Shown here: positions 1 through 64,000 of the stretch, one piece after another
Numbering within the stretch: the first letter of the stretch is position 1
How the letters are laid out: every line of letters starts with the position of its first letter
NCBI GenBank assembly: GCA_015068465.1
Contig: SVKM01000001.1
Location: 1,552-65,551 of the forward strand
Direction: 5' to 3'
Origin: Oscillospiraceae bacterium
Lineage (GTDB): Bacteria; Bacillota; Clostridia; Oscillospirales; Oscillospiraceae
DNA: 64,000 nucleotides
The notes under the pieces: generated by a model
The model's database searches: none
What the model was told of the DNA's origin: nothing
The model's input: only the letters and a program-made list of their open reading frames with translations
Made by a program: the position numbers and the translations under genes

Positions 1-4
1 CGCG

Positions 5-2593
5 TTATTTCTTTTTTCTGTCGTACGGCGTGCCGTCCAGCGGCAGGCTGAACCGCCGCTCACCGTCGAGCCGGAAGTAGGCGTCCGCGATGGCGGGCGC
101 GGTGGGGATCGACGTGATCTCGCCGATGCCGATGGCGCCGTTCGCCATCTTGAGGCCGGGCTTGTCGACCACGATCGCCTTGACCGGCGGCACATCCGGC
201 GCGCGGAAGAGGCCGAGCGTACCGTACTTCGCCGTCGGCCTGCAGTTGTCGTCGATCGGGTACTGCTCGGTGAGCGCGTAGCCCATCGACATCACGACGC
301 CGCCCTCGATCTGCCCCTCGCAGGAGAGCGGGTTGACCGCTTTGCCGACGTCGTGCGCGGCGACCATCTGCTTGATTCTGCCGGTTTCCTTATCCAGAAT
401 GCACATCTGCGTGGCGTAGCCGTAGGCGACGTGCGACACGGGGTTGGGCACGTCCGCGCCGAGCGGGTCGGTCGCGGCGAGGTATTCGCCGTAGAACTCC
501 TGCCCCTTGAGGTCGGCGAGCGTCCTGCCCTTGAGGGCTTCGACCAGCTTTTCGCAGGCGCGGCGCACCGCCTCGCCCGTGATGAGCGTCTGGCGCGAGC
601 CCGAGGTGTCGCCGGAGTCCGGCGCGATCCAGGTGTTGCTGCGCTCGTAGACGATGTCGCCGGGGGCGATCCCCGCGTTGGTGACGACCATCTGCGTCAG
701 CACCGTGCCGAGCCCTTGTCCGATGCAGCTCGCGCCGGAGTAGATATGTACCTTCGCGTCGTCCTCGACGATCAGCTTTGCGCGGCCCCAGTCGGGAAGC
801 CCCACGCCGACGCCCGCGTTTTTCATCGCGCAGGCGAGGCCGACGGGGTCGCCGTTTTTGACCGCCTCGTCGTAGTACGGCTTGACCGCCTCGAGCGTTT
901 CGACCAGGCCGGTTTCGGGGCCGACGATCTGGCCGTTCGGCAGCACCTGCCCGGGCCGGATGGCGTTGCGGTAGCGGATTTCCCACGGCGAAATGCCGAC
1001 CTTGTCCGCCATCATGTTCAAAAGCGTTTCGGTGGCAAAGCAGGTCTGGGTCACGCCGAAGCCGCGGAACGCGCCGGCGGGCGGGTTGTTGGTATAGTAG
1101 GCGGTGCCGTCGATTTCGAAGTTTTCATAGGCATACGGCCCCGCGGCGTGGGTGCAGGCGCGCTCCAAAACCGGGCCGCCGAGCGAGGCAAACGCGCCCG
1201 TGTCGGACACGACCTTCGCCTTGACGCCCTGAATGACGCCGTTTTCGTCGCAGCCCATCGTAAAGTCCATCCACATCGGATGGCGCTTGGGGTGGACGAG
1301 GATCGACTCCGCGCGCGAGAGCTTGACCTTGACCGGCACCCTCGCGACATAGGCGATCAGCGCCGCGTGGTGCTGCACGGACATATCCTCCTTGCCGCCG
1401 AAGCCGCCGCCGACGAGCTGGTTTTCCACGAGGCAGTGCTCGTAGTCCACGCCGAGCATCGCCGCGCACTCGTGCAGCGTCGTGTGCGCGCTCTGGTCGG
1501 TGGTAAGCAGCTTCACGCCGCCGCTTTCCAGCGGCAGCGCCACGCAGCACTCCGGCTCCAGGAACGCGTGCTCCGTCCACGGGGTCTCGAAGTGCGCGGT
1601 GACGACGTATTTGCTCTTTGCGATCGCGCCCTCCGCGTCGCCGCGGGAAACGTGCTTGTGCGCCTGTATGTTGTTCTCGTCCGTTTCAAACACCAGCGGC
1701 GCGTTCTCCGCCGCCGCTTCGACGGGGTTATGCACCGCGCTGAGCACCTCGTACTCGACCTTGACGAGCTTCTTTGCCGCCTCCAGCGTCTCCTGATCGC
1801 GCGCGCACACGAGCGCGACCGCGTCGCCGAGGTAGTGCGTGATCTCGCCGACGGGAATCAGCGTCGGCTGGTCCTTCTTGATGTGTCCGACATAATTCTT
1901 GCCGGGAATGTCCTTCGCGGTCAGCACGCACACGACGCCGGGCAGCGCCTCCGCCTCGCTTGCGTCGATCGAGAGCACGCGCGCGCGGGGATACTGGCTG
2001 CGCACGGCGCTGCCGTAGCACATGCCGTCGACATAGACGTCGTCGGGATACTTTCCGTAGCCCTGCACCTTCTCCGCCACGTCGATGCGGTGGACGCGCG
2101 AGCCGACCTGATAATCGTCCGCGCCGGCGCCGGGGATCTTCCCCTCGCGAAAGACCTTCGCCGCGAGCAGGATGCCGTCGAGGATCTTCACATAGCCCGT
2201 GCAGCGGCAGATGTTGCCGCGGATGGCAAACGCCGCCTCCTCGCGCGTCGGGTCCGGATTCTGGTCGATGAGCCCCTTGGCGCACATCACCATGCCGGGA
2301 ATGCAGAAGCCGCACTGTACCGCGCCCGCCTCGCCGAAGGCGTAGGTATAAACGTCCTTTTCCCAATCGGAAAGCCCCTCGACCGTCACGACGCTCTTGC
2401 CGTCGAGCTTGTCGGTCTGCGGGACGCACGCCTTCGTCGCCTTGCCGTCGATCAGCACGGTGCAGGTGCCGCAGGCGCCCTCGCTGCACCCGTCCTTGAC
2501 GCTCGTGAGGTGCAGCGTGTCGCGGAGATACCGCAGCAGCTTCTGATTTTTCTCGACCGTGACGCTCTTGCCGTTCACCGTAAATTGAGCCAT
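5..2593 (-). CDS. xdh: Selenium-dependent xanthine dehydrogenase-type molybdenum hydroxylase (2Fe-2S domains fused to Mo-binding domain)
   Basis: 2Fe-2S motifs GCSEGACGTCTV and QCGFC...CRCTGY; Mo-site motifs GGGFGGK, AFRGFG, GQIEGG, GIGE. Start set at ATG 2593 (MAQFTVNG) behind GAGGT. Adjacent to selD/yqeB/yqeC. Confidence 0.92.
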   Translation of the reverse strand: MAQFTVNGKSVTVEKNQKLLRYLRDTLHLTSVKDGCSEGACGTCTVLIDGKATKACVPQTDKLDGKSVVTVEGLSDWEKDVYTYAFGEAGAVQCGFCIPGMVMCAKGLIDQNPDPTREEAAFAIRGNICRCTGYVKILDGILLAAKVFREGKIPGAGADDYQVGSRVHRIDVAEKVQGYGKYPDDVYVDGMCYGSAVRSQYPRARVLSIDASEAEALPGVVCVLTAKDIPGKNYVGHIKKDQPTLIPVGEITHYLGDAVALVCARDQETLEAAKKLVKVEYEVLSAVHNPVEAAAENAPLVFETDENNIQAHKHVSRGDAEGAIAKSKYVVTAHFETPWTEHAFLEPECCVALPLESGGVKLLTTDQSAHTTLHECAAMLGVDYEHCLVENQLVGGGFGGKEDMSVQHHAALIAYVARVPVKVKLSRAESILVHPKRHPMWMDFTMGCDENGVIQGVKAKVVSDTGAFASLGGPVLERACTHAAGPYAYENFEIDGTAYYTNNPPAGAFRGFGVTQTCFATETLLNMMADKVGISPWEIRYRNAIRPGQVLPNGQIVGPETGLVETLEAVKPYYDEAVKNGDPVGLACAMKNAGVGVGLPDWGRAKLIVEDDAKVHIYSGASCIGQGLGTVLTQMVVTNAGIAPGDIVYERSNTWIAPDSGDTSGSRQTLITGEAVRRACEKLVEALKGRTLADLKGQEFYGEYLAATDPLGADVPNPVSHVAYGYATQMCILDKETGRIKQMVAAHDVGKAVNPLSCEGQIEGGVVMSMGYALTEQYPIDDNCRPTAKYGTLGLFRAPDVPPVKAIVVDKPGLKMANGAIGIGEITSIPTAPAIADAYFRLDGERRFSLPLDGTPYDRKKK

Positions 2594-2643
2594 AGCGCAC
2601 CTCTTTGCAAATAATGCCAAAAATTTGTTAGGGAGCCTAAAGA

Positions 2644-2681
2644 ATTTTATTCATTATATCACACTCCTATTAAATTGCAAT
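2644..2681 (-). promoter_or_regulatory. Putative sigma70 promoter of xdh
   Basis: Minus strand reads TTGCAA-N16-TATAAT with a TG just upstream of the -10; AT-rich intergenic region; coordinates approximate. Confidence 0.55.
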
Positions 2682-2697
2682 CGGAAATCCGCCCCTG

Positions 2698-2721
2698 CGT
2701 GATACTTTCCGAAATATTACG
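2698..2721. promoter_or_regulatory. ModE-box-like palindrome, copy 1 (upstream of xdh -35)
   Basis: CGTGATACT-TTCCGA-AATATTACG; same 9-6-9 layout as the copies at 4115 and 7574. Confidence 0.7.
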
Positions 2722-2752
2722 AAAAGAGCCGCGCCCGAAGGCGCGGCTCCTT
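2722..2752 (-). terminator. Intrinsic terminator after yedF
   Basis: GAGCCGCGC/GCGCGGCTC stem followed by a U-tract on the minus strand. Confidence 0.7.
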
Positions 2753-2771
2753 GCATTTGGCGGAAAACCAA

Positions 2772-2978
2772 TCACTTTTTGAGCGTGAGCGTGTATTCGC
2801 CGTCCGCTTCGTCTACGGTGACGGTGTAGCCGACGGTCGCGGCATAGCGCGTGATGTTCTCCACGCACACCATGGCGTCGACCTTGACCTGCAATTCAGC
2901 GGGGCTGTTGCCGCGCTTGACGGCGTCCTGCACCATCACGACGGGGATGGGGCAGCTCTGGCCTCTTGCGTCGATCAT
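2772..2978 (-). CDS. yedF: TusA/SirA-family sulfur(selenium) carrier, YedF-like
   Basis: N-terminal IDARGQSCPIP motif; 68 aa; directly downstream of yedE. Confidence 0.85.
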   Translation of the reverse strand: MIDARGQSCPIPVVMVQDAVKRGNSPAELQVKVDAMVCVENITRYAATVGYTVTVDEADGEYTLTLKK

Positions 2979-2979
2979 C

Positions 2980-4080
2980 TTATTTGCCCTCCTTTTTGAG
3001 CATGGAAGAATTCAGCAGGGAAATGACCAGCAGCACGGCGAAGCCGATGAACACGGCGACCTTGCCGTTCGTGCCGACGCCGCCGACCTTGTAAACGCCG
3101 TCCGTGAGGCTGTCCGCGCTGCCGGCGAGCTTGAAGTTGTGCACGAACGCCGCGCCGACGAGCATGCCGAGCACGGTCACGGCGCTATCGCCGTTGCCCT
3201 CGCCGGCCAGGATCAGCTGGCGCAGCGGGCAGCCGCCCAGCAGCACGCTGCCCCAGCCGACGAGCACCATGCCCAGCAGGTTCCACAGCTCGCTGGAGTG
3301 GGCGATGGGCTGGGAGAGCGTCGAGAAGCCCGTGAACTTGCTCAGCACGACATTGCCGAGCAGCACGGTCACAAAGATCGCGCCGAAGCCGGAGATCAGG
3401 TTGAAGTCGCGGAACATCACGGCGTCGCGCATGCCGCCGACCATGCACAGCCTCGACTTCTGCGCGAGCGCGCCGACGACGAGCGCCACGAGCAGGGAAA
3501 CGAGCGCGGGCGCGTACTTCGAGCCGGGGCCGCTTTCGGAGAACGCGAAGAGCGCGGGCGCGGCGAGGAAGAGGACGAACAGCACGGCGAGCAGGCACGG
3601 CAGCGCGAAGCCCTCGGTCTTCGCGACCTCATAGGTGCGCTTGAGCGTGAAGCCCTTTTTGAGGAAGAACACGCCGATGAGGATGCCGATAAAGAAGCCG
3701 GCAAGCCCCACAAAGGCGTTGAGGTCGCCGCCGCCCATGCGGATGACCATGCGCAGCGGGCAGCCGAGGAACACCAGCGCGCCGATCATCACGAACGCGC
3801 CGAGAACGAAGCGTGTCGCGGGCGAGGAGCCGGCGCGCGCCTTAAATTCCTTCGAGGCGAGCGACATGACCGTCGAGCCGAGCACGAGGCCGACGATCTC
3901 GGGGCGGAAATACTGTACGGGCGCCGCGGTGTGCAAGTGCGTCGCACCCGCGATGTCGCGGATGAAGCACGCGATGCAGAAGCCCATGTTGGCGGGGTTG
4001 CCGAGCGCGGTGAGCAGCACCGCGGCGACGCCGACGACCACGCCGGAGACCAGCACCCAGGGGTTGATGCGTTTGGACAT
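2980..4080 (-). CDS. yedE: YedE-family putative selenium transporter
   Basis: Polytopic membrane protein with GFCIACFIRD, FLGCP and LLGGCP motifs; located in the Se cluster. Confidence 0.88.
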   Translation of the reverse strand: MSKRINPWVLVSGVVVGVAAVLLTALGNPANMGFCIACFIRDIAGATHLHTAAPVQYFRPEIVGLVLGSTVMSLASKEFKARAGSSPATRFVLGAFVMIGALVFLGCPLRMVIRMGGGDLNAFVGLAGFFIGILIGVFFLKKGFTLKRTYEVAKTEGFALPCLLAVLFVLFLAAPALFAFSESGPGSKYAPALVSLLVALVVGALAQKSRLCMVGGMRDAVMFRDFNLISGFGAIFVTVLLGNVVLSKFTGFSTLSQPIAHSSELWNLLGMVLVGWGSVLLGGCPLRQLILAGEGNGDSAVTVLGMLVGAAFVHNFKLAGSADSLTDGVYKVGGVGTNGKVAVFIGFAVLLVISLLNSSMLKKEGK

Positions 4081-4114
4081 TTTTCTCTTCTCCTTCCGGC
4101 CGCCCGTTGGCGAC

Positions 4115-4138
4115 CGTTATACATTCTAAAGTATCACG
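4115..4138. promoter_or_regulatory. ModE-box-like palindrome, copy 2 (overlaps yedE -10)
   Basis: CGTTATACA-TTCTAA-AGTATCACG. Confidence 0.72.
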
Positions 4139-4151
4139 AGGGAAATGTCAA
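4123..4151 (-). promoter_or_regulatory. sigma70 promoter of yedE-yedF
   Basis: TTGACA (4146-4151) - 17 bp - TAGAAT (4123-4128) on the minus strand. Confidence 0.75.
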
Positions 4152-4188
4152 GCGCCCGCCGAAGCGGGCGCTCTTTCTCTGTTCCGCC

Positions 4189-4835
4189 GCGCCGCGTCAG
4201 CAACCGCCGCCCGACGAGACGGTCACGGGGCGATAGTTGTCATCGTAATAGGTGTTCCGCTCCGAGGAATAGTAAAACCTGCGGCTCACGTTGCCGCAAA
4301 AAACCACATCGACCAACAGCTCTCTGCTCTCGCCCGCAGGAGTTATCATAGCTATTTGTTCTGTTTTTTGATGCGTCTTTTTGCAATACGGGCAATTCAA
4401 GCAATATATCGTCCCTCCCGGCAAGACTATAGGACGCCCCCCTGCGACGGCGTCCAGCATCTCGTCGGGCAGCTCGACGCCCGCCGCGCCCGCGAGCGCC
4501 GCCAGCTCGTCCATGCTCCTGCACTCCTTCACCGCGGCCTTCTGCTCGTCCGTGAGGCTGTCCCACATGCCCTCGATCGCGCGGTTCAGCTCGGTCATTT
4601 TATTCTCGTCCATGGTAGCAGCTCCTTTCTTTTTCAGCCGAAAACGCGACCGGACCCATCATGTTTTGCGGTGCAAAACATACGGAAACGCGCGTTTCCG
4701 ATCATCTTTCAATGATTGATACGCGGAACTATTCGATGTGGCAGCGATTTGGAAAAATCTTTTGCTGTTTTGAGTATATGGGAAATCTTTGCGGATTGCA
4801 AGGGGGAAATCGTACGGCAAAAGCGCCGCGTCAGC
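4189..4835. repeat. 13-bp direct repeat GCGCCGCGTCAGC at 4189-4201 and 4823-4835
   Basis: Exact 13-mer; each copy contains a minus-strand TGA stop (Nif11 gene and selD respectively). Confidence 0.8.
4197..4613 (-). CDS. Nif11-like leader / double-glycine RiPP-precursor-like protein with Cys-rich core
   Basis: Leader ...LTDEQKAAVKEC.SMDELAALA...GVELPDEMLDAVAGG followed by a core with CLNCPYC; RBS AAGGAG. Confidence 0.75.
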   Translation of the reverse strand: MDENKMTELNRAIEGMWDSLTDEQKAAVKECRSMDELAALAGAAGVELPDEMLDAVAGGRPIVLPGGTIYCLNCPYCKKTHQKTEQIAMITPAGESRELLVDVVFCGNVSRRFYYSSERNTYYDDNYRPVTVSSGGGC

Positions 4836-5868
4836 GCAGGAAAATGCGCTTGCCGCCGCGGTACGGCTCCGCCGTGCCGATGCGCTGCGCCGAGGGGACG
4901 GCGCCTTGCAGCTCGGCAAGCAGCGGCTCTGCGTCCGCGGGGTCGACGGCGATGAGCAGCCCGCCCGCGGTCTGCGGGTCGTAGAGGACGTCCTGGCGGC
5001 AAAGCTCCGTGTCGCCGGGGTCGACGTACGGCTCGGCAAAGCTGCGGTTGCGGTACATGCCCTCGGGCAATATGCCGATGCGCGCCAGCTCCACCGCCTC
5101 GGGCATGAGGTCGATCGCGCCGACGTCAAGGCGCAGCTCGACGTCGCTGCCCTGCGCCATCTCGAGGCCGTGGCCCATGAGCGAAAAGCCCGTCACGTCC
5201 GTGCAGGCGTGGACGCGGTACTTGACCATCGCGTCGCGCGCGGCGCGGTTGAGCGTCGTCATCAGCTCCACCGCGCGCGCCATGCTCTCCGCGGACGCCA
5301 TGCCGACCTTGGCGGCGGTCGTCAAAACGCCGATGCCGAGCGGCTTGGTGAGCAGCAGCACGTCGCCGGGCTTCGCGCCGCTGTTTGTCAGCACCTTGTC
5401 GGGGTGGACGAAGCCGGTCACGGCGAGGCCGTATTTCGGCTCGTCGTCCAAAATGCTGTGCCCGCCGGTGATGATCGCGCCCGCCTCGTACGCCTTGTCG
5501 TACCCGCCGCGCAAGATCTCATGCACCGCCTCGGCGGGCATGTCCTTCGGCACCGCCATGATGTTGAGCGCGAGCTTCGGCTCCCCGCCCATGGCGTACA
5601 CGTCGGACAGCGCGTTCGTCGCGGCGATCTGCCCGAAGGTGTAGGGGTCGTCGTGGATGGGCGGGAAGAAATCGACGGTCTGCACGAGCGCGAGGTCGTC
5701 TGTGACCTTGTAAACGCTCGCGTCGTCGCTCTTGTCGAAGCCGACGAGCAGATTGGGGTCGCGGCGCACCTTCATGTCGCCGAGCAGCTGCGCGAGCACG
5801 CCCGCGCCGACCTTCGCGCCGCAGCCCGCGCACTTGGCGAGCTTGGTGAGCTTGACTTCATTTTCCAT
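4831..5868 (-). CDS. selD: Selenide, water dikinase (Cys-type)
   Basis: CAGCGAK (TGC codons, no UGA), DDASVY, QTVDFF, ATNALSDVYAMGG, TDVTGF, DPQTAGGLL. Confidence 0.96.
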   Translation of the reverse strand: MENEVKLTKLAKCAGCGAKVGAGVLAQLLGDMKVRRDPNLLVGFDKSDDASVYKVTDDLALVQTVDFFPPIHDDPYTFGQIAATNALSDVYAMGGEPKLALNIMAVPKDMPAEAVHEILRGGYDKAYEAGAIITGGHSILDDEPKYGLAVTGFVHPDKVLTNSGAKPGDVLLLTKPLGIGVLTTAAKVGMASAESMARAVELMTTLNRAARDAMVKYRVHACTDVTGFSLMGHGLEMAQGSDVELRLDVGAIDLMPEAVELARIGILPEGMYRNRSFAEPYVDPGDTELCRQDVLYDPQTAGGLLIAVDPADAEPLLAELQGAVPSAQRIGTAEPYRGGKRIFLR

Positions 5869-6664
5869 GGTTCATCGCCTCAAAATGCAGAATTGCTTCC
5901 AGCACGCCGCCGGCGACGGCGAGCGCCTTGTCGGAAACGAGATCGCAGTAGCTTTTTTCGCCGCGCGGGTCGACGTCGCCGGATTTCATGCCCTGCTTCA
6001 CGCTTACGCCGTCGGCGAGCAGCCCGCGCAGCACGCCGGAAATGGTCGCCCGCATCGGCGCGCCCGCGACGAAGCCGACGGTTTCTCCCGCCTCGACGCG
6101 GTCGCCGATCTTGCGCGCGCTTTCAAATACGCCGTCCGCCGGGGCGCGCAGCACGCGCTCGCCCGCAAAGCCGCCGATAAGGCCGGGAATGTTGGTGTTC
6201 GGCAGCGCCGAGCCCGTATAGCAGACGCGCCCGAGCGTGTGCCCGCGCATCGTTTCCACGACCGCGTGGCAGTCCTTCCCCGCCGTAAAGCCCGGCCCCA
6301 CGCCGACCACGATCGGCGCGTCGGCGATCGACGTGCCGAGGTTGCGCTTGGCGAGGATCGCGTCCGCCAGCGCGTGCGGCTTGAGAGATACGCGGCAGGC
6401 GCAGTCCGGGTCGACGAGCACGGGAATGACGCCCTGCGCCCAATACGCGCGCGCTTCCTCCGGGCTGCCCGCGCGCCGCGCGGTCACGTCCTCGACCGTC
6501 TGCGCGCCGTTTACGACCGCGTCGGAAAACGCGACCGTGCGGCGGATGGTCGTCGGGCGCGCGATCTCGGTCATCGCGACCGAAAAGCCCGCGCGGTGAA
6601 GCCGCAGCGCGACGCCGCTGGCAATATCGCCCGCGCCGCGGATGAGAACGATCTTTTTATCCAT
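5858..6664 (-). CDS. yqeB: Selenium-dependent molybdenum hydroxylase system protein YqeB
   Basis: IRGAGDIASGVA, TIRRTVAF, ETMRGHTLG, GDVDPRG, SDKALAVAGGVLEA; start ATG 6664 (MDKKIV). Confidence 0.92.
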   Translation of the reverse strand: MDKKIVLIRGAGDIASGVALRLHRAGFSVAMTEIARPTTIRRTVAFSDAVVNGAQTVEDVTARRAGSPEEARAYWAQGVIPVLVDPDCACRVSLKPHALADAILAKRNLGTSIADAPIVVGVGPGFTAGKDCHAVVETMRGHTLGRVCYTGSALPNTNIPGLIGGFAGERVLRAPADGVFESARKIGDRVEAGETVGFVAGAPMRATISGVLRGLLADGVSVKQGMKSGDVDPRGEKSYCDLVSDKALAVAGGVLEAILHFEAMNHGK

Positions 6665-7322
6665 TCGTATAGACTCCTTTGTGAAGGCTGCCCAGCACGA
6701 CGGGCCGGTCCAGCAGCCCGGCGAGCGCTTTCGCCCGCTCATAGGCTTCGTCGGATTCCACCTTGTTGATGTAGACGCGGTCGCCGAGGTTTTCGGCGAG
6801 GATGACCCGCGCGGCGAGCGCCGGCGTCACGGCATCGGAAACGGAAGCGCCCGCGCGCTGCGCGTACAGCTCCGGGCGGTGGCAGACGGCGGAGATCGGC
6901 TTTCCGAAGCCGTCCGCGCCGACGAGAAGCACGACGCGCTGCGCGTTTGCCGGAACGACCGGCTCGTGCGGCGCGTGCGCCTTGAGCGGCAGGCGCTTCG
7001 CGCCGTCCGCCTCGACGAGCACATAGTCCGCGAGCGCCGCCAATTCCTCAAACGACGGCGCCGGCGCGGTCAGCTTGCCGTTTTCGACGGGCGTGCCGGC
7101 GCAGACGGCGCCGTGCGCCGCGAGCGCCGCGCGTATTGCCTCCGCGCCGCCGGTGACGAGCGGGTATTGCTCCGGGACAAGAATGTGCGTGGAGGTACAG
7201 AGGATGACGCGCCCCTTTTTGCGCAGTTCCTCCGCGAGCGCATAGAGAAGCGTCGTCTTGCCGCCGCCGCCGATGAGCGCGCTCACGCCGCGCCCGATGT
7301 TCAGAACGGATGAAACCTGCAT
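6657..7322 (-). CDS. yqeC: Selenium cofactor biosynthesis protein YqeC
   Basis: GGGGKTT, VEADGAKRLPLKAHAPHEPV; start ATG 7322 overlaps the DUF3343 stop. Confidence 0.9.
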   Translation of the reverse strand: MQVSSVLNIGRGVSALIGGGGKTTLLYALAEELRKKGRVILCTSTHILVPEQYPLVTGGAEAIRAALAAHGAVCAGTPVENGKLTAPAPSFEELAALADYVLVEADGAKRLPLKAHAPHEPVVPANAQRVVLLVGADGFGKPISAVCHRPELYAQRAGASVSDAVTPALAARVILAENLGDRVYINKVESDEAYERAKALAGLLDRPVVLGSLHKGVYTNG

Positions 7323-7558
7323 CACATCACCAACTCGTAGATCCCGGCGAACTCCACCTTTTCCGCGGCGAGCGCCTCCTCCAGCCGAGGCCGGGCTTCC
7401 GCGCCGGCGCACCATGCGATGCCGCAATCGGCGGACAGCGCGCGCGGCGCGGAGATCAGCTTCCCCTCCACCCCGCGCGCGCGGCAGACCTGCTCCGTCG
7501 CCATCGCCTCCGCCGTCGTATGGAAGGTGACGACGACGCACGGCTTCTTTTCCCTCAT
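7322..7558 (-). CDS. DUF3343-type small protein associated with selenium clusters
   Basis: VVTFHTTAEAM...PRALSADCGIAW pattern; first gene of the yqeC-yqeB-selD operon. Confidence 0.8.
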   Translation of the reverse strand: MREKKPCVVVTFHTTAEAMATEQVCRARGVEGKLISAPRALSADCGIAWCAGAEARPRLEEALAAEKVEFAGIYELVM

Positions 7559-7573
7559 TGTGAACTGCCTCCG

Positions 7574-7597
7574 CGTTATTCGCCAAAAAGTATCAAG
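7574..7597. promoter_or_regulatory. ModE-box-like palindrome, copy 3 (at +1 of the DUF3343-yqeC-yqeB-selD promoter)
   Basis: CGTTATTCG-CCAAAA-AGTATCAAG. Confidence 0.6.
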
Positions 7598-7600
7598 AGG

Positions 7601-7652
7601 ATTATAACAGACTTGTCCCCACTTTACAAGGGGCGGGAAAGTTTGCTATAAT
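7601..7652. promoter_or_regulatory. Back-to-back divergent promoters with overlapping -35 elements
   Basis: Minus strand: TTGTAA-17-TGnTATAAT; plus strand: TTTACA (7623-7628)-18-TATAAT (7647-7652). Confidence 0.6.
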
Positions 7653-7676
7653 CCCTAAAAAAGGAGGGATATCCGT

Positions 7677-8033
7677 ATGGAGAAAACACTTCGCGCCGTT
7701 GTGTCCGTCCGGCTGTTCACCGACCGGAAGAGCTTCGGACCCGGCATTGCGGAGCTGCTGCGCCGCGTGGACGAGCACCATTCCCTGCGCGCGGCGGCGC
7801 AGTCGATGGAAATGGCGTATTCCAAGGCGTGGACGATTACCAAAAACGCGGAAGAGGGGCTCGGCTTCAAGCTGCTCGTTTCCAGCACGGGCGGAAAGGG
7901 CGGCGGCGGCGCAACGCTGACCGGCGAGGCGCGGGAGTTTCTTGAGGCGTACGACCGTTACTGCGCCAAGCTTCGCGCTTACGGCGACAAGCTGCTCGAG
8001 GAAGAATTCGCGTTTTATCAACGCGCGAACTGA
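7677..8033 (+). CDS. ModE-family winged-helix regulator, N-terminal DNA-binding domain only
   Basis: FGPGIAELL, SLRAAAQSMEMAYSKAW, TGGKGGGGATLT; 118 aa with no molybdate-binding TOBE domains; RBS AGGAGG. Confidence 0.88.
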   Translation: MEKTLRAVVSVRLFTDRKSFGPGIAELLRRVDEHHSLRAAAQSMEMAYSKAWTITKNAEEGLGFKLLVSSTGGKGGGGATLTGEAREFLEAYDRYCAKLRAYGDKLLEEEFAFYQRAN

Positions 8034-8105
8034 CGGAAAGAAAACACCTGTGGAGCGGCGCCGGCTTTGCGCCGGAAACTGTGGACGAGGAGGCGAAGCA
8101 GCGCC

Positions 8106-8873
8106 GTGACAAACCGGGAAATGCTGGAGATTGCAATGAGGCAGTCCGCGGAGGACATCGGATGCGCCTGCGCGGATTTTACGCGCAACGAGAACGTGGT
8201 CGTTCCCTTTCGCCTCGGGGAAAACGCCCGCCGTTACTATAAGCTGCCCATCACCTGCAACCTTGTGTCGTACGGGAATAACATCGTCGCGGCGACGGCG
8301 GACGAGGTTTCCGACGTCGTGACGGCGTATATCGGGAAGTACGAGTTCTATCATTGTTTCGAAACGCCGAATCTGCACTGGCTGAACGAACGGCTCATGG
8401 AAAAAGGGCACAAGGTTTGCTTTATGGCGGAGTATTATCTTTTCGACGCAGGCAGGGCGCCGAAGCTCGCCTGCGGCTATGAAACGCGCCTCCTGGGGCC
8501 GGCGGATTTTGCGGCGCTGTACCTTCCCGAATGGAGCAACGCCCTGTGCGAGGACAGAAAGCAGCTCGACGTCCTCGGCGTGGGCGCGTATGACAACGGA
8601 AAACTGATCGGGCTCGCCGGCTGCTCCGCCGACTGTGAGGATATGTGGCAGATCGGCATAGACGTTCTGCCGGCGTACAGGCGGCAAGGGATCGCCTCCG
8701 CGCTGACCGGCGCCCTTGCGAGGGAGATCATGGCGCGCGGAAAGGTGCCGTTTTATTGTTCGGCGTGGTCGAATATCCGGTCCGTGCGCAACGCCGTGAA
8801 AAGCGGCTTTATCCCGGCGTGGGTCGAAATGACCGCAAAGCCGGCAAAGACCGTTGCGGATATCGTCGGCTGA
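8106..8873 (+). CDS. GNAT-family N-acetyltransferase
   Basis: C-terminal QIGIDVLPAYRRQGIASAL acetyl-CoA motif and NIRSVRNAVKSGF; probable GTG start at 8106. Confidence 0.85.
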   Translation: MTNREMLEIAMRQSAEDIGCACADFTRNENVVVPFRLGENARRYYKLPITCNLVSYGNNIVAATADEVSDVVTAYIGKYEFYHCFETPNLHWLNERLMEKGHKVCFMAEYYLFDAGRAPKLACGYETRLLGPADFAALYLPEWSNALCEDRKQLDVLGVGAYDNGKLIGLAGCSADCEDMWQIGIDVLPAYRRQGIASALTGALAREIMARGKVPFYCSAWSNIRSVRNAVKSGFIPAWVEMTAKPAKTVADIVG

Positions 8874-8898
8874 CCGCCGGCGCGCCGGGGGACGGCGA

Positions 8899-9064
8899 AA
8901 AAAGGCGCCGCGCCTCGCACTCGGGATACTCGCGGTGCTCGGCGCGGCGGCTGCCGCTTCTTTTGTATAACGGGAAGCGGGGCAGGGGCCTGAAATGGCT
9001 TTTTTATGCCTTCTATCCGGGACACCTTTTGCTTTTGCTCGCGATCAAAAGGCTGATGGGCTGA
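8899..9064 (+). pseudogene. 3' remnant of a TraX-family membrane protein gene
   Basis: LPLLLYNGKRG...WLFYAFYPGHLLLL C-terminal motif; preceding hydrophobic segment (RLALGILAVLGAA) is in another frame; no start codon or RBS. Confidence 0.7.
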
Positions 9065-9068
9065 TGCG

Positions 9069-10106
9069 TCAGCTCTCCCGTCCCTTTCCCCGCAGGCGCC
9101 TCGCCTTTGCGACGCCCTTGCTCCACTCGCGCTTTCGGCGCAGCAGGTCTTCGTTGTCCCGCGATTCGTCGCGCAGCTTGCGATAGCTTTCCCAGCGCGA
9201 CGCGTCCAGCTCGCCCGCGGCGATCGCCGCGCGGATGGCGCAGCCGGGCTCGCGCTCGTGGCTGCAATCGGAGAAGCGGCATTTCCCCAGCAGCGCCTCT
9301 ACGTCCGCGAAAGCGCTCTCCAGCCCGTCCGAGGACTCCGCCATGCCGAGCTCGCGCATGCCCGGGGTGTCGATGACCAGCACGCCGCTTTGCAAACGGA
9401 CGAGCTGGCGGTGGGTCGTGGTATGGCGGCCCTTGCCGTCGAGTTCGCGGATGCCGCCGGTCGCCATGACCTCCTCCCCGGCAAGCGCGTTGACCAGACT
9501 GGACTTGCCCACGCCGGAGGAGCCGAGAAACACCAGCGTCTTCCCCGGCTGCAGATAGGGGGCGAGCCGCTCCAGCCCCTCGCCGGTCTGCGCGCTGACC
9601 GCGTGCGCGGCGACCCCGGGCGCGACGCGCTCCGCCTGCGCGAGAAAGGCGGCGCGGTCGTCCGTCAGATCCGCCTTGGTCAGCACGATCACGGGCTGCG
9701 CGCCGGACTGCCACGCGAGCGTGAGATAGCGCTCAAGGCGCCGGAGATTGAAGTTTTGGTTCATCGACTGCAGGAGGAAGACGCAGTCGAAATTCGCGGC
9801 GATCGCCTGCTCCTTCACGGTCGGTCCGCTCGCGCGGCGGGCGAAGAAGGATCGGCGCGGCAGGGTGCGCAGGATCTGGCCGTCCCCGTTTTCGACCTCG
9901 CGCACCGTCACATAGTCCCCCACCGTGGGGAAGAGCTCTTCGCCCGCGTAGTACGCGCCCGTTTTCAGCCGGGCGTAGGAAAAGCCGCTCGGGCTGACGA
10001 TCTCATAGCGTTCCTTGTGCTGCGCGGTGATCCGCGCCGGAACGCCCGCAAGCCCCTCCGTGTCCGGAACGGGGCCAAAGTCGTTTATCGTAAGATTTTC
10101 GATCAA
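9069..10106 (-). CDS. rsgA: Ribosome small subunit-dependent GTPase A (RsgA) homologue
   Basis: PTVGDYV, TKAD, GSSGVGKSSL, GRHTTT, DTPGMRE, CRFSDCSH.EPGC zinc finger; TTG start behind GGGAGG. Confidence 0.93.
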   Translation of the reverse strand: MIENLTINDFGPVPDTEGLAGVPARITAQHKERYEIVSPSGFSYARLKTGAYYAGEELFPTVGDYVTVREVENGDGQILRTLPRRSFFARRASGPTVKEQAIAANFDCVFLLQSMNQNFNLRRLERYLTLAWQSGAQPVIVLTKADLTDDRAAFLAQAERVAPGVAAHAVSAQTGEGLERLAPYLQPGKTLVFLGSSGVGKSSLVNALAGEEVMATGGIRELDGKGRHTTTHRQLVRLQSGVLVIDTPGMRELGMAESSDGLESAFADVEALLGKCRFSDCSHEREPGCAIRAAIAAGELDASRWESYRKLRDESRDNEDLLRRKREWSKGVAKARRLRGKGRES

Positions 10107-10161
10107 GGTATGATACCTCCCATTTAAGCTTGTGGTGGAAGCGGATAAAAACAGTCATCAT
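10003..10161 (-). other. Candidate leader ORF 2 (MMTVFIRFHHKLKWEV..., 52 aa) overlapping the rsgA RBS and start out of frame
   Basis: Strong RBS AAAGGAG upstream of tandem ATGs at 10161 and 10158. Confidence 0.5.
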
Positions 10162-10198
10162 ACAACACTCCTTTCGTTTGCCGCCGGCCGGAAAAGGG

Positions 10199-10249
10199 TA
10201 CAAAAATACCGCAGACAAGCAGCTCTCGTCATGGCTGCCTCTGCGGTAT
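10199..10249 (-). terminator. Intrinsic terminator inside the rsgA 5' leader (attenuator)
   Basis: ATACCGCAGA...TCTGCGGTAT stem with inner GGCAGC/GCTGCT pairing, followed by TTTTGT. Confidence 0.7.
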
Positions 10250-10331
10250 CCATATATCCGAAAGATACTTTCCTGCGCGCAGAAAAGCAAACGGGGACAA
10301 GCGCCCCGGAAAGCCCTGCGCCGATATTCAC

Positions 10332-10361
10332 TTAGCCGGTGACGACCTCGCAGACAGACAT
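10332..10361 (-). other. Candidate leader peptide 1 (MSVCEVVTG)
   Basis: 9 codons plus TAA behind RBS GAAAGGAGA, about 40 nt after the predicted +1. Confidence 0.55.
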
Positions 10362-10409
10362 ACTTTGTATCTCCTTTCCGATCCGCCTTCGCGGATCCTT
10401 GCTGACCTA

Positions 10410-10438
10410 ACTGTAGCACCGAAGGCGCGCGCTGTCAA
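10410..10438 (-). promoter_or_regulatory. sigma70 promoter for the rsgA leader
   Basis: TTGACA-17-TACAGT. Confidence 0.7.
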
Positions 10439-10553
10439 TCTGTTTTTGCGGCCGCCGTTTTGCGCTGGACGCTGCGCGCGGAAGGTGCTATAATAATTTT
10501 GCTGTGTCGATATTTGCGCAATACGCTATGGTCCGAAAACAGGAGGGCCCGAT

Positions 10554-11663
10554 ATGAAGGCAAAAAAATGTTTCGCGCTGCTGCTCGCCGCGCTGTCGCT
10601 CCTCGGCGTTGTTCTCGCGGGATTTGGCGCGGGCGGCGCGGCGTCCGCGTCCGGCTCCGGCAAGTATTCGGAGGGCGTGAACGCAAGATGCGAGATCACC
10701 GGCTATCACCGCTATCAGGGTGAAAACAGCGGCTGCTTTCTCTCCAAAGGGGACAAGGTCGCCGTGATCTCGCCGTCCGAGCTGCCGACGCGCAAGCGGG
10801 TCGACGCGACGGTCAACGGCCTCAGGGCATGGGGCTTCGTTCCGGTGACGGGGAAATATGTCTGTCCGCAGACGCGCACGCTCGACGAGCTGATCGCGGA
10901 TCTCACCTGGGCGCTGAACGATCCCGCGATCAAGGCGGTCTTTTGCGTGAGAGGCGGCTCCGGGGCGTCGGACGTGATGGACGCGGTCGCGCTGGAGCTG
11001 ATCCGAAACGCGAACAAGCCGATCATCGGCTACAGCGACATCACGGTCTACCATTCCGCCTGGGCAGCGGCAGGCGTCCCGTCGATCCACGCCGGCATGA
11101 GCGATGCGTTCACCTATATCACCGACGCCTGCGCGAAGGCGGAGCGCCGCATGATGACGGGCGATATACCCTCGTACCGCTGCACGGCGAATACGCCGTG
11201 CGTCAACGGCGAGGCAACGGGCGTCCTGCTCGGCGGCAACCTGTCCACCTTCGTTTCGGTGCTCGGAACGGAATATGACTGCACCCGGACGGACCAGCCG
11301 TACATCCTCTTTTTTGAGGACGTCGACGACAACATGCGGGAGATCCACCGCTACCTTACGATCCTGAAGCATCTGGGCGTTCTGGACCGGGCGTCCGGGA
11401 TCGTCTTCGGCGAATGGACGGACCTTCCGGTGGACGGTGAAGGCAACTTCGGCGCGGTGCGCGGCGGAACATTCCAGTCGGTGGCGGACATGATCTACCG
11501 GGAGTTCCTCGTCGACCCGAGCATTCCCGTGGCATTCGACTTTCCCGCCGGGCACGCCAGGGTCAACTACCCGCTGCTCATGGGCGAAACGGTCAAGCTC
11601 AGCGTTTCCGACGGCGTTTACACGCTGGAGTGGGTCGAGGGAGCGAAGAGCGCGGGCGACTGA
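10554..11663 (+). CDS. Secreted LD-carboxypeptidase (peptidase S66/MccF family)
   Basis: Signal peptide; VAVISPS, VRGGSG, IGYSDIT (Ser), GGNLS, FFEDV (Glu), AGH (His). Confidence 0.9.
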   Translation: MKAKKCFALLLAALSLLGVVLAGFGAGGAASASGSGKYSEGVNARCEITGYHRYQGENSGCFLSKGDKVAVISPSELPTRKRVDATVNGLRAWGFVPVTGKYVCPQTRTLDELIADLTWALNDPAIKAVFCVRGGSGASDVMDAVALELIRNANKPIIGYSDITVYHSAWAAAGVPSIHAGMSDAFTYITDACAKAERRMMTGDIPSYRCTANTPCVNGEATGVLLGGNLSTFVSVLGTEYDCTRTDQPYILFFEDVDDNMREIHRYLTILKHLGVLDRASGIVFGEWTDLPVDGEGNFGAVRGGTFQSVADMIYREFLVDPSIPVAFDFPAGHARVNYPLLMGETVKLSVSDGVYTLEWVEGAKSAGD

Positions 11664-11694
11664 TTTTACGGGGAAATAGCGGAGGACAAACGGT

Positions 11695-12711
11695 ATGGAG
11701 ATGAAGGTGCCGTTCGGGACGGCTGAGCCGATCCCGTTTCGGGAACACGGCTGCGAAGAGGAATTTCTGGCGCGGGTGCGCGGGAGCGCGGAGGTTTCCG
11801 CGCTCCCGGCGGGCTTCGGCGAGGGTACGGACGCGGAGAGCGCGCTCAAAAAGATGATTGCGGCGCTGGTCCCGGACTGCTTCGCGCGCTGGCCCGAGGG
11901 AAAGCTCATCATGGGCTCCGGCAACCGCGAGATACTGGGCGGTCTGCTCGAAGCGGCGCTTGCCGCAAAGGGCGTGACGGCGAAGGTCGAGATCCGCGGC
12001 GTCGACCTTGTGGAAGGGCAGATGGACGCCTATATGAACGCCTGCGGCGAGGCGCTGCGGGAGAGCGTTTCCCCGTCCGTCCGCACGGACGGCCTCACGG
12101 ACGAGGCGCACGGGCCGCTGATCGGCTTTTCCTACGGCCGCTTCTCGCACAGCATGACGATGGGCGGCAGCTCGTCGAGCGGGGACGAGCTCAACTGGAA
12201 CCGCGACGGCAGCATCATCCTGACGAGCAGCTTCAGCGGCGGCGGGAACGACACGCGCCTTGAGTACCGCGTCAAGCCGGAGTGTGCGGAGAAGGTGCGC
12301 GCCTTCGTCGCGGAAAAGCACCTCGCGGCGCTCTCGAAGCAGAAGATCCCGACGCCGGCTGCCTTCGACAACTTTACCAGCTCGTCCTTCCGCATGACCT
12401 TTGACGACAGCGCCCTCGGCGGCAGCGCCTTCGAAATGCTGCACATTGATTGCGGCCCGGCGGGCATGACCTTCCGCAAGCTCGAGGACGAGGCATGGGA
12501 GCTGCTCAAGGAGTGCCGGGAAACCGGGGAGTGCATCGTGCGCGAGGAAAAGGAGATCGGCGGCGCGTTCGGCGGCATGACGGGCTTTCCGGGAATGATG
12601 GGCGGCGGCATGGGCGCGGACATTGGCATGGGCGCCGCGTGGACCTGCGGCAAGTGCGGCCGCGCCGGGAACACGGGCAGATTTTGCCCCGAGTGCGGCA
12701 ATCCGCGGTAG
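11695..12711 (+). CDS. Hypothetical protein with Gly/Met-rich linker and C-terminal zinc ribbon
   Basis: WTCGKCG...RFCPECG at the C-terminus; RBS GGAGG. Confidence 0.7.
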   Translation: MEMKVPFGTAEPIPFREHGCEEEFLARVRGSAEVSALPAGFGEGTDAESALKKMIAALVPDCFARWPEGKLIMGSGNREILGGLLEAALAAKGVTAKVEIRGVDLVEGQMDAYMNACGEALRESVSPSVRTDGLTDEAHGPLIGFSYGRFSHSMTMGGSSSSGDELNWNRDGSIILTSSFSGGGNDTRLEYRVKPECAEKVRAFVAEKHLAALSKQKIPTPAAFDNFTSSSFRMTFDDSALGGSAFEMLHIDCGPAGMTFRKLEDEAWELLKECRETGECIVREEKEIGGAFGGMTGFPGMMGGGMGADIGMGAAWTCGKCGRAGNTGRFCPECGNPR

Positions 12712-12733
12712 GCGGACAGGCACGAACGAAAAG

Positions 12734-12780
12734 AAAAAACGCGGGGAAAGAACGCACCGTTCTTTCCCCGCGTGCTTTTT
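12734..12780. terminator. Bidirectional intrinsic terminator
   Basis: 16-bp stem ACGCGGGGAAAGAACG/CGTTCTTTCCCCGCGT flanked by A and T tracts between convergent genes. Confidence 0.8.
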
Positions 12781-12806
12781 ACGATTGCTGCGATCCCGTT
12801 TCTCGC

Positions 12807-13103
12807 TTACGCGATCTGCGCGACGAGCGCGGTCATCGCGTCGAGGCTCAGGGGGACGTCGGACATCACGGCGTAGCTGTAGCCGCCGTCCGTCCAGATC
12901 GCGGTGCTGACCGTCCCGGCGTCGCCCTTGAGGGTGACTTCGTACTCGCCCACGGCGATCGTTCCGACCTCGGCGTACTCGTTGTAATCGCTGCCGATCT
13001 CCTCGATCGCGGCAGGCTCATCGACCGTGTTGACGCCGTCGTTCGACGCTTTCGCGGACGCGCTTCGGCGCCCTTCTGTCCTGTAAACAACTGAGGTTGG
13101 CAA
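12807..13103 (-). pseudogene. Probable 3' remnant of a secreted/lipoprotein gene (DUF4367-like C-terminal domain)
   Basis: SDYNEYAE...VTLKG...AIWTDGGYSYAV...M.ALV.QI pattern; no RBS or signal peptide upstream. Confidence 0.5.
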
Positions 13104-13193
13104 AATGCTGCAAAATTTTTCAAATATTTTGAAACACGTTTGTTTTTGCGAATGGTAAACGCCGCGCCAAGGCGCGGTTTATCGAATTAATGG

Positions 13194-13222
13194 TTGTCTT
13201 TCCGGGGAAAAGAGGATATAAT
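13194..13222 (+). promoter_or_regulatory. sigma70 promoter
   Basis: TTGTCT-17-TATAAT. Confidence 0.6.
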
Positions 13223-13279
13223 CCCATTATTATTGTTTCCATTTATTACATGCTCTTCGGGCGATGAACGGAGGCTTTT

Positions 13280-14104
13280 ATGAGCGTTGCGCCGATTCGG
13301 AAAATACTGGCGGGGGCCCTGGCGGCCGCGCTTGCGCTTGCGGCGGCCGGCTGCGCGGGAAATGCGCGGAAAGCGGCGCCCGCGCACGACGATTCCCTGC
13401 AACGGGTGATGCTCGAAGAAAGAGAACTCGTCATGGGGCTTGACGGCACCTTTTCGCCCATGGCGTTTACCGATGAATCGGGAGAGATCGTCGGGTTTGA
13501 CGTCGATGTGGCGCAGGAGGTCTGCGACCGCCTCGGCATCCGGCTTGTGAAGAAGGTCATCGACTGGTCGACCAAGGAAGACGCCCTGAACAGCGGGGAG
13601 ATCGACTGCATCTGGGGCGCCATGTCCGCCACCCCCGCGCGCGCCGAAGCGATGAACCTGTCGGATCCGTACATGCAAAACGAGCTTATCTTCGTCGTCT
13701 CGCGCAACAGCGACGTGAGGGTGATGGACGACCTCAGGGGCAAGAGGGTCGGCGTGCAGCCCGCCTCCACGGTAGAGGAGGTGCTCGAGGCGTCCGACAT
13801 CTATCCTGATATTACGGTCGTGCTCACCGACCACGACAACCTTTTGCGGAAGCTGCAGGACGGGGAACTGGACGCGATTCTCACGGATTCGGTGCTTGCG
13901 TACTATTTTCTGTACACAAGCGAAGAGCAGTATTACGTCCTGTCCGACAGCCTGGGCGAAGAGGGGTACGTGATCGGCTTCCGAAAGGGCGATCAGGCGC
14001 TGCGGGACAAGGTACAGGAGATCATCTACGAAATGGGCGCGGACGGAACGCTCGGCGAGATATGCAGGAAGTGGTTCGGCTGCGATATTACGATCGTGCG
14101 CTGA
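13280..14104 (+). CDS. Amino-acid ABC-type substrate-binding lipoprotein (family 3)
   Basis: Lipobox LAAAGC; VMGLDGTFSPM, GFDVDVA, TPARAEAMNLSDPY. Confidence 0.9.
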   Translation: MSVAPIRKILAGALAAALALAAAGCAGNARKAAPAHDDSLQRVMLEERELVMGLDGTFSPMAFTDESGEIVGFDVDVAQEVCDRLGIRLVKKVIDWSTKEDALNSGEIDCIWGAMSATPARAEAMNLSDPYMQNELIFVVSRNSDVRVMDDLRGKRVGVQPASTVEEVLEASDIYPDITVVLTDHDNLLRKLQDGELDAILTDSVLAYYFLYTSEEQYYVLSDSLGEEGYVIGFRKGDQALRDKVQEIIYEMGADGTLGEICRKWFGCDITIVR

Positions 14105-14128
14105 CACGAACTTGAAGGCAGGTGCGCC

Positions 14129-15646
14129 ATGACGGAAAAGAAAAAACTCAGCCTCGCCTCGCGCAACATCATAACGACGACGATCCTCATCGTATTCTTT
14201 CTGGGCGTGATCCTCGCCTATTATACGATGCTCTATTCCGAAACGCGGCAGCGGATCATCAAAAGCGGCGAGCTCAGCGCCCTGACCTCGGCGGAGCAGA
14301 TCGACAAATACCTCTCCGGAGGTATCGACATCATCCGCACGGCGAGCTATGTGCTCGACGACATGATCCGCGACGGCCGTTCCCAAAAGGATATCCACGA
14401 TTATCTGACGAGCCAGTCGCCCGCCATCATCAGAGTCATGTCCGGGAACACCGCCGGATTGTACGGCTACTTTAACGGCGAATATCTCGACGGTCTGGAC
14501 TGGCAGCCCGAGGAGGGCTACGACCCCACGGTGCGCCCGTGGTACATCGGCCCGAAGGCGAGCATCGGCAGGGTCGCCGTCGTCGACCCGTATCTCGATC
14601 TGGACTCCATGACGATCATGGTCGCGTTCGGAAAGACCCTCTGCGACGCGAAGAGCGTGGTTGCGATCGACTTCTCCATGGCGCCGCTCCAGTCCATCAT
14701 GGAGGGGCTTGTCGAATCGGGCGATTCGGACATGGCGATCGTCCTCGACCGAAAGTTTCAGGTCATCGCCCATTCCGACGAGCAAGAGGTGGGGAAAAGC
14801 TATGCCTCGGAGAGCGGCACCTTCGGCAGCGCGCTCATTCAGGGCCTCCGCGCGTCGGAGGAGGATTTCTTCTCGATGCGGTACGACGGCGCGGAATACA
14901 TTGTTTACACGGTGCCGGTGGCAAACAACTGGGTCTGCCTTTCGGTGTGCGACGCGACGAACGAGTTCGGCCAGCTCGAAACCACGCTGATCTTTACGAT
15001 CGTCGCCTCGCTTCTGGTCGTCTGCGTGCTGCTTTTTGTCATGCGCCACGCCAATCGGAAGGCGCAGATCGCGCAGCAGCTGATGGAGAACCTCTCTCAG
15101 GCGGAGAGCGACATCAAGGAAAAAGAGGGCCAGCTCGGCGAGATCAGCAAGGTCGCCTTCCGCGACGCGCTGACCGGAGTCGGCAGCAAGGCGGCGTTCA
15201 ACCAGCTTGCCGAAGAGCTCTCGCCGCAGATCGCGGCGGGAAGGGCTGCGCTCGCGGTCGTGATGGTGGACGTCAACAACCTCAAATACGTCAACGACAA
15301 CTGCGGACACGACAAGGGAGACGAATATCTGCGCGGCTGCTGCCGGATCATCTGCGAGACCTATAAGCACTCTCCCGTGTTCCGCGTCGGCGGCGATGAA
15401 TTTGTCGCCGTGCTGCGAAACGCGGACTACGAAGAGCGCGCAAAGCTGATCGAACAGCTTAACGACACCTTTGAGCAGGCGTATGCGCAGGAAGACAAGT
15501 CCCCGTGGGAGCGTTACTCCGCTGCGGCGGGCATGGCCGAATGCGAGAGCGGGGACAAATCGCTCGATCAGGTGTTCAAGCGCGCGGACAAGGCGATGTA
15601 CGGGGCAAAGCAGGCGTTTAAGACGACGCACGGCAGCTATCGATAA
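14129..15646 (+). CDS. Membrane diguanylate cyclase with extracellular Cache-like domain
   Basis: Two TM segments; YDPTVRPWY and VDPYLD Cache motifs; DALTG, DVNNLKYVND..GH..GD, RVGGDEF. Confidence 0.92.
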   Translation: MTEKKKLSLASRNIITTTILIVFFLGVILAYYTMLYSETRQRIIKSGELSALTSAEQIDKYLSGGIDIIRTASYVLDDMIRDGRSQKDIHDYLTSQSPAIIRVMSGNTAGLYGYFNGEYLDGLDWQPEEGYDPTVRPWYIGPKASIGRVAVVDPYLDLDSMTIMVAFGKTLCDAKSVVAIDFSMAPLQSIMEGLVESGDSDMAIVLDRKFQVIAHSDEQEVGKSYASESGTFGSALIQGLRASEEDFFSMRYDGAEYIVYTVPVANNWVCLSVCDATNEFGQLETTLIFTIVASLLVVCVLLFVMRHANRKAQIAQQLMENLSQAESDIKEKEGQLGEISKVAFRDALTGVGSKAAFNQLAEELSPQIAAGRAALAVVMVDVNNLKYVNDNCGHDKGDEYLRGCCRIICETYKHSPVFRVGGDEFVAVLRNADYEERAKLIEQLNDTFEQAYAQEDKSPWERYSAAAGMAECESGDKSLDQVFKRADKAMYGAKQAFKTTHGSYR

Positions 15647-15728
15647 CGGCCCGCGGGCCATTTGCGGGTATTTGCGCGAAAAGGCGACCGCGCGACGGCA
15701 CGGAGAAACAAAAGGCGGATCGACGCCG

Positions 15729-15763
15729 CAGCGAGCCGGAAAGGGTTTCTTTCCGGCTCGCTG
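15729..15763 (+). terminator. Hairpin after the GGDEF gene
   Basis: 15-bp stem CAGCGAGCCGGAAAG/CTTTCCGGCTCGCTG with a weak U-tail. Confidence 0.55.
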
Positions 15764-15854
15764 TGTGTTATGATCGGGAAAGCGGGACGGAAAGGCGGTC
15801 GGGCAAAGCCGCGCGCCCTGCCGGAGCCGGAATGCGCGTTTTGTGAAAACACCG

Positions 15855-15893
15855 TTGACTTTTGGTAATAAAAGTGCTAAAGTGCGAAAGTGC
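15855..15893 (+). promoter_or_regulatory. aro operon promoter with overlapping palindrome and 8-bp-period repeats
   Basis: TTGACT-17-TAAAGT; ACTTTT-N6-AAAAGT (15858-15875); AAAGTGC at 15871, 15879 and 15887. Confidence 0.7.
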
Positions 15894-15933
15894 GGAAGCG
15901 GCGGAGAACGCCGCATACCGCGGGGGAAAGGAA

Positions 15934-17052
15934 ATGACGATGGATCTACAGCAGGCAAGAGACGAAATACGCGCCGCGGACGAGGAGATGGCGAAGCTCT
16001 TTCTCCGGCGCATGGCGGCGGTGAGCGAGGTCGCGGCGTATAAGAAGGAGCACGGCCTGCCCGTGTTCGACGCCGCGCAGGAGGAGCGCGTGCTGCAAGG
16101 CCGCGCCGCGCTGATCGCCGACGACGAGCTGCGCTCGTATTACGTGCAGTTCCTGCGCCATACGATGGACGTGTCCAAGCAGTACCAGCACCGGCTGATG
16201 GACGGGCTGCGCGTGGCATACAGCGGCGTGGAGGGCGCGTTCGCGCACATCGCCGCGCAGCGCATCTTTCCTGCCGCGCACTCCGTGCCCTACGCCTCGT
16301 TCGAGGACGCCTACAACGCCGTGACGGACGGCGCGTGCGACGTTGCGGTGCTGCCCATCGAAAACAGCTACGCCGGCGAGGTGGGGCAGGTCGTGGATCT
16401 GATGTTCCGCGGCAGCCTCTACGTCAGCGGCGTATACGATCTCTACATTACGCAGAACCTGCTCGGGACGCCCGACGCGACGATCGACGGCGTCCGCACG
16501 GTGCTCAGCCATCCGCAGGCGCTGCTGCAATGCAAGGGCTATCTCGATTCCCACGGCTTTGAGGCGCACGCGGCGGACAACACCGCCGTCGCCGCGCAGG
16601 TGGTGGCGGAAAAGGGGGACAAGAGCCTTGCCGCCATCGCGAGCGCCGACACCGCAAAGCTCTACGGGCTCAAGATCCTCGACCACGACGTGAACGAGAG
16701 CCGCGCGAACACCACGCGCTTCGCGGTCTTCACCCGCGCGCAGGGAAGCCCCGACGAGAAGCGGGAGGGCGGCGCGTTTTTGCTGCTCTTCACGGTCAAC
16801 GACGAGGCGGGCGGCCTGGCGAAGGCGATCAACGTCATCGCGGCGCATCATTTCAACATGCGCGTGCTGCGCTCGCGCCCGATGAAAAATCTGCCGTGGC
16901 ATTATTACTTCTATGTCGAAGCGGAGGGGGACGACACCTCGCAGGACGGGCGGGACATGCTCGAAGCCCTGCGCGAGGTCTGCCCCATCCTCAAGGTCGC
17001 GGGGCACTACAGCGCCGCGGAGAATACGCAGCAGGGAGGCGAAACGATATGA
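15934..17052 (+). CDS. pheA: Chorismate mutase / prephenate dehydratase
   Basis: N-terminal CM domain, AYSGVEGAF, LPIENS..G.V, SHPQAL.QC, N.TRF, ACT domain. Confidence 0.93.
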   Translation: MTMDLQQARDEIRAADEEMAKLFLRRMAAVSEVAAYKKEHGLPVFDAAQEERVLQGRAALIADDELRSYYVQFLRHTMDVSKQYQHRLMDGLRVAYSGVEGAFAHIAAQRIFPAAHSVPYASFEDAYNAVTDGACDVAVLPIENSYAGEVGQVVDLMFRGSLYVSGVYDLYITQNLLGTPDATIDGVRTVLSHPQALLQCKGYLDSHGFEAHAADNTAVAAQVVAEKGDKSLAAIASADTAKLYGLKILDHDVNESRANTTRFAVFTRAQGSPDEKREGGAFLLLFTVNDEAGGLAKAINVIAAHHFNMRVLRSRPMKNLPWHYYFYVEAEGDDTSQDGRDMLEALREVCPILKVAGHYSAAENTQQGGETI

Positions 17053-18053
17053 CGATCCGCATGGAGTTGGGACGAAACAGCTACGACATCGTCATCGAGG
17101 ACGGCTGCCTTGCGCGCGCGGGGGAACGGCTGGATCTTGCGCGCCGCGTGCTGGTCGTGACGGACGACGGCGTGCCGCCGGCGTACGCGCAAAGGCTCGC
17201 CGGACAGTGCAAAACGGGCGTCGTCGCGACGGTTGCGCACGGCGAGGGGAGCAAGAGCCTCGACACGCTGCAAACGCTGCTGCAAACCATGCTGGACGCG
17301 GGCTTTGACCGCGGCGACTGCGTGTGCGCCGTGGGCGGCGGCATGACGGGCGACCTCGCGGGTTTCGCCGCGGCGAGCTATATGCGCGGCGTCGATTTTT
17401 ACAACCTCCCGACCACGGTGCTCAGTCAGGTGGACAGCTCCGTGGGCGGCAAGACCGCCGTGAATTTCGGCGGCGTGAAGAACATCGTGGGCGCGTTTTG
17501 GCAGCCGAAGGCGGTGCTCATCGACCCTAAGACGCTCGCGACGCTCCCGCCGCGCCAGACCGCGTCGGGGCTCGCCGAGGCGGCAAAGATGGCGCTGATC
17601 GCGGACAGGGAGCTTTTTGAACTGTTTGAAACGCAGGACGTTTCAAGCTGCATGGAGCGCGTGATCGAGGGCTCCGTGCGCATCAAAAAGAGCGTTGTGG
17701 AGCGGGACGAGCGCGAGAGCGGGCTGCGCCGCGCGCTCAACTTCGGGCACACCATCGGCCACGGTATCGAGAGCGCGACGGAGCTCACGCACGGCGAGAG
17801 CATCGCGCTCGGCATGCTGCCGATGTGTTCGGACGCCGTGCGGCCGCGGCTTTTGCGCGTGATGGAAAAGCTCGGCCTTCCGACCGAGGTGCGCGCCGAC
17901 CGCGAAAAGGTCTACCGCGCGATGCTGCACGACAAGAAATCGGACGCGGGCGCGCTGACGGTCGTGCGTGTGGACGAGGCCGGCTCGTTCCGCATGGAGC
18001 GCGTGGAGCCGGAGGCGCTGAGGCCCTGCATCGAAATGGTGGTGAAGGCATGA
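17049..18053 (+). CDS. aroB: 3-dehydroquinate synthase
   Basis: GEGSKS, GGGMTGDLAGF, PTTVLSQVDSSVGGKT, LNFGHTIGH. Confidence 0.95.
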   Translation: MTIRMELGRNSYDIVIEDGCLARAGERLDLARRVLVVTDDGVPPAYAQRLAGQCKTGVVATVAHGEGSKSLDTLQTLLQTMLDAGFDRGDCVCAVGGGMTGDLAGFAAASYMRGVDFYNLPTTVLSQVDSSVGGKTAVNFGGVKNIVGAFWQPKAVLIDPKTLATLPPRQTASGLAEAAKMALIADRELFELFETQDVSSCMERVIEGSVRIKKSVVERDERESGLRRALNFGHTIGHGIESATELTHGESIALGMLPMCSDAVRPRLLRVMEKLGLPTEVRADREKVYRAMLHDKKSDAGALTVVRVDEAGSFRMERVEPEALRPCIEMVVKA

Positions 18054-19150
18054 AAAATACGTTTGGAACCAGCGTGGCGGTGACGCTTTTCGGGGAGAGC
18101 CACGGCACGATGCTCGGCGCGGTCGTCGACGGGCTTGCCCCGGGCGTCCCTGTGGACGAGGCGTTTATCGCGCATCAGCTCTCCCTGCGCCGCCCGTGGG
18201 GCGACGTCTCCACCGCGCGCGTGGAGCCGGACCGGTTTCAGATCGTCAGCGGCGCGTTTGAGGGGAAGACCACCGGAACGCCGCTGACCATCCTCATTCC
18301 CAACGAGAACGCGAACAGCGGCGACTACGCCGCGACGCGCGCGCTTGCGCGCCCGGGACACGCGGACTATACCGCGTACGCCAAGTACCACGGCTTTGAG
18401 GACTATCGCGGCGGCGGACACTTTTCCGGCCGTGTGACCGCGGCGCTCGTCGCGGCGGGCGCGGTGGCGCTCACGGCGCTGCGCGGGCGCGGCGTCCGCA
18501 TCGGCACGCACATCGCGCGCTGCGCCGGCGTTTCGGACGCGCCGTTTTCGGAGAACGCGGACGCGGAGATCGCGGCGCTGAACGAAAAGACCTTCGCCGT
18601 GCTCGACGAGGCGCGGGGCGAGGCGATGCGCGCCGCCATTGCCGAGGCTGCGCAGGAGGGCGACAGCGTGGGCGGCGTGCTGGAAACCCTTGTGACGGGC
18701 GTCCCCGCCGGCGTGGGCGAGCCGTGGTTCGACACGCTCGAGGGCATGCTTGCGCACGCGCTCTTTTCGATTCCCGCCGTCAAGGGCGTGGAATTCGGGG
18801 ACGGCTTCGCCATGGCGGAGGCGCGCGGCAGCGCGTGCAACGACGCGTTTTTCATGGACGGCGGGCAGGTCAGAACGAAAAGCAACCACAACGGCGGCGT
18901 CAACGGCGGCATTTCCAACGGCATGCCGCTGCGCGTGCGCTGCGCGGTCAAGCCGACGCCGTCGATTTTCAAGGAGCAGCAGACGGTCGACTTCCTGCGC
19001 GGGGAGGACGCTTCGCTCGCGCTGCGCGGGCGGCACGACCCCGCCATCGTCCACCGCGCGCGCGTGGTCGTGGACAGCGTGTGCGCGCTCGCGCTGTGCG
19101 ACGCGCTGGCGCTGCGCTTTGGAACGGACTGGCTGGGAGGAAACGCATGA
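18050..19150 (+). CDS. aroC: Chorismate synthase
   Basis: FGESHG, RPGHAD, GGGHFSGR.T, SNHNGG..GGI, KPTPSI, GRHDP. Confidence 0.96.
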   Translation: MKNTFGTSVAVTLFGESHGTMLGAVVDGLAPGVPVDEAFIAHQLSLRRPWGDVSTARVEPDRFQIVSGAFEGKTTGTPLTILIPNENANSGDYAATRALARPGHADYTAYAKYHGFEDYRGGGHFSGRVTAALVAAGAVALTALRGRGVRIGTHIARCAGVSDAPFSENADAEIAALNEKTFAVLDEARGEAMRAAIAEAAQEGDSVGGVLETLVTGVPAGVGEPWFDTLEGMLAHALFSIPAVKGVEFGDGFAMAEARGSACNDAFFMDGGQVRTKSNHNGGVNGGISNGMPLRVRCAVKPTPSIFKEQQTVDFLRGEDASLALRGRHDPAIVHRARVVVDSVCALALCDALALRFGTDWLGGNA

Positions 19151-20403
19151 AATGCGGGCTGCTGGGCGAGAAGCTGGGGCACAGCTTTTCGCGGGAGATA
19201 CACGAGAAGCTCGGACGCTATTCCTACGAGCTTATTGAGGTCGCGCCGGACGCGCTGGACGCGTTTCTGACGCGGCGGGAATTCGACGGATTGAACGTTA
19301 CCATTCCGTACAAGCAGGCGGTGATCCCGTACCTCGACGAGATCAGCGGGCGCGCGGCGCGCATCGGCGCGGTGAACACCATCGTCAACCGCGACGGAAA
19401 GCTGTACGGCGACAACACGGACTTCGGCGGCCTAACGGCGCTCATCGGGCGCATGGGACTGACGCTCGCGGGAAAGACCGTGCTCATCTGCGGTACGGGC
19501 GGCACGAGCAGGACCGCCCTCGCCGCGGCGGAAGCGCTGGGCGCTGGGCGCGTCGTGCGTCTGAGCCGCAGCGGCCGCGAGGGAGCCGCGACCTATGAGG
19601 AAGCCCGCGCGCGCTTTGCGGACGCGGACGTGCTGATCAACACGACGCCGGTCGGGATGTATCCGAACGTGAACGGAACGCCGGTCGATCCCGCGTGGTT
19701 CCCCGGGCTTACCGGCGTGGTGGACGTGGTCTACAACCCGCTCACGACGCGCCTCGTGCGCCTCGCCCGCGCGCGCGGCGTCGCGGCGGAGAACGGGCTT
19801 TACATGCTCGTCGCGCAGGCGGTGCTCGCGGCGGAGGCGTTCACGGGCGAGCGCTTCGGCGCGGAAACGATGGAGAGGATCTACGGCGAGCTTCTCTTCG
19901 GCAAGCGCAGCATCGTGCTCACAGGCATGCCGGGCAGCGGGAAGAGCACGCTCGGCCGCCTGCTTGCGTCGCGGCTGGGGCGCACGCTGACCGACACGGA
20001 CGAGAGGATCGTTGCGCGCGCGGGAATGCCGATTTCGGAGATCTTTCAAAGCCGGGGCGAAGCGTATTTCCGCGACCTCGAAGCGCAGGCCGTCGCGGAC
20101 GCGTGCCAAACGCCCGGCGCGGTGATCGCCACGGGCGGCGGCGCGGTGCTGCGCGCGGAGAACGTGGACGCGATGAAGCAAAACGGCGTCGTTGTTTTCC
20201 TCGACCGCCCGCTCGAAGGGCTTTTGCCGACGGACGACCGTCCGCTCGCGGACGATAAGGAGAAGCTGCGGCGGCTCTACGCCGAGCGCCTGCCGGTCTA
20301 CCGCGCGGCGGCGGATGTGACGGTGAGCGTACGCGGAACGCCGGAGGAAACGGCGGACGATATTCTGAACAGGCTGCGCGCCATGGGGAGAGAACAAGCA
20401 TGA
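19147..20403 (+). CDS. aroE: Shikimate dehydrogenase-shikimate kinase fusion
   Basis: LGHSFS, NVTIPYK, GAVNT, NTD, GTGG followed by GMPGSGKST and ATGGG kinase motifs. Confidence 0.93.
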   Translation: MKCGLLGEKLGHSFSREIHEKLGRYSYELIEVAPDALDAFLTRREFDGLNVTIPYKQAVIPYLDEISGRAARIGAVNTIVNRDGKLYGDNTDFGGLTALIGRMGLTLAGKTVLICGTGGTSRTALAAAEALGAGRVVRLSRSGREGAATYEEARARFADADVLINTTPVGMYPNVNGTPVDPAWFPGLTGVVDVVYNPLTTRLVRLARARGVAAENGLYMLVAQAVLAAEAFTGERFGAETMERIYGELLFGKRSIVLTGMPGSGKSTLGRLLASRLGRTLTDTDERIVARAGMPISEIFQSRGEAYFRDLEAQAVADACQTPGAVIATGGGAVLRAENVDAMKQNGVVVFLDRPLEGLLPTDDRPLADDKEKLRRLYAERLPVYRAAADVTVSVRGTPEETADDILNRLRAMGREQA

Positions 20404-20834
20404 AAATACTGGTCATCAACGGGCCGAACCTCAATATGCTCGGCATCCGCGAGCCGGATATCTACGGCGCGGAGACCTACCGCGCCCTGTGCGCGCGCAT
20501 CGAGGCGTTCGCGCGCGAGCGCGGCGTGGAGGTCGAGCTGTACCAGTCCAACCACGAGGGCGATCTGGTGGACAAGCTCCAGGCCGCCTACGGCGACGCG
20601 GACGGCATCGTCATCAATCCCGGCGCGTACACGCACACGAGCGTTGCGCTGCTCGACGCGCTCAAGGCGGTGTCCATCCCCGCGGTGGAGGTGCACATCT
20701 CCGACGTGTCCGCGCGCGAGGACTTCCGCCGGGTGAGCTACATCCGCGCCGCCTGCATCGCCACGATCTCGGGACACGGGACGAAGGGCTATCTGGAGGC
20801 GATGGAGCTTTTGCTGAAAGAGGCGGGGAAATGA
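20400..20834 (+). CDS. aroQ: Type II 3-dehydroquinate dehydratase
   Basis: NGPNLNMLG.REP.IYG, QSNHEG, NPGAYTHTS, EVHIS. Confidence 0.96.
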   Translation: MKILVINGPNLNMLGIREPDIYGAETYRALCARIEAFARERGVEVELYQSNHEGDLVDKLQAAYGDADGIVINPGAYTHTSVALLDALKAVSIPAVEVHISDVSAREDFRRVSYIRAACIATISGHGTKGYLEAMELLLKEAGK

Positions 20835-22033
20835 CGGTCACGATACGCCCCTCCGCCCCCTCCGGCAGCGTCGCCGCGCCGCCGAGCAAGAGCGCCGCGC
20901 ACCGGCTGCTTCTGTGCGCGGGCCTCGCGGCGGGCGAGAGCGTCGTCCGCGGCGTCGCGCCGAGCGAGGACGTGCTCGCGACGATGGACTGCCTGCGCGC
21001 GCTCGGCGCGGCGTGCCGCTTTGACGGCGATACGGCGCGCGTGGACGGGACGGGGCTTCTGAGCGGAGCGGAAACGCTTTTGTGCCGCGAGAGCGGCAGC
21101 ACGCTGCGCTTCTTCGTGCCGCTGTGCCTGCTCGACGGGCGGGAGCGGACGCTTGCGGGCAGCGAGCGGCTTTTGGAGCGCCCGCTGGGCGTTTACGAGG
21201 ACATCTGCCGCGAACGCGGCATGCTGTTTGAAAAGAGCGCGGCGTCCCTGCGCCTCGCCGGACGGCTCACGCCGGGGACCTACGAGCTGCCCGGCGACGT
21301 GAGCAGCCAGTTCGTAAGCGGGCTGCTCTTCGCCCTGCCGCGGCTTGGCGGCGACAGCCTGATCCGCCTGTGCCCGCCGGTGGAGAGCCGCGCGTATATC
21401 GACATGACGACGGACGCGCTGCGTACGTTCGGCGTGGAAACGCGCCGGCGGGACGAAACGACGATCGAGGTGCCCGGAAACCAGACGTTCGCGCCGCGGG
21501 AGGCGGCGGTCGAGGGCGACTGGTCGAACGCCGCGTTTTTCCTTGCGCTCGGCGCGGAGGTCACGGGGCTGCGGGAGGATTCCGTGCAGGGCGACCGCGT
21601 GTGCGTTTCGCACCTTGCGCGCCTGCGCGAGGGGGCGGCGGAGATCGACCTCTCCGATTGTCCCGACCTGGGGCCGGTGCTGTTCGCCTATGCGGCGGCG
21701 CATCACGGCGGAACGTTTACGGGCGCGCGGCGGCTCCGGCTCAAGGAGAGCGACCGCGTGGAGACGATGCGCGCGGAGCTTGCGAAGTTCGGCGTGAGCG
21801 TCACGGCGGAGGGTGACCGCGTGCGCGTCGGAAGCGGGCTGCGCGCGCCGGCGGAAGCGCTTTGCGGGCACAACGACCACCGCGTCGTGATGGCGCTTTG
21901 CGTGCTCTGCGCGAAAACAGGCGGCGTCATCGAGGGCGCGGAAGCGGTAAGGAAAAGCTTTCCGGACTTTTTTGAAAAGCTCCGGACGCTGGATATCGAG
22001 GTAGAAGGATATGGAATGGATCAGCAAAAGTAA
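20831..22033 (+). CDS. aroA: 3-phosphoshikimate 1-carboxyvinyltransferase
   Basis: PPSKS, ESGSTLRF, SSQFVSGLL, KESDR, NDHR, KSFPDF. Confidence 0.95.
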   Translation: MTVTIRPSAPSGSVAAPPSKSAAHRLLLCAGLAAGESVVRGVAPSEDVLATMDCLRALGAACRFDGDTARVDGTGLLSGAETLLCRESGSTLRFFVPLCLLDGRERTLAGSERLLERPLGVYEDICRERGMLFEKSAASLRLAGRLTPGTYELPGDVSSQFVSGLLFALPRLGGDSLIRLCPPVESRAYIDMTTDALRTFGVETRRRDETTIEVPGNQTFAPREAAVEGDWSNAAFFLALGAEVTGLREDSVQGDRVCVSHLARLREGAAEIDLSDCPDLGPVLFAYAAAHHGGTFTGARRLRLKESDRVETMRAELAKFGVSVTAEGDRVRVGSGLRAPAEALCGHNDHRVVMALCVLCAKTGGVIEGAEAVRKSFPDFFEKLRTLDIEVEGYGMDQQK

Positions 22034-22865
22034 GATATTGATCGTGGGCCTCGGCCTCATCGGCGGCAGCTACGCCCGCGCGCTCAAGCGCCTGGGCTAC
22101 AGCGTCACGGCGCTTTCCCGCCGGCAGGAGACCATCGACTACGCGCTGCGCGAGGGCATCATCGACGCGGGAAGCGCCGCGGTGGACGAAGCGCTCGTCG
22201 GCGAGGCGGACGCGGTGATCTTCGCGCTCTATCCGGGCGTTTTCAAGGACTGGATCCGCGAAAACCAGTCGCTGCTCAAGCCCGGCGCGATGCTCACGGA
22301 CGTCACGGGCGTGAAGAGCTGCATCGTCTACGACATTCAGGAGATGCTGCGCAGCGACGTGGAATTCATCGCGGCGCACCCGATGGCGGGGCGCGAGGTC
22401 TACGGCGTGGAGAACAGCGACGAGCGCATCTTCCGCGACGCGAACTTCATCGTCACGCCCACCGCGCGCAACACGGACAAGGCAATCGACTGGTGCCGCA
22501 GCCTCGGCAAGCTCCTGGGCTTTCGCAAGGTGTCCGTCCTCTCGCCGGAGGAGCACGACGAGATGATCAGCTTCGTCAGCCAGCTCACCCACTGCATCGC
22601 CGTGGCGCTGATGACGTGCAGCGACAACCAGCACCTCGTCGACTACACGGGCGATTCGTTCCGCGACCTCACGCGCATCGCGCGCATCAACGACGTGATG
22701 TGGAGCGAGCTGTTCCTGCTCAACAAGGAGCCGCTGCTGCGGCAGATGGACATTTTCCTCAAGGAGTTTTCCGAGCTGCGCGACCTGCTCGCCGCGGAGG
22801 ACCGCGAGGGCCTTTGCGGCAAGATGCGCCTGAGCACCGAGCGCCGCGCCTATTTCGACCGGTAA
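22011..22865 (+). CDS. tyrA: Prephenate dehydrogenase
   Basis: GLGLIGGS, TDVTGVK, HPMAG.E, EHD...S..SQLTH, F.DLTRIA. Confidence 0.92.
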   Translation: MEWISKSKILIVGLGLIGGSYARALKRLGYSVTALSRRQETIDYALREGIIDAGSAAVDEALVGEADAVIFALYPGVFKDWIRENQSLLKPGAMLTDVTGVKSCIVYDIQEMLRSDVEFIAAHPMAGREVYGVENSDERIFRDANFIVTPTARNTDKAIDWCRSLGKLLGFRKVSVLSPEEHDEMISFVSQLTHCIAVALMTCSDNQHLVDYTGDSFRDLTRIARINDVMWSELFLLNKEPLLRQMDIFLKEFSELRDLLAAEDREGLCGKMRLSTERRAYFDR

Positions 22866-22887
22866 CGCCGCAGGAGGTACTTTTGCC

Positions 22888-23916
22888 ATGAACATGGATT
22901 TCAAACGCAAGCTCACGATCCCGATGGAAACGAAGGAGATGTACCCGCTCACGGGCGCAATGTCGGAGAGCATCCACCGCTGCACGACCGAGCTCAAGCG
23001 CATCTTCGGCGGGCAGAGCGACAGGCTCGTGCTCATCGTCGGCCCCTGCTCGGCGGACAACGAGGCGTCCGTCCTCGACTATGTTTCCCGCCTGATCCCC
23101 GTGCAGGAGAAGGTGAAGGACAAGCTCCTCATCGTCCCGCGCATCTACACGGGCAAGCCGCGCACCACGGGCGACGGTTACAAGGGCCTGCTGCACCAGC
23201 CCGACCCGAACGAGAAGCCCGACCTCTTCAAGGGCATCATCGCGACCCGCGAGCTGCACATGCGCGTCGTGAAGGAGACGGGCTTCGCCTGCGCGGACGA
23301 GATGCTTTATCCCGAGAGCTACAAGTATATCGACGATCTGCTCGCCTATGTCGCCATCGGCGCGCGCAGCGTGGAGGACCAGCAGCACCGCCTGACCGCG
23401 AGCGGCATTGAGGTGCCCGTGGGCATGAAGAATCCGACGAGCGGCGACCTCACCGTGATGATGAACAGCATCCTCGCCGCGCAGCACAGCCACGACTTCA
23501 TCTACCGCGGCTGGGAGGCGCACTCCTACGGCAACCCCTACGCCCACGCCATCCTGCGCGGCTATGTGAACCGCCAGGGCGTGACGCATCCGAACTACCA
23601 CTATGAGACCGTCGCGTACCTCAGCAGGCTCTACGCGGAGTCCGGCCTGCAAAACCCCGGCGTGGTCATCGACTGCAACCACGCCAACAGCGGCAAGGAC
23701 CCGTTCGAGCAGCCGCGCATCGTCAAGGAGGTGCTCTCGTTCCGCGACCACAACCCCGACGTGCGCAGGCTTCTGAAGGGCTTTATGGTCGAAAGCTACA
23801 TTGAGGACGGCAGGCAGGACGTCGGCGGCGGGTGCTACGGCAAGAGCATCACGGACGCCTGCCTCGGCTGGGACAAGACCGAGCGGTTGATCTACGACAT
23901 CGCCGACGAGCTGTAA
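22888..23916 (+). CDS. DAHP synthase (class I)
   Basis: GPCS, KPRTT..GYKG, AIGARS, VGMKNPTSG, IDCNHANS, MVESY, SITDACLGW. Confidence 0.95.
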   Translation: MNMDFKRKLTIPMETKEMYPLTGAMSESIHRCTTELKRIFGGQSDRLVLIVGPCSADNEASVLDYVSRLIPVQEKVKDKLLIVPRIYTGKPRTTGDGYKGLLHQPDPNEKPDLFKGIIATRELHMRVVKETGFACADEMLYPESYKYIDDLLAYVAIGARSVEDQQHRLTASGIEVPVGMKNPTSGDLTVMMNSILAAQHSHDFIYRGWEAHSYGNPYAHAILRGYVNRQGVTHPNYHYETVAYLSRLYAESGLQNPGVVIDCNHANSGKDPFEQPRIVKEVLSFRDHNPDVRRLLKGFMVESYIEDGRQDVGGGCYGKSITDACLGWDKTERLIYDIADEL

Positions 23917-23917
23917 T

Positions 23918-23969
23918 AAAAAGCGGGGCAGGGACCCGATTCATCATCGGGCTCCCTGCTCCGCTTTTT
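23918..23969. terminator. Bidirectional terminator between the aro operon and the aminotransferase
   Basis: AAAAGCGGGGCAGGGACCCGAT...ATCGGGCTCCCTGCTCCGCTTTTT. Confidence 0.8.
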
Positions 23970-23982
23970 CATGCGTTTTCGC

Positions 23983-25134
23983 TCAGAACGACAGCTTCTC
24001 CATGCGGTCGAACGCCTCCTTCAAACGTGCCTCGTCCACCGTGCAGGCGATGCGGAAATGCCCCTCGCCGGCCTTTCCGAACACATTGCCCGCGCTGACG
24101 AGGATGTGCGCCCGTTCCAGCAGCTCCGCGCAGAAGCGCTCGGAGCTCAGGCCCGTGCGTTTCACGTCGGGGAACAGATAGAACGTCCCCTTGGGGCGGC
24201 ACAGGCCCAGATACGGGATCTTTTCGATCCGGTCCGCGGAATAGAAGACGCGTTCGCGGTATTTGGCGACGTACTCGCGCCGGATGCGCTCGCGCGCGGC
24301 GAGCGCGGCGATCGCGGCGCGCTGGGAAACGGAGGGCGCGGAGTAGATGAGCGCGCCGTTGACGCGGTTGACGGTGCGCACCAGCTCCGGCTCGGCAATG
24401 ATCGAGCCGACGCGCCAGCCGGTCATCAGAAAGTTCTTGGAAAAGCTGTTGATCGTGACCGTGCGCTCCTTCGCGCCGGGCAGCGTGCGGATCGGGCAGA
24501 AATCGCCCTCGTACAGGTACGCCGTGTAGATCTCGTCCGCCACGATCAGCAGATCGCGCTCCCGCGCGACGCGCACGAGCAGCTCCAGCGCCTCCCGCCC
24601 GTAGGCGGCGCCGGTCGGATTGACGGGGTTGTTGAGCACGAGCAGCCTGGTCCTCGGCGTGATCGCGGCGCGCAGGCGCTCCTCGCTGATCGCGTAGCCC
24701 TCCTCCGCGTAGGTCGGAACCTCCACGCACACGCCGCCGGCAAGCTCGATCTGCTCGCGGTAGATCGCAAAATACGGGGAAAAAACGATCGCCTCGTCGC
24801 CCGGGTCGAGCGTTGCGAACATGACGAGCGCCATGCCGATCAGACCCGACGCGGTGACGATCACCTCGTCGGGCGAGAGCTCCTGGCCGAAATCCTCCCG
24901 CCACGCGCGGCGGATCGCGTCGATCAGCTCCGGGTCGCCCTTGGGGTCGCCGTAGTGCGTATAGCCCGCGCGCGTGTCGCGGAAGGCGGCGTCGATGACG
25001 CGGTCGTCCGTGGTGAAGTCCGTGTCGCCGATGCTCAGGTCGATCACGTCGTCAAATCTGCGCAGCGCCTCCATGTTCAGCGTCAATCTGCCCGACGTCT
25101 CCCGAAACCGCTTTGCGATAAACTCATTGTGCAT
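23983..25134 (-). CDS. PLP-dependent aminotransferase class I/II
   Basis: LSIGDTDF, NNPVNPTG, ADEIY, SFSKNF.MTGWRVG (PLP lysine), P.GTFY.F. Confidence 0.93.
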   Translation of the reverse strand: MHNEFIAKRFRETSGRLTLNMEALRRFDDVIDLSIGDTDFTTDDRVIDAAFRDTRAGYTHYGDPKGDPELIDAIRRAWREDFGQELSPDEVIVTASGLIGMALVMFATLDPGDEAIVFSPYFAIYREQIELAGGVCVEVPTYAEEGYAISEERLRAAITPRTRLLVLNNPVNPTGAAYGREALELLVRVARERDLLIVADEIYTAYLYEGDFCPIRTLPGAKERTVTINSFSKNFLMTGWRVGSIIAEPELVRTVNRVNGALIYSAPSVSQRAAIAALAARERIRREYVAKYRERVFYSADRIEKIPYLGLCRPKGTFYLFPDVKRTGLSSERFCAELLERAHILVSAGNVFGKAGEGHFRIACTVDEARLKEAFDRMEKLSF

Positions 25135-25316
25135 CGTGTCTTCTCCTTGCTCCGATGGTTTCCTATGGAATCATAACCCGTTTTCGCTCTCCGGTCAAGC
25201 GGCGCCGCGGATGCACGGCGGGCGGGGCGGCCGCAGGGGAAGTTGACGAACCGCCGAAAGAAGTATATAGTAGAGACATCATTCGACCTGTTTCGGGTGC
25301 TGAGGAGTGTTACCTT

Positions 25317-26846
25317 TTGTTTGCAAAACGCGGGATCACAAACAGGCTCGCCGCGCTGCTGCTTGCGGGCCTTATCGCGGCGGGAGCCCTGGACGTGCCC
25401 GCTTCGGCGGCGAAGCGGAACGCGTACAGCTCGGCTTCCATCGTGTCGGTCGCCCTGGGCGAGCTCGGATACGAGGAGCGCGAAAACAGCAACTACACGA
25501 AATACGGGGTCTGGTACGGCTGCCCCGACGCCTATTGGTGCGATATGTTCGTGTCGTGGTGCGCGAGCCGGGCGGGATATCCGAAGTCCCTTTTCCCGCG
25601 GGACAAGAGCTGTACCTCGCACATGCGCGCTTTTGCGCGGATGGGCGAGTACCATCCGAGCCGGTCCAGAGGCGGGGACTATGTCCCGCTGCAGGGCGAT
25701 CTGATTTTTTTCTATGACGCGGACAGCCACCCGGACGGAAGCGTCCTGATGCACATCGGCATCGTTTTGTATGTGGATGGCGATACCGTCTGCACCATTG
25801 AGGGCAACACCCGGACCACCCGCCGCGATTACGACTACTGCTCGGTCGTGCTGCCGCTGATCCAGGAGGAGCCGGTGTCCATCACCGACTATGTGGCGAT
25901 CAAGCAGTATCGGCTGGGCGACCGCTGCATCCACGGATATGCCGCGCCCAATTACGGCGACCGGACCGCGCTGACGCTGGACGGCCTCGTGGACATGGCG
26001 GAGTATCCGGACGACCTGCCGGCGGTCAACGCGCTGGTGGACGCGGGGATCATGCGCAAGACAAGCGCGCTCACCTTCTCGCCGAAATACGGGATGACGC
26101 GGGGCGAATTTGTGGAAAGCCTGATGGCGCTCTATGAACTCAGCGGCTGCGAAGACGGCACGGTCCCGTTTTCCGACGTGCCCGAAACGGCGAGCTTCGG
26201 CGACGCCCTCCTCACGGCGCGGTCGATCGGCGCGATCGACGCATCGGAGGACAATGCGTTTCATCCGTGGGAATACATTTCCAGCCGGGACGCGCAGGCG
26301 ATCATCTCGAAGACGCTCGCGTACCTCGGCCGTCCGGACCGCACATTCTCCTTCCCGGACGGCGATATGAGCTACCTGCTCACGCAGTACACGAACCGCA
26401 TCGACATTGCGCGCGCGTTTTATCAGCTGCTCGCGGACATGGCGGCGCCGGCGGGCTCGTCCGCCAAAATAACCGTCGACGGAGAGGCGGTGGACTGCCC
26501 GCTCCTGATGGTCGGCGGCGCGAACTATGTCGCGCTCGACGAGGCGCGGCGCAGCATTGTCGAAGACGCCGCGGCGGAGCCGGAGACCGATACGGCGGCC
26601 GACGCCGCGGAGGGCGCGGACGACGCTGCGCGGGAAGAGCCTGCCGTGAAACGCGGGGCAACGCGCGTTTTCGTCGGCACAACGCTTCTCGCCGTCGGCG
26701 AGGAGGAAAAAACAGTCGCTTCCTTCCTGTACGAAGGGAGCGAATACGTCAAAATTCGCGATTTTGCGGACGCCAACGGATTTGAGCTGTCCTGGGACGC
26801 GGACAGCAACACCATTTGCCTCACGCGTCCGAATGCCGCGCGCTGA
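25317..26846 (+). CDS. Secreted CHAP-domain cell-wall hydrolase with SLH-like repeats
   Basis: Signal peptide from TTG 25317 (RBS GAGGAG); WCDMFVSWC and HIGIV...TIEGNT CHAP motifs; FSP...TRGEF and FSDV SLH-like segments. Confidence 0.8.
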   Translation: MFAKRGITNRLAALLLAGLIAAGALDVPASAAKRNAYSSASIVSVALGELGYEERENSNYTKYGVWYGCPDAYWCDMFVSWCASRAGYPKSLFPRDKSCTSHMRAFARMGEYHPSRSRGGDYVPLQGDLIFFYDADSHPDGSVLMHIGIVLYVDGDTVCTIEGNTRTTRRDYDYCSVVLPLIQEEPVSITDYVAIKQYRLGDRCIHGYAAPNYGDRTALTLDGLVDMAEYPDDLPAVNALVDAGIMRKTSALTFSPKYGMTRGEFVESLMALYELSGCEDGTVPFSDVPETASFGDALLTARSIGAIDASEDNAFHPWEYISSRDAQAIISKTLAYLGRPDRTFSFPDGDMSYLLTQYTNRIDIARAFYQLLADMAAPAGSSAKITVDGEAVDCPLLMVGGANYVALDEARRSIVEDAAAEPETDTAADAAEGADDAAREEPAVKRGATRVFVGTTLLAVGEEEKTVASFLYEGSEYVKIRDFADANGFELSWDADSNTICLTRPNAAR

Positions 26847-26909
26847 AGAGGCGGGCGCTCCGGCGCCGCCTGCCGAAAAATGCTTTGATGCAAGCAAGGA
26901 GGAATCCCC

Positions 26910-28352
26910 ATTACCTTTCAATTTTTTCATTTTTGCGACGCCCTCGAGCGCTCGCTCCGCGAGCTCGGCATCAACGAGCCGACGACCATCCAGACCGAGG
27001 TGATCCCCGAGGTCATGCAGGGACACAACGTGCTCGCGCTGGCGCAGACGGGCTCGGGCAAAACGCTCGCCTACGGCGCGCCGATTTTGCAGCAGTTGTA
27101 TGAGCAATCGCCGAAGGAGCACTGCGTCCGCGCGCTCGTGATCGTTCCGACGCGCGAGCTTGCGATGCAGGTGCGCGAGAACGTCCGCTCCTATGCCGAA
27201 TATCTGCCGCTGCGCTGCGAGTGCGTCTTCGGCGGCGTGGACATGGGCAGGCAAATCAAGATGCTCGCAAAGCAGCCGCCCGACGTTCTCGTGTCCACGC
27301 CCGGGCGGCTCAAGGACATCCTGACGCAGCCGAACGCCCCGCAGGGGCTTTTCGAGCAGTGCGGGACCGTCGTGCTGGACGAGGCGGACAAGCTGTTTGA
27401 ATCGACGTTTCTCGCCGACACGAAGCACATCCTCTCCTTTGTCCCCGCGCAGCGGCAGACGCTCATGTTCTCGGCGACGATGCCGAAGCAGATGGAGTCC
27501 ACCGCGCACGAGCTGATGGGAAACTATGTGCGCAAGCTGGCGCAGCCGCGCAACTCCACGGTCGAGACCATCGACCAGTCGCTGTACTACGTCGATCGGG
27601 AAAACAAGTTCCCGCTGCTGCTCCACGTCCTCTCGCGCGGCTTTGACGGAACGGTTCTGATCTTCACGGCGACCAAGTACCGCTCCCGCATGGTGGCGGA
27701 GAAGCTGCGCGAGAACGGCTTCGCCGCCGACGTGACGACCGCCGGCATGAGCATGAATTCGCGCCAGAAGAAATTCGCCGACCTGCGCAGCGGCAAGACG
27801 CGGATCCTGGTCTCGACGAACCTGCTCGCGCGCGGCGTCGACGCGGAGAACGTCTCCCTCATCGTCCAGTACGACATCCCCGACACGCCGCAGGAGTACG
27901 TTCACCGCATCGGGCGCACGGGGCGCGCGGGACGCTCCGGCGAGGCGGTCGCGCTGAGCGAGTATTGGGAGCAGAAATACATCCGCAACATCGAAAAGCT
28001 GATGGCGAAGCCGATCCCCGTGGTCACGGACCATCCCTATCCCATGACCTGCTTTGAGATCCCGCGCGACCGGCACGGCAAACCCGTGGATCCCAACGTG
28101 CAGGAGTCCCGGAACGCGGCGCGGGCATTCCGCGCGGAGCAGGCGGCAAAGCGCGCGGAGAAGGAGCGGCAGGACGCGGCGCGCCTGCCGGAAGAGGAGC
28201 CGCGCCGGGAGGCCGCGGCGGTACGGGCGCAGGAATCGCCGCAGCCCGCCGCGCAGCCGCCCGAGGAGGAAAAGGAGGCGCCGAAGCGCCGTCGCAGAAG
28301 GCGGCGCCGCCCCCGCCGCAGGCAGCCGGGCGAGACCGCCTGTGACGGCTGA
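26910..28352 (+). CDS. DEAD-box RNA helicase, apparently starting at ATT 26910
   Basis: Q motif (F...L.ELGINEPTTIQ) lies upstream of the ORF-track start; AQTGSGKT, PTRELA, DEAD, SAT, ARG.D, HRIGRTGRAG; Arg-rich tail. Confidence 0.9.
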   Translation: MTFQFFHFCDALERSLRELGINEPTTIQTEVIPEVMQGHNVLALAQTGSGKTLAYGAPILQQLYEQSPKEHCVRALVIVPTRELAMQVRENVRSYAEYLPLRCECVFGGVDMGRQIKMLAKQPPDVLVSTPGRLKDILTQPNAPQGLFEQCGTVVLDEADKLFESTFLADTKHILSFVPAQRQTLMFSATMPKQMESTAHELMGNYVRKLAQPRNSTVETIDQSLYYVDRENKFPLLLHVLSRGFDGTVLIFTATKYRSRMVAEKLRENGFAADVTTAGMSMNSRQKKFADLRSGKTRILVSTNLLARGVDAENVSLIVQYDIPDTPQEYVHRIGRTGRAGRSGEAVALSEYWEQKYIRNIEKLMAKPIPVVTDHPYPMTCFEIPRDRHGKPVDPNVQESRNAARAFRAEQAAKRAEKERQDAARLPEEEPRREAAAVRAQESPQPAAQPPEEEKEAPKRRRRRRRRPRRRQPGETACDG

Positions 28353-28388
28353 CGCCGGTTTTGCGCCCTGCGGCGGGAAGAATTGCTG

Positions 28389-28426
28389 AAAAGCGCGCAG
28401 AGAGTACGCTCTCTGCGCGCTTTTTT
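28389..28426. terminator. Bidirectional terminator
   Basis: AAAAGCGCGCAGAGAG-TACG-CTCTCTGCGCGCTTTTTT. Confidence 0.85.
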
Positions 28427-28444
28427 AAATCGCTGTTTTCCGGC

Positions 28445-30559
28445 CTAGGTATAGCACGCGATCAGCCGGTCCAGCGCATCCTGCTTGATTTGCAGATAAT
28501 CGCCTCCGCCCATCTCGTCCCGCACCCTTGCGGCGCAGCGCTCCGCCGCATTCGTGCCGTCGGCGCCGATCCCGTTGACGATCGCGTCGACCAGCAGGTT
28601 TTCTCCGCCGATCGCCGCCGAAAAGGAGGTTTCCAGCTCCGTGTGGATGCCGAGCAGGTCGCTCTCCACGCTCGTAAGCGGGAAGACCGTCGGTACGGAG
28701 GTGTACCATTTGTTGCGCGAAAGGTACGGAACGCGCGGCTCGGGATGATGGATCACGCCGAGCGCGATCGCGGCGGAAATGTGGCCGGCGCCTTCCTTGC
28801 TGACCTCGTCCAGACACTGGTATTCAAACGCCTGGCTCTTGATGAACCCCAGCGTAGAGCCCAGATAGCGCCGCGCGTAGTTCACGCAGCTGCCGTCCGC
28901 TTTTTCCCACAGCTCGTCGTAAGCCGCCTCCGCGATCTGCGGCATCTGCGCGCCGTTGAAGGAAAACGTCGCATAGCTGCCGTCCGGGTTTGTCTTGATA
29001 AAGGCGCCCGGGCCGTAGGACATGAGGATCACGCCCTCGTCGCTGTAGGCATAGTCGATGAGCCGCAGCGCGGCGCAGAGTTTGTCGGGGTCGCCTATGA
29101 CGCCGGAGCGGGAAATGCCCCAGCCCGAGGACTTGACGCTGCGCCAGGATTCGGTGAAGCGCATATACTTGCTCCCCAGCGTGCCGTCCTGCCAGCGGGC
29201 GATGGGCGGCAGTACCGGCATATAGCGCGCGTCCTCGCCGGCCTGCGCCTGATTGCAGTCGTAGTGCAGAAAGCCCGTGCCGCGCGCGAGCATTTCCCCG
29301 CCGGTCATATCGCCGCCGTTCAGGAAGGAGTCCGAGATCAAGCCCTCGCGCGCCATATCGTGCATCCGTTCCAGCGCCCGGTAGGTATCCGCTTCCTGCC
29401 TCGCGTCGTGCAGCCCGCCGGTGATGTCGAGATAGAGGTAGTCCTGACGGGAATCCAGCCCGCGCACGCCGAAAAGCTCCCCGGCAAAGCGCACCAGATC
29501 GACGCGGCGCCGGTTGTTCCCGTCCTCGCGGGTAAAGAGGCCCTGAACCGAATCCGTCCCGTTGAGCGTCTGCGGATTGGCGACGACGCAGCGCAGCAGC
29601 GCGACCAGCTCGTCCGCGTCCCAGGCGGCGTTCTGCCCGACAAAAAGGTCGGAGCGCTTCGTGCCGTAGTAGCCGTTGTACGCCTTGTCGATGTAGGAGC
29701 GGAGCATATTCACCGCGGCGACGCCGGAGAGCTTCCCAGCGTCGTTCATCTTTTGGATGATATTGCCCGCCGCGTCGTAATCCTTGGAGACGATCTCCTT
29801 TTTCGACCCGTCCGCCCTGACCACGTCGACGAGCACCCTGCCGGAGGTCGGCATATAGGGGCGGTAATATGTTTCGGCGATCGTGCCGCTTGCGGGCGCG
29901 GAGAACGCGCCGCTGCCGTCGAGCAGCGTCTCCACCCAGTCCGCGCGCATCAGCGGTATGCGCTCGACGTCGTCGACGCCGTCAAGGTACGGCGCATAGT
30001 AAACGGAGCCGACGTCGGTGTTGCCCGTGATGGACAATCGGACGACGGGATTGTCGTCAAGATATGCCTTGAAATGCGGCATGAGATCGAGATACTGGGC
30101 GATGTCGAGCAGCTTGCCCGCCTCTCCGGCTTCGGTCAGCTTGTCCGCCGGGCCGCTGACCAGGTCGATCTCGTCCATGCGATGCGACCAATAGGCGAGC
30201 TCCCTCCCGGCGCCGCTGCCCTGGTATTTGTCCTCAAAACCAATGCCAAGGCGCCGTCCCGCCTCCGCCCAGGTCGGCTTGAGATCGCCGGCGTGGTAGG
30301 TGATCCCGTCCGCGAGGGTCACGCCGCCGCCGGCGGTCTCCGCGTCAAAGCTCAGACCTGTCCGCGCGGAGCCGCAGCCCGTCGCCATGCGCAGCACCGT
30401 GCCCTCGGCGTAGGAGAGCTCCGTGGGGAGCGGCGCTTTTTCCGTGTGCCGCACCGGAGCGGCAGCCGGCTCCTGCGCCGCGCCGCCGGCAGGCGCGCCG
30501 CAGCCGCAGAGCAGGGAGACCGCCAGCAGCAGCGCGAGCAAAGATGTGTTCCGTCTCAT
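28445..30559 (-). CDS. Extracellular solute-binding lipoprotein (sugar-binding family-like)
   Basis: Lipobox LLCGC; LLDIAQYLDLMPHF, RADWVE, SSGWGIS...ALRLIDY.YS.EG...YG; start overlaps the kinase stop. Confidence 0.75.
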   Translation of the reverse strand: MRRNTSLLALLLAVSLLCGCGAPAGGAAQEPAAAPVRHTEKAPLPTELSYAEGTVLRMATGCGSARTGLSFDAETAGGGVTLADGITYHAGDLKPTWAEAGRRLGIGFEDKYQGSGAGRELAYWSHRMDEIDLVSGPADKLTEAGEAGKLLDIAQYLDLMPHFKAYLDDNPVVRLSITGNTDVGSVYYAPYLDGVDDVERIPLMRADWVETLLDGSGAFSAPASGTIAETYYRPYMPTSGRVLVDVVRADGSKKEIVSKDYDAAGNIIQKMNDAGKLSGVAAVNMLRSYIDKAYNGYYGTKRSDLFVGQNAAWDADELVALLRCVVANPQTLNGTDSVQGLFTREDGNNRRRVDLVRFAGELFGVRGLDSRQDYLYLDITGGLHDARQEADTYRALERMHDMAREGLISDSFLNGGDMTGGEMLARGTGFLHYDCNQAQAGEDARYMPVLPPIARWQDGTLGSKYMRFTESWRSVKSSGWGISRSGVIGDPDKLCAALRLIDYAYSDEGVILMSYGPGAFIKTNPDGSYATFSFNGAQMPQIAEAAYDELWEKADGSCVNYARRYLGSTLGFIKSQAFEYQCLDEVSKEGAGHISAAIALGVIHHPEPRVPYLSRNKWYTSVPTVFPLTSVESDLLGIHTELETSFSAAIGGENLLVDAIVNGIGADGTNAAERCAARVRDEMGGGDYLQIKQDALDRLIACYT

Positions 30560-33500
30560 GCCTTTTCTCTCCCGTTGAGCAGCTCATTCACCTGCTCCCA
30601 GTCAAAGCCCGCGATCGCGCTTTTGACCTTTTCGAGCCGTTCCCGGTCCTCCTTCGGAAGGCGGAAGAGCGCAAGGCACTCAAAAACGCCCGCCGGACTG
30701 TCCGCGTCCATGTTTGCGGCGAATTCGCGGAGGCAGTCGTACGCCTCGCGCAGCTCGTTGTCGGATATGAGCGGCAGCGATCCGTCGTCTTCCGCGGTCT
30801 CGCCGCCGCCGCGCAGCGGCGCGAGCGCCGCGCAGATCGCGCGGATGCGCGCGAGCAGGTCGGGAAGGCCCGCGCCGAGCGTTTCCGTATCGCCCGCCTT
30901 GCCCGCAAGCTCCAGCTTCTCCGCCAGCGCGCCTGTGCTCTCCGCGCCGATGGTGCGGGACATGCTCTTGATCGCGTGCACCTTGACCGTGGTGTTCGCC
31001 GCATCGCCAGCGCGCCAGAGGCCCTCGATCTCGTCCGCCGCGCCGGCGGCGTTGCTGGCGTAGATCGCCAGCGTGTCCAGATAGGACTCCGCCGAGCCGC
31101 AGTGCGCAAGCCCTTGCCCGACGTCCAGACCGTCGATCTTCCGCAGCCAGTCCGGAAGAGGCGCGGGCGGCTCCGCTTCCGCGCCGGTATCGCCGGCGTC
31201 CGCCGCGCGCAGCTTCTCTTCGGGCAGATACTGCATCAGGATGTCCTCCAGCCTGCCCGAATCGATCGGCTTGGTCAGGTAATCGTCGAAGCCCGCGGCG
31301 AGATACTGCTCCCGCGCGCCCGAGACGGCGTTCGCGGTCAGGCAGACCGCCGGCGTTTGCAGGTTTGGATTCCCCGCCTCGGCGCGCAGCTCATGCAGCG
31401 TTTCGATGCCGTCCTTCTTCGGCATCATGTGATCGAAGAAGATGAGGTCGTACTGTTTGCCGCGCGTGAGCGCAAGCCCTTCGTCGCCGCTTTCCGCCGT
31501 GTCGATCTGCACGAGCGTGCGCTTCAAAAGGCTCCGGAACACCGTGAGGTTCATCGGCGTGTCGTCGACCACCAGCACACGGGCGTCGGGCGCGGTGAAC
31601 TTCTCGCGGTATTTTTTCCGCCCCGAGAGCGAGGCGCGGTAGGACGCCTCGTAGTCGCCGAGCGCGTCCCATTTGACGACCTTCTGCTTCAAACGGAACG
31701 AGAACGTCGAGCCCTCGCCGTAGACGCTTTCGACCTCCAGGCGGCTCCCCATCATTTCCAAAAGCCGCTTGGTGATGTTCATGCCGAGGCCGGTGCCCTC
31801 AATGTTGCGGTTGCGCTTTTCCTCGATGCGCTCAAATTCCGAAAAGAGCTTTTCGATGTCCCCGGGCTTGATGCCGATGCCGGTGTCCTTGACCGAAACG
31901 TCGAGGAATACGCCGTCCGGCTCGTCGGGGATGCGCTCATAGCCGACGTGGAACGTAACGCCGCCTTTTTCCGTGTATTTGACGGCGTTGGTGAGGATGT
32001 TCGTGACGACCTGCTTGATGCGCACCTCGTCGCCGTGGAGGAGCCTGGGCATCGTTTCGTCGAAATCGAGCGAAAGCCGCAGGCCCTTGTCCTCCGCGCG
32101 GGTCTGGATCATGGTCACAAGATCGTTGAGAACGGAGGAAATGTCGTAGTCCACGGGCAGGATCTCCATTTTGCCCGCCTCGATCTTGGAGAAGTCAAGG
32201 ATGTCGTTGATCAGGCCGAGCAGCGTGTTGCCCGCCGCCTTGATGCTTTCCGCGTAGAGGAGGATGTTTTCGTCCTCGCACTCGCGCAGGGTCATTTCGT
32301 TCATGCCGAGGACGGCGTTGATGGGCGTGCGGATCTCGTGCGACATGTTGGCGAGGAAGTGGGACTTTGCCTGGTTCGCGTATTCCGCCTCCTCCTTGGA
32401 CTCCTTGATCTGCGCGTACTGGCGGTTGATGATCCGGTGATAGTTTTCGGACATCCACATGCCCACCGCGAGCGAGAACACGAGAAAGCCGGAGGCAATG
32501 AGAATGACGCGCAGCAGGAAATCCCAGACATATTCGCTCAGATCCTCCATCGACACGTCCGCGCCCGCGTAGGCGACGCAGTATCCGTCCAGATCGTAAA
32601 TCGGCTGATACACCGTGAGCAGCCAGCCGAACGCGTCGTTGCTCTCGACCGGGGCGATCTCGCCGCCGGCGAGAAGCGCCGGGAGATACGGCTCGAACGA
32701 GGGGTCAAAGGGCATCACGTCGCCGGGCTCATAGGAGTCCTCGCCCGCCGGCGCGGTGTCGAACACCACATGGCAGCCGTCCTCCTCTATGCGATAGATA
32801 TAGACATACTTGAGATAGGGCGTATTGTCCCGGATGCGCTGCAGGCTTTTTCGCACGTCCGCGTAGCTCTGCGCGGCATGGCCGCGCTCCAGATAGACGT
32901 CGATCAGCCGCGGATCGACGGATTCCACGGTCTGCTGCGCCGCGCCGGTGGCGATCTCGATGCGCTCCCTTCTCGCGTTTTCGGTGTAAAGCGCGACGCT
33001 GATCCACGCGCACACCGCCACGAGCGAGATCGCCCCTGCCGTCAGCGCCGCCAGAATGCGGCGGTGCTGGCGGTTGAGGTCGAAGCGTTCGGGGTCGTCC
33101 GTGCGGTTGAGGCTGCGGATCGACTCGCGCGTCTGCACGGGCAGAACGCGCATGGCAAGCGCCACAACCGCCGTTGTGATGAACTTGTCCGCGATGTTCA
33201 GCGCCAGATTCATCAGCATCAGCGCAGGGAACCGCCCGATGTCCGCGAGGCCGACGACCCGGTCCACATAGGGGACGGAGACGAAGTCCACGCTGATGAT
33301 CGTGTTCAGGCTCCACGCGATCAGCCCGCCGAGCACGCCGCCGATGAGCGAGAGCGTCAGAGCGAAGAAAAAGAACCCGCCCTTGCGCTTGAGCACGTCC
33401 TTGTAGAGCATGCGCGAGGCGCTGATGGCGACGCAGATGTTGACGATCGCGAAATAGGCGGACATCCGGCTGAACGACATGCACAGCAGATTGGACGCCA

Positions 33501-33705
33501 GCGCCGTCAGGATCGCGGCGAGCGGCCCGCACTCCCACGCCACGAGGATCGTGCCGATGGTGTCGAGGTACAGCGGCAGCCCGAGCGCCTGCACTGCCAG
33601 CGACAGCAGGACGTTGAGCGCGACGCCGCACAGAACGATGCCGTCCCGCGCCAGCCTGACGCGGTCCACGCGCAGCCCGGATGCTTTGTTCGGAATATCC
33701 TGCAT
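30556..33705 (-). CDS. Hybrid sensor histidine kinase (membrane domain - HisKA - HATPase - REC - Hpt)
   Basis: FLANMSHEIRTP, NAVKYT, DTGIGI, GTGLG, LVVDD, FFDHMMP, VHAIKS. Confidence 0.93.
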   Translation of the reverse strand: MQDIPNKASGLRVDRVRLARDGIVLCGVALNVLLSLAVQALGLPLYLDTIGTILVAWECGPLAAILTALASNLLCMSFSRMSAYFAIVNICVAISASRMLYKDVLKRKGGFFFFALTLSLIGGVLGGLIAWSLNTIISVDFVSVPYVDRVVGLADIGRFPALMLMNLALNIADKFITTAVVALAMRVLPVQTRESIRSLNRTDDPERFDLNRQHRRILAALTAGAISLVAVCAWISVALYTENARRERIEIATGAAQQTVESVDPRLIDVYLERGHAAQSYADVRKSLQRIRDNTPYLKYVYIYRIEEDGCHVVFDTAPAGEDSYEPGDVMPFDPSFEPYLPALLAGGEIAPVESNDAFGWLLTVYQPIYDLDGYCVAYAGADVSMEDLSEYVWDFLLRVILIASGFLVFSLAVGMWMSENYHRIINRQYAQIKESKEEAEYANQAKSHFLANMSHEIRTPINAVLGMNEMTLRECEDENILLYAESIKAAGNTLLGLINDILDFSKIEAGKMEILPVDYDISSVLNDLVTMIQTRAEDKGLRLSLDFDETMPRLLHGDEVRIKQVVTNILTNAVKYTEKGGVTFHVGYERIPDEPDGVFLDVSVKDTGIGIKPGDIEKLFSEFERIEEKRNRNIEGTGLGMNITKRLLEMMGSRLEVESVYGEGSTFSFRLKQKVVKWDALGDYEASYRASLSGRKKYREKFTAPDARVLVVDDTPMNLTVFRSLLKRTLVQIDTAESGDEGLALTRGKQYDLIFFDHMMPKKDGIETLHELRAEAGNPNLQTPAVCLTANAVSGAREQYLAAGFDDYLTKPIDSGRLEDILMQYLPEEKLRAADAGDTGAEAEPPAPLPDWLRKIDGLDVGQGLAHCGSAESYLDTLAIYASNAAGAADEIEGLWRAGDAANTTVKVHAIKSMSRTIGAESTGALAEKLELAGKAGDTETLGAGLPDLLARIRAICAALAPLRGGGETAEDDGSLPLISDNELREAYDCLREFAANMDADSPAGVFECLALFRLPKEDRERLEKVKSAIAGFDWEQVNELLNGREKA

Positions 33706-33756
33706 GCTTTCTCTCTCCTTTGGCGCCGGGCGCCGGATGTGCTTTCTGTCTGCGCC

Positions 33757-34683
33757 TTATTTGCGGTTTTTCTCCTTGGCGCGCTTGTCGTTGATGATCT
33801 TCATGTGCTCGGCGGTGACGAGCTCGACATTGTTCTCCTTCGCCCAGGCCACGCAGCCGCGGAGCACCGTGGGAAGGAACACGCGGGGAACGTTGAGAAT
33901 GGTCTCGAGCGCGTCGTCGGTGAATTTCACCTTGTCGTCGGCGCGGTCGGCGGCGTAGCGCACCGATTCGAGCGACGCCTTGCGGATGGGCAGCAGCTCC
34001 GCGATCATGCGGCGGTGGCGGTGGAACCAGAAATTCTTGCTGTCGCGGTAGCCGAAGTCCACCGGCAGCGGCGGGAAATCCCGCGCGCGCACGCCGTTGA
34101 TGATCGCGTCGCTGTATTTTTTCTTCATCAGGATGCGGTCCACGCGCAGAATGAAGTGCGCGCCGAACTGCGAGGTGATGCCGTTGAAATCATGGTAGGG
34201 CGGCTCGTAGCCGTCGAGCACGCCGGGCTTGTCGTCCTGCGCGCCGTCCAGCTCGCGCATCCAGGTGCATTCGATGACCTCGATGGCGTCGGTGAGGACC
34301 TCCGGGCGCTTCTCTCCCGTCTGCTCCTCGATCTGGCTCTTCTCGCGGCGAAAATTGCACTTGGGCATTTTGTCCTCCGGCTTGTCGCCGGGCCAGCTGA
34401 GCTTGACGCACTCGCGGAACGTCGCGCGCTTGTCGTCGACAAAGTTGATCGCGCACTTGCCGGTGCGCAGGATGTTCTGCGCGGTGTTGGAGGAGTTGCG
34501 GCAGCACAGGAGCATCGCGTAGTATTCCTTCCCCGCCACATAGTAGGGCTGGCAGAGGGAATACGGCCCCAGCGTGGTGGAGCCGTCCTCGCACAGCGTG
34601 CTGACGACGACGGTCGGCATGGGGAAGTACAGGGACGTCTGGTAGAAATTATCCACCACTCTCAGGTTTTCAAAGCTCGACAT
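33757..34683 (-). CDS. Flavin reductase-like (split-barrel) protein with C-terminal PCP_red-like domain
   Basis: PTVVVST...TTLGPYSL, T..NI.RTG.C.IN; C-terminal KFTDDALE.I.NVP..F...V....AKE.....VT.EH; start ATG 34683. Confidence 0.65.
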   Translation of the reverse strand: MSSFENLRVVDNFYQTSLYFPMPTVVVSTLCEDGSTTLGPYSLCQPYYVAGKEYYAMLLCCRNSSNTAQNILRTGKCAINFVDDKRATFRECVKLSWPGDKPEDKMPKCNFRREKSQIEEQTGEKRPEVLTDAIEVIECTWMRELDGAQDDKPGVLDGYEPPYHDFNGITSQFGAHFILRVDRILMKKKYSDAIINGVRARDFPPLPVDFGYRDSKNFWFHRHRRMIAELLPIRKASLESVRYAADRADDKVKFTDDALETILNVPRVFLPTVLRGCVAWAKENNVELVTAEHMKIINDKRAKEKNRK

Positions 34684-34873
34684 GGGTTGGCCCTCCTTGC
34701 ATCGTGGATGTGTCTGTAAAAAGAGTTTACGCATTCTCCGGGGCACTGTCAAGAGTCCGTATCGCGCGCGGGGCGCGGCCGGGCGCTTTGCTTGACAGCG
34801 CGGGGGTTATCTTCTATACTATCCCTTGCGCGCTCTGGGAAACAGGGCGCTTTTCATGGAAAGGTAAGATGTT

Positions 34874-36076
34874 ATGAATCCGATTCAGGCGGCATACTGC
34901 CGCGCATTTCAGCAGGGCTTCCGCATCATGTATCCGCATTTTCCCTACCGCGAGCCGGAGGAGCTGCGCTCCGACGCGGATATCCCCGCAAAGCTGAAGG
35001 AGCTGGGCATTTCCTCGGCGCTTCTGGTCACGAATGAGAGCCTGCGGGGCCTCGGCGTCACCGCGGCGCTCGAGCGCGCGATGGAGCACGCCGGCGTCCG
35101 GTGCGCCGTGTACGACAAGACGCCGCCCAACCCGTCCATCGACCATGTGGAGGAGGCGTACGCCCTCTATCGCGGCGCGGCTTGCGGCGCGGTGATCGGC
35201 TTCGGCGGCGGCTCATGCATCGACTGCGCCAAGACCGTGGCGGCGCGGGCGGCGTATCCGAAGCGCAGCGTCCGGCAGCTCGCGGGCAACCTCAAATTCT
35301 GGGGCAAGCTCCCGCCCGTATTCGCCGTGCCGACGACGGCGGGGACCGGCAGCGAGGCGACGCTTGCCGCCGTGCTGGTGGACGGGGAAACGCGCCGCAA
35401 GTTCACGATCAACGCCTTCCCGCTCATCCCGCGCTACGCGGTGCTGGACGCGCAAAACACCGTCGGCCTTCCGCCGTTCTACACGGCGACGACCGGCATC
35501 GACGCGCTGACCCACGCGGTGGAGGCGTACATCGGCCAGTCGACTACGCGCGAAACGAGAGCGTGGTCGATCGAGGCGGCAAAGCTCATTTTTGAGTACC
35601 TGCCGCGGGCGTACAAGGACGGCGGCGATCTGGAAGCGCGGCAGGCGATGCTGCACGCGTCGTATCTCGCGGGGATGTCGTTCACCCGCTCCTATGTGGG
35701 CTACTGCCACGCGGTGGCGCACTCGCTCGGCGGACGCTACGACACGCCCCACGGCCTTGCGAATTCGGTGTTGCTGCCCTATGTGCTGCGCGCCTACGGC
35801 AAGAGCGTCTATCGCCGGCTCAAGGAGCTTGCGGTGGCGGTCGGGATCGCGGGGGAGAACCTGCCGGAGGCGTTCGCGGCGGAGCGCTTCATCCGCGCGA
35901 TCGAGGATATGAACCGCGAAATGGGCATCCCCGACAAGCTCAGCGGCATCCGCCCGGAGGACGTCGAATCGCTCTCGCGCTTTGCAGACCGCGAGGGGAA
36001 CCCGCTCTATCCCGTGCCGCGCCTCATGGACAGGCGCGAGCTGCAGCGCTTTTACGCGATGGTGTCCGACCGGTGA
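34874..36076 (+). CDS. Iron-containing alcohol dehydrogenase
   Basis: GFGGGSCID, PTTAGTGSE, GIDALTHAVEAY, HAVAHSLGG, PHGLAN. Confidence 0.94.
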   Translation: MNPIQAAYCRAFQQGFRIMYPHFPYREPEELRSDADIPAKLKELGISSALLVTNESLRGLGVTAALERAMEHAGVRCAVYDKTPPNPSIDHVEEAYALYRGAACGAVIGFGGGSCIDCAKTVAARAAYPKRSVRQLAGNLKFWGKLPPVFAVPTTAGTGSEATLAAVLVDGETRRKFTINAFPLIPRYAVLDAQNTVGLPPFYTATTGIDALTHAVEAYIGQSTTRETRAWSIEAAKLIFEYLPRAYKDGGDLEARQAMLHASYLAGMSFTRSYVGYCHAVAHSLGGRYDTPHGLANSVLLPYVLRAYGKSVYRRLKELAVAVGIAGENLPEAFAAERFIRAIEDMNREMGIPDKLSGIRPEDVESLSRFADREGNPLYPVPRLMDRRELQRFYAMVSDR

Positions 36077-36486
36077 CGCACGGCGCGCGGACGGCTGAAG
36101 AAGGTGCTCGCCGTCTGCTTGACCTCAACCTCCTGCTGAACATCGTCGCGCGGCTGCGCGGCCACGGCGTCCGCTTCGCGCTTGACGATTTCGGCACCGG
36201 CTCTTCCTCCATCGGCATCATCAAGGCGATCCCGCTCGACACGATCAAGATCGACCGCAGCTTTATTCTTGAGATCGAGGAGGACGGGCAGGAGCAGCAG
36301 CTCGTGGAGCATTTTACAAACCTTGCCGCGCTGTTCGGCGCAAAGGTCTGCGTGGAGGGCATCGAAACGGAGGGCGTGCGCGACATTCTGCAACGCTATC
36401 GCGTACACAGCTTCCAGGGCTAGCTGTTCGGCCGCCCGATGGATTTTGAGGCGTTTTACGGCCTGACGAAGGAACAAAACCGATAG
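36073..36486 (+). pseudogene. 5'-truncated EAL phosphodiesterase remnant with in-frame TAG
   Basis: FALDDFGTG.SS, IKIDRSF, VEGIET, QG*LFGRPM (TAG at 36421-36423 where Tyr is expected); N-terminal half with the EAL motif is missing. Confidence 0.85.
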
Positions 36487-36500
36487 AGAATACCAAGAGA

Positions 36501-36547
36501 AAGCGCATGCTTCCCGCCGTTTCGGCGGGAAGCATGCGCTTAAAAAA
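36501..36547 (-). terminator. Intrinsic terminator (19-bp perfect stem)
   Basis: AAGCGCATGCTTCCCGCCG/CGGCGGGAAGCATGCGCTT followed by an A-tract. Confidence 0.8.
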
Positions 36548-36576
36548 TGCGGGGGGACGGCTTCTTCCTCAAGCGC

Positions 36577-36909
36577 TCAGCCGTGCTTTGCGATCACGGC
36601 AAACACGCAAAGCGGTTCGTCCCCGTCGTTGATGAGGCTGTGGTCGTGCCCCTGCGGGCAGTAGTGGCAGCAGCCGGGCAGCATGGGCTCCTCCTTGTCC
36701 GCGTACAGGACCCTGCCCTTTCCGCTGACGCCGTAAAATATCTCGTAATTCGTCTCGTGCGTGTGCCGGCCGATGGACGCGCCCGGCTCCAGCGTGAGGA
36801 GCATGATGCGCGCGGCGTCGTCCTCAAAGGTCTTTTTGTGCACGTTGCCCTCGCCGTCGCGCATCCGGTGAATGACTTCTTCCGCGATCTCCTGAAACTT
36901 GATCTCCAT
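36577..36909 (-). CDS. Cupin-domain protein
   Basis: PGASIGRHTH..NYEIFY..SG.G and PG..HYCP.GH.HSL.N. Confidence 0.88.
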   Translation of the reverse strand: MEIKFQEIAEEVIHRMRDGEGNVHKKTFEDDAARIMLLTLEPGASIGRHTHETNYEIFYGVSGKGRVLYADKEEPMLPGCCHYCPQGHDHSLINDGDEPLCVFAVIAKHG

Positions 36910-36975
36910 AACAATACCCTCTTTCTTTCAATGATGGATAACGCAGCGCACGCCGCGCCATCGGGAATGCTGCGG

Positions 36976-38028
36976 TCACTCTTCCCGCATCCGGAAGCCC
37001 GTGTCCTCGGCAATCATCTGGAGCATGATCTCCGCGAACGCGGGGTCGAACTGCGCCGAGCGCCCCTTTTCGATCTCCGCGCGGATGGTCTCCTGCGACA
37101 GCACGCCGCGGTAGCTGCGCCGCGACGCCATGGCGTCGTAGGCGTCCGCCACGGAGATGATGCGCGCTTCCTCGGGAATGTCGTTTCCGGCGATGCCGTC
37201 CGGGTAGCCCGTCCCGTCCCAGCGCTCGTGATGCCAGCGCGCGCCGATGGCGAGCTCCGGGAACTCGGAAATGTTGTGCAATATGCGATCGCCCTGCACG
37301 GGATGGGTCTTGATGACCGCGTATTCCTCGTCGGTCAGGCGCCCGGCCTTGTTGATGATCTCGTCCGGTATCCCGATCTTCCCGATATCGTGCAAAAGGC
37401 CGATGAGATAGATGCTCTTCTGGCGCTCCCCGCTCCAGCCGGAGCGCCGCGCGATCTCGCGCGCGTATTTCGCCACGCGCTCGGAGTGGCCGTTGGTATA
37501 GGCGTCCTTTGCGTCGACCGCGCCGGAGAGCGCGCGGACGACCTGCTCGTTGATGCGCACGATCTGCTCCTGCTGCTCGACGACGGCGCGCGTCTTCTCT
37601 TCCACCTGCTTTTCAAGGTCGTTTTGCAGCCGGGTCAACTCTATCGTGTGGTGGACGCGCGTAAGCAGAACCTTGGGAGCGAAGGGCTTGCGGATGAAAT
37701 CCAGCGCGCCCTCGTCCAGCGCGCGCGCCTCCGCCTCGCTGTCCTCCTCCGCCGTGAGGAAAATGACCGGAATGGCTGCCGACGCGGGGTTTTCCCGCAT
37801 TGCCGAGAGCGTTTCGAAACCGTCCATGCCGGACATGTGCAGGTCGAGCAGCACCAGATCGGGCACCTTGCCTTCGCTGCGGAGCATGCGCAGCGCCATC
37901 TCGCCCGAGCGGACGCAGCTCGCCCGTATCCCGCCCGAGGCAAGGATACGGTTCGCGATGTGAAGGTTTACCGAGTCGTCGTCCACGACGAGCACCCAAT
38001 CGGCGCCGGTTTGTGCCTTTTCGATCAT
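36976..38028 (-). CDS. Response regulator with HD-GYP phosphodiesterase output
   Basis: LVVDD, LLDLHM, FIRKP; HS.RVA, LLHDIGKIG, HHERWDGTGYP, VADAYDAM. Confidence 0.93.
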   Translation of the reverse strand: MIEKAQTGADWVLVVDDDSVNLHIANRILASGGIRASCVRSGEMALRMLRSEGKVPDLVLLDLHMSGMDGFETLSAMRENPASAAIPVIFLTAEEDSEAEARALDEGALDFIRKPFAPKVLLTRVHHTIELTRLQNDLEKQVEEKTRAVVEQQEQIVRINEQVVRALSGAVDAKDAYTNGHSERVAKYAREIARRSGWSGERQKSIYLIGLLHDIGKIGIPDEIINKAGRLTDEEYAVIKTHPVQGDRILHNISEFPELAIGARWHHERWDGTGYPDGIAGNDIPEEARIISVADAYDAMASRRSYRGVLSQETIRAEIEKGRSAQFDPAFAEIMLQMIAEDTGFRMREE

Positions 38029-38221
38029 GCGCATCCTCTTTTCGCGTTGTTCTGCTGACGATATTATAGTGGCATTTCGCCACATTTTCAAGCGCGGAGC
38101 GGGAATCATTTGCGAAAAAGCGGTGAGAAAATTTCAAAAATAGTGAAAAACTCCGAAAAACACACAACATATTGGGGGAGGAGGCGGATGCGGGCGCCTG
38201 CGAAACGGAGGCTCCGCGAAT

Positions 38222-38250
38222 TTGCCAAATCCGCGGAGCCGTGCTATACT
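38222..38250 (+). promoter_or_regulatory. sigma70 promoter of the amidase-NRPS operon
   Basis: TTGCCA-17-TATACT with a TG upstream of the -10. Confidence 0.65.
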
Positions 38251-38276
38251 CAACGGAGAAAGGGGAGAGCTTGAAC

Positions 38277-39071
38277 ATGCTGCAAAGGTATCTTTATCTG
38301 CTCATGCTGCTCGCGCGGCTGCTGAGCCTTTACGCCCCCGCCCCCGCGGACGCGGCGGCGGAGGACGCGGACGATGCGCCGGTTCAGACGGAGCAGGAGG
38401 CCCTCGCGCGGGACGAGGCGGAGCGGCTGCCGCTTTCGGGGCACATCATCTGCGTCGACCCGGGGCACTGCGTCACGCCGCTGACCGGGAAGGGGTACAC
38501 GGAGCTGGTCTCCCCGCTGTCCGACCAGCGCAAGGCGCTTTATACCACGGGAACGCAGGGCAAGCACCTGACGGAGGAGAAGCTGAATCTGATCCTGGGG
38601 CTGAAGCTGCGCGACCGGCTGGAGGAGCTCGGCGCGACGGTCGTTATGACGCGCGAGGTCTCCGAGATCACGATCTCGGGCATTGAGCGCTGCGAGATCG
38701 CGCACGAGGCAAACGCCGAGGTCAGCATCCACATCCACGCGGACGGCAACGCCGACCGCCGCGTCCACGGCGTTTCCGTGTTCGTTCCCGCCGGAGACCT
38801 GCTGGGGACGCCGGAGATCAAGGACGAGAGCGTCCGCCTCGGCGAGCTCATGGTCAACGCCGTGGCGGCGGAAACGGGCGCAAAGAACCTCGGCACGGTC
38901 AAGCGCACGGATCTGACGAACTTCAACTTTTCAAAGATCCCCACGGTGCTGATCGAAACGGGCTTTATGACGAATCCCGAGGAGGACGCGAAGCTCGAAA
39001 CGGAAGAATACCAGGACAAGATCGTCACGGGAATGGTCGCGTCGATCCTGGCGTGGTACGGGGTCGGCTGA
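38277..39071 (+). CDS. N-acetylmuramoyl-L-alanine amidase (Amidase_3)
   Basis: ICVDPGH, E..LNL, VVMTR, SIHIHAD, VLIETGFMTN.EE; N-terminal hydrophobic segment. Confidence 0.9.
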   Translation: MLQRYLYLLMLLARLLSLYAPAPADAAAEDADDAPVQTEQEALARDEAERLPLSGHIICVDPGHCVTPLTGKGYTELVSPLSDQRKALYTTGTQGKHLTEEKLNLILGLKLRDRLEELGATVVMTREVSEITISGIERCEIAHEANAEVSIHIHADGNADRRVHGVSVFVPAGDLLGTPEIKDESVRLGELMVNAVAAETGAKNLGTVKRTDLTNFNFSKIPTVLIETGFMTNPEEDAKLETEEYQDKIVTGMVASILAWYGVG

Positions 39072-39073
39072 GC

Positions 39074-39673
39074 ATGGGACGCATCCTCTGCCTGGGCGAC
39101 TCGAACACCTACGGCTATGATCCGCGCAGCCTTTTCGGCGGGCGGTATCCCGACGGGGTGCGCTGGACGGGCTTGCTGCAAAGCACGGAGCGAGAGATCG
39201 TCAACTGCGGCCGGAACGGGCTTTGCATCCCGCGCGAGGCGCAGTTCCCCGCGCTCTATGACCTGCTCCGCCGCGCCGGAACGGCGGACACGCTCGTCGT
39301 GATGCTTGGCAGCAACGACCTGCTCGGCGGCGCGCCCGCAGAGGATGCCGCCGCGCGCATGGAGACGCTGCTGCGGTTTTTGGCGGAGCACGCGCCCGGC
39401 GCGCGCATCCTGCTGATCGCGCCGCCGCCGATGCGCTTCGGCGACTGGGTGCAGTCGCAGGCGCTGATCGACGAGTCCGTGCGTTTCGCTGCGCTCTGCC
39501 GGCAGCTTGCGGATAAGCTAGGCATTTCCTTTGCCGACGCGGGGGAATGGGACGTCACGACGGCGTTTGACGGAGTACATTTTTCGCCCGAGGGCCACGC
39601 CGCGTTTGCCGCGGGGCTCGCGGCGGCGTTGGATCGCACGCAGCGGCAACGCACAGAAAGGAACGCTTTATGA
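39074..39673 (+). CDS. GDSL/SGNH lipase-esterase
   Basis: LCLGDSNTYG, N.GRNG, MLGSND, DGVHF. Confidence 0.92.
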   Translation: MGRILCLGDSNTYGYDPRSLFGGRYPDGVRWTGLLQSTEREIVNCGRNGLCIPREAQFPALYDLLRRAGTADTLVVMLGSNDLLGGAPAEDAAARMETLLRFLAEHAPGARILLIAPPPMRFGDWVQSQALIDESVRFAALCRQLADKLGISFADAGEWDVTTAFDGVHFSPEGHAAFAAGLAAALDRTQRQRTERNAL

Positions 39674-41274
39674 GCATACAGTGGAGACGGTACGACCTCA
39701 CCGAAGAGGCGGTCGACCAAATATCGGAATGGGTGCAGGAGACCTGCGACCGGCACGGCGTCCAAAAGCGCGAAAAGCAGCGCATCCGCCTGAGCGTTGA
39801 GGAGGTGCTGCTTCGGATCCGGAAGCACGGCGGGGAGGAGACGGTCTCCGTCGAGGCGGGGATCGGCGCGCGGCTCGGGAGGCAGGTGCTCCTCCTGCGC
39901 TATGCGGGCGGCGCCTGCGACCCCACCGATTACGACGAGGACGACTGGGCCAGCCGGATACGCGGCAACCTCGGCATTTCGCCGGTCTACAGCCGCCGCG
40001 GCGATTCCAACCGCGTTTCCTTCACACTGACGCAGCGCGCGAAGCTCGGCGGCACCGGGTCCATCCTCGCCGCGGCAGCCGCGGCTGCCGCGCTCGGGCT
40101 GCTCGGGCCGCTGCTGCCGGAGGCGCTTCGCACGGGGCTGGATTCGATGCTGCTCTCGCCGCTGACAAACGCCTTTCTGGGGCTGCTGAACACGTTCGCG
40201 GAACTGATGATCGCCTTTGCCATTTGCAGCGGCATCCTCGGCATGGGCGATTCCTCGACTCTGGCAAAGACCGGAAAGACGTTTTTGATACAGATCGTGC
40301 TGCTCTGCACGGCGGCGTCCGCGCTTGCCGCTCTGCTGGCGGCGCCGGCGCTGCGCCCGGAGATGTCCGCCGCCGCGCAGTCGCACTTTACGCAGGCGGG
40401 GAAGATCGGGGAGATGCTCTTCGCCATCCTTCCCTCCGACCCGGTGACGCCGTTCCTCTCCGGGAACACCCTGCAGATCATCGTGATCGCCATGTTCCTC
40501 GGCGCGGGTCTGCTCGCGCTGGGCGAGCGGGCGCGGCATATCCGGGATATCGTCGAGGAGGGGACGCAGCTTTTCGCCCAAATGATGATGGCGGTCTGCC
40601 GCCTGATCCCGCTGTATGTGTTCACCGCGCTTTTGCGCCAGTTCTGGTCCGGCGGCGCGCGGGAGATCCTCTCGGTCTGGAAGCCCGTGGCGCTGATCGC
40701 GGGGATATCCGTCCTCTTTTTGCTGCTGATGCTGCTTTTCACGGCGTGGCAGACGCGCTGCCCCGCCTCGCTGCTGCTCCACAAGCTCGCGCCGCCCTGT
40801 CTGGTGGCGTTCACGACCTGCTCGAGCATCGCCGCGTTCCAGCCGAGCATGGACGCCGGCAGGGACGAGCTGGGGATCGACCCGGCGTTCCTGCGCTTCG
40901 CGTTTCCGATCGGCTCGGTGATGTATATGCCGATGGTTTCTCTGGGCCTGGTCGTCATGTCGGTCCATTTTGCCAGGGAATACGGCGTCGCCGTCAATCT
41001 CTCCTGGTTCATCATGGCGGTGGTGACGGCGAGCCTTCTCGCCATCGCGATCCCGCCGCTTCCCGGCGCGGGGCTGATGATCTTCAGCACGCTCTTCGCA
41101 CAGCTCGGGATACCGGCGGAGGCGCTGCTGCTTGCCGCGCTGATGAACGTGATGCTCGACTATATCATCACCGGCGGCAACAACGCGGCGCTGCTGCTGG
41201 AGCTGACGCGGGAGGCGGAGCATCTCCATATGCTCGACCGGACAGTACTGTTGAAACGAGGGAATGAAACATGA
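39670..41274 (+). CDS. Dicarboxylate/amino acid:cation symporter with N-terminal soluble extension
   Basis: AFTTCSS.AA, FPIG...M, AIPPLPG motifs; about 115-aa N-terminal domain (RLSVEEVLL.I..H). Confidence 0.85.
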   Translation: MSIQWRRYDLTEEAVDQISEWVQETCDRHGVQKREKQRIRLSVEEVLLRIRKHGGEETVSVEAGIGARLGRQVLLLRYAGGACDPTDYDEDDWASRIRGNLGISPVYSRRGDSNRVSFTLTQRAKLGGTGSILAAAAAAAALGLLGPLLPEALRTGLDSMLLSPLTNAFLGLLNTFAELMIAFAICSGILGMGDSSTLAKTGKTFLIQIVLLCTAASALAALLAAPALRPEMSAAAQSHFTQAGKIGEMLFAILPSDPVTPFLSGNTLQIIVIAMFLGAGLLALGERARHIRDIVEEGTQLFAQMMMAVCRLIPLYVFTALLRQFWSGGAREILSVWKPVALIAGISVLFLLLMLLFTAWQTRCPASLLLHKLAPPCLVAFTTCSSIAAFQPSMDAGRDELGIDPAFLRFAFPIGSVMYMPMVSLGLVVMSVHFAREYGVAVNLSWFIMAVVTASLLAIAIPPLPGAGLMIFSTLFAQLGIPAEALLLAALMNVMLDYIITGGNNAALLLELTREAEHLHMLDRTVLLKRGNET

Positions 41275-44200
41275 AGCTGATCCATGAGCTGGTAAGCGAA
41301 TACGCGGCGGCGTTTCCCGAAAAAACAGCGGTCGCCGACGCCGACGGCGAAATAAGCTACGGGGAGCTGGAGGCGCGCAGCGCCGCCCTCGCCGCGGCGC
41401 TCGCCGCGCGCGGCGTCGGGGCGGGCGACGCGGTCGCCGTCTATGTGCCCTACGCCAAGGAGATCATTTTGGGCGCCGTTTCCGCGCTGCGCGCGGGAGG
41501 CGTTTTTATTCCGTTTGACGACGCCTACCCCGTGGAGCGCCTGGACTATATGCTGCGCGATTCCGACGCCAAGGCGATCCTGACCGTGCGCGGGCTCTGG
41601 GAGCGGAAGAAGCCGGATTTCCCGGAGGAAAAGGCGGTTTTCATGGACGAGCCGCCGGAGGAGGACGGTGCGTTCGTTCCCTGCGAGGGGCTTTGCGAGG
41701 ACTCTCTTGCGATGCTGCTCTACACCTCCGGCACCACGGGGAACCCGAAGGGCGTGGTGCATACCCACAGAATGCTCACGCACCTTGTGGACTGGACGAA
41801 TGTCCATGAGGACGCCAGGATCGACGCAAATACCCGCTCGGGCGTGATGTCGAGCTTTTCCTTCGTCGGCTCGCAGATGTTTTTGATGGGGCCGATTTCC
41901 AAGGGCGGCACGGTCTGCATCGCGCCCGAGGCGGCGCGCAAGGACATCGGCTACCTCTATCAGTTCCTCCGCGAGGCGAGGGTCACGCATATCTTCCTGC
42001 CCTCCGGCCTTGCGGCGATATTGGCGGAGGACTATGACATCGACGGCATCCATGTCTTTGCCGCCGGGGAAAAGCTGCGCAATTTCCGCCCGCATTCCCC
42101 CGGCAACGTTCTGATCAACAGCTACGGGAGCACGGAAACCAGCGGCGTGCTGTCGGAAAAGATCCGCGGGGACGAGGAGCGCATTTCGGTCGGCAAGCCC
42201 TATGTCAACACGAAGGCGCGGCTCGTCGACGAGAATCTCCGGCCCGCGGCGCCGGGAGAGGCGGGCGAGCTGCTGATCTCCAACGGCTATATGTCGCGCC
42301 GGTACCGGGGCCTGCCGGACCTGAGCGCGCAGAAGTGGATCGTTCTGGACGGCGAGGTGTGGTTCCGCACCGGCGACCGCGCGCTGTATACGCCGGAGGG
42401 CGGCTACGAGCTGCTCGGGCGCATGGACAACATGGTCAAGCTGCGCGGCTTCCGCATCGAGACCGGCGAGGTCGAGGCGCAGGTCGCCAAAGCCGCGGCG
42501 GAGCTCGGCGAGGTGGGCCAGATCGTCGTGACGGTGCGGGCGGTCGGCGGCACGGACCGCCTTGTGTGCTACTACGAGGCGGAACAGGAGCTGGATACGC
42601 AGGCGGTCACGGAGGAGATCGCCAAGCACCTCGCGGAATACATGATCCCGGATATCTGGGTGCGCGTGAGCAAGTTCCCGCGAAACGCCAACGGCAAGGT
42701 GATGCGCGGCGAGCTGCCGCAGCCGAAGCGGACGCGGAAAACCGCCGGCGTGCTGGACAGCGAGCTGATCGCGCGCTTGCTGTGGACGGCGGCGGAGGTG
42801 CTGGACACGGACGACTTCATCAGCCCGGAAGACAAGTTCACCGAGCTCGGCGGCACCTCCCTGACCGCGATGAAGTACGCCGCGATGCTGCGCGAGCAGG
42901 GCATCAAGGTCAGCGGGGCGCAGATACTCAAGCTCAATGAGTTCCGCAGGATCGAGGCGGCGGCGGAGGTCGCCTATGAGCGGTTCTGGACGCAGGAGGA
43001 GTATGAGGCGGTGCGGCGCGACTTCGCCGAACGGGGCGAGCACATCCGGAAGGTCCTGCCCATCACGCCGCAGCAGGACGAGATGCTCTTCGAGCAGATC
43101 ATCCACCCGGACCGGGGCAGCCTGCGGAACGTCGTGTGCCTGCAAATGGACAGCGTCGTTTCGGAAAGCGATCTGCGCGAGGCGCTGGATCTCGTCGCGG
43201 CGGAAAACGAAACGCTGCGCTCCGCCATTGTGTTTCACGGCGTCACGGTCATCCAGCAGGCGGTCACCGACCGGAGGATCCCGCTTCACATGATCGAGGC
43301 GGGCGCGTTCGGCACGCAGGAGATGTCCGCCCTGCGCGACCAGCTCCTGCGCTCGCCCATGGATCTGCAGCGCTCAAGCCTGATGCAGGCGGTCTGCGTA
43401 CATGCCGACGGCATGACGTTCCTGTATGTGATGACGCATCGCGTCGCCTTTGAAAAGGCGCAGATGCAAAAATACCTTGCGCGCTTGAGCGGCGCGCTGG
43501 AGGAAAAGTACCCCGGCGACGAGTCCATCCGCGGCTGGCGGGAGATCTTTGAGCTCGGCCTCGGGGCGGAAGGCGCGGAGAAAACCGCCGCCGCGCCGGA
43601 GCGCATCAAGCGGGAAGCGCCGCCGGAGATGTGCGTCTATTCGGAGAACAAGGGCCCCAAGCTGGTCTTCGTCCACACGGGCAACACCGGCTCCGAGGCG
43701 TATTATCAGCTCGCCGACAGGATCGGCGATCGCGTTTCCTTCGCGGTCATCGAGCCGTTCAACCTCTACCATATGGACGAGGCGCGCTACGGCATCCCGA
43801 ATATTGCCGCGAACTACATCGACATCCTCAAGCGCTATCAGCCGCAGGGGCCGTATCTGCTCGGCGGATGGTGCTACGGCGGCGTCGTGGCGCACGAGAT
43901 GGCGTGCCAGCTTGAGCGCGCGGGCGAGGAGGTGCTGCGCCTGTTCATGCTGGATTCCCACGCGCTCGGCAGCGAGAGCCTGCGCGAGATGTCCAGGGGC
44001 ATGCACGCGCAGGTCAACCGCGAATACTTTGAGACGAGCCCGCTGTTCGCGGAGCTGCGCGAGAGCGGGATGCTGGAGGCGGTCGTCACCAACGCCGCGC
44101 ACGTATCGGAGGATCTGATGAACCACGTTCCGTCGTTCTTCCACGGCGATGTGACCTATTTCAAGCCCGACGAGATCCCGGGCGGCGTGACGGGGGACAA

Positions 44201-44381
44201 CCGCAGATACTGGGAGAAGATGATGGAGTTCGACGCCGGCAACTATGAGCGCTACTGCGAGCGCGGCAAGCTCCGCATCATCCACACGCCGCACGAGCAC
44301 GATCTGATGATGGACGCCGCGTCGCTGGATATCATCGTGCCGGAGATACTGGACGCCGTCCGAAAGGCGGCCGGACAATGA
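41271..44381 (+). CDS. Single-module NRPS-like enzyme: A - carrier - truncated C - thioesterase
   Basis: YTSGTTGNPKG, YGSTE, RTGD, VKLRGFRIE.GEVE, NANGK; FTELGGTSL (Ppant Ser); PITPQQ..MLF; GGWCYGG. Confidence 0.88.
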   Translation: MKLIHELVSEYAAAFPEKTAVADADGEISYGELEARSAALAAALAARGVGAGDAVAVYVPYAKEIILGAVSALRAGGVFIPFDDAYPVERLDYMLRDSDAKAILTVRGLWERKKPDFPEEKAVFMDEPPEEDGAFVPCEGLCEDSLAMLLYTSGTTGNPKGVVHTHRMLTHLVDWTNVHEDARIDANTRSGVMSSFSFVGSQMFLMGPISKGGTVCIAPEAARKDIGYLYQFLREARVTHIFLPSGLAAILAEDYDIDGIHVFAAGEKLRNFRPHSPGNVLINSYGSTETSGVLSEKIRGDEERISVGKPYVNTKARLVDENLRPAAPGEAGELLISNGYMSRRYRGLPDLSAQKWIVLDGEVWFRTGDRALYTPEGGYELLGRMDNMVKLRGFRIETGEVEAQVAKAAAELGEVGQIVVTVRAVGGTDRLVCYYEAEQELDTQAVTEEIAKHLAEYMIPDIWVRVSKFPRNANGKVMRGELPQPKRTRKTAGVLDSELIARLLWTAAEVLDTDDFISPEDKFTELGGTSLTAMKYAAMLREQGIKVSGAQILKLNEFRRIEAAAEVAYERFWTQEEYEAVRRDFAERGEHIRKVLPITPQQDEMLFEQIIHPDRGSLRNVVCLQMDSVVSESDLREALDLVAAENETLRSAIVFHGVTVIQQAVTDRRIPLHMIEAGAFGTQEMSALRDQLLRSPMDLQRSSLMQAVCVHADGMTFLYVMTHRVAFEKAQMQKYLARLSGALEEKYPGDESIRGWREIFELGLGAEGAEKTAAAPERIKREAPPEMCVYSENKGPKLVFVHTGNTGSEAYYQLADRIGDRVSFAVIEPFNLYHMDEARYGIPNIAANYIDILKRYQPQGPYLLGGWCYGGVVAHEMACQLERAGEEVLRLFMLDSHALGSESLREMSRGMHAQVNREYFETSPLFAELRESGMLEAVVTNAAHVSEDLMNHVPSFFHGDVTYFKPDEIPGGVTGDNRRYWEKMMEFDAGNYERYCERGKLRIIHTPHEHDLMMDAASLDIIVPEILDAVRKAAGQ

Positions 44382-44593
44382 CATGAGGCGCCGTATGGAG
44401 CCTTGGACCGCGGACAGCGCGGCGCCGGGCGCGCCGGACGTTCCGCTGCGCGTATGAATTCTGCCGCGTAAACTTGAACATAATCCGAAATCTGCATCTG
44501 TTATTGTGAGCTTGCAGAGTATATAATAAATAAGAACGAGCATTATTCCGACGCCCCGGAACGGGAGCGCGTGATAATCGTAACAGGTGGCAT

Positions 44594-45130
44594 ATGGGAA
44601 AGAATACGCGCAACACGATACTGGAAAGCTACAAAAGTTTGTTGGAACGGCAGGCCGCCGACCAGATCACGGCAACGGCGGTGATCAAGGAGTGCCATAT
44701 CGGGCGCAGCACTTTTTATTATCACTATCGGGACGTCTACGAGCTTCTGGACGATACGATACGCAGCGTTTTTGCCGACTGTGAGGAGGCTGTGCGGAGC
44801 GGAACGTGGCAGGATGTGATGAAAACGCTCCTGTATACCTGCCGGGACAACAAAAGCCTCGTCTACCACATCTACTATTCGCTGAAACGGGAGCATTTCG
44901 GACGCTTTTTCAACAAGTGCCTGATGGACGCCATTTCGGAGCACATCGCCGGGCTTGCGAAGGAGCGCAACACCGACGCGCAGCGCACGGAGACCATCAC
45001 GGAGATCGTTTCCTATTCCGCCATCGGTTATATCATTCATTTTCTCTGGCACGACATGGAGGACGATATCGAGGAGACCGCAGGCAAGCTCAGCGTTGTT
45101 TACGAGGAGCTGCTGGACCGGATGCTCTGA
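44594..45130 (+). CDS. TetR/AcrR-family transcriptional regulator
   Basis: ITATAVIKECHIGRSTFYYHY.DVY.LL helix-turn-helix. Confidence 0.9.
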   Translation: MGKNTRNTILESYKSLLERQAADQITATAVIKECHIGRSTFYYHYRDVYELLDDTIRSVFADCEEAVRSGTWQDVMKTLLYTCRDNKSLVYHIYYSLKREHFGRFFNKCLMDAISEHIAGLAKERNTDAQRTETITEIVSYSAIGYIIHFLWHDMEDDIEETAGKLSVVYEELLDRML

Positions 45131-45194
45131 GCGCCGAAAAGAGCAACGCCGCGCAGGCGGCGGGAAATAAAAAAACATTATGGGAGGGAACCGA

Positions 45195-47150
45195 ATGTTT
45201 AAGAACATGTTCAAAAAGCTCGGCTCGCAGATCACGGTGATCACCGTCGCGGCGGTGACGCTGCTCGCGGCTGTGCTGATGGTCGTCACCATCTCACAGT
45301 TCAAGGCATACAGCAACGGTCTGCTGCAGGAGCGCTCCAACGCCGGCGAGCGGGTATTGGAAACGACGCTGAGCGATGAGATCACGATCTGCTGCAGGGA
45401 TCAGATCATCCTGACCAAGGACGTGGCGACCATGTCCGGTCCGGCGGTGGCGATCGCCGGAAGGTTCGAGGAGATCTACAACCAGCAGTTCAGCTCGCAG
45501 AAGCACCTGTGCGTGCTCCTCGCCGACGAGAACGGCAAGATCCTCTACGCAAGCCCGACGACCCCGTTTAGCAGCTATGACTTCTCCTCTGTGGCGCGCG
45601 GCGCGACCATCAGCGGCGTCGTGAAGGCGGACGAGCAGCTCGTCGGCATGTACGCGAGCGCGGCGTCCACCGGCAGCGGCAACCCCTGCGTGATCGCGGT
45701 GGGCTTCCTGATGAGCGAGACCGACTGGCTCGACACGGCAAAGGCGGAGGCCGGCTGCGAATTCACGATCATCAATCAGGACACGCGCTACTCCACGACG
45801 CTTCTGAACGCGCAGGGGCAGCGCAACATCAACACCAAGATCGACAGCAGGATCGCGAACGTCGTGCTCAACGACAAGACCACTTACCACGGCGACACCA
45901 CGATCAACGGCGACCACTATTACGTTACTTACGCGCCGCTGTCCGACGTGAACGGCAACGTGATCGGCTCGTATTTCGCCGGCTCCAACTCCGAGGCGGC
46001 TGACAGGCAGTTCCGGAACGTCGCGCTGATCGCCGTCGCGATCGGCATCCTCGGCGCGGTCGGCATTGCGGTCTATCTCGTCCTCTTCACCCGCAGGCGT
46101 GTCAGCGAACCGCTCAACAACGCCGAGCTTTTCGCGCGGGAGATGCTCGCCGGTCAGCTCGATTCCACCTCCGTGACCTATCAGTTTGCCGACGACGAGG
46201 TCGGCGAGTTTGTCGGCGTGCTCAAGCAGGCGAAGGGCGGCATGAACGCCGTCGTGGGCGACGCGTCCCGCATTCTCGCCGCGATGGCACGCGGCGACTT
46301 CACCGAGCGGCCGCGTGTCGATTATCCGGGCGTGTTCCGCGAGATCCACAACAACCTCGATAAGATCGAAAGCGACCTCGGCATGACGATCCAGACGATG
46401 AACGCCTCGTCCGCCGACGTGCTCACGGGCTCCACGCAGATGGCGGAGGGCTCGCAGTCCCTTGCCGAGGGCACCACGCGCCAGGCGTCCGCCATCGAGG
46501 AGATCTCCGCGACCATCCAGGACGTCTCCACGCAGATCTCCGCCACCGCGGACAACGCCGCGCAGGCGGGCAGGCTCTCCGAACAGACGCAGGAAAAGGT
46601 CAATTCGCAGGACGCCGAGATCCAGAACATGGTCGCGGCGATGAACGAGATCAGCGACACCTCCAAGGAGATCGAGAAGATCATCAAGACGATCGAGGAC
46701 ATCGCGTTCCAGACCAATATCCTCGCGCTCAACGCGGCGGTCGAGGCGGCGCGCGCCGGCGAAGCCGGCAAGGGCTTCGCGGTCGTCGCGGATGAAGTCC
46801 GCAACCTCGCGACCAAGTCCCAGGAGGCGGCGAAGAGCACCTCGGCGCTGATCAACGCGTCTATCGCCGCGGTCGGCAAGGGCTCGGAGATCGCCACCGC
46901 CACGGCGGAGTCCATGAAGGAAGTCAAGGACATGTCCGCCCAGACGGCGAAGATCATCGTCGACATCGCTCAGGCAAGCCAGGAGCAGAGCGAGTCCATC
47001 AAGCAGATCACGGCGGGCGTCGACCAGATCTCCCAGGTCATCCAGACCAACGCCGCGACCGCCGAGGAGACCTCGGCGCTGTGCTCCTCGCTCAGCGGCC
47101 AGTCCAAGAATCTTCAGGATCAGGTCGCGCGCTTCAAGGTCAGCGATTGA
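45195..47150 (+). CDS. Methyl-accepting chemotaxis protein (Cache sensor, HAMP)
   Basis: Two TM segments, DEVGE HAMP motif, [34 protein letters not shown]. Confidence 0.95.
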
Positions 47151-47177
47151 TTGAATGTTGTTTCCCAGTTTGTGATA

Positions 47178-47216
47178 CGGCGGGGCCCCGGATGCGTCCG
47201 GGGTCCCGTTGTTTTT
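47178..47216 (+). terminator. Intrinsic terminator after the MCP gene
   Basis: GC-rich stem followed by TTGTTTTT. Confidence 0.75.
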
Positions 47217-47264
47217 CGCTGCCCGCCGCCCCGTGTGGGCGCGCCGGAGCGCGCGATTTTGGAT

Positions 47265-47293
47265 TGGACATCAGCGAACAGGTGCGCTATAAT
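47265..47293 (+). promoter_or_regulatory. sigma70 promoter
   Basis: TGGACA-17-TATAAT. Confidence 0.65.
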
Positions 47294-47341
47294 GTGTAAA
47301 AATCCCCGGCGCCTCCGCGCCGGAAACGGAAAGGGTGAAGC

Positions 47342-47434
47342 ATGGCATATCAGGACACCAACGGCGAGGGCCGCCTGCACGAGCTGCACATCCCGACGTT
47401 CCTTGCCATGCGTTCGCAGAAGCCCGTGGATTGA
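47342..47434 (+). CDS. Candidate 30-aa small protein MAYQDTNGEGRLHELHIPTFLAMRSQKPVD
   Basis: RBS-like AAAGGGTG upstream; first ORF after the promoter at 47265; below the ORF-track size cutoff. Confidence 0.45.
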   Translation: MAYQDTNGEGRLHELHIPTFLAMRSQKPVD

Positions 47435-47504
47435 GAAAGCGGGCCGGGAAAGAAGACGCCGCGTTTGACGGGGAGACAGCGCCTTGCGCAGAAAGGATCA
47501 GGAT

Positions 47505-48086
47505 ATGACGGACTACGAAGCGATCAGAAAACAGGCGAGCGACGCGCTCCGGGAGCTGCTTGCCGCCGCACATCTGGAAAAGGGAGATATCTTCATTGTC
47601 GGCTGCTCGACGAGCGAGGTCATGGGCGCGCGCATCGGCAAGGGCTCCAGCCCCGACGCCGCGAAGGCGATCTACGACGGGCTGTACCCGGCGCTGCACG
47701 AACGCGGCGTCTATCTTGCCGCGCAGTGCTGCGAGCACCTCAACCGCGCGGTCATCGTCGAGCGCGAGGCGCTGGCGCCCGGGACGGAGATCTGCAACGT
47801 CGTGCCGCAGCTGCACGCCGGCGGCGCCTTTGCCATGACCGTGTATCAGAATGCCAAGCATCCCGCGGCGGTGGAGGAGATCGCCGCCGCCGCCGGCATG
47901 GACATCGGCGACACGCTCATCGGTATGCACCTCCGGCGCGTCGCCGTTCCCGTCCGCATTTCGATCAAGCGCATCGGGGAGGCGAACCTCGTCTGTGCGC
48001 GGACGCGCCCGAAGTTTATCGGCGGCGCGCGGGCACAGTACGACGACGCCCTTATCGGCGGCGAGGTGAAAAGGCAAAATCCTTGA
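47505..48086 (+). CDS. TIGR01440/YwlG-family protein
   Basis: IVGCSTSEV.G..IG..SS, AAQCCEHLNRA, GMDIGDTLIGMHL, RTRPKFIGG.RA. Confidence 0.92.
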   Translation: MTDYEAIRKQASDALRELLAAAHLEKGDIFIVGCSTSEVMGARIGKGSSPDAAKAIYDGLYPALHERGVYLAAQCCEHLNRAVIVEREALAPGTEICNVVPQLHAGGAFAMTVYQNAKHPAAVEEIAAAAGMDIGDTLIGMHLRRVAVPVRISIKRIGEANLVCARTRPKFIGGARAQYDDALIGGEVKRQNP

Positions 48087-48112
48087 CATACAGGAAGGAT
48101 TGGGGAGGCAAT

Positions 48113-48328
48113 ATGGATGAGATCAAACCGGGGCGCTACCGGCACTTCAAGGGCAACGAATACGAGGTTCTGACCCTCGCCACGCACTCCGAGACGATGG
48201 AACCGATGGTCGTCTACCGCGCGCTCTACGGCGAGCGCGGCGTCTGGGTGCGCCCCGCGTCGATGTGGAACGAGACCGTGGAGCGCGACGGGCAGACCTA
48301 CCGGCGGTTTACCTACATCGGAGAATAG
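48113..48328 (+). CDS. DUF1653-family protein
   Basis: GRYRHFKGNEYEV...A.HSET.E.MVVYRALYG...WVRP..MW.E. Confidence 0.92.
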   Translation: MDEIKPGRYRHFKGNEYEVLTLATHSETMEPMVVYRALYGERGVWVRPASMWNETVERDGQTYRRFTYIGE

Positions 48329-48416
48329 AAAACGGAACGCAAAACAAAGCGAAAATAATACGATTCGTATACAAAGAGGCGACCCCGCAGCGTGACGCTG
48401 CCGGGGCCGCCTTGCC

Positions 48417-50348
48417 TCATCTGTGTTCGTCGATAAAGCTGACAAAGTCCTCCTCGGACAGGGGTTTTGAGTAGTAGAAGCCCTGAATGTAGTCGCAGCT
48501 CATGTCGGAGACGGTCTTTTGGGATTCCGCCGTCTCCACGCCCTCCACGACGAGCTCCATGCCGATGTCCTGCATCATGCTCACGGTGTTGCGCAGGATG
48601 GACATGCCGTGGGTCTCCGCCATGCCGTCCACCAGGGATTTGTCGATCTTGATGATCTTGAGCGGGAGCTTGGAAATGCGCTGGATGTTTGAATAGCCGG
48701 TGCCGTAGTCGTCCAGCGAGAACGAATACCCGCGCTCGGAGAGCCGGCGGATGTTTTCGTCCATGATCCCGCCGATGCTGTCATAGGTCGTTTCCGTGAT
48801 CTCGAAGTTGACGTTTTTGGGCGAGACGCCGAACTTTTCCTCCAGCTTTTGGACCTTGTCGACCAGATCGCGCTGCATGCACTGCGTGACGGAGAGGTTG
48901 ATCTCCACATAGGAAAGACCCATTGCCTCGAGGTCGTGCTCGGAGATGAAGCGGAAGACCTCCTCGAGGACGAAGTCGCCGATGGGAAGGATCAAGCCGC
49001 GGCTTTCCGCGACGGGGACGAAGTAGCCGGGGGAGATGAACCCGTTCGCATTGTCGCGCAGGCGGATGAGCGCCTCCGCCGCGCAGAAGCGCTTTTCCTT
49101 GACGGAGTAGATCGGCTGGTAGTACATCTCGAACCGGCGCTCCACGATGGCGCGCTTCAGAATGCTGTCGATGTTGCGCTCGAGCGGATAGCTCTTGGAG
49201 CCGAGCAGCTCCGAGGCTTCGGTGTAGACCTGCTCGTAGGGCACCATGCCGAAGAACTCATGTCCCATGTAGAGGACGTCGTCGAACTGGCTCATGTCTG
49301 TGGGGCAGTTGATGTGGCAGACGCGCGGCAGGAGCCGGACGCCGGTCTTGGTGAAGTCGTCCATGACCTTGCGCCGCTGCGCGAACAGCTCGATGAGCTC
49401 GTACTGGCCCTCGTATTTCTCCGCGTCCGAAACGACATAGAGCGTTCCGGGGCGCTCGAAGTACATTTCGTGGTCGATGTGCTGCCGGTCGAACAGCGCG
49501 CCGATGTCTCTCGCCGCCTGCCGGATGTAGGCGTTGAAGTCGTTTTCGCCGAAATACGACCGAACCTCGTTGGCGTTGATGAAGCGGATGACGATGATCT
49601 GCTCGGTATGACGGGACAAAAGGACCTTGCGAACCTCCTGCTGATACGCGCGGAAGCTCAAAAGCCCGGTCTCCTGATCCGTGATCTCCTCCGGGCACAG
49701 CACGAAGAGCTGGATGAGCATGAGGATAATGGCGGCGGCGAACATCTCCAGCCTCAGATCGGGAACGAGCAGGCGCACGTGCAGCGCAATAAGGATCAGG
49801 ACGTAAAAGCCCATGAGCGAAAACCATTTCCAGAAATCCAGATACCGGCGTGAGAAAAAGAGATAGACGAAGCCGGCGAAGAAATACAGATAGGAGATCG
49901 CGTAGCTCCAGATCATCAGCGGCCCGCGCACATAGCCGCTCTCGGCGGTGATCCGGAACACGTTGTGCGTGAAAAGGTTCTGCGCCAGCAGCGCCAGCAT
50001 CACATAGTACGGCGCGGAGAGAACAAATTTTGCGCGCTTGTTCTTGATTTGGAACGTTGTGCGCGTCAGAGTAAAAAGAAACAGCAGATACAGCACGTTC
50101 ATGCTGGCGTGCAGCGTGATAAAGACGTAGAAAAGAAGACTGCCCGCCGTGATGGCGGCGTCGGTGAGCGGGGGGCTGCCCGCGACCATCATCTGCGCCA
50201 CCTCGGCGCAGGCGGCGGCATACGATACCCAGAGCAGCGCTGCAAAAAGACGGCTCGCGAGCCCCATTTTCCAGTTTTTCAGGTACATGGAAAACAGCAG
50301 CGTCGAGAGCACGAAAAGCGCGCAGATATCAAAATATGTATTGTTCAG
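48417..50348 (-). CDS. Membrane EAL-domain c-di-GMP phosphodiesterase with degenerate GGDEF domain
   Basis: Multiple TM segments; YQPI, AEALIR, EITET, DDYGTGYS, KIDKS, EGVET, QGFYYSKP. Start may be CTG 50348; the first standard start is GTG 50312. Confidence 0.9.
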   Translation of the reverse strand: MNNTYFDICALFVLSTLLFSMYLKNWKMGLASRLFAALLWVSYAAACAEVAQMMVAGSPPLTDAAITAGSLLFYVFITLHASMNVLYLLFLFTLTRTTFQIKNKRAKFVLSAPYYVMLALLAQNLFTHNVFRITAESGYVRGPLMIWSYAISYLYFFAGFVYLFFSRRYLDFWKWFSLMGFYVLILIALHVRLLVPDLRLEMFAAAIILMLIQLFVLCPEEITDQETGLLSFRAYQQEVRKVLLSRHTEQIIVIRFINANEVRSYFGENDFNAYIRQAARDIGALFDRQHIDHEMYFERPGTLYVVSDAEKYEGQYELIELFAQRRKVMDDFTKTGVRLLPRVCHINCPTDMSQFDDVLYMGHEFFGMVPYEQVYTEASELLGSKSYPLERNIDSILKRAIVERRFEMYYQPIYSVKEKRFCAAEALIRLRDNANGFISPGYFVPVAESRGLILPIGDFVLEEVFRFISEHDLEAMGLSYVEINLSVTQCMQRDLVDKVQKLEEKFGVSPKNVNFEITETTYDSIGGIMDENIRRLSERGYSFSLDDYGTGYSNIQRISKLPLKIIKIDKSLVDGMAETHGMSILRNTVSMMQDIGMELVVEGVETAESQKTVSDMSCDYIQGFYYSKPLSEEDFVSFIDEHR

Positions 50349-50565
50349 CTTGGATACACCCTTTCCCTGTCTGCAAACGCGGACAGTTTAACACGGTGCG
50401 CGGCACAGGTGCATATCAACTTTTTGATGGCATATATAGAATTTTTTAATCAAAACGCAAGCCTGCGACAAATCTGGCTTTACACCGGAGCGCTGTGCTG
50501 TTATAATAAAGTATTACAAACAGCAACTCAAACGGACGGCTCTTTTTTGAGCGGGAGGGCGAACC

Positions 50566-51762
50566 ATGAGAAGCATTGTGGCGTATACGGAAGAAATCGA
50601 CGATCTGGACGAAGCCTGTGAGGAGCTGTTCGGACAGGTGCGGGACTTTCCCCTCGCGAGCAACACAATGGCGATCCTGTTCACGGAGGAGGACACCGAC
50701 TATCCGGCGCTCTATGAACGCCTGTCGCGGCGGTGGGACTTTCCCGTGATGGGCTGTACGGCGATGGCGATGCTCTCGGGCGAGCAGGGCTACTGCCGCG
50801 GCGGCATCTCCGTATTGCTCCTGACGGCGGACGACTGCCGGTTTTCCGTCGGGATCACGGACGAGCTGGACGAGACGCGCTATCAGGAACAGATCCGGCG
50901 ATTGTACCAGGAGCTGGAAGCGCAGCACGATTCGCCGGTCAAGCTGGGCGTGTGCTATTATGGCTTTCCGGTGGATTCGCATGAGCTTTCCGGCAGCGGC
51001 CTGCTCGCCGTTCTCCGGCAGGCGGCGGGAGAAATGCCGATCTACGGCGGCACGGCGTCCGACAACCTGACCTTCACCGGGTACCGCGTTTTCTGCAACG
51101 ACCGCGAGATCAAAAACGCTCTGGCGCTTGCGCTGATCTCGGGCAACGTCAAGCCCCGGTTCGTGCGCGTCAACTCCGTGGAGCATACGGCGGCGTTTTC
51201 GTACGAGATCACAAAGGCGCACGAGAACGTGGTCTACCGGCTGGGCAAGCAGAGCTTTGTGGAGACGCTCAGAGAGGAGAACATGCGCGTCGACCAGAAA
51301 AACATGATGACCGCCTATATCCTCTCCCCGTTTGTGGTCACGGTCGATAAGGGCAGCGGGGACAAGGTGAAGGTCGCCCGCGTTCTCTCCACGCTGGATC
51401 TGGAGACCGGCTCGGGCACCTTCCTCGGCGTGATGCCGGAGGGCGCCGTGCTCAGCATCGGCCTCATCAACCGCGACGACGTGTGCCGGAGCGTGGAAAA
51501 GGCGTTCGCGGAGATCCTTCGGGAGCTGTCCAGGGAGAAAAACGAGTGCTCCACGCTTCTGGTCACCTCCTGCGCCGCGAGATTTCTGGCGCTGATGAAC
51601 GACCCGGCGGCGGAGGCGCAGGCCTACCTCGGGCGCCTGCCAGAAGGGGTGTCGCTGATGGGGCTTTACGCCCTGGGGGAGTGCTGCCCCGTCCGGGGAG
51701 AGAAAACCGGCAAGGAATACAACATGTTCCACAACTTTACCTTTACGATCCTCGCGCTGTGA
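50566..51762 (+). CDS. Stand-alone FIST-domain sensory protein
   Basis: GCTA, IYGGTASD, SCAARF..L, GLYALGECCP, HN.T; upstream TTTACA-17-TATAAT promoter. Confidence 0.88.
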   Translation: MRSIVAYTEEIDDLDEACEELFGQVRDFPLASNTMAILFTEEDTDYPALYERLSRRWDFPVMGCTAMAMLSGEQGYCRGGISVLLLTADDCRFSVGITDELDETRYQEQIRRLYQELEAQHDSPVKLGVCYYGFPVDSHELSGSGLLAVLRQAAGEMPIYGGTASDNLTFTGYRVFCNDREIKNALALALISGNVKPRFVRVNSVEHTAAFSYEITKAHENVVYRLGKQSFVETLREENMRVDQKNMMTAYILSPFVVTVDKGSGDKVKVARVLSTLDLETGSGTFLGVMPEGAVLSIGLINRDDVCRSVEKAFAEILRELSREKNECSTLLVTSCAARFLALMNDPAAEAQAYLGRLPEGVSLMGLYALGECCPVRGEKTGKEYNMFHNFTFTILAL

Positions 51763-51805
51763 CACCGGGCACGGCTTTGACAGACAGATGATGTGAGGAA
51801 AAGCA

Positions 51806-54237
51806 ATGGATGCAAGAGACGACGAGAAGCGGCTGGCACAGGAGAATAAAAAACTCGCAAGAGAGGTCAGGCGCCTGAACCAGGACATCGTGTTCCTGCG
51901 CGAGGCGATTGAGCAGTCTGCCCGCACGCAGGCATATATCCAGAGGGAGACCGATCGCCAGATGTTCTTTGTCGAGCAGCTGATGCGGACGGCGCCGAGC
52001 ATCCTGCTCCTCACCGACGACCAGATGAGCACGGTCATTACGTCCGACATGTTCCTGCAATATAACGACAAATACGACAAGAAAACGCTTCGGCGCGGCG
52101 TTCCGCTGCGCGACGCGCTCACCGGCGTGATTCCGGAGCCGGAGCTGGACGAGCTGATGGACAAGTCCCGCGCCGCGCTCGCGGGCGAGGAGATCAAGCC
52201 CCTTATTCTGCATGGAATGCGCGACAAGCAGCAGCGCTGGCGCGTCACCGTCCGCTGCATGAGAAAGAACGACGAGGTCGTGGGACTCAACATCCTGTTT
52301 ATTGACACGACGGAGATCATGGACGCGCTGGAGCGCGCAGAGGCGGCGGACAGGGCGAAGAGCAACTTCCTCGCCAAGATGTCGCACGAGATCCGCACGC
52401 CGATCAACGCCGTGCTCGGCCTGAACGAGATGATACTGCGCGAGAGCAGCGAGAAGAACACGATCGCCTACGCCGCCGATATCCAGAACGCGGGCAAAAC
52501 ACTGCTTTCCATCATCAACGATATCCTGGACTTCTCCAAGGTCGAGGAGGGCAAGATGGAGATTTTGCCCACGCAGTATGAGCTGGGCTCGATCATCAAC
52601 GACCTTGTGAACATGACGCGTTCGCGCGCCGAGAAGAAGGGACTGGAATTCCACGTTTTCGTGGACGAGACCACGCCGCACCTGCTCTTCGGCGACGAGA
52701 TACGCATCCGCCAGTGCGCGCTGAACCTGCTGACCAATGCGGTGAAGTACACAAAGACCGGCTCCGTGACGCTCACGGTCGGCTATGAAGAGGTGGACAC
52801 GGAGAAGATACGGCTCAAATTCACCGTTGCCGACACGGGCATCGGCATCAAGCCGGAGGACATGGAACGCCTCACTTCGCCGTTCGCGCGCCTGGAGGAG
52901 ACAAAGATACGCTCGATCGAGGGAACGGGCCTCGGCCTCGCCATCACCAGGCAGCTGCTCGGACTGATGGGCAGCTCGCTGCAGGTGGAGAGCATCTACG
53001 GCGAGGGCTCGGAGTTTTCGTTCGCCATCGAGCAGCGGTCGTCAAATGGTGGCCGGTGGGGCAGTTCAACGGGCGCTACGATACCGGCGAGCAGAGCGCC
53101 GCCGGACACGAGTCCTTCTTCGCGCCGGAGGCGCGGGTTCTGGTCGTGGACGATATGCCGGTCAATCTGACGGTCGTCAAGGGCCTGCTGAAAAAGACGC
53201 GCATCAAGGTCGACACCGCCGAATCCGGCGCGCAGGCGATCGTCATGGCGTCCAAGCGGAATTATGACGTGGCGCTGATCGACCACATGATGCCGGAGAT
53301 GGACGGCATTGAGACGCTCTGCGCACTCAAAAAGCTGCCGCAGGCGGCGGAGACCGTTTGCATCGCGTTGACCGCGAACGCGATCTCCGGCTCGCGGGAA
53401 AAGTATATTGACGCGGGCTTTCAGGACTACCTGTCCAAGCCGGTGGACAGCGAAAAGCTGGAGGAGATGCTGATGAAGTATCTCCCGCCGAACAAGGTGC
53501 TCATGGAGGCGGAGGCGGCGCCGGAGAGCGAACAGAAGCCGGTCGTTTTCGTGGCCGGCGGCGAGGAGACCTTCCGACAGGTGGAGGACGCCCTGGGCGA
53601 GGATTTCCGCGTGGAGATCTATCGCCCCGAAGCGGAGAAGAACGGCATGCGCTCCGAGCTGCCAGACTGGCTGTATCTGGTCGATGGGCTGGACGTGGAG
53701 CAGGGCCTGCGGAACTGCGGTACAAAGGAAACATTTCTCGATACGCTGACCGTCTACGCGCGGACTGTCGAGTCGAACGCGGATGAGCTTGCGGAATACC
53801 GGCGCATCGGGGACGTGGAGAACGAGATCACAAAGGTGCATGCGCTCAAGAGCACCTCGCGCATCATCGGCGCGGAGGCGCTCGGCGCCTTCGCGGAGCG
53901 GCTGGAGCTCGCGGGCAAGGCGGGCGATATGGATACGCTCTCCGGCGAGCTGGACGGCCTGCTCGCGCAGTACCGCGCGCTGGGCGAGCGGCTTGCGCTG
54001 CTGGTCGGCGGCGCAAAGCCGCAGAAGGCGCTGCCGTCGGTTTCGGACGAGCGCCTGCGCCAGACCTATGACAAGGTTCGCAGGCTGCTTGGGGAGCTTG
54101 AGTATGACCGCGCCGCGGCGATGCTGGATTCGCTGACCTGCGGCACGCTGCCGGCGGAGGAGCAGGAGCGGTTCGAGAAGATCAAGCGGGCGGCGGAGGA
54201 TTTCGCGTGGGATCAGCTGGAAGCGCTGCTTCCGTAG
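51806..54237 (+). pseudogene. Hybrid histidine kinase (PAS-like - HisKA - HATPase - REC - Hpt) split by a single-base frameshift near 53038
   Basis: ORF 51806-53170 carries SHEIRTP, NAVKYT and GTGLG; ORF 53056-54237 carries VVDD, DHMMP and VHALKS; adding one G at 53037-53038 joins them. Could be an assembly error. Confidence 0.8.
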
Positions 54238-54302
54238 AAACCGCGCATAGGGAAGGATACGAAAGGCTGACAACATCATACGAGCCGGAAGGGGGCATTT
54301 TC

Positions 54303-54617
54303 ATGAACTACGGCAGCGAACCGCTGTTTCGCGATCGCGTGAGGGAGGCGGTCGAAAAGAGCAAGGGAAGCTATGAGCTTGCGTATGTCGAGGAGGGCGG
54401 CAAGCATTTCGAGGCAATCGTCGTATCCAGAAAGTTCATCGAAAAGTTCGGCGCGCAGAACATGGCAAAGCTCTGGAAGAGCAAGGAGCTTCGGGACAGC
54501 CTGATGGTCATGTGCATGGATATGGGACTTTCGCACACGATCATCGCCGGCTCGGAGAGTGTGAACTCCGCGCTCAACGGCATGTTTATTTCAGACTGCG
54601 TCGAAATACAGATCTGA
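54303..54617 (+). CDS. Hypothetical protein (104 aa)
   Basis: RBS AAGGGGG before ATG; coding-like composition; no motif recognised. Confidence 0.65.
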   Translation: MNYGSEPLFRDRVREAVEKSKGSYELAYVEEGGKHFEAIVVSRKFIEKFGAQNMAKLWKSKELRDSLMVMCMDMGLSHTIIAGSESVNSALNGMFISDCVEIQI

Positions 54618-54672
54618 CCGGCATTGTGAAAAAACAGGCGCTATCGGGAATTCGGACGGGGAGGCGAAAGCG

Positions 54673-55410
54673 GTGACCGAAGCAAAGGAAAAGATCGAAG
54701 GCGTTCGGGATGGAAAACCGATGACGGGGAGAGAGAAGCTCTATCTTTCGCTCATTGCGCTCACGCTTCTCGCGCTCGTCGTCATGTTGATCGCCCGCCC
54801 GCGCCCGCAGACGGATGCCGCGCCGGCGGAAAATACCGCTGCGGACGCCGCCGCGGAGCCGAAGGTCGTTTACCGGGAGGTGGAAAAGCTCGTCGAGGTG
54901 GAGAAAACGATCGAGGTCGAGACCATCCGGGACGGGCTGCGCGACATGGGAGTGCTGCTCACCGGAGAATATTACTTCACCGATATCATCAGTTATTCGA
55001 GCGACAAAAAGCTCTTCAAAACAGACTTTGTGCTGCCCTTTACCGAGACGAGCTACACGATGCAGTATGACGGCGTCGTCAACGCGGGCGTCGATCTTTC
55101 CACCGCGCGCATCGAAAAGGACGACGAGCACAGGCAGATCACCGTCTTTATGAATAAGGCGGCGATCCAGTCGACGGAGATCGATTTTGACAGCTTCCGG
55201 CTCATCGGAGAGAAAGCCGGCATCGGCAACCCGGTTTCCGCGCAGGATTTCAACAATTCTCTGCGGGAGTTGAAGGCCTCGGCGGAGGAGAAGGCGATCG
55301 CGCGCGGGCTGCTGGAGCGTTCCGAGGAAAACGCCGAGGCGATGATCCGGCAGTTCATCGGCAGCCTGCCCGGCGTCTCGGAATACTCGCTGAAATTTAT
55401 CACGCATTGA
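54673..55410 (+). CDS. DUF4230-family membrane-anchored protein
   Basis: Single TM; L.T.EY.FT, YDG.V.AGVDL, A...GLLE.SEENAE..I. Confidence 0.8.
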   Translation: MTEAKEKIEGVRDGKPMTGREKLYLSLIALTLLALVVMLIARPRPQTDAAPAENTAADAAAEPKVVYREVEKLVEVEKTIEVETIRDGLRDMGVLLTGEYYFTDIISYSSDKKLFKTDFVLPFTETSYTMQYDGVVNAGVDLSTARIEKDDEHRQITVFMNKAAIQSTEIDFDSFRLIGEKAGIGNPVSAQDFNNSLRELKASAEEKAIARGLLERSEENAEAMIRQFIGSLPGVSEYSLKFITH

Positions 55411-55425
55411 CGGGGCGGTGACGGC

Positions 55426-56256
55426 ATGAGAGAAAAACTGCTGGGGAAGGTTTTGTTCTGCCTCGTTATGGTGCTCATCGCGGTGGCCTCGTATTTCTTT
55501 CTCGCGGACCGCGCCGCTTCGATAGAGAGCAACCGCGCGATCGTTGCGTCCATCGACGAAAAATCGGCGACGGTGCTCAAGCTCACCGCGGCGTCGACGC
55601 TTGCCTCCGCGGGCATTTCCGCGATCCCCGGCGACACCGCGACGCCGATCGCCACGAAGCTTGCGGATTTCACGGAATATTTTCTGCTGATCCTCTGCGT
55701 GCTGTACGCCGAAAAGTATCTGCTGACCATCCTCGGCGCGGCGGCGTTCAAGATACTCGTCCCCTGCGCGTGTCTTGCGCTGATCGTCGGCAGGTTTTGG
55801 AATCCGCGCGCCATGCAGCGCCTGGCGCTTCGCATCGCGCTGTTCGCTCTGGCGCTTTTTGTCGCCATCCCCGCGAGTATCGGCGTTTCCGACATGGTCT
55901 ACGACACATACAAGCGCTCCATCGACGCGACCGTGCAGGAAACGGAAACGCTCAACGACGAGACGGCGGCGCTTTCGGAGGCGGGAGAGAACCAGAACCT
56001 GATCGCGGCGGTTCTGGAGCGGCTGTCCGAGACCGCGACGGGGCTTGCCGACAGGGCGGCAAAGCTTTTGAACCGCTATGTGGAGGCGCTCGCGGTGTTG
56101 ATCGTGACCTCGTGCATTCTCCCGCTGCTGGCGCTGGCGTTCTTTGTGTGGCTCATTAAGCTGCTCACCGGCGTGAACGTGCTCGGCGCGGTTCCGCCCC
56201 GCCATTCCAGAGCGCGTATGAGGCCGGGCGCGGAGCACGGGGCGCCCGACGACTGA
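55426..56256 (+). CDS. Conserved hypothetical membrane protein
   Basis: Several TM segments; SAGISAIPGD..TPIA..LADF. Confidence 0.75.
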   Translation: MREKLLGKVLFCLVMVLIAVASYFFLADRAASIESNRAIVASIDEKSATVLKLTAASTLASAGISAIPGDTATPIATKLADFTEYFLLILCVLYAEKYLLTILGAAAFKILVPCACLALIVGRFWNPRAMQRLALRIALFALALFVAIPASIGVSDMVYDTYKRSIDATVQETETLNDETAALSEAGENQNLIAAVLERLSETATGLADRAAKLLNRYVEALAVLIVTSCILPLLALAFFVWLIKLLTGVNVLGAVPPRHSRARMRPGAEHGAPDD

Positions 56257-56269
56257 GGCATGATAAGGC

Positions 56270-56312
56270 AAAAAAACGGAAGGGACTCGTATGAGCCCCT
56301 TCCGTTTTTTTT
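56270..56312. terminator. Bidirectional terminator
   Basis: A7-CGGAAGGG...CCCTTCCG-T9 between convergent genes. Confidence 0.85.
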
Positions 56313-56320
56313 ACAATGAT

Positions 56321-57526
56321 TCAGCTGAGGATGTTTGCGAAGAACGTGATGATCGCCGCGTTGAAAAAGTCGATGAACAGCGATCCCACCAGCGGCACGA
56401 TCATAAACGCCACCGGCGCCGGGCCGTAGAGCTTCGTCACCGCCTGCATGTTCGCCATGGCATTGGGCGTCGCGCCCATGCCGAAGCCGCAGAAGCCCGA
56501 GGACATCGTCGCCGCGTCGTAGTCCCCGCCCATCACGGGGAAGACCACGAACGACGCGTAGAAGAACATCAGCACCGTCTGGACCGCGAGGATCACGATC
56601 ATCGGCAGCGCCAGGCCGACGAGCTGCCAGAGCTTGAGGTTGATCATCGCGAGCGCCAGGAACAGCGACAGGCACACGTTGCCGATCGACGTGATCTCCG
56701 ACATCGGCAGTTCGATCTTCGAGCCGTCCGCGACGTTGCGGATCACGGCGGCGGCGATCATCGCGCCGATGTAGCCCGGCATCGTCAGCACCTTGCCGAT
56801 GAGCGCGGAGATGATCGTGCCGATGCCGACGGCGATGACGATGTAAATGGCGGCGGAGAGCATCTTCGCCTCGTCCAGCGCGCCGGTGTCCGTGTCCTTT
56901 TCGACCTCCACGATCTCAGGCCCCGTCGTGCCCGCCTCGTTGATGCCGCTGGAGTGCAAACCGAGATGCCGGATCTTCGCCGAGGCGATCGGGCCGCCGA
57001 TCATGCAGCCGGCGATGAGCCCGTAGGTCGCGCAGGCGATGGCGACCGTTTGCGCGCCGGCGACGCCCATTTCCTCCAACGTCTTGCCCCACGACGCCGA
57101 CGTGCCGTGGCCGCCGACGAGCGGGATGGAGCCCATCGCAAGCCCGAGCCTGCCGTCCAGCCCGAACAGCTTCGCTCCGTAGCCGCCGACCGCGTCCTGC
57201 AGCGCGACCATGACCACGGCGAGCACGAGGAATTTGATGACGCCCACGCCGCCTTTTTTGAGCATGCTGAACGCGGCAAGGAAGCCGACCGTGCAGAAGA
57301 ACGCCGTCATGAACACGGTTTGCAGCGTCGTGTCCATTTCGAACTCCACCACGCCCGCGCCGCGCAGGATCGTGTGCGCGACTGCGAAGATCAGCCCGCC
57401 GACCACCGGAGCGGGGATGCAGTATTTTTTGAGAAATGCGACCTTGTTGACCAACAGCTGTCCGATCACCAACATCACCGCGGCGACCGCTATTGCTTGA
57501 TACATATCGAGACTGACCGTTCTCAT
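56321..57526 (-). CDS. gltS: Sodium/glutamate symporter
   Basis: CIPAPVVGG, FFCTVGF, GSIPLVGGHGT, ATYGL..G..IGGP, GFGMGATPNA.ANM. Confidence 0.92.
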   Translation of the reverse strand: MRTVSLDMYQAIAVAAVMLVIGQLLVNKVAFLKKYCIPAPVVGGLIFAVAHTILRGAGVVEFEMDTTLQTVFMTAFFCTVGFLAAFSMLKKGGVGVIKFLVLAVVMVALQDAVGGYGAKLFGLDGRLGLAMGSIPLVGGHGTSASWGKTLEEMGVAGAQTVAIACATYGLIAGCMIGGPIASAKIRHLGLHSSGINEAGTTGPEIVEVEKDTDTGALDEAKMLSAAIYIVIAVGIGTIISALIGKVLTMPGYIGAMIAAAVIRNVADGSKIELPMSEITSIGNVCLSLFLALAMINLKLWQLVGLALPMIVILAVQTVLMFFYASFVVFPVMGGDYDAATMSSGFCGFGMGATPNAMANMQAVTKLYGPAPVAFMIVPLVGSLFIDFFNAAIITFFANILS

Positions 57527-57540
57527 GCGCTGACCTCCTT

Positions 57541-60500
57541 TTAGTTTCCGAACATGATGCAGAATCTCTGCATCAGCGATGCGAGCTGCGCTCTGGTCGC
57601 GGTGCCCTGCGGGTCGAGAAGGACCGCGCGCGAGCCGTTCTGCGTGCCGTTGAGAAGCCCGGTTCCGACCGCCCACGACATCGCGTCGCGCGCCCAGCCG
57701 GAGACGTCCGCGCCGTCGGCAAACGCTGCCAGATTGCCGCTTGCATAGGTGTTGTAGCCCATCATTTTCGCGAAGTTGTAGAGCATGGTCGCCATATCCT
57801 CGCGCGTGAGCTGATCCATGGCGCCGAAGCGGCTCGCATAGGGGAGATGCGCGATGCCGTTGTCGACCGCCCAGGTTACGCTGCCGGCGTACCAGTTCGA
57901 CGCGTTGACGTCCGAAAATGCCGTGCCGACCCGCTTCGAGGTTGCGCCGGCATAGTTGTAGAGGATCTGCGTCATCATGGCGCGGTTCATCGTGCCGCGC
58001 GGATCGAACCGCTTCTCGCTCACACCGCTCATCACGCCGTGAGAAGACGCCCAGTTGACCGCGTCCGCGAACCAGTTGGAGGGAGACACGTCGCTGAAGT
58101 AGCGGGTGTTTTCCATGACGCGCACGACCGCACTGTCACGCAGCGTGAACACCAGGCAGTCGCCCTCAATGTGCGAATCCCGGACGATCTCGTTCGGGCC
58201 GGGCGCGCCCTCGATCACCGCCACGGTTCCGGGCGTGACAAACGTGAGCGGGACTCTGACGGACGTCTGCGCGGCCTGCGGGAGAATGATCTGAATTTCC
58301 GCCGCGCTCTCGGCGCTGACGGCGGGCGCCACCTCGGCAGGAAGCGTCAGAACGTTGCTTGTCAAAGCGCGCGCGGCGTTGCAGATCAGGGACTGCGAGA
58401 CAACCTGGCCGCTGCGGTTGGTCTTGACGATGCTCGTGGTGCCGTTCGGCGCGTTCGTGATCGTCGAGCGGGTCCCGTCCGCATTGTCCGTGACCTGCGT
58501 GCGGGAGGACGTGTCGGCGCTCTGATTGCGGTTCGTCGTCTGCGCGGGCGGCACGTAGCCGCCGGTGTTCACGTAATCGCTTACGGCCACATAGCAGGCG
58601 GCGGATTTGCCGTTCGCCGCGGCGGTAATGATTGCCGAGCCGGGGCTGCGCGCGTACCAGGCGCCGGTGCTGTCGACGGAAATGACCCGCGTGTTGCTGC
58701 TCGACCAGAGAACCGTCGCGCTCGGCGTGACCGCGGCGGAGAGTTGCCCGGAATCGCCGGTGTACAGATCCATGCGGGAGCGGTCGAGCGTGAGGGAGGG
58801 CGTCTGCGCGGGCTGCTCGGCAGACGGCTTGGTTTCGGGCGTGCCGGAGGTCTTCTGCTTCCAGCCTGCCTGGAACTTCCTGTTGCCGGTGGAGCCCTTT
58901 TTGATGACCGTCTGCAAATTCCATTCGGCGGTCACGGTCGAGGTTCCCACGCCGGTGACGGGGTCGACCGCCGTCTCCCCGTCCGCGGAAAGCCCGATGT
59001 CCTTCCAGCCGAGGAATTCATAGCCCTGCTTGGTCGGCGCCGCCAGCGTGAAGTCGGGCGACTCGATGGTGTATGCGTTCGGGTTCTCCACAGCGTTCGT
59101 GCCGCCGTCGAGCTCATAGCCGATGGTGTACGTCACCGGCGTCCACTTCGCGGTCAGCACGGTGTTTTCCGTAATGGGCGACCTGAAATCAAAGGGGGCG
59201 TCGCCCTTGAGCCAGCCGTCAAAGGCGTAACCCTCCGCGCTGGGAGCGGTAGGCTCCGTCGCCGTTTCGCCCGAGGGTACGCTCTGCGCCGCGGGCGCTG
59301 TGCCGCGGGCGGTTTCAAAGGTGACGGCGTATGTGTTCGGGGGCAGTCGCTTCCAGTTTGCGGTGAATGTCTTGTCGCCGGTGGAGCCTTTCGGGATCAC
59401 CACATTCGTCGCCATCGAAACGGTTGCCGTCGAGGTCCCCTCGCCGGTGTCGGGATCGACAGGAGTCTCACCCTCGGCGGAGAGCCCGATGTCGCCCGAC
59501 CAGCCGAGGAAGGTAAAGCCCTGCCTCGTCGGCGCGGCGAGCGTGATGTCCTCGGACTCGACGGTGTAGCTCGCCGGGTTCGCGGCGGCGTTCGTGCCGC
59601 CGTCGAGGCTGTAGGTGATATTATAGTTGATGAGCTCAAATTCCGCCGAAACGGTCACGTTCCCCGCGGGCATCGTGAACTTGCCGTCCGAGATTTCGAC
59701 AGTCGACGGGTCTGCCGACAGGGATTTCAACTGATACCCCGTGTTCGGCGTCACCGTCAGCGTGACGGTATCGCCCGCGACGGTTTTCGGTTTGTCCGCG
59801 GTCACGGTCCCGTTGACCATATTGCTGTCGATCGTCACGGCGTAGGTCGGCGCGGTGGGGTCGATCTGCCACTTGGCGGTAAGCGTGACGGGACCGGTGA
59901 TCACCGTTTCGGCGGTATACTGCGTATCTCCGTTAAACCAGCCGAGGAAATTGAACCCGTTCGCGGTCAAGACGGGGAGAAGCTCCCCTGCTTCGGTGTT
60001 GTAGTTTACAATGACGGGGTCGGGGGTGTCGCCGTGCTCGGTCAAAAATGTGATCTTGGCGGGGACGTAGTCGGTGGTGCTGAGGGTGGGAAGCTGATCG
60101 CCCCAAAGGCGGGGACTGTTGGCTGCCCCGTAGACATATTTGATACTGTCGCTTTGGTAATGAACTGAACCGACATAAAAGTCCGAATAGCTAACGGTAT
60201 ACTGGTTGTTGGATACGTTCGCACCTTTTAGAAACAACCTTTGATTCCATGTATCATGTGCATCTAAATCGCAATTTGTGATATCAACATGGTATTTTTT
60301 TCCATCGTCCATCTCAACAAGAAGCCAAGCGTGTCCGGTGCCATCTGAGGTTCCCTCAATATAATAACATGGGATTTCCGCCAGCTCGCAAAGGTACTTA
60401 AACGCTTTGGCATAGCCTTCACAGACGACGTTCGTTTGCGTGTTGCCGTCAAACACGTTGATGATTTGAGACGGATTGCCGTAAGTCGCCGAGGATAAGC

Positions 60501-61215
60501 TTTTTGCATATGGCGTATCATAAGTAACATTTTTGCAAATGTAATCACCGAACGCAAGAACCTTTTCATAGGTGCTTTTGCCGCGTTCGTTAAGAACAAC
60601 GTCTTCCGCCCTTTTCATTGCGTCTTTAACGGTTTTGCTCGTCAGCTTATCCATGCTCACTTCGGTTGTTTCGTGGCTGTTTGCGTTGCTGCTATAATCC
60701 CGTGATACATACAGATTCAATATCAACTCAATATCATTGCATCCGTCGGGAGGAGAAAGCTCGATCGAGCAGCCGGAATTGTTGGCATTCGGTGTTTTCT
60801 GATATTTGTATGGAATGCTGCAGCGCGAGCCCTTCATTCCGCTCCAATATATTTTTTCAGGGTAATCAGCATGAAGCGAAACCAGAACCTTCGCCCAGTT
60901 CACATCGGGAGTGATAAGCCTGTTGACCGCACTTTTCTCCGCATCGGTTATTGCACCGCTTGACACAGCGGAAAGATTCAGGTCGTTCGCTGAAAAGGAA
61001 AAGTTGATTATGCCAAAGGTGCTGAGCGGTATGCGATATGATGTGGACGAGGTTTTGCCCTGTATAAGCTCGTCAATTCGTTCAACCAAATAATCATAGG
61101 CCACCTTGTCATTTCCGGACAATAGGTCTCCTGCCTTTGGCGTCGCCGCGAACGCAGGCGCGGAAAGCCCCAGCATGAGCGCTGCGGCAAGAATAAGGCT
61201 GATGACCTTCTTCAT
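57541..61215 (-). CDS. Large SLH-anchored surface protein: transglutaminase-like domain, InlB-B/Ig-like repeats, Big_2, three SLH motifs
   Basis: Signal peptide; VCEGYAKAF, GHAW, VD.T triad; repeated P...GY.F.GW; FSDV..WFADAV.WA SLH motifs. Confidence 0.88.
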   Translation of the reverse strand: MKKVISLILAAALMLGLSAPAFAATPKAGDLLSGNDKVAYDYLVERIDELIQGKTSSTSYRIPLSTFGIINFSFSANDLNLSAVSSGAITDAEKSAVNRLITPDVNWAKVLVSLHADYPEKIYWSGMKGSRCSIPYKYQKTPNANNSGCSIELSPPDGCNDIELILNLYVSRDYSSNANSHETTEVSMDKLTSKTVKDAMKRAEDVVLNERGKSTYEKVLAFGDYICKNVTYDTPYAKSLSSATYGNPSQIINVFDGNTQTNVVCEGYAKAFKYLCELAEIPCYYIEGTSDGTGHAWLLVEMDDGKKYHVDITNCDLDAHDTWNQRLFLKGANVSNNQYTVSYSDFYVGSVHYQSDSIKYVYGAANSPRLWGDQLPTLSTTDYVPAKITFLTEHGDTPDPVIVNYNTEAGELLPVLTANGFNFLGWFNGDTQYTAETVITGPVTLTAKWQIDPTAPTYAVTIDSNMVNGTVTADKPKTVAGDTVTLTVTPNTGYQLKSLSADPSTVEISDGKFTMPAGNVTVSAEFELINYNITYSLDGGTNAAANPASYTVESEDITLAAPTRQGFTFLGWSGDIGLSAEGETPVDPDTGEGTSTATVSMATNVVIPKGSTGDKTFTANWKRLPPNTYAVTFETARGTAPAAQSVPSGETATEPTAPSAEGYAFDGWLKGDAPFDFRSPITENTVLTAKWTPVTYTIGYELDGGTNAVENPNAYTIESPDFTLAAPTKQGYEFLGWKDIGLSADGETAVDPVTGVGTSTVTAEWNLQTVIKKGSTGNRKFQAGWKQKTSGTPETKPSAEQPAQTPSLTLDRSRMDLYTGDSGQLSAAVTPSATVLWSSSNTRVISVDSTGAWYARSPGSAIITAAANGKSAACYVAVSDYVNTGGYVPPAQTTNRNQSADTSSRTQVTDNADGTRSTITNAPNGTTSIVKTNRSGQVVSQSLICNAARALTSNVLTLPAEVAPAVSAESAAEIQIILPQAAQTSVRVPLTFVTPGTVAVIEGAPGPNEIVRDSHIEGDCLVFTLRDSAVVRVMENTRYFSDVSPSNWFADAVNWASSHGVMSGVSEKRFDPRGTMNRAMMTQILYNYAGATSKRVGTAFSDVNASNWYAGSVTWAVDNGIAHLPYASRFGAMDQLTREDMATMLYNFAKMMGYNTYASGNLAAFADGADVSGWARDAMSWAVGTGLLNGTQNGSRAVLLDPQGTATRAQLASLMQRFCIMFGN

Positions 61216-61372
61216 ATCGACCCCTCCTCACTTATTTATATTTATTCAATTTATGTATACCACATTCGCGGGCGGATGTAAAGAGCTACCTTGCGCGCCG
61301 CGGCGGTTGAAAAATGCGGAAAAAACTGTATAATATAATATTGGAAAAATGTTGCGGGAGGAAAAGACCGGC

Positions 61373-63283
61373 ATGAAAAGACTGCTTGCGGGGGTGATGA
61401 TCGCTTTGTCGCTGTTGAGCCTGTTCGGCTGCGGCGGGGGCAAAAAGCTCGCGTCCGGCGGAAGCTGCGGGGAAAACCTGCAATGGGAATACGACCGCTC
61501 GAAAAAGACGCTGACCGTCACGGGCAGCGGCGAGATGACGGCGGAGCGCTTCCGGTGGAGCGACTACCCCATCCGAAAGCTCGTGCTTTCGGAGGGCGTT
61601 TCCTCCATCGCGCCCGAGGCGTTCTACGGGAACCGCGGATTGAGCGGCGAGCTGGTCCTGCCGCAGAGCCTGCGCGAGATCGGGGAATTCGCGTTCTACG
61701 GCTGCGACGGGCTGACGGGGACGCTCGCGCTGCCCGACGCGGTGGAAACCGTCGGCGGCTACGCGTTCACGCGCTGCACGGGCTTTACCGGCGTCCGGCT
61801 TTCCAAGAGCCTCAAAACGATCGGGGACGAGGCGTTTTCCGGGCTTTCGGGCGCGACGGGCGAGGTCGTGTTCCCGGAGGGGCTGGAAACCGTCGGCAGG
61901 AGCGCGTTTTACGAGTGCGAAGGGCTGCGCGGCGACCTTTTGCTGCCCGACAGCGTGACGAGCCTCGGCGCCGGCGCCTTTTCCCAGTGCGGCTTTGACG
62001 GCAGGCTGCGCCTGCCCGCCGGACTGGCATCCATCCCGAGCGGCTGCTTCAATTACTGCGAATCGCTGCGCGGCGACCTTGTCGTCCCGGCGGGCGTGAC
62101 GACGATCAACGGCGCGGCGTTCCGCGGCTGCGGCTTCGACGGGACGCTCACGCTGCCCGAGGGACTGCGGGGCGTCGGCGAATATGCGTTCGGCAGCTGC
62201 AAGCGCCTCACCGGCGCGCTGACACTCCCGGACAGCGTCGTTTTCGTCGGCGCGGGCGCGTTTGAATTCGACGAAGGTCTTGCGTCGCTGCATCTTGGCG
62301 CGGGACTCAGGCTCGTGTGCGAGGACACGTTCCGCGAATGCAGCGGCATGACGGGCGCGCTGACGCTCCCGGAGCAGCTGCTTGCCGTGGGCGACAGCGC
62401 CTTTGCAAACACCGGCTTTACCGGGACGCTCACGCTCCCCGATACGCTGCGCTCGGTCGGCAGAGGCAGCTTCGCGGGCTGCGCGGGACTCACCGCGCTC
62501 ACGCTGCCCGATCACCTGTCGCACATCAAGGCGGGCGCGTTCGGCGGCTGCGCCGCGCTCGCGGGCGCGCTGGCGATCCCAGAGGGCGTATACAGCATCG
62601 GCGCGGGCGCGTTCAAAAACTGCCGAAGCCTCACGTCCGTCACGTTCGCGGGGAATGTGCGCAGCATCGGCGCGGGCGCGTTCGAGGGCTGCGACGCGCT
62701 CAGGACCGCCGGCTTCGCGGACGCGGTCCCGGACTATTTCGGCGCGGACGAGGAAAAGCCCAGCTTTCCCGAAGGCTGCGCGGTGAACGCGCCGCCCGCC
62801 GCGCCGCGTCTGCGGGACGTCTGGGTGGAAAAGAGCGCGCAGGGCGCGCCCGGCGGCTCCGGGCAGCCGGACGGCAGCGCGAAGGACGAACCGTACTACT
62901 GGACGCAGTCGCTCAAAAACAGCGAGTTCCGCGGCGCGGGGCGCTATGCCGACGTCGCGCTGACATTTGACGACAATACGATGACGGTGCAGATCAACGG
63001 CAGGCAGCTCGCGCAGGTCCCGTATGACGCGGACCCGAACGCCGACGAGGAGCGGATCGTTTCCACCGGCGGATTTTTCTGCCGCGAGGGCTGGGTGCGC
63101 GAGCTCCGCTTTGCCGACGGCTACCGCGCGGACAGGCAGCTGTTCGGCACGCTCGTTTTCGAGGACGGCGCGGCGGAGCAGGTCGTCTTCCACACGGGCT
63201 CGGAGGAAAACATCTTCCTCAGCGCGGAAAACGACGAGATCCCCGCCGTGCGCGACCGGGCGGACGGAACGATTGAGAGGTGA
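61373..63283 (+). CDS. BspA-type leucine-rich-repeat lipoprotein
   Basis: Lipobox LFGC; GSCGENLQW; repeated L.LP..L..IG..AF..C..LTG units of about 24 aa. Confidence 0.9.
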   Translation: MKRLLAGVMIALSLLSLFGCGGGKKLASGGSCGENLQWEYDRSKKTLTVTGSGEMTAERFRWSDYPIRKLVLSEGVSSIAPEAFYGNRGLSGELVLPQSLREIGEFAFYGCDGLTGTLALPDAVETVGGYAFTRCTGFTGVRLSKSLKTIGDEAFSGLSGATGEVVFPEGLETVGRSAFYECEGLRGDLLLPDSVTSLGAGAFSQCGFDGRLRLPAGLASIPSGCFNYCESLRGDLVVPAGVTTINGAAFRGCGFDGTLTLPEGLRGVGEYAFGSCKRLTGALTLPDSVVFVGAGAFEFDEGLASLHLGAGLRLVCEDTFRECSGMTGALTLPEQLLAVGDSAFANTGFTGTLTLPDTLRSVGRGSFAGCAGLTALTLPDHLSHIKAGAFGGCAALAGALAIPEGVYSIGAGAFKNCRSLTSVTFAGNVRSIGAGAFEGCDALRTAGFADAVPDYFGADEEKPSFPEGCAVNAPPAAPRLRDVWVEKSAQGAPGGSGQPDGSAKDEPYYWTQSLKNSEFRGAGRYADVALTFDDNTMTVQINGRQLAQVPYDADPNADEERIVSTGGFFCREGWVRELRFADGYRADRQLFGTLVFEDGAAEQVVFHTGSEENIFLSAENDEIPAVRDRADGTIER

Positions 63284-63290
63284 GCGGCGA

Positions 63291-63593
63291 ATGACACAGA
63301 CGGAACGCATCACGCATTACGAGGAGCTGTTGGACCGGAGCGTCGCGGCGGCGGAAAAGCTGGACGCGGCGCTGGAGGCGTTTGCGGCGGTACAGCCGCT
63401 CGTGCGGGAGCTGGACGGCTACTACGGCGGCGCGGACTGGCGTGCCGACCTCGCCGATGACGAGGCGGGAAGGCTCGACGCGGCTTTGAAGCGCGGCGTA
63501 CTCAGCGAGGACGCCGCCTACGACGCGCTTGCGGAGAACCGGCGGCTGCTGCGGCGTATGCTGGAGGTCGTCGCGGAGAGCATGGAAGGATAG
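63291..63593 (+). CDS. DUF4298-family protein
   Basis: ERI..YE..LD, L..YY....W..D...DE.G.....LKRGVLSED..Y. Confidence 0.85.
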   Translation: MTQTERITHYEELLDRSVAAAEKLDAALEAFAAVQPLVRELDGYYGGADWRADLADDEAGRLDAALKRGVLSEDAAYDALAENRRLLRRMLEVVAESMEG

Positions 63594-63603
63594 GAGGCAC
63601 GCA

Positions 63604-64000
63604 ATGGACCTTATGGAAGCGATGCGCGCGCGGCATTCCGTGCGCAGCTATACGGACAAGCCCATCGGGGGCGAAACGCTGGACGCGCTCGAAACGCAGA
63701 TCGAAGAATGCAACCGCGAGAGCGGGCTGCACATCCAGCTCGTGCGCAACGAGCCGATGGCGTTCGACTGTTTTCTCGCGCACTACGGGAAATTTTCGGG
63801 CGTGCGGAACTACTTTGCGCTGGTCGGCAAAAAGAGCCGCGCGCTCGACGAAGCGTGCGGCTATTACGGCGAAAAGCTCGTGCTCGCGGCGCAGGCGCTG
63901 GGGCTCAACACCTGCTGGGTCGGCGCGTCGTTCAAACGCGTGCCGGACACGTTCCGCGTGGACGAGGGCGAGAAGCTCGCGCTCGTGATCGCCGTCGGCT
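63604..64000 (+). CDS. Nitroreductase-family protein (runs off the window end)
   Basis: L.EAMRARHSVRSY, GYYGEKLVL.AQ.LGLNTCWV; RBS AGGAGG; ORF open at the window edge. Confidence 0.88.
   Translation, partial: MDLMEAMRARHSVRSYTDKPIGGETLDALETQIEECNRESGLHIQLVRNEPMAFDCFLAHYGKFSGVRNYFALVGKKSRALDEACGYYGEKLVLAAQALGLNTCWVGASFKRVPDTFRVDEGEKLALVIAVG

Follow-up and report, generated by a model that had tools for sequence, protein, structure and literature searches.

The reports on bmrCD, vmlR, msrD and hflXr describe leader-peptide attenuation (PMC4191407, PMC9226507, PMC10314930, PMC6310831). The locus studied here lies in a 64,000-nucleotide stretch of Oscillospiraceae DNA (the window), in which a leader of about 330 nt precedes an rsgA paralogue on the minus strand; all coordinates below refer to that strand. 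Like the leaders of ermC/ermB, cat, bmrB-bmrCD, vmlR, Listeria lmo0919/hflXr and msrD, it combines a short uORF led by a Shine-Dalgarno (SD) sequence with a terminator and mutually exclusive pairings, and its cargo in related loci likewise includes a ribosome-associated GTPase and exporters. It differs from them in several ways: it has no sequence or Rfam relationship to them, its proposed competitor strand is the SD and spacer of the uORF and not the coding region, and its antiterminator captures the terminator loop and upper 3' arm and not the 5' arm. The family also adds a long-range helix (X:Z) and, at rsgA loci, a second uORF, and one type of leader is common to at least seven gene classes. 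We take the leader to be a variant of ribosome-dependent attenuation with no Rfam match: Rfam gave no relevant match in window positions 9500-11000 at E values up to 10, and no leader match at the gathering score in six related loci.

The trp, his and ilvB attenuators of the uORF class have the same general wiring of uORF, antiterminator and terminator, but uORF1 of the present leader has no run or cluster of regulatory codons and the genes downstream are not biosynthetic. Tn916 tet(M), reportedly shown by Su et al. in 1992 to be regulated by transcription attenuation through a leader peptide, also places a Tet ribosomal-protection GTPase behind a short leader ORF and a terminator, and four loci of the leader family carry a Tet(O)/(M)-like gene. 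Its leader peptide is presumably longer than the uORF1 peptide and unrelated to it, and the window-family leaders resemble no plasmid-borne sequence searched (a plasmid collection held no DNA match to the window leader or to a Tet-associated leader).

A WblC/WhiB7 regulon exists in Streptomyces coelicolor and in mycobacteria. Of the two RsgA/EngC paralogues of S. coelicolor, SCO5211 and SCO6149, the latter is activated by WblC/WhiB7 together with tetM, GNAT genes, ABC transporters, hydrolases and hflX, and the genes of this regulon are induced by translation-targeting antibiotics (PMC7157823). Control of whiB7 itself by a uORF attenuator is described in PMC10274678. The co-regulated gene set of S. 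coelicolor is strikingly similar to the cargo of the present leader, although the phylum is different and the likeness is one of gene sets. The arrangement also differs: Streptomyces has one attenuator, which controls a trans factor acting on many promoters, whereas the window family has an attenuator copy per gene in cis. Our main reading, to which we assign a probability of roughly 0.7, is that the leader represents an uncatalogued family of ribosome-dependent (leader-peptide) transcription attenuators in Clostridia, with the uORF1 initiation region as the proposed switch.

The rsgA paralogue and the spread of its leader

The gene behind the leader encodes a genuine RsgA of 345 aa (9069-10121 with its SD, gene 9069-10106). 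Its SD, GGGAGG, lies at 10121-10116 and its TTG start at 10106. The protein scores 169.8 bits against TIGR00157 in a profile search (cut-off 100) and 177.6 against PF03193 (cut-off 30; E = 2.5e-52), carries the RsgA motifs in permuted order (G4 LTKADL, containing TKAD; G1 GSSGVGKS; G3 DTPG), and has the C-terminal zinc motif CxxxxCxHxxxxxC, here CRFSDCSHEREPGC. Its closest solved relatives are the RsgA proteins of Pseudomonas and E. coli, and also that of B. subtilis. It has the same domain set and motifs as canonical RsgA (YjeQ in E. coli, YloQ/CpgA in B. subtilis), but it falls far below the equivalog cut-offs of PRK12288 and PRK12289, its gene is preceded by regulatory uORFs, and that gene stands outside a conserved operon, with neighbours that differ in every species and no synteny around the leader-gene cassette among the relatives.

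Complete Listeria and Bacillus genomes contain two RsgA-like genes, the closer of which is 46-47% identical to the window protein. A Brevibacillus plasmid carries an RsgA-family copy, and one MAG bin holds two RsgA copies. With the missing synteny, these findings partly support placing the window protein in a second-copy RsgA family, which co-exists with another RsgA in Listeria and Bacillus; the 64-kb window has no other rsgA copy. A literature search for the Listeria paralogue under the locus tag that we take to be its own, lmo1332, returned no result, and no paper on an RsgA leader peptide was found in the literature search.

Every feature that an earlier, sequence-only reading of the window had listed is present on the minus strand where that reading placed it, as a check of the sequence confirmed. 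The promoter it had named, TTGACA-17-TACAGT, was recovered in a promoter scan as a sigma-70-type site at 10410-10438, with the -35 box TTGACA at 10438-10433, a 17-nt spacer, the -10 box TACAGT at 10415-10410 and an extended TG at 10418-10417 (TGcTACAGT, 10418-10410). It matches 10 of the 12 consensus positions; the scan gave two promoter-like sites in the region against 0.4 expected, and both boxes are kept in relatives in the leader alignment. Transcription likely starts near A10403. In 10 metatranscriptome runs, contigs reach no further than 10393, 10391 and 10387, leaving 10394-10470 without any coverage; their 5' ends fit the predicted promoter.

Conservation of the leader extends from the -35 box to a point shortly beyond the terminator and is seen in about 90-100 loci, found with blastn and nhmmer in Oscillospiraceae and other Clostridia. 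Its highly conserved region is about 90% identical though the RsgA proteins are only 55-80% identical. Comparison of some 90 clostridial loci supports the proposal of a transcription attenuator that contains a uORF: conservation covers uORF1, the terminator and also the alternative pairings, and the hairpins, terminator and antiterminator covary. The leader-bearing hosts are gut and rumen Clostridia. Searches with nhmmer found no uORF1 leader before the Brevibacillus or Listeria paralogues, nor before the closest MAG homologue (L001).

The leader always lies directly upstream of a gene in the same orientation. Among 93 loci, that gene encodes RsgA in 65, a GNAT fusion in 16 (these are GNAT-serine-hydrolase fusions), a Tet-protection-like protein in four and an ABC exporter in three; rarer genes encode an alpha/beta hydrolase (two), a P-loop kinase-like protein (one) and a member of the APH family (one). 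The Tet(O)/(M)-like GTPase scores 652.9 bits, which is below the tet_protect cut-off of 775. Since the same leader stands before Tet(O)/(M)-like, GNAT fusion, exporter, APH-family and hydrolase genes, the signal is most likely a ribosome-targeting compound, and the RsgA copy is probably induced by translation stress or antibiotics. The conditional induction that had been proposed receives a partial answer: the resistance-type genes behind the same leader fit induction by translation inhibitors, and the induction itself we infer from them. RsgA would then be an inducible factor acting on the 30S subunit, and it may rescue or protect 30S subunits.

Terminator, antiterminator and the uORF1 initiation region

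The leader begins with P1, a 5'-terminal hairpin at 10380-10397 (GAUCCGC-GAAG-GCGGAUC; fold and covariation) that abuts the uORF1 SD. This is the GATCCGC hairpin of the sequence-only reading (GATCCGC/GCGGATC, 10397-10380). All six of its pairs vary on both sides among 49 sequences, for example as U-A in 21 and C-G in 16, and its swap test gives p = 0.0005. The uORF1 translation initiation region follows at 10362-10379, with the SD GGAAAGGAG at 10379-10371 and then the spacer, and it is our proposed anti-antiterminator strand.

The intrinsic terminator, which had been claimed at 10199-10249, was found by folding at 10202-10247. It has a lower stem ACCGCAG/CUGCGGU and an upper stem GCAGC/GCUGC, followed by UAUUUUUG; the stem spans 10247-10208 and the U-run 10206-10202. 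The fold has an energy of -24.4 kcal/mol (z = -4.73), which none of 200 shuffles equalled, and the stems are 91-97% paired in relatives.

Covariation places the antiterminator 5' strand at 10250-10270, as AAGUAUCUUUCG at 10270-10259 and AUGG at 10253-10250. Its 3' strand, CCAU at 10234-10231 and CGAGAGCUGCUU at 10228-10217, lies within the terminator loop and upper 3' arm, so antiterminator and terminator are mutually exclusive. The two pairings, AAGUAnCUUUCG:CGAGAGCUGCUU and AUGG:CCAU, are 85-87% paired in relatives, with compensatory changes. The 12-nt helix with 10228-10217 is 87% paired, a value that rises to about 93% if one constant mismatch is omitted; CUUUCG:CGAGAG is 97.6% paired with G-C to A-U changes; and AUGG:CCAU alternates between A-U in 16 sequences and G-C in 12. 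The MFE fold of 10272-10217 is exactly the antiterminator hairpin, at -15.6 kcal/mol. P1, the terminator, the antiterminator and the P2 and P3 helices described below all beat their controls: no value among 500 shuffles reached the observed one, and 86-87% of cells were paired compared to 35-57% when the strands were slid. In the antiterminator 5' strand, the CUUUC core is similar to the anti-SD of 16S rRNA. An H-type pseudoknot, in which CUUUCG would pair with the terminator loop while the full terminator persists, was judged sterically implausible by reasoning and not by computation, because the two 3' strands follow each other with no linker and about 20 stacked layers would have to be spanned by a loop of 11 nt; we prefer mutual exclusion.

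The antiterminator 5' strand in turn has a competitor upstream. In the window, GGAGAUAC at 10374-10367, within the uORF1 initiation region, pairs with GUAUCUUU at 10268-10261 in a duplex of -12.0 kcal/mol. The SD and spacer of uORF1 are its commonest best upstream partner, ranking first in about 29 leaders in a comparison of 48 and in 31 in a comparison of 72. In swap tests the whole region reaches p = 0.0004 and the spacer by itself p = 0.0006; the controls are borderline (p = 0.057-0.068), so that some lineage effect is present. Compensating spacer changes are seen between the window (GAUAC/GUAUC) and relatives L012 (UUUCUGAU/GUCAGAGG) and L045, and the pairing is the MFE fold in L010. The SD half of the pairing is invariant and therefore uninformative, and the spacer half aligns poorly (about 60% paired in A2). 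In the lineage with a long uORF1 (L013, L015, L017, L094) the initiation region is not the best partner, and in the window's own MFE fold the uORF1 SD pairs with CUUUCC at 10311-10306 while the antiterminator 5' strand sits in a local hairpin. Four other pairings were tried and rejected, with swap p values of 0.11-0.74: the uORF1 3' half with the antiterminator 5' strand, uORF1 with segment X, uORF1 with the terminator 3' arm, and segment Y with the terminator 3' arm.

In the proposed mechanism, a uORF1 that is translated and vacated fast would leave its initiation region to pair with the antiterminator 5' strand; with that strand sequestered, the terminator would form and transcription would stop near 10202. 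A ribosome staying on uORF1, whether a translation inhibitor has stalled it or it waits in a queue at the start codon behind one held at the stop, would keep the initiation region covered. The free antiterminator 5' strand could then capture the terminator loop as the loop emerges, and RNA polymerase would read through into rsgA. The terminator is more stable than the antiterminator (-24.4 vs -15.6 kcal/mol), and in MFE folds the terminator persisted with a ribosome masked at the stop codon, which makes the model dependent on co-transcriptional kinetics. A uORF whose own initiation region serves as anti-antiterminator, together with an antiterminator that invades the terminator from its loop, would be uncommon wiring for this class.

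The uORF1 stop codon and segments X, Y and Z

The strong RBS and 9-aa uORF that had been described are both there: uORF1 occupies 10332-10361, with nine codons (MSVCEVVTG) from ATG 10361 to TAA 10332, and the ORF is conserved in relatives. Its length is that of one ribosome footprint. Among 70 unique leaders it has 9-10 codons in 50, an ATG in 61 and a TAA in 61. The stop stays in place, and where uORF1 is extended at its N-terminus the extension remains in frame. The family motif is [R/Y]-E-V-x-x-x-stop, in which only E-V is conserved as residues. Position -5 is GAG in 52 leaders and AAG in six, and never GAA. Position -4 is Val in 54 of the 70 (GTC 27, GTG 10, GTA 9, GTT 8), and its third codon position carries just 0.21 bits. 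A GAGGU element lies 7 nt 5' of the last sense codon, and the distance of its GAGG is constant to the stop and not to the start, even in long uORF1 variants. This constant distance points to an event at the stop codon, of which our best model explains only part.

Directly 3' of the stop lies segment X (10315-10331; family consensus CUGAAUAUGGGCGC), and the post-stop heptamer CUGAAUA is nearly invariant across leaders. X pairs with segment Y, CUGCGC at 10277-10282; in the alignment the two form P2, with Y as its 3' strand, at 94% pairing and with changes from G-C to A-U. Between them a terminator scan found P3 (10282-10308), a hairpin CGGGG...CCCCG at 10308-10292 followed by a U-rich run at 10291-10282. 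P3 is 88% paired, with changes on both sides in four of five pairs, and together with its U-run it may be a pause site or a first terminator. This terminator-like hairpin was absent from the features listed earlier. A third ORF starting from an AUG within X (AUAUGGGCGC) was considered and rejected, being missing in the window and in L027.

X has a second partner in most relatives. Segment Z, just 3' of the terminator U-run at 10188-10201 (consensus GCGCCCAUUUUCAG, here GUACCCUUUUCCGG), was identified by pairing and swap tests; X:Z is 81-90% paired with compensatory changes and a swap p of 0.0005, and is degenerate in this window. Z in relatives is complementary both to X and to the rsgA ribosome-binding site CUGAAAAUGG. 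The latter pairing has a swap p of 0.0016, and in several loci Z is a perfect complement of CUGAAAAUGG; in this window Z folds onto the uORF2 SD.

These features are what a different switch would use. A ribosome held at the uORF1 stop by GAGGU:anti-SD pairing would cover X and block both P2 and X:Z, freeing Z for the downstream ribosome-binding site, with an output that is translational, or that runs via P2/P3 as a first terminator, and not via the initiation region. The fixed GAGG-to-stop distance, the heptamer, the two supported partners of X, the complementarity of Z to the rsgA site and the U-run after P2/P3 all agree with this. It leaves the conserved antiterminator overlapping the terminator unexplained, however, and a covered X would shut off the rsgA ribosome-binding site, contrary to induction. 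There is also no obvious X'-like element before the non-rsgA genes, and X:Z is degenerate in the window itself. We consider this account rather unlikely as a whole.

In the initiation-region model, Z may provide a second, translational tier through its alternative partners, which are X, the ribosome-binding site of rsgA and the SD of uORF2. The long SD of uORF2, described below, may belong to the same tier.

uORF2, the downstream output and the leader transcript

A second strong RBS with a uORF overlapping the rsgA RBS had also been claimed, and was found: uORF2 (10003-10175) has its SD GAAAGGAG at 10175-10168 and its ATG at 10161, and its 52 codons (10161-10003) run across the rsgA SD (10121-10116) and TTG start (10106) and end inside rsgA. 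Its start region, AAAGGAGUGAUG-N-AUG, is kept in 24 of 34 unique rsgA loci and also occurs 5' of the rsgA paralogues of Listeria, Bacillus, Brevibacillus and Peptoclostridium. The two-tier layout holds as far as this start region goes, and not for the coding sequence: among the 24 relatives uORF2 is in frame 1 in 13, frame 2 in nine and frame 0 in two, and the peptide is not conserved. Coupling of uORF2 to rsgA by a UUGA overlap was considered and rejected; the overlap is present in 11 of 24 loci but the frames are mixed, and any frame-1 ORF would be expected to show it, given the sequence TTGA at the rsgA start. Both uORFs have an unusually long SD, and uORF2, led by its own, crosses the rsgA start.

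Taking the gene and its leader together, we tentatively propose that the RsgA paralogue may be an inducible 30S protection or rescue GTPase ('RsgA-r', compare HflXr and Tet(M)), that the cis leader may mark a translation-stress resistome of gut and rumen Clostridia as the cis counterpart of the actinobacterial WhiB7 regulon, and that uORF2, found from Listeria to Oscillospiraceae with its long SD, may tune RsgA translation to mature 16S 3' ends. If the model is true, one RNA leader marks an inducible gene set in abundant, mostly uncultured Clostridia of the livestock and human gut, and could help to find candidate resistance genes that are unlisted in databases. Because the cargo is most often a second RsgA, ribosomes may be helped to withstand small-subunit inhibitors by a dedicated GTPase acting on the 30S subunit; the one transcriptomic hint for this idea so far is SCO6149 of S. 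coelicolor.

The leader might instead report the supply of competent 30S subunits (mature 16S 3' ends) and not an antibiotic, with RsgA feeding back on its own substrate. The uORF1 SD and the uORF2 SD GAAAGGAGUGAU complement the 3' tail of 16S rRNA almost perfectly, the uORF2 motif is kept before rsgA paralogues of distant Firmicutes that have no uORF1, and the conserved CUUUC and GAGAG elements look like mimics, ACUUUC of the anti-SD and the terminator loop GAGAG/GGGAG of the SD. Yet the same leader precedes Tet-like, GNAT, hydrolase, exporter and kinase genes, none of which takes part in 30S assembly, and under this wiring less initiation gives more termination, the wrong sign for a 30S shortage. 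We regard such a sensor as improbable.

The wiring built on the sequence-only reading fares worse, and we give it very little credence. In it, the uORF1 start would act as antiterminator by pairing with the terminator 5' arm, the position of the ribosome on uORF1 would directly decide terminator formation, and uORF2 would stall at a K-x-K motif (KLK) with macrolides. The complementarity exists in the window, where no other leader segment pairs better with the terminator 5' arm than the uORF1 start (-17.7 kcal/mol, equalled by 4.4% of shuffles), but it is not conserved. Covariation is absent, cognate and non-cognate pairs are alike (-10.71 vs -10.78 kcal/mol, swap p = 0.62), and the terminator arm finds its best upstream partner at scattered places, with no more than about 4-6 of 72 leaders having it in the uORF1 start. 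KLK is missing from the relatives, whose uORF2 frames and peptides differ, and arises in the window by translation of the conserved nucleotides of the rsgA ribosome-binding site. uORF1 has no K/R-x-K/R motif, and no specific pointer to macrolides was found. The suggested pairing of CTTCCA with the rsgA SD (CUUCCA:UGGGAG) is present at chance level, with 61% of shuffles equal to it.

The high conservation could in principle reflect a riboswitch, with the region from AAGUAACUUUCG to the terminator as an aptamer for a small molecule, possibly an antibiotic, and uORF1 incidental. The primary sequence is indeed far better kept than the proteins, and conserved unpaired stretches exist. We think this highly improbable, however: the SD, start, frame, stop and Val codon pattern of uORF1 are all conserved, the conservation is explained by two alternative partners per strand, there is no aptamer-typical multi-helix junction, and no Rfam family matches.

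Several metatranscriptome contigs run from the leader through the terminator into rsgA. The leader contigs are deeper than the gene body in some metatranscriptomes (X25, 14.5 vs 6.35; X30, 6.8 vs about 2.5; X27 covers the leader alone), although these are assembled contigs of flat depth, in which a 3' end near 10202 is not visible and which measure abundance poorly and do not quantify termination. That the terminated leader of about 200 nt is itself the product, as a trans-acting small RNA or an mRNA for the 9-aa peptide, with rsgA read-through incidental, would fit the deeper leader contigs but is hardly credible, given that the element always lies directly 5' of a co-oriented gene, that contig depth is a poor measure, and that the leader contigs X25, X30 and X27 also extend beyond the terminator. 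One RNA contig skips exactly 10207-10257.

The leader, its first uORF and its transcripts

A leader of about 330 nt on the minus strand precedes the rsgA gene (9069-10106). A sequence-only reading had named a promoter, a hairpin, two Shine-Dalgarno (SD) sequences, uORF1, a terminator and uORF2 within it, and all of these were located on that strand, which confirms the observation. Sequence reading and a promoter scan both gave the promoter, in which TTGACA (10438-10433) and TACAGT (10415-10410) stand 17 nt apart and a TG lies two bases upstream of the latter. The scan found two promoter-like sites in the leader region, where 0.4 were expected. Sequence reading also gave the 5' hairpin GAUCCGC/GCGGAUC (10397-10380), the uORF1 SD GGAAAGGAG (10379-10371) and uORF1 itself (MSVCEVVTG*, 10361-10332). 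Folding placed the terminator stem at 10247-10208, followed by UAUUUUUG; its energy is -24.4 kcal/mol (z = -4.73), a stability that 0 of 200 shuffles attained. A second SD (10175-10168) leads into uORF2 (10161-10003), which overlaps the rsgA SD (10121-10116) and TTG start (10106).

By its pattern of variation among 70 unique leaders, uORF1 is a real open reading frame under constraint. Its length is 9-10 codons in 50 of the 70, ATG is the start in 61 and TAA the stop in 61, and GAAAGGAG stands 7-9 nt ahead of its start. Variants of 12-19 codons are extended at the N-terminus in the same frame and keep the same stop. The peptides end in the motif [R/Y]-E-V-x-x-x-stop. Its valine at position -4 is encoded by GTC (27), GTG (10), GTA (9) or GTT (8), and the third position carries 0.21 bits, against 1.3-1.9 bits at the five preceding bases. 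Because all four codons are used and the third position holds so little information, selection seems to act on the amino acid. Glutamate at position -5, where it is kept, is encoded by GAG without exception (52), and AAG takes its place in 6; GAA never occurs, AT-rich members included, which argues that the RAGGU nucleotides are constrained as well. RAGGU lies 7 nt ahead of the last sense codon, at a distance that is fixed to the stop and variable to the start. A gap of 7 nt is the spacing of an SD relative to the P-site codon. The seven bases directly 3' of the uORF1 stop, CUGAAUA, are nearly invariant.

The leader was found in ten metatranscriptomes. Its RNA contigs end at 10393, 10391, 10387 or lower and none covers 10394-10470, a stretch that DNA assemblies cross; these ends fit a transcription start a few bases past the -10 box. 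One RNA contig spans 8923-10393 and others likewise connect the leader with rsgA over the terminator, so read-through transcripts exist in vivo. A contig from metatranscriptome run X29 joins 10206 to 10258 and omits exactly the terminator hairpin (10207-10257), probably through a reverse-transcription or assembly jump over a stable hairpin. In some runs the leader contigs are deeper than the gene-body contigs, a comparison of the kind that cannot establish termination, as contig ends cannot.

Alternative pairings and a proposed switch

A column-pair scan, pair counts on an alignment of 49 sequences (A2) and cognate-versus-swapped duplex tests all agree on the same helices. These are P1; P2, in which GGCGC of segment X (10331-10315, after the uORF1 stop) pairs with GCGCC of segment Y (10282-10277) and encloses P3; the terminator; and a helix between an upstream CUUUCG and CGAGAG in the terminator loop. 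This last helix is 97.6% paired, with changes from G-C to A-U, and extends to 12 nt (AAGUAnCUUUCG with CGAGAGCUGCUU) with one constant mismatch; its inner AUGG:CCAU helix alternates, with A-U in 16 sequences and G-C in 12. For the three structures tested, 0/500 shuffles reached the observed values, and sliding the 3' partners lowered pairing from 86-87% to 35-57%. The hairpin so formed (5' strand 10270-10250, 3' strand 10234-10217) takes its 3' strand from the terminator loop and upper 3' arm, 2 nt from the lower 3' arm, and is therefore read as an antiterminator exclusive with the terminator. Folding 10272-10217 of the window gives this hairpin as the minimum-free-energy structure (-15.6 kcal/mol). 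Covariance analysis, which the sequence-only reading had put forward as a check, supports the P1, P2, P3, terminator and antiterminator helices.

That reading had also proposed that the uORF1 start pairs with the terminator 5' arm. The pairing is favourable in the window (-17.7 kcal/mol), but covariation is absent (p = 0.62) and its position is inconsistent in relatives. The wiring favoured here joins the antiterminator 5' strand to the uORF1 initiation region, that is, the SD plus spacer, which is its best upstream duplex partner in about 29 of 48 leaders by one count and 31 of 72 by a second. Spacer changes are matched by changes in the partner: GAUAC with GUAUC in the window, UUUCUGAU with GUCAGAGG in the related locus L012, and ACAGGAGC with GUUCCUG in another, L045. 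Swapping partners gave p = 0.0004, or p = 0.0006 for the spacer alone, and composition-matched swap controls gave p = 0.057-0.66. The minimum-free-energy fold of locus L010 is this pairing. Being invariant, its SD half is uninformative; the spacer columns are poorly aligned, and the lineage with a long uORF1 does not fit. In the window's minimum-free-energy fold the uORF1 SD pairs instead with CUUUCC (10311-10306), which is lineage-specific.

In the proposed switch, a ribosome staying over the uORF1 initiation region, whether stalled early or queued at the start behind one held at the stop of this footprint-length uORF, would leave the antiterminator 5' strand free. The freed strand would take CCAU...CGAGAG as it emerges, and the antiterminator would zip into GCUGCUU ahead of closure of the terminator's lower stem, so that RNA polymerase would read through. 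With no resident ribosome, the initiation region would sequester the antiterminator 5' strand and the terminator would form. Since the terminator is stabler than the antiterminator, and persists in minimum-free-energy folds with a ribosome masked at the stop codon, such a switch would have to be kinetic. This order of events and its wiring are proposed as our best reading of the elements and alternative pairings observed. The earlier attenuator interpretation is supported as to kind, but with a different wiring. On our best reading the leader is unusual in two ways: the uORF's own initiation region would be the anti-antiterminator, and the antiterminator would enter the terminator via its loop.

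Distribution of the leader and the genes it precedes

A protein scan for RsgA, with one genome per species, gave 33 loci, chiefly in Faecousia, Oscillospiraceae and Ruminococcaceae MAGs. The noncoding leader is kept in about 18 of the 33, from the -35 box to just past the terminator (blastn and MAFFT), and the terminator region is 80-86% identical while the RsgA proteins share just 65-72%. An unbiased metagenome scan with a 23-nt pattern from the terminator end added 120 further loci, and a leader HMM matched the full leader in about 100. Rfam gave no match, for the window at E up to 10 or for six relatives at the gathering score, and a plasmid collection held no DNA match to the leader. This uncatalogued leader family is widespread among Clostridia of the gut and rumen.

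Some loci depart from the common form. Among genome homologues, the one nearest to the window RsgA (77% identical; Oscillospiraceae RGIG6731, L001:2620-3010) has no leader, only a short spacer behind an upstream ORF. At L033:1650-2250 (CAZAOL010000069.1) about 150 nt of inserted sequence break the leader and separate P3 from Y; the insertion has inverted ends GTCATTGTCATTAAG...CTTAATGACATTGC and a duplicated CCTGATTTGGT, and looks like a MITE. In a lower-GC branch (L044, L092, L090, L130, L084, L109, L052, L135, L046) an added segment separates the antiterminator 5' strand from the terminator; it includes another copy of ACUUUCGG, and a GCACAC/GUGUGU hairpin with a U-run that may be a further terminator. 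Loci with a Tet-like gene have about 100 nt more inserted at the same place. Some 2.3 kb ahead of the leader, locus L010 has a ZMP/ZTP riboswitch (L010:318-402, minus strand; 58.2 bits against a cut-off of 39), which is unrelated to the leader.

The first gene after the leader was tallied in 93 loci; genome-derived loci are biased to RsgA by the search route, and metagenome loci are free of that bias. The gene is an RsgA paralogue in 65 loci; a GNAT, or a GNAT fused to a beta-lactamase-fold domain plus a TetR_C domain, in 16; a Tet ribosomal-protection-like GTPase in four; an ABC exporter pair in three; an alpha/beta hydrolase in two (followed at L144 by a beta-lactamase-fold protein); and, in one locus each, a P-loop kinase-like protein followed by an ABC exporter, and an APH-family phosphotransferase. 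The Tet-like GTPase scores 652.9 bits against NF012153, under the cut-off of 775, and 429 bits against TetO versus about 245 against EF-G; the remaining classes are backed by Pfam and NCBIfam. One cis module thus serves at least seven gene classes, a second RsgA foremost, which is unusual, and the set is what an antibiotic-responsive module would be expected to carry. The WblC/WhiB7 regulon of S. coelicolor is closely similar: alongside tetM and hflX it has numerous GNAT genes, ABC transporters and one RsgA/EngC paralogue out of two, which are given as SCO6149 and SCO5211 (PMC7157823).

The window gene itself is a genuine RsgA: it scores 169.8 bits against TIGR00157 (cut-off 100), matches PF03193 too, and in translation has G4-G1-G3 motifs in permuted order plus the zinc motif. 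Its best matches among solved structures are the RsgA proteins from Pseudomonas, E. coli and B. subtilis. No second rsgA lies in the 64-kb window. Two RsgA-like places occur both in the complete L. monocytogenes chromosome and in Bacillus sp. N5-665, the nearer copy being 46-47% identical to the window protein, and one copy of the paralogue is on a Brevibacillus plasmid. MAG bin CAMOLY01 holds two separate leader-rsgA cassettes (L005 and L012; proteins 79% identical; uORF1 peptides MTVCEVRYG and MTVREVRYG), either a true duplication or a strain mix within the bin. The cassette's flanking genes in the window lie beside it in no other species compared. Two-copy genomes, the plasmid copy, the two-cassette bin and the absent synteny support the window RsgA as an accessory second copy, short of proof for this genome.

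On the plus strand, the promoter scan found a divergent promoter (TGGACG-17-TATAAT with TG, 10466-10494) serving an LD-carboxypeptidase (S66) gene at 10554-11663, whose RNA contigs start at about 10511-10565. A GNAT acetyltransferase gene (268 aa; 8067-8873, plus strand) is convergent with rsgA and outside leader control; the match of its product to AAC(2')-IIb, a kasugamycin acetyltransferase, is weak, at 21.7 bits and far under the cut-off. By the L034 gene calls, the neighbouring genes in the 5549-7586 region of the window include one for a Se_S_carrier protein (PF11823) and one of the YqeC family (PF19842), which suggests that a selenium-related cluster adjoins the cassette.

Segment Z and uORF2

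Directly after the U-run, segment Z (GCGCCCAUUUUCAG, 10201-10188) pairs with X (CUGAAUAUGGGCGC) over 16 positions, with one constant U-U mismatch and some compensatory changes (swap p = 0.0005). Where the gene is rsgA, the ribosome-binding site is a further complement of Z (swap p = 0.0016), and several loci have a perfect 10-nt match, CUGAAAAUGG. In the window, Z folds onto the uORF2 SD. Z and uORF2 are a possible second tier of control.

Of 34 unique rsgA loci, 24 have uORF2, and the other gene classes lack it. Its start region, AAAGGA[G/U]GAUG-N-AUG, is conserved and is close to a full complement of the 16S 3' tail. Its peptide and frame vary among the 24 relatives, so the KLK once taken for a macrolide arrest motif (K-x-K) is no motif, and this part of the earlier interpretation is unsupported. 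As GGA[G/A/U]UGAUG-N-AUG, the start motif also precedes rsgA paralogues in four distant Firmicutes: Listeria monocytogenes (L160:2820-2945), the plasmid of Brevibacillus marinus (L159:2760-2930), Bacillus sp. N5-665 (L161:1290-1420) and Peptoclostridium acidaminophilum (L162:1290-1420). The uORF1 leader is absent before these four paralogues, which argues that uORF2 is an old feature of this RsgA subfamily and that the uORF1 module was added upstream. The stop of the Listeria uORF falls within a 12-bp hairpin right before the rsgA SD.

Follow-up and report, generated by a model that had tools for sequence, protein, structure and literature searches.

Do four genes that lie head to tail on the plus strand of a cattle-gut bacterium form a dedicated pathway, or are they unrelated passengers on one transcript? 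Both possibilities had been raised by a first-pass annotation of the window, i.e., the whole analyzed stretch of 64,000 nucleotides. Its gene calls (amidase, GDSL hydrolase, amino-acid-type symporter, NRPS, and a TetR gene behind the block on the plus strand) were confirmed using Pfam, and its statement that the window lacks a PPTase also held for all 43 ORFs scanned. The four genes encode an Amidase_3 protein, a GDSL/SGNH hydrolase, an SDF transporter and a synthetase with the domain order A-T-(half C)-TE. The features are as follows:

38222..38250 (+), promoter-like site: TTGCCA, 17 nt, TATACT, with TG; 27 nt upstream of the amidase ATG; a consensus match only
38277..39071 (+), Amidase_3, secreted N-acetylmuramoyl-L-alanine amidase, 264 aa; Pfam PF01520, E 4e-34
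39069-39071 / 39074, amidase/GDSL junction: stop codon TGA, gc, ATG of the GDSL gene
39074..39673 (+), SGNH/GDSL hydrolase, cytoplasmic, 199 aa; Pfam Lipase_GDSL_2 PF13472, E 4e-26
39670-39673, GDSL/SDF junction: ATGA overlap
39670..41274 (+), SDF transporter gene
39670..40059 (+), transporter N-domain, about 130 aa, RsbW/SpoIIAB/UsfX-like anti-sigma-factor fold
40060..41274 (+), SDF membrane core, dicarboxylate/amino acid:cation symporter; Pfam PF00375, E 1.5e-49, residues 131-504
41271-41274, SDF/synthetase junction: ATGA overlap
41271..44381 (+), NRPS-like synthetase, 1036 aa, A-T-(half C)-TE
41271..42734 (+), A domain, residues 1-488; Pfam AMP-binding, 1e-66
42786..42950 (+), T/PCP carrier domain, GGTS motif with Ser530; Pfam PP-binding PF00550, 2e-7
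43047..43439 (+), half C domain, N-terminal lobe only; Pfam Condensation PF00668, 1.6e-8
43659..44381 (+, including the stop codon), TE domain, Cys nucleophile in GWCYGG, Asp895, His1010; Pfam Thioesterase PF00975, 7e-21
44594..45130 (+), TetR-family regulator; Pfam TetR_C_8, 1.4e-12

Direct reading of the sequence verified the operon-like packing and all three junctions, and revealed a purine-rich RBS-like stretch ahead of each start. Position 38222 marks the -35 hexamer (TTGCCA) of the promoter-like site rather than a start codon; for the amidase, the ATG at 38277 is the most likely start. When the region 36400-45300 was scanned, this site was the single match on the plus strand, and both strands together yielded three sites, compared with 1.3 +/- 1.1 in shuffled sequences. 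A 7273-bp contig from one DNA run (X3) covers 37777-45048 with 82 differences, and a 6337-bp contig from another (X7) covers 40119-45300, including the SDF/synthetase junction. The junctions are bridged by two independent bovine-gut assemblies, and because these contigs span it, the arrangement is real and no assembly artefact. The same contigs speak against a misassembly in which the NRPS fragment of contig C187, described below, would lie directly upstream of 41271. Contigs from RNA libraries covered pieces of all four genes and bridged no junction. Together, these findings describe a real, tightly packed gene array that is probably co-transcribed. A row of three junctions that overlap or are 2 bp long, downstream of a single promoter-like site, has the look of a functional operon, an aspect that runs counter to the explanation we prefer below.

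Conservation of the gene order was analyzed with three centred searches. In 79 synthetase loci searched by tblastn with the window's proteins, the SDF protein, its N-domain, the amidase and TetR were found zero times each, and a GDSL protein was found once, a distant one encoded 3 kb away on the opposite strand. The GDSL- and SDF-centred searches included 150 genomes of the same bacterial family, one per species, with 1.5 kb on each side, and the window's neighbours were present within that distance in none of the 29 GDSL loci and none of the 29 SDF loci. The closest SDF orthologue (L156, 65% identity) is flanked by another membrane-protein gene and a LysA-like gene, with no synthetase gene beside it, and a genome of the same genus (G102) showed no DNA synteny over 30000-49900. 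The block is thus confined to one species and is no conserved pathway. The dedicated four-gene pathway of the first-pass annotation, which had itself named an unconserved order as grounds for rejection, could not be upheld, whereas its fallback, unrelated passengers, better describes the amidase and the GDSL hydrolase, with the SDF transporter left as a possible real partner. An unconserved order is also compatible with a young, species-specific pathway, which weighs against our own preference.

The synthetase, in turn, belongs to a large family of NRPS-like proteins of about 1040 aa from gut and rumen anaerobes of several phyla, and this family has a characteristic context. The usual position of its genes is directly behind a multi-module NRPS with a terminal reductase domain and the domain order C-A-T-C-A-T-R or A-T-C-A-T-C-A-T-R. 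Sixty-four loci were informative, having at least 1.5 kb of upstream sequence, and in 54 of these the reductase domain ends 12-210 bp upstream on the same strand; for two of the 54, a partial synthetase match stretched this distance to 638 and 1076 bp. PPTase genes were found in 21 of the 79 loci, STAS genes in 31 and MATE genes in 9, and PP2C/RsbW-like regulators also occur around the family. Loci with a reductase-ended NRPS are of the peptide-aldehyde type. Such reductase-terminated NRPS clusters of gut anaerobes were reportedly described by Guo et al. in Cell in 2017, and the rup/ruminopeptin cluster reportedly by Schneider and Balskus in 2018; the synthetase loci probably correspond to these clusters. 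The link is backed by a review's summary of gut NRPS clusters (PMC12327764). In Methanobrevibacter ruminantium, an anti-sigma factor antagonist, serine phosphatases, MatE and an anti-sigma kinase surround mru0068, according to PMC2812497, and this is the same accessory set as around the synthetase-family loci. In the clusters of gut and rumen anaerobes the synthetase homologue lies directly behind the NRPS, together with PPTase, STAS, PP2C/RsbW and MATE genes, whereas the window is devoid of a reductase-type NRPS, PPTase, STAS and MATE. No description of an A-T-half C-TE protein was found in the literature searched.

In the window, the synthetase gene is separated from any large NRPS. Another contig of the same genome, C187 (4966 bp), consists of a single open frame with the domains ...A-T-C-A, is 60% and 82% identical to the two NRPS genes of locus L007, and reads as a fragment of a large NRPS of the reductase-ended kind. 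Detached copies also exist elsewhere: a phylogenetic tree pairs the synthetase with L006 (support 99) and places both in a clade with L011, L012, L015 and L049, and none of these loci has an NRPS next to the gene. For six pairs of detached copies dN/dS was 0.11-0.24, with 0.24 for the window versus L006, and the GC3 of the synthetase gene (0.88) resembles that of neighbouring genes. Because dN/dS is low, the detached copies form a clade and the catalytic residues are kept, these copies are, by their sequences, functional genes. A reductase-type NRPS was not found in three of the five searched genomes with detached copies, all of them MAGs and possibly incomplete; this favours an autonomous enzyme over a helper in trans.

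The domains were compared over an alignment of 65 rows. The A domain scored below the cut-off of TIGR01733 (264 versus 317 bits). Its Asp235 position is occupied by Val199, such that SSFSFDGS of LgrA aligns to SSFSFVGS here, and this column contains V in 46 rows, I in 11, D in 3, M in 2, S in 2 and a gap in 1. Lys476 of the A domain and Ser530 of the carrier domain are present in all 65 rows. The ten-residue code, derived by hand with positions presumably placed correctly by GrsA numbering relative to core motifs, is V-G-M-F-F-A-S-G-V-K. The synthetase probably loads a non-amino acid, a reading of substrate class made from one residue position and general rules. The half C domain (residues 593-723) corresponds to profile positions 2-138 of 456, its HHxxxDG motif is degenerate (THRVAFE), and His723 is present in only 33 of the 65 rows. 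In the model, residues 560-764 are folded and followed by a disordered stretch (765-781), and C-domain structures match with about a third of their own length (TMt ~0.33). The thioesterase triad is nearly invariant (Cys 65/65, Asp 65/65, His 64/65).

The closest solved thioesterases, by sequence (E 5e-15 and 2e-15) as well as by fold, are those of AB3403 from Acinetobacter baumannii (PDB 4ZXH, C-A-T-TE) and of NocB (PDB 6OJC), and these were also the top Foldseek matches (E 8e-16 for NocB). GWCYGG aligns to GWSFGG of NocB and to GWCFGG of AB3403, which shares the Cys nucleophile. However, each is the last domain of a module that activates an amino acid and has a full C domain, and identity is only 18-26%. 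The best solved A-T-C match is LgrA of linear gramicidin synthesis (PDB 6MFZ, initiation module plus next C; 434 bits, residues 2-738). The A4 motif has the form SSFSF-x-GS in both proteins, but at the amino-group-binding position LgrA has Asp where the window's enzyme has Val, and the LgrA C domain is complete and active, whereas that of the window's enzyme ends after the N-terminal lobe.

The synthetase gene of the window is most likely a strayed representative of a helper enzyme whose genes normally lie next to those of peptide-aldehyde synthetases in gut and rumen microbes. We consider it likely that this detached helper was joined to the RsbW-SDF gene behind an unrelated amidase and SGNH hydrolase, giving a species-specific array and no conserved pathway. 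The gene would have split off from the large NRPS, a fragment of which is found on the other contig, and would be translationally coupled to the transporter with its RsbW-like domain. Because Asp235 is missing, the A domain would adenylate a carboxylic acid lacking an alpha-amino group (keto, hydroxy, aryl or fatty acid) and load it onto Ser530. The Cys868-Asp895-His1010 thioesterase would take the acid over as a thioester and either condense it or transfer it to a nucleophile, for which the likeliest candidate is an amine belonging to the peptide-aldehyde pathway or to an imported amino acid. The half C domain would have a structural role without catalysis, and the enzyme would work in trans with the other NRPS. 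PPTase PF01648 was not found anywhere in this genome (93% complete), which does not sit easily with this explanation.

The N-domain of the transporter has a weak HATPase_c_2 match (3e-4), and the AlphaFold model of this domain (pLDDT 82) matched UsfX (8ih8_D, E 6e-6, TMq 0.65), RsbW (6m37) and SpoIIAB (1til) best in Foldseek. The fold is common to these anti-sigma factors, but their ATP-binding boxes were not seen in alignment A2 (no N-box Asn, no G boxes), so the domain is probably a binding module rather than a kinase. Here it is fused N-terminally to an SDF carrier, and a STAS partner is putative. The core, aligned to the aspartate transporter 9bgz, has YMPM at the NMDG motif; it retains the Asp for binding the amino group of the substrate, and the Arg that binds the side-chain carboxylate is replaced by Ile, roles that we assume to carry over from GltPh and EAATs. 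An HMM of the N-domain matches the C-terminal domain of MATE exporters in L063 and L067 (hhalign for L063: probability 84%, E 8e-6), and the MATE proteins of L063 and L073 carry HATPase_c_2 by Pfam. Transporters fused to such a domain therefore adjoin the synthetase family, in L063 directly downstream of the synthetase gene. That the transporter domain is of the same subtype as the MATE-fused domain next to the synthetase in L063 and L067 is a point against our preferred explanation, as is the frequent flanking of synthetase genes by STAS genes.

The transporter may thus be a genuine partner and no chance neighbour. The two could form a module in which the RsbW-domain carrier imports a substrate or acceptor that bears an amino group, or deals with the product, and is gated by a STAS partner switch, while the enzyme acts without a large NRPS and the amidase and GDSL hydrolase are passengers. 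The ATGA overlap at 41271-41274, the N-domain fold, the MATE parallels, the amino-group-binding Asp and the three genomes without a visible reductase-type NRPS fit this arrangement, and so do the STAS genes, which directly flank the synthetase gene in 12 of the 31 STAS loci, including the detached copy of L022. STAS genes also adjoin RsbW-SDF homologues on contig C116 of G000 and in L093. However, no STAS gene is present on the window's contig, the SDF gene is absent from all 79 synthetase loci, and its 65% orthologue in L156 has no synthetase gene alongside. Four further full-length RsbW-SDF paralogues lie on other contigs of this genome, and homologues occur in about 10 genomes of the family, with none of the 29 loci beside a synthetase. 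We therefore regard such a module as unlikely, if the strongest competitor.

A pathway of all four genes is far less probable. In it, the symporter would supply a precursor, the NRPS would activate it, the GDSL enzyme would move or remove an acyl group and the amidase would link the product, an acyl-amino acid, an ester or a cell-wall modification, to peptidoglycan. The tight junctions behind one promoter-like site, the stability of the arrangement across independent bovine-gut samples and the family motifs kept in all four proteins are consistent with it, and the lack of Asp235 in the A domain together with the Cys thioesterase may fit an acyl-transfer product. On the other hand, none of the three centred searches found any pair of the four genes together outside this species, and the synthetase family has its own strongly conserved context (54/64). 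The amidase has a hydrophobic, signal-peptide-like N-terminus and CwlD- and Rv3717-like NCBIfam matches, both under the cut-offs, and would be secreted, whereas the GDSL hydrolase, with visible GDS, GxND-like and DxxH blocks and no signal peptide, and the synthetase are cytoplasmic. GDSL orthologues (46-55% identity) in about 18 genomes of the family never adjoin an amidase or SDF gene. As passengers on a shared transcript, unrelated to the synthetase, the amidase and GDSL genes are easier to account for. The block resembles DltABCD of D-alanylation in combining an adenylating enzyme, a carrier, a membrane protein and an SGNH-like protein in one operon, but the likeness is superficial: Dlt has an MBOAT instead of an SDF carrier, and the GDSL protein here is without a membrane anchor. 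An identity of the synthetase with DltA was rejected, with models at 168-178 bits versus cut-offs of 476-560 and the amino-acid-binding Asp missing. A functionless remnant of a broken NRPS cluster is hardly credible, since the isolated gene, the mere NRPS fragment, the missing PPTase and the short, low-depth RNA-library contigs on the gene are set against an intact frame of 1036 codons with all conserved catalytic residues, the neighbour-like GC3, the dN/dS versus L006 and the full gene in two other bovine-gut assemblies with about 1-2% differences over the spanning contigs.

As a single A-T-...-TE protein, the synthetase also resembles non-reducing NRPS-like A-T-TE enzymes. Ralfuranone synthetase is a bacterial keto-acid enzyme of this type, and enzymes that activate keto acids typically have a hydrophobic residue at the Asp235 position, as found here. 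Polyporic acid, atromentin and terrequinone synthetases join two aromatic alpha-keto acids by condensation. The thioesterase carries out the chemistry, as PMC9047271 states. The window's enzyme differs by an extra half C domain between T and TE and by its Cys nucleophile, and the usual neighbour of its family is a peptide synthetase, not an aminotransferase.

Together with the MCP gene at 45180-47150, the TetR gene probably makes up a transcription unit of its own. It is preceded by an AT-rich stretch, and RNA-library contigs from two studies start at 44557 and 44566 and extend through the gene, whereas DNA contigs cross that point; these starts give a weak hint of a separate TetR unit.

We characterized the genes between 38277 and 44381 by Pfam searches, and all four were recovered in the places and on the strand that the first-pass annotation had assigned to them:

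38277-39071, + strand: amidase (Amidase_3, Pfam E 4e-34, 118.5 bits vs a cut-off of 27)
39074-39673, + strand: GDSL hydrolase (Lipase_GDSL_2, Pfam E 4e-26, 93 bits vs a cut-off of 32.9)
39670-41274, + strand: SDF transporter (SDF, Pfam PF00375, E 1.5e-49)
41271-44381, + strand: 1036-aa synthetase (AMP-binding PF00501, 1e-66; PP-binding PF00550, 2e-7; Condensation, 1.6e-8; Thioesterase PF00975, 7e-21)

The TetR gene that had been placed behind the block was likewise present, encoding a TetR_C_8 protein (Pfam). The tight junctions could be read directly from the sequence, i.e. TGA-gc-ATG (39069-39076) and ATGA at both overlaps (39670-39673 and 41271-41274), and a purine-rich stretch lies 5’ of the start at each of the three junctions. 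Position 38222, previously taken as the beginning of the block, is the -35 hexamer of the sole + strand promoter-like site in 36400-45300. The amidase most likely starts with the ATG at 38277, which is followed by a signal-like N-terminus. The translated GDSL protein contains LGDSNTYG (GDS block) and DGVHFS (DxxH block). The GC3 values of the four genes (0.82-0.88) are similar to those of the remaining window.

The source genome is a MAG of 2.47 Mb in 246 contigs that is 93% complete, and the window lies within a 67-kb contig. Matching contigs were found in two bovine-gut DNA runs, both from other studies: a 7273-bp contig covers 37777-45048 with 82 differences, and a 6337-bp contig covers 40119-45300. 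Because these two contigs span them, all junctions of the block are bridged independently. Contigs from the RNA libraries X15 and X16 of two studies were also found on all four genes, but these were short pieces of 172-393 bp with a depth of about 3-6, and depth in contig data is no basis for ranking genes. None of the contigs from the two libraries reached across a junction, and RNA libraries of this type can also contain DNA. In both libraries, long contigs stop at 38046, in the divergent response-regulator gene, and others start at 44557 and 44566, covering TetR-MCP. The end at 38046 is just downstream of a minus-strand promoter-like site (38091-38063), and the starts at 44557 and 44566 are upstream of the TetR ATG. 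These contig ends fit transcript ends and give a weak hint that separate transcription units bracket the block.

The block had been proposed as a candidate pathway, with conservation of the four-gene order as the check. This order was absent from searches centred on the synthetase, the SDF transporter and the GDSL hydrolase. For the first search, one genome per species was scanned, yielding 176 relatives of the synthetase, and 79 loci were fetched and searched for neighbours by tblastn with the window proteins (E <= 1e-4). The SDF transporter, its N-domain, the amidase and the TetR protein were each found at 0 of the 79 loci, and the GDSL protein at a single one (L028), 3 kb off and on the opposite strand. 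Of 150 further genomes from the same family, about 10 encode full-length homologues of the SDF transporter (30-35% identity), and 0 of 29 SDF loci had an amidase, a GDSL or a synthetase gene at a distance of up to 1.5 kb. The only closer SDF orthologue found in the metagenome collection (locus L156, 65% identity) has an ATGA overlap with an upstream membrane-protein gene, and a LysA-like gene in the opposite orientation comes next. GDSL orthologues (46-55% identity) were present in about 18 genomes, and neither amidase nor SDF genes were nearby at any of 29 GDSL loci. DNA synteny with a same-genus genome was not found over 30000-49900, where only short fragments matched, too little to point to an insertion site. 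Together, these results mean that a conserved biosynthetic cluster of the four genes can be struck off as a false lead. Amidase and GDSL hydrolase are both intact enzymes of an ordinary kind, and no link between them and the SDF and synthetase genes was detected.

The synthetase itself belongs to a large and uniform family. More than 120 clusters (at 90% identity) match it at 61-99% identity, with lengths of 1015-1088 aa, and the family is present in at least 176 species-level genomes. Members in the tree are labelled as five phyla of gut and rumen bacteria, and the genome scan adds one Treponema MAG. In 54 of the 64 loci that have at least 1.5 kb of upstream sequence, the synthetase gene is closely preceded, in the same orientation, by the end of a thioester-reductase domain. 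The upstream NRPSs have the orders C-A-T-C-A-T-R (L056) or A-T-C-A-T-C-A-T-R (L026), and in L007 such an order is split in two. Among the 79 loci, a PPTase is encoded at 21, STAS proteins at 31 (at 12 directly flanking the synthetase gene) and a MATE exporter at 9; PP2C-RsbW and MATE-RsbW fusions are also present. The same gene set around a reductase-type NRPS appears in the Methanobrevibacter ruminantium genome paper (PMC2812497). Such loci presumably also correspond to the peptide-aldehyde cluster family of gut anaerobes, which is summarized in a review (PMC12327764).

A FastTree phylogeny was calculated with 65 rows; 15 loci without a near-full-length gene were excluded, and fused proteins were trimmed to the last 1045 residues. 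Bacteroidota, Synergistota, Actinomycetota and a Pseudomonadota bin were nested among Bacillota, a pattern compatible with transfer from phylum to phylum, with the caveat that bins may carry wrong labels. The most distant clade contained Bacteroidota relatives with 31-34% identity (L082, L083 at 4642-12099, and L084), in which A-T-C-TE forms the C-terminus of a longer NRPS of 1481 to 2485 aa. A close plasmid-borne relative was not found, as all of 985 plasmid records were below 60% identity (best about 31%). The window copy is 62-74% identical to proteins that adjoin reductase-type NRPSs, and it is nested among them in the tree.

At the window locus itself, a reductase-type NRPS was not found, and the gene at 41271-44381 is the sole NRPS among the 43 window ORFs that were scanned (Pfam). 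The window copy is the sister of L006 with a support of 99, and the clade with these two also holds L011, L012, L015 and L049; the large genes adjacent to those four do not encode NRPSs. Further detached copies are those of L021, L022, L045 and L048. Five genomes with detached copies (L006, L011, L012, L015 and L048) were searched for an A-T-R protein. In the genome of L048, one was encoded on the contig of the synthetase gene at a distance of about 19 kb, and in that of L012 one was located on another contig; none was found in the genomes of L006, L011 and L015, which are MAGs of unstated completeness. The detached copies are intact, and dN/dS values were 0.11-0.24 in six pairs, with dS near saturation. 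The synthetase family is under purifying selection even after loss of the large NRPS neighbour. We conclude that the window synthetase is a detached member of a family of accessory enzymes of reductase-type NRPS clusters.

A trace of such a cluster exists elsewhere in the window's genome. Its 4966-bp contig C187 (L154 1-4965, minus strand) consists of a single open NRPS frame, ...A-T-C-A, that is cut at both ends. Compared with the two NRPS genes of L007, the frame is 60% identical to the first and 82% identical to the beginning of the second. It represents part of an orthologue of the large L007 NRPS of the reductase type, and the assembly lacks the remaining cluster; by tblastn, a reductase domain was not found in the genome. 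The earlier statement that the window lacks a PPTase was borne out by the window ORFs, and a PF01648 PPTase was not found in the 93%-complete genome either. A PPTase candidate on contig C45, a weak tblastn match with 26% identity, was rejected, as it has no Pfam match.

The anatomy of the enzyme was compared across the 65 rows. In the A domain, Lys476 (the A10 Lys) is present in 65/65 rows, and the TIGR01733 score is 264 bits, under the cut-off of 317. Because SSFSFDGS of LgrA aligns with SSFSFVGS, the position of the amino-group-binding Asp235 is occupied by Val199. The residues in this column are V in 46 rows, I in 11, D in 3, M in 2, S in 2 and a gap in one. The specificity code, derived by hand using GrsA positions, is presumably V-G-M-F-F-A-S-G-V-K. 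A Dlt-like wall modification was rejected on the scores with the DltA models (NCBIfam) and on the missing Asp235. The phosphopantetheine-accepting Ser530 of the carrier domain is found in 65/65 rows. The C domain ends after the N-terminal lobe (Pfam profile positions 2-138 of 456); its HHxxxDG motif reads THRVAFE, and the catalytic His is kept in 33/65 rows of the family. A structure model of residues 560-1036 (pLDDT 86) contains a folded lobe, a disordered linker (765-781) and the thioesterase. Foldseek placed the NocB TE and AB3403 first, and C domains matched over about one third of their own length. The thioesterase nucleophile is Cys instead of Ser, with GWCYGG aligned to GWSFGG in NocB and to GWCFGG in AB3403, and the triad is formed by Cys868 (65/65 rows), Asp895 (65/65) and His1010 (64/65).

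NRPS-like enzymes with an A-T-TE order and an A domain without Asp235 activate aromatic alpha-keto acids and join them into C-C linked dimers; the window protein has no Asp235 but carries an extra half C domain between T and TE, and it may or may not belong to this group. Most likely, the synthetase activates a non-amino carboxylic acid and passes it on via a Cys-thioester, and it may act in trans to the NRPS pathway of C187 or alone. A widespread protein of about 1040 aa is characterized by a Cys thioesterase, a half C domain that is dead and the absence of Asp235. If members of the family cap or otherwise modify the peptide aldehydes with which gut microbes inhibit proteases, the real products of these much-studied clusters would be other than assumed. 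A literature search did not yield an account of the A-T-C-TE partner protein or its role, although one may have been published. As kinds, both NRPS-like enzymes and this cluster family are known; the variants are a copy that is detached, the coupling of this copy to an RsbW-SDF carrier, and traits of the enzyme family that have no explanation so far.

This carrier combines a transporter core with an additional N-domain. In the core, the SS motif, PGAG and the LD...T..N stretch (HP1, HP2 and TM8 motifs) align to the solved structure 9bgz, and the NMDG motif of TM7, which serves cation coupling, reads YMPM in this alignment. The core presumably keeps the Asp that binds the substrate amino group, and the Arg that binds a side-chain carboxylate is, in our assignment, replaced by Ile. 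The model of residues 1-130 (pLDDT 82) has a GHKL fold and resembles RsbW, UsfX and SpoIIAB (Foldseek E 6e-6 to 9e-4, TMq 0.58-0.65). The ATP-binding N box (Asn) and the G boxes, with the definitions that we assume for them, are absent from the conserved columns of the N-domain alignment (E44, E45, L47, G80, N114).

An HMM of this N-domain matched the domain at the C-terminus of the MATE exporters of L063 and L067, and hhalign to the L063 domain gave a probability of 84% (E 8e-6). MATE-RsbW fusions (HATPase_c_2) lie beside synthetase-family genes in L063 and L073. Directly downstream of A-T-half C-TE genes, both MATE proteins with a C-terminal HATPase_c_2 domain and PP2C (SpoIIE)-HATPase_c_2 fusions are encoded:

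L063 11813-13606
L073 12201-13913
L073 13938-15782
L078 11637-13556

The RsbW-SDF protein has four more full-length paralogues in the window's genome, giving five copies in total. These are the window copy (N-domain at 39670-40059) and those on C176, C48, C116 and C91; homologues are found at L086-L095, and in some genomes the genes lie in tandem. STAS genes adjoin the C116 paralogue and the L093 homologue; in the window's genome, STAS proteins are encoded on contigs C77, C82 and C116. The recurrence of RsbW-like fusions to transporters, to SDF here and to MATE elsewhere, suggests that partner switching gates metabolite transport post-translationally, and the RsbW-SDF protein may be a transporter gated by such a switch. 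Because RsbW-type transporter fusions recur beside the synthetase family, the SDF gene could be a true partner of the synthetase. However, many paralogues are located elsewhere, and the closest orthologue has no adjoining synthetase.

In the most far-reaching reading, the A-T-half C-TE protein would be an autonomous acyl-capping synthetase that activates a non-amino carboxylic acid, and its Cys-Asp-His thioesterase would put this acid onto an amine. The enzyme would be served by transporters (MATE elsewhere, SDF here) in which a built-in RsbW-like domain, together with a STAS partner switch, controls the gating. In the window's species it would have been re-wired to an amino-acid-type importer, and the operon would produce an N-acyl amino compound unlike the product of any known pathway. 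We regard this combination as improbable.

Some other genes of the window were noted as well. An Fe-alcohol dehydrogenase is encoded at 34874-36076, about 5 kb upstream of the synthetase, and in two human-gut loci (L055 13043-14224 and L056 13000-14181) a homologue with 53-54% identity to it follows the synthetase gene at a distance of about 0.9 kb. Because this applies to only 2 of the 79 loci, the proximity was treated as chance; that the dehydrogenase is an aldehyde-reducing partner of the synthetase is conceivable, but weak. Directly behind it, a 116-aa ORF (36073-36423) matches only positions 137-230 of the 236 of the EAL profile and probably represents what is left of a gene. An aromatic amino-acid biosynthesis cluster is located 16 kb upstream of the synthetase:

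15862-25134: chorismate mutase-prephenate dehydratase, shikimate dehydrogenase/kinase, EPSP synthase, prephenate dehydrogenase, DAHP synthase and an aminotransferase

At 5-7586, genes for a molybdenum hydroxylase (xanthine dehydrogenase type), a sulphur-transport-like protein, an AIR-synthase-related (SelD-like) protein and YqeC lie together, a group that we take to resemble a maturation set for selenium-dependent molybdenum hydroxylases.

Follow-up and report, generated by a model that had tools for sequence, protein, structure and literature searches.

Gene and domain organization

A gene at positions 41271–44381 of the forward strand encodes an NRPS-like protein of 1036 amino acids; positions refer to the window, the whole 64-kb stretch of DNA that was analyzed. 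The gene was delimited using the ORF list, its translation, Pfam domains and full-length homologues of 99–61% identity. The ORF is intact, with an ATG start and a GAGGG ribosome-binding site 8 nt upstream. The opening MKLIHEL is common to the query and its homologues, supporting the assigned start. Pfam analysis indicated a single-module layout, A-T-C*-TE, in which an adenylation (A) domain is followed by a carrier (T) domain, half of a condensation domain (C*) and a thioesterase (TE). At NCBI the homologues are named only 'AMP-binding protein', a label that conceals a family definable by its clear diagnostic residues. Gut metatranscriptome contigs cover the gene at low depth (1–5).

Directly upstream lies a transporter gene of the sodium:dicarboxylate symporter family (39670–41274, forward strand; Pfam SDF, 170 bits). 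Its stop codon and the NRPS-like start overlap by 4 bp (ATGA). The NRPS-like gene is thus translationally coupled to this dicarboxylate/amino-acid symporter gene, and the overlap indicates a maintained operon. The similarity of the transporter to NCBIfam DctA, SstT and GltP is weak and below cut-off, so it gives no clue to the substrate. A TetR-family regulator is encoded downstream (44594–45130, forward strand; Pfam TetR_C_8/TetR_N).

An initial sequence-only reading of this gene had singled out four features: an aberrant A4 motif, an intact carrier serine, a half-size condensation domain and a cysteine thioesterase. All four hold, as SFSFVGS (residues 195–201), GGTSL (527–531), THRVAFE (722–728) and GWCYGG (866–871). 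The interpretation attached to them is supported in part: the evidence is good for a non-amino-acid substrate, and an inactive half condensation domain is supported too. The query appears to be a working single-module 'NRPS-like' enzyme that would accept a keto- or hydroxy-type acid and release it through the Cys thioesterase.

Adenylation domain and substrate class

The A domain spans residues about 1–490 (41271–42740, forward strand). Pfam AMP-binding covers residues 10–345 (226 bits) and AMP-binding_C residues 409–476. The core motifs A3 (TSGTTGNPKG), A8 (GRMDNMVKLRGFRIE) and A10 (NGK) are intact, and A7 is present too. Lys476, the equivalent of Lys517, is invariant in 67 relatives. The score against TIGR01733, the amino-acid-activating type, was 264 bits, under the cut-off of 317.4.

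The best PDB match is module 1 of the linear gramicidin synthetase LgrA (PDB 6MFZ and others), in which A-T leads into the module 2 C domain. The likeness, the best in both sequence and fold, extends over A-T and the first C lobe (query residues 2–738, E about 1e-72; Foldseek E 7e-50) and includes a shared SSFSFxGS. HMMER paired SSFSFVGS of the query with SSFSFDGS of LgrA without a gap, showing that the Asp of the A4 FDxS is replaced by Val199 (codon 41865–41867, within the A4 motif at 41853–41873, forward strand), at the position of GrsA Asp235. Across the 67 relatives this position is V54/I8/M2/S2, hydrophobic (V/I/M) in 64 and never Asp. The A5 motif reads NSYGSTE (42117–42137, forward strand), with Ser287 for the conserved Pro of NxYGPTE; the family has Ser in 56 relatives, Cys in 11 and Pro in none. 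LgrA itself has Asp235, the A5 Pro, a complete active C domain and valine as substrate, whereas the query has Val, Ser, a half C domain and a thioesterase. The A domains of the neighbouring partner NRPSs (described below) likewise differ from the family: Asp235 is kept in 105 of 119 and the A5 Pro in 118 of 119. The claim that the A domain lacks the amino-binding Asp was thus borne out by the LgrA alignment and by the family alike.

Motif anchoring through the LgrA alignment gave the specificity code V-G-M-G-F-A-S-G-V-K, with the non-Asp residue (Val) at 235; at position 331, where the query is a residue short, the assignment is uncertain. The code agrees only at Val/Ala and Lys with the aromatic keto-acid code reportedly described by Wackler et al. 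in 2012.

Two determinants of keto-acid selection have been published: Asp235 gives way to a hydrophobic residue, and the Pro of A5 is replaced, which frees a backbone carbonyl that contacts the keto group (PMC11253843). In StsA these are I306 and M415, and M415P abolished adenylation, while P483M/A in LgrA gained activity on alpha-ketoisovalerate (PMC11253843). A hydrophobic residue in place of Asp235 is also the keto-acid criterion for Dol15D, a keto-acid ligase whose activity was abolished by V219D (PMC13643306). The query resembles the StsA/cereulide-type and Dol15D domains in both respects, being hydrophobic at 235 and non-Pro after the A5 Gly. However, keto-acid A domains are described as a clade apart from canonical ones, and the top solved-structure matches of the query are all NRPS A domains.

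The non-Asp 235 and non-Pro A5 residues, fixed family-wide and unlike those of the partner NRPSs, support the earlier suggestion of a non-amino-acid substrate well. From these two residues and the analogy with characterized enzymes, we infer that the substrate is probably an acid without an alpha-amino group, most likely a 2-oxo (alpha-keto) acid. Arguing against the keto-acid assignment, McyG has Val at 235 yet is described as a Phe-activating domain (PMC11253843), so 2-hydroxy and aryl-alkanoic acids are kept as possible substrates. Pfam and NCBIfam profiles found no KR or SDR domain in the protein; a keto acid would therefore stay a keto acid. In this the query differs from keto-acid depsipeptide modules, which are C-A-KR-T.

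Carrier domain and half condensation domain

The T domain (42786–42950, forward strand; Pfam PP-binding, residues 506–560) carries the phosphopantetheine Ser530 (codon 42858–42860) in GGTSL. This serine, correctly read as intact at the outset, is invariant in the 67 relatives. The GGTS form is also common to the T domains of the homologues P0138 and P0149, where they stand ahead of C*-TE, and of P0136.

C* (residues about 590–765; 43038–43565, forward strand) is the N-terminal lobe of a condensation domain whose C-terminal lobe is missing, as seen with Pfam, the LgrA alignment, AlphaFold and Foldseek. Pfam Condensation matched residues 593–723 at profile positions 2–138 of 456 only (34.2 bits, cut-off 30.6). 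The AlphaFold models, one of the checks suggested at the outset, have residues about 590–765 as a confident single-lobe alpha/beta domain (pLDDT roughly 80–94), separated from the thioesterase by a disordered linker (766–781); the half C domain of 'about 190 aa' is therefore real. Foldseek with a separate C*-TE model matched C* to the C domain of SrfA-C (E 7e-11); this model served for both C* and TE, since the full-length model recovered only multidomain NRPSs.

The His motif of C*, HRVAFEK (723–729), pairs with HHILLDG of LgrA, so that the catalytic second His corresponds to Arg724 and not to His723. The small size and degenerate motif of the initial reading thus stand, while its register does not; the motif is degenerate in either register and its sequence varies across the family. 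The donor carrier site of C domains is mostly on the C-lobe (PMC10510592), which C* lacks, and P0136 is wholly without C*. These data support C* as a catalytically dead structural remnant. We also considered a split C domain, with the N-lobe of the family protein completing the N terminus of the partner in locus L003, which has a C-lobe only. This was rejected because in most partners the starter C is whole and its His motif intact, and because the motif of the family itself is dead.

Cysteine thioesterase

The type I thioesterase covers residues about 787–1036 (43629–44378, forward strand), as assigned by Pfam PF00975 (797–929; 76 bits, cut-off 26.4), PDB sequence matches and Foldseek. The Ser nucleophile of GxSxG is replaced by Cys868 (43872–43874) in GGWCYGG, and Asp895 (43953–43955) and His1010 (44298–44300) complete the triad. 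Cys, Asp and His are invariant in the 67 relatives, down to 42% identity, confirming the Cys nucleophile noted from GWCYGG.

Cys thioesterases are rare but known in NRPSs, namely in ObiF, SulM and AB3403. Searching the PDB by sequence returned the NocB TE (GGWSFGG) first, with E 1.6e-15, and AB3403 (GGWCFGG) second; Foldseek placed AB3403 at the top, followed by the NocB and Pks13 TEs, with probability 1.0. Asp895 lies 27 residues after the Cys and directly after beta6 in the model, and aligns with the [VL]DSH of NocB. The nocardicin enzyme thus has the GGWxFGG elbow and Asp motif of the query, but it uses a Ser nucleophile and a pentapeptide substrate. AB3403 (an Acinetobacter baumannii C-A-T-TE; PDB 4ZXH) shares both the GGWC[FY]GG Cys elbow and the Asp after beta6 (position I), and the query thioesterase is AB3403-like. 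In AB3403, unlike in the query, the TE comes after an entire C-A-T module whose A domain binds glycine, and as an uncharacterized enzyme AB3403 offers no pointer to function. ObiF1 and SulM, which form a beta-lactone and a beta-lactam, also use Cys as the nucleophile of their NRPS type I thioesterases. However, their Asp is in the loop after beta7 (position II), which rules out this TE type for the query, and SulM has Gln-Cys-Asn where the query has Trp-Cys-Tyr.

The earlier proposal that the TE acts as a transacylase or condensing domain is plausible. SyrC and CmaE are stand-alone Cys-dependent alpha/beta-hydrolase acyltransferases. By analogy, the query could be a cis-fused acyl shuttle, taking the acyl group off its own T domain and delivering it to a second carrier domain or to an amine or hydroxyl on the partner peptide. 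The invariant Cys would give a thioester acyl-enzyme, making acyl transfer energy-neutral, and the Pks13 thioesterase, which hands an acyl chain to trehalose, is among the close structural neighbours. Such a shuttle would also explain why the gene is kept by partners without a starter C. We nevertheless consider it improbable: its link to SyrC and CmaE is one of analogy, AB3403 as the closest Cys thioesterase is uncharacterized, and the T-C*-TE of P0138 and P0149 is terminal, as in ordinary release.

A gut family and its partner NRPSs

The features of the query are fixed across at least 67 full-length relatives of 42–74% identity. These come from ruminant and other gut metagenome genomes, and the family occurs in at least 75 species-level genomes, of several phyla by their MAG labels. 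The family is large, unstudied and frequent among microbes of the ruminant gut; no description of it was found among the papers that literature searches returned. This conserved family, its usual position beside an R-terminated NRPS and the solitary state of the window copy had all escaped the initial reading.

Of the 51 loci that extend at least 3 kb upstream, 40 (about 78%) have an NRPS ending directly ahead of the family gene, often with overlapping stop and start codons, and the family gene closes the operon in most genomes. The partners are mostly C-A-T-C-A-T-R, of the peptide-aldehyde type, and an A-T-C-A-T-R layout also occurs. Their starter C is mostly complete, with an intact HHxxxDG or SHxxxDG. 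SpoIIE, STAS, PPTase and MatE genes are recurrent neighbours; no other ligase or carrier gene was found to recur in the family loci. In about one quarter of the partners the first domain is an A domain, or the partner has a keto-type loading module of its own, and the gene is still kept (L024, L028, L041, L074, L057, L033 and L079). A nearby partner NRPS is missing from this window, L035 (which has a PPTase only), L025 and L038, the isolate Butyrivibrio sp. YAB3001.

Variant architectures occur in the family and among its relatives. The family member P0136 and the more distant relatives P0150 and P0152 consist of A-T-TE alone, in about 800–820 aa, with non-Asp at 235, non-Pro in A5 and GGWCYGG/D. 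In the multimodular P0138 and P0149, a T-C*-TE cassette ends the assembly line like an ordinary releasing thioesterase. The NRPSs P0140, P0142, P0163 and P0170 have the non-Asp-235/non-Pro-A5 A domain fused in cis as a loading module and terminate in the same Cys thioesterase.

Because C* is dead, the query is functionally A-T-TE, the architecture of non-reducing quinone, furanone and butyrolactone synthetases. Likened by layout, these have one module, no working C, a substrate of the alpha-keto class and the TE as sole bond-forming domain; their nucleophile is Ser, most of them are fungal, and a C remnant is absent, whereas the query keeps half a C domain. An autonomous synthase of this kind would join two molecules of one 2-oxo acid, held on T and on the TE nucleophile, into a small ring compound, for instance a furanone, quinone or lactone, and the product of the neighbouring NRPS would be separate. 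The plain A-T-TE members with the same diagnostic residues and the four loci without a partner speak for this possibility. We regard it as a serious but minority option, since the query code departs from the reported aromatic keto-acid code beyond Val/Ala and Lys, and the position directly behind an NRPS with overlapping codons in most loci argues for a shared pathway.

In the 64-kb window, tblastn with six partner NRPSs matched only the NRPS-like gene itself, and no PPTase, STAS, SpoIIE or MatE homologue was found. The enzyme in this genome acts either alone or with partners encoded elsewhere. The missing partner and PPTase, the low transcript coverage and an A domain whose nearest relatives of solved structure, LgrA and McyB among them, are amino-acid-activating NRPS domains would suit a standard amino-acid module that releases by hydrolysis, or an orphan gene in decay that has no function in this genome. 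We find this very hard to credit: Asp235 and the A5 Pro are replaced family-wide, the intact ORF keeps every catalytic residue, a second assembly holds a 99%-identical copy, and the transporter overlap marks a maintained operon.

Proposed role

A typical C-A-T-C-A-T-R partner has an active starter C and no acyl donor of its own, and the most economical role of the family enzyme would be to supply its starter or cap. We therefore lean, with some reserve, towards a working A-T-C*-TE enzyme that provides a partner NRPS with a starter or cap, other than an amino acid, for a short peptide aldehyde. The loading modules fused in cis in P0140, P0142, P0163 and P0170, and the lack of any other recurrent ligase or carrier gene in the loci, speak for such a role. 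The A domain would adenylate a carboxylic acid without an alpha-amino group, likeliest a 2-oxo acid, which would be loaded as a thioester on Ser530. With C* as a dead remnant, the acyl group would pass to Cys868 as a thioester acyl-enzyme and then be handed on, and transfer or ring- or bond-forming release seems likelier than plain hydrolysis.

Several observations weigh against this starter-donor model. It leaves the strictly conserved Cys thioesterase without a necessary job, while the partner NRPS already has a release domain (R). The gene is kept in the quarter of loci where the partner starts with an A domain or its own keto-type loading, and in the window, L035, L025 and L038 it has no nearby partner. 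Keto-acid depsipeptide modules, moreover, carry the KR that the query lacks.

A bolder and rather doubtful proposal takes T(GGTS)-C*-TE(Cys) for a termination cassette in its own right that would spread horizontally. The half C and Cys-TE would then jointly act on 2-oxoacyl or 2-oxoacyl-peptidyl thioesters without hydrolysing them, for example by C–C or C–O ring closure or peptide-aldehyde capping. If so, production of an as yet undescribed class of small molecules would be widespread among bacteria of several phyla from ruminant and other guts.

NRPS clusters are among the most abundant biosynthetic loci of ruminant gut genomes, and to our knowledge hardly any has been linked to a product. 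Gut Clostridia NRPSs with a terminal reductase, reportedly described by Guo et al. in 2017, are said to make dipeptide aldehydes and pyrazinones; they match the partner genes of the related loci in layout and gut habitat, although the window has no such NRPS. The family studied here unites three rare features, a keto-acid-type A domain without KR, a half C domain and a Cys thioesterase. Were it to cap peptide aldehydes or build rings from keto acids, it would define a new branch of the chemistry of gut microbes that can be put to the test, perhaps with roles in protease inhibition or signalling, and would offer a compact enzyme for engineering non-amino-acid starters.

Genomic neighbours of the window copy

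The window neighbours compared with the related loci were Amidase_3, GDSL lipase, the SDF transporter, TetR, a chemoreceptor and Fe-ADH. Fe-ADH alone recurs at meaningful identity (53% in L049 and L051); the remaining matches were one of 27% in L029 and a weak GDSL in L070. No transporter homologue adjoined the family gene in the fetched related loci. By this comparison the transporter coupling is specific to the lineage of the window. The N-terminal extension of the transporter was considered as kin of the HATPase_c_2 tails (P0131, SpoIIE neighbours) and discarded, as the two show no similarity. Downstream, metatranscriptome contigs at 44557–46710 reach a depth of 44–68, in contrast to that over the NRPS-like gene. 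The TetR gene and the chemoreceptor gene (45180–47150) probably form a transcript apart from it.

Domain organization of the NRPS-like protein

The NRPS-like gene (41271–44381, + strand) is an intact open reading frame of 1036 amino acids, whose ATG start lies 8 nt after a GAGGG ribosome-binding site. Pfam placed AMP-binding (residues 10–345, 226 bits), AMP-binding_C (409–476), PP-binding (506–560), Condensation (593–723, 34.2 bits against a cut-off of 30.6) and Thioesterase (797–929, 76 bits) domains along it, an A-T-C*-TE order in which C* denotes a half-size condensation region. All four motifs quoted in the sequence-only reading were found in the translation: SFSFVGS (195–201), GGTSL of the carrier (527–531), THRVAFE of the C-like region (722–728) and GWCYGG of the thioesterase (866–871). 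A protein search returned homologues whose public names are just 'AMP-binding protein'.

The A domain is predicted to select a non-amino acid

The best solved relative of the A domain was found in linear gramicidin synthetase (LgrA, module 1). Residues 2–738 aligned with the A and T domains of LgrA and with the first lobe of the C domain that follows, a relationship also seen by Foldseek with the full-length AlphaFold model (mean pLDDT 81). The segment SSFSFVGS falls on LgrA SSFSFDGS without gaps; Val199 therefore takes the place of the Asp in A4 (FDxS; GrsA Asp235), bearing out the claim that this position holds no Asp. The catalytic core motifs are preserved, as is the Lys517 equivalent, and the NCBIfam amino-acid adenylation model scored 264 bits, under its cut-off of 317. 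Conserved-motif anchoring gave the approximate specificity code V-G-M-G-F-A-S-G-V-K, in which position 331 is uncertain because the protein is one residue shorter at that point.

StsA, the only crystallised keto-acid-selecting domain, has a hydrophobic residue at the Asp235 position, and the conserved Pro of its A5 motif (NxYGPTE) is also replaced, freeing a backbone carbonyl in contact with the keto group; putting the Pro back abolishes adenylation, and LgrA without this Pro gains alpha-ketoisovalerate activity (PMC11253843). A Val-to-Asp change at the 235 equivalent abolishes keto-acid adenylation (2026 study, PMC13643306). Here A5 reads NSYGSTE, so Ser287 stands in place of the Pro, giving the protein a second and independent keto-acid hallmark. 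Across 67 full-length relatives with identities as low as 42%, position 235 is Val (54), Ile (8), Met (2) or Ser (2) and never Asp, and the A5 Pro position is Ser (56) or Cys (11) and never Pro. The A domains of the adjoining NRPSs, by comparison, carry Asp235 in 105 of 119 cases and the A5 Pro in 118 of 119. Because the two sets of A domains differ within the same operons, the best reading is that the family A domain is specifically adapted to a non-amino acid, the substrate class that had been predicted. The substitutions are family-wide and the catalytic residues are retained, which makes an ordinary amino-acid module or a dead orphan very improbable. Pfam and NCBIfam detected no ketoreductase domain in the protein, so a keto acid would stay a keto acid. 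A hydroxy acid or an aryl-alkanoic acid may be an alternative; McyG has Val at position 235 (PMC11253843).

The half C domain is probably a structural remnant

In both AlphaFold models, residues about 590–765 form a confident alpha/beta domain comprising a single N-terminal lobe, followed by a disordered linker (766–781) before the thioesterase. This and the Pfam match, which covers only profile positions 2–138 of 456, agree with the half-size C domain described earlier. Foldseek paired this part of the protein with the SrfA-C condensation domain. In the alignment, HRVAFEK lies opposite LgrA HHILLDG, and thus the catalytic second His is replaced by Arg724, one residue off the register originally assigned. 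Whichever register is used, this motif varies across the family. The donor carrier-protein site of C domains lies mainly on the C-lobe (PMC10510592), which is missing from C*, and the half C domain has disappeared completely from the 821-aa family member P0136. Since the C-lobe is missing, the His motif is not conserved and P0136 lacks the region, we treated C* as a putative structural remnant.

The thioesterase resembles that of AB3403

Cys868, Asp895 and His1010 are invariant in 67 of 67 relatives. The best sequence matches of the thioesterase were those of NocB (GGWSFGG) and Acinetobacter baumannii AB3403 (GGWCFGG); by fold they were AB3403, NocB and the Pks13 thioesterase (Foldseek). A Cys nucleophile is unusual, with precedent: structurally known examples are ObiF, which forms a beta-lactone, SulM, which forms a beta-lactam, and the uncharacterised AB3403 (PMC11298585). 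The catalytic Asp has moved to the post-beta7 loop in ObiF and SulM, whereas in AB3403 it occupies the usual site after beta6 (PMC11298585). In the AlphaFold model, Asp895 follows directly after beta6, 27 residues past the nucleophile, and aligns with the NocB [VL]DSH motif. The thioesterase is therefore AB3403-like, sharing both the Cys elbow and the Asp location, and this location sets it apart from the lactone/lactam type. A cis-fused acyl shuttle, with a putative link to known shuttles, appears unlikely.

Family members usually follow a peptide-aldehyde-type NRPS

The family protein search yielded more than 120 clusters at 61–74% identity, all of ~1040 aa with the same domains. A genome scan, one per species, gave 133 coding matches, of which 79 loci were kept, mostly from metagenome-assembled genomes of ruminant and other gut origin. 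Among the labels are Oscillospiraceae, Ruminococcus, Lachnospiraceae, Prevotella/Bacteroidaceae, Fretibacterium, Coriobacteriaceae, Selenomonadales and Treponema, a spread possibly inflated through binning errors, yet some contigs measure 346–829 kb; one cultured strain, Butyrivibrio sp. YAB3001, is among them.

Enough upstream sequence was available at 51 loci, and in 40 of these the family gene lies directly 3' of an NRPS of 2200–3300 aa (the partner), often with overlapping stop and start. Most partners have the layout C-A-T-C-A-T-R, in which the starter C domain keeps an intact His motif and the terminal reductase (R) carries a NAD-binding motif. Other recurring neighbours encode a SpoIIE phosphatase (with a HATPase_c_2 tail in some), a STAS protein, an Sfp-type PPTase and a MatE exporter; no further ligase or carrier gene recurs among these loci. 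For the starter C domain of the partner, the A-T pair of the family protein is the one evident donor. The operon is consistent with a design of 'non-amino-acid cap plus dipeptide aldehyde', as in the aeruginosins.

The best-supported reading, which we moderately favour, is that the A domain would load a 2-oxo-type acid onto Ser530, C* would be inert, and Cys868 would take the acyl group as a thioester and then pass it on, the family protein serving in the usual operon as the source of the starter unit for a short peptide aldehyde. Under this reading the invariant thioesterase has no necessary function, and the partners that lack a starter C domain, about a quarter of them, do not fit. An autonomous A-T-TE-like synthase joining two keto-acid units is possible but less probable, since most genomes couple the gene tightly to an NRPS within one operon.

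The partner at locus L003 (3234–10004) starts with the C-terminal lobe only of a starter C domain, its residues 20–299 aligning with residues 190–490 of the L012 partner (C-terminal part of the starter C and start of the A domain); this lone C-lobe mirrors the N-lobe-only remnant of the family protein. In the L079 partner (1329–9992), the first A domain has Ile at 235 and Gln instead of the A5 Pro, and this operon therefore has two keto-type A domains.

Related cassettes in other proteins

When the C*-TE part was searched against the whole library, only 60 representatives fell under E 1e-30. The T(GGTS)-C*-TE(Cys) unit also ends multimodular NRPSs (P0138, C-A-T-C-A-T-C*-TE; P0149, A-T-C-A-T-C*-TE). 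Many NRPSs with the same terminal Cys thioesterase open with a loading A domain that has neither Asp235 nor the A5 Pro (P0140, P0142, P0163, P0164 and P0170). Both features are shared by the plain A-T-TE proteins P0150 and P0152 (~800–820 aa). This repeated co-occurrence of keto-type A domains and the Cys thioesterase clade, in cis and in trans, suggests that their chemistries are linked. In the papers returned by a literature search, the A-T-C*-TE family was not described, and a mention in 2017 work on gut peptide-aldehyde NRPSs is possible. Each feature singly has precedent; their fixed combination, the ruminant gut abundance and the T-C*-TE cassette appear undescribed.

One relative, P0131 (1185 aa), has an extra C-terminal HATPase_c_2-like domain of the anti-sigma-factor kinase type. 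This domain matches the STAS and SpoIIE genes often seen next to family members and hints at regulation of the pathway by a partner-switching module.

Genomic setting in this window

The 64-kb window contains no further NRPS gene and none for a PPTase, STAS or SpoIIE protein, which is an atypical setting for the family; copies without a partner also occur at L035 (just a PPTase), L025 and L038. The NRPS-like gene is last in an overlapping or closely spaced + strand run (amidase_3, GDSL lipase, SDF-family symporter, NRPS-like), its start overlapping the symporter stop by 4 bp. The symporter is too far from DctA, SstT and GltP for its substrate to be named, and no homologue was found beside family members in related loci. 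Its N-terminal extension of ~130 aa ahead of the transporter core (39670–40060) has a weak HATPase_c_2 match (24 bits, under the cut-off of 27.4) and no similarity to the HATPase_c_2 tails of P0131 or the SpoIIE neighbours.

Bovine gut and faeces metagenomes contain the window sequence. Metatranscriptome contig depth over the NRPS-like gene is 1–5, with DNA carry-over possible, and that of the downstream TetR-chemoreceptor transcript is 44–68. The latter (44557–46710; TetR regulator and Cache/HAMP chemoreceptor) is one contig in several faecal runs, at 10–20x the depth of the NRPS-like gene.

Shikimate-pathway genes (EPSP synthase, DAHP synthase; 20489–23916) lie 17–20 kb upstream, with no apparent link to the NRPS-like gene. 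The + strand ORFs 28361–31063 and 30544–34719, both very long (900 and 1391 aa), have zero Pfam matches. A 1223-aa predicted surface protein (57541–61215, − strand) carries Listeria-Bacteroides repeats, S-layer homology, Big_2 and a transglutaminase-like core. In L049 and L051, 53%-identical homologues of an iron-type alcohol dehydrogenase (34874–36076) lie ~1 kb 3' of the family gene. This may be an accessory gene that recurs, with aldehyde reduction as one conceivable role, or its presence there may be coincidental.
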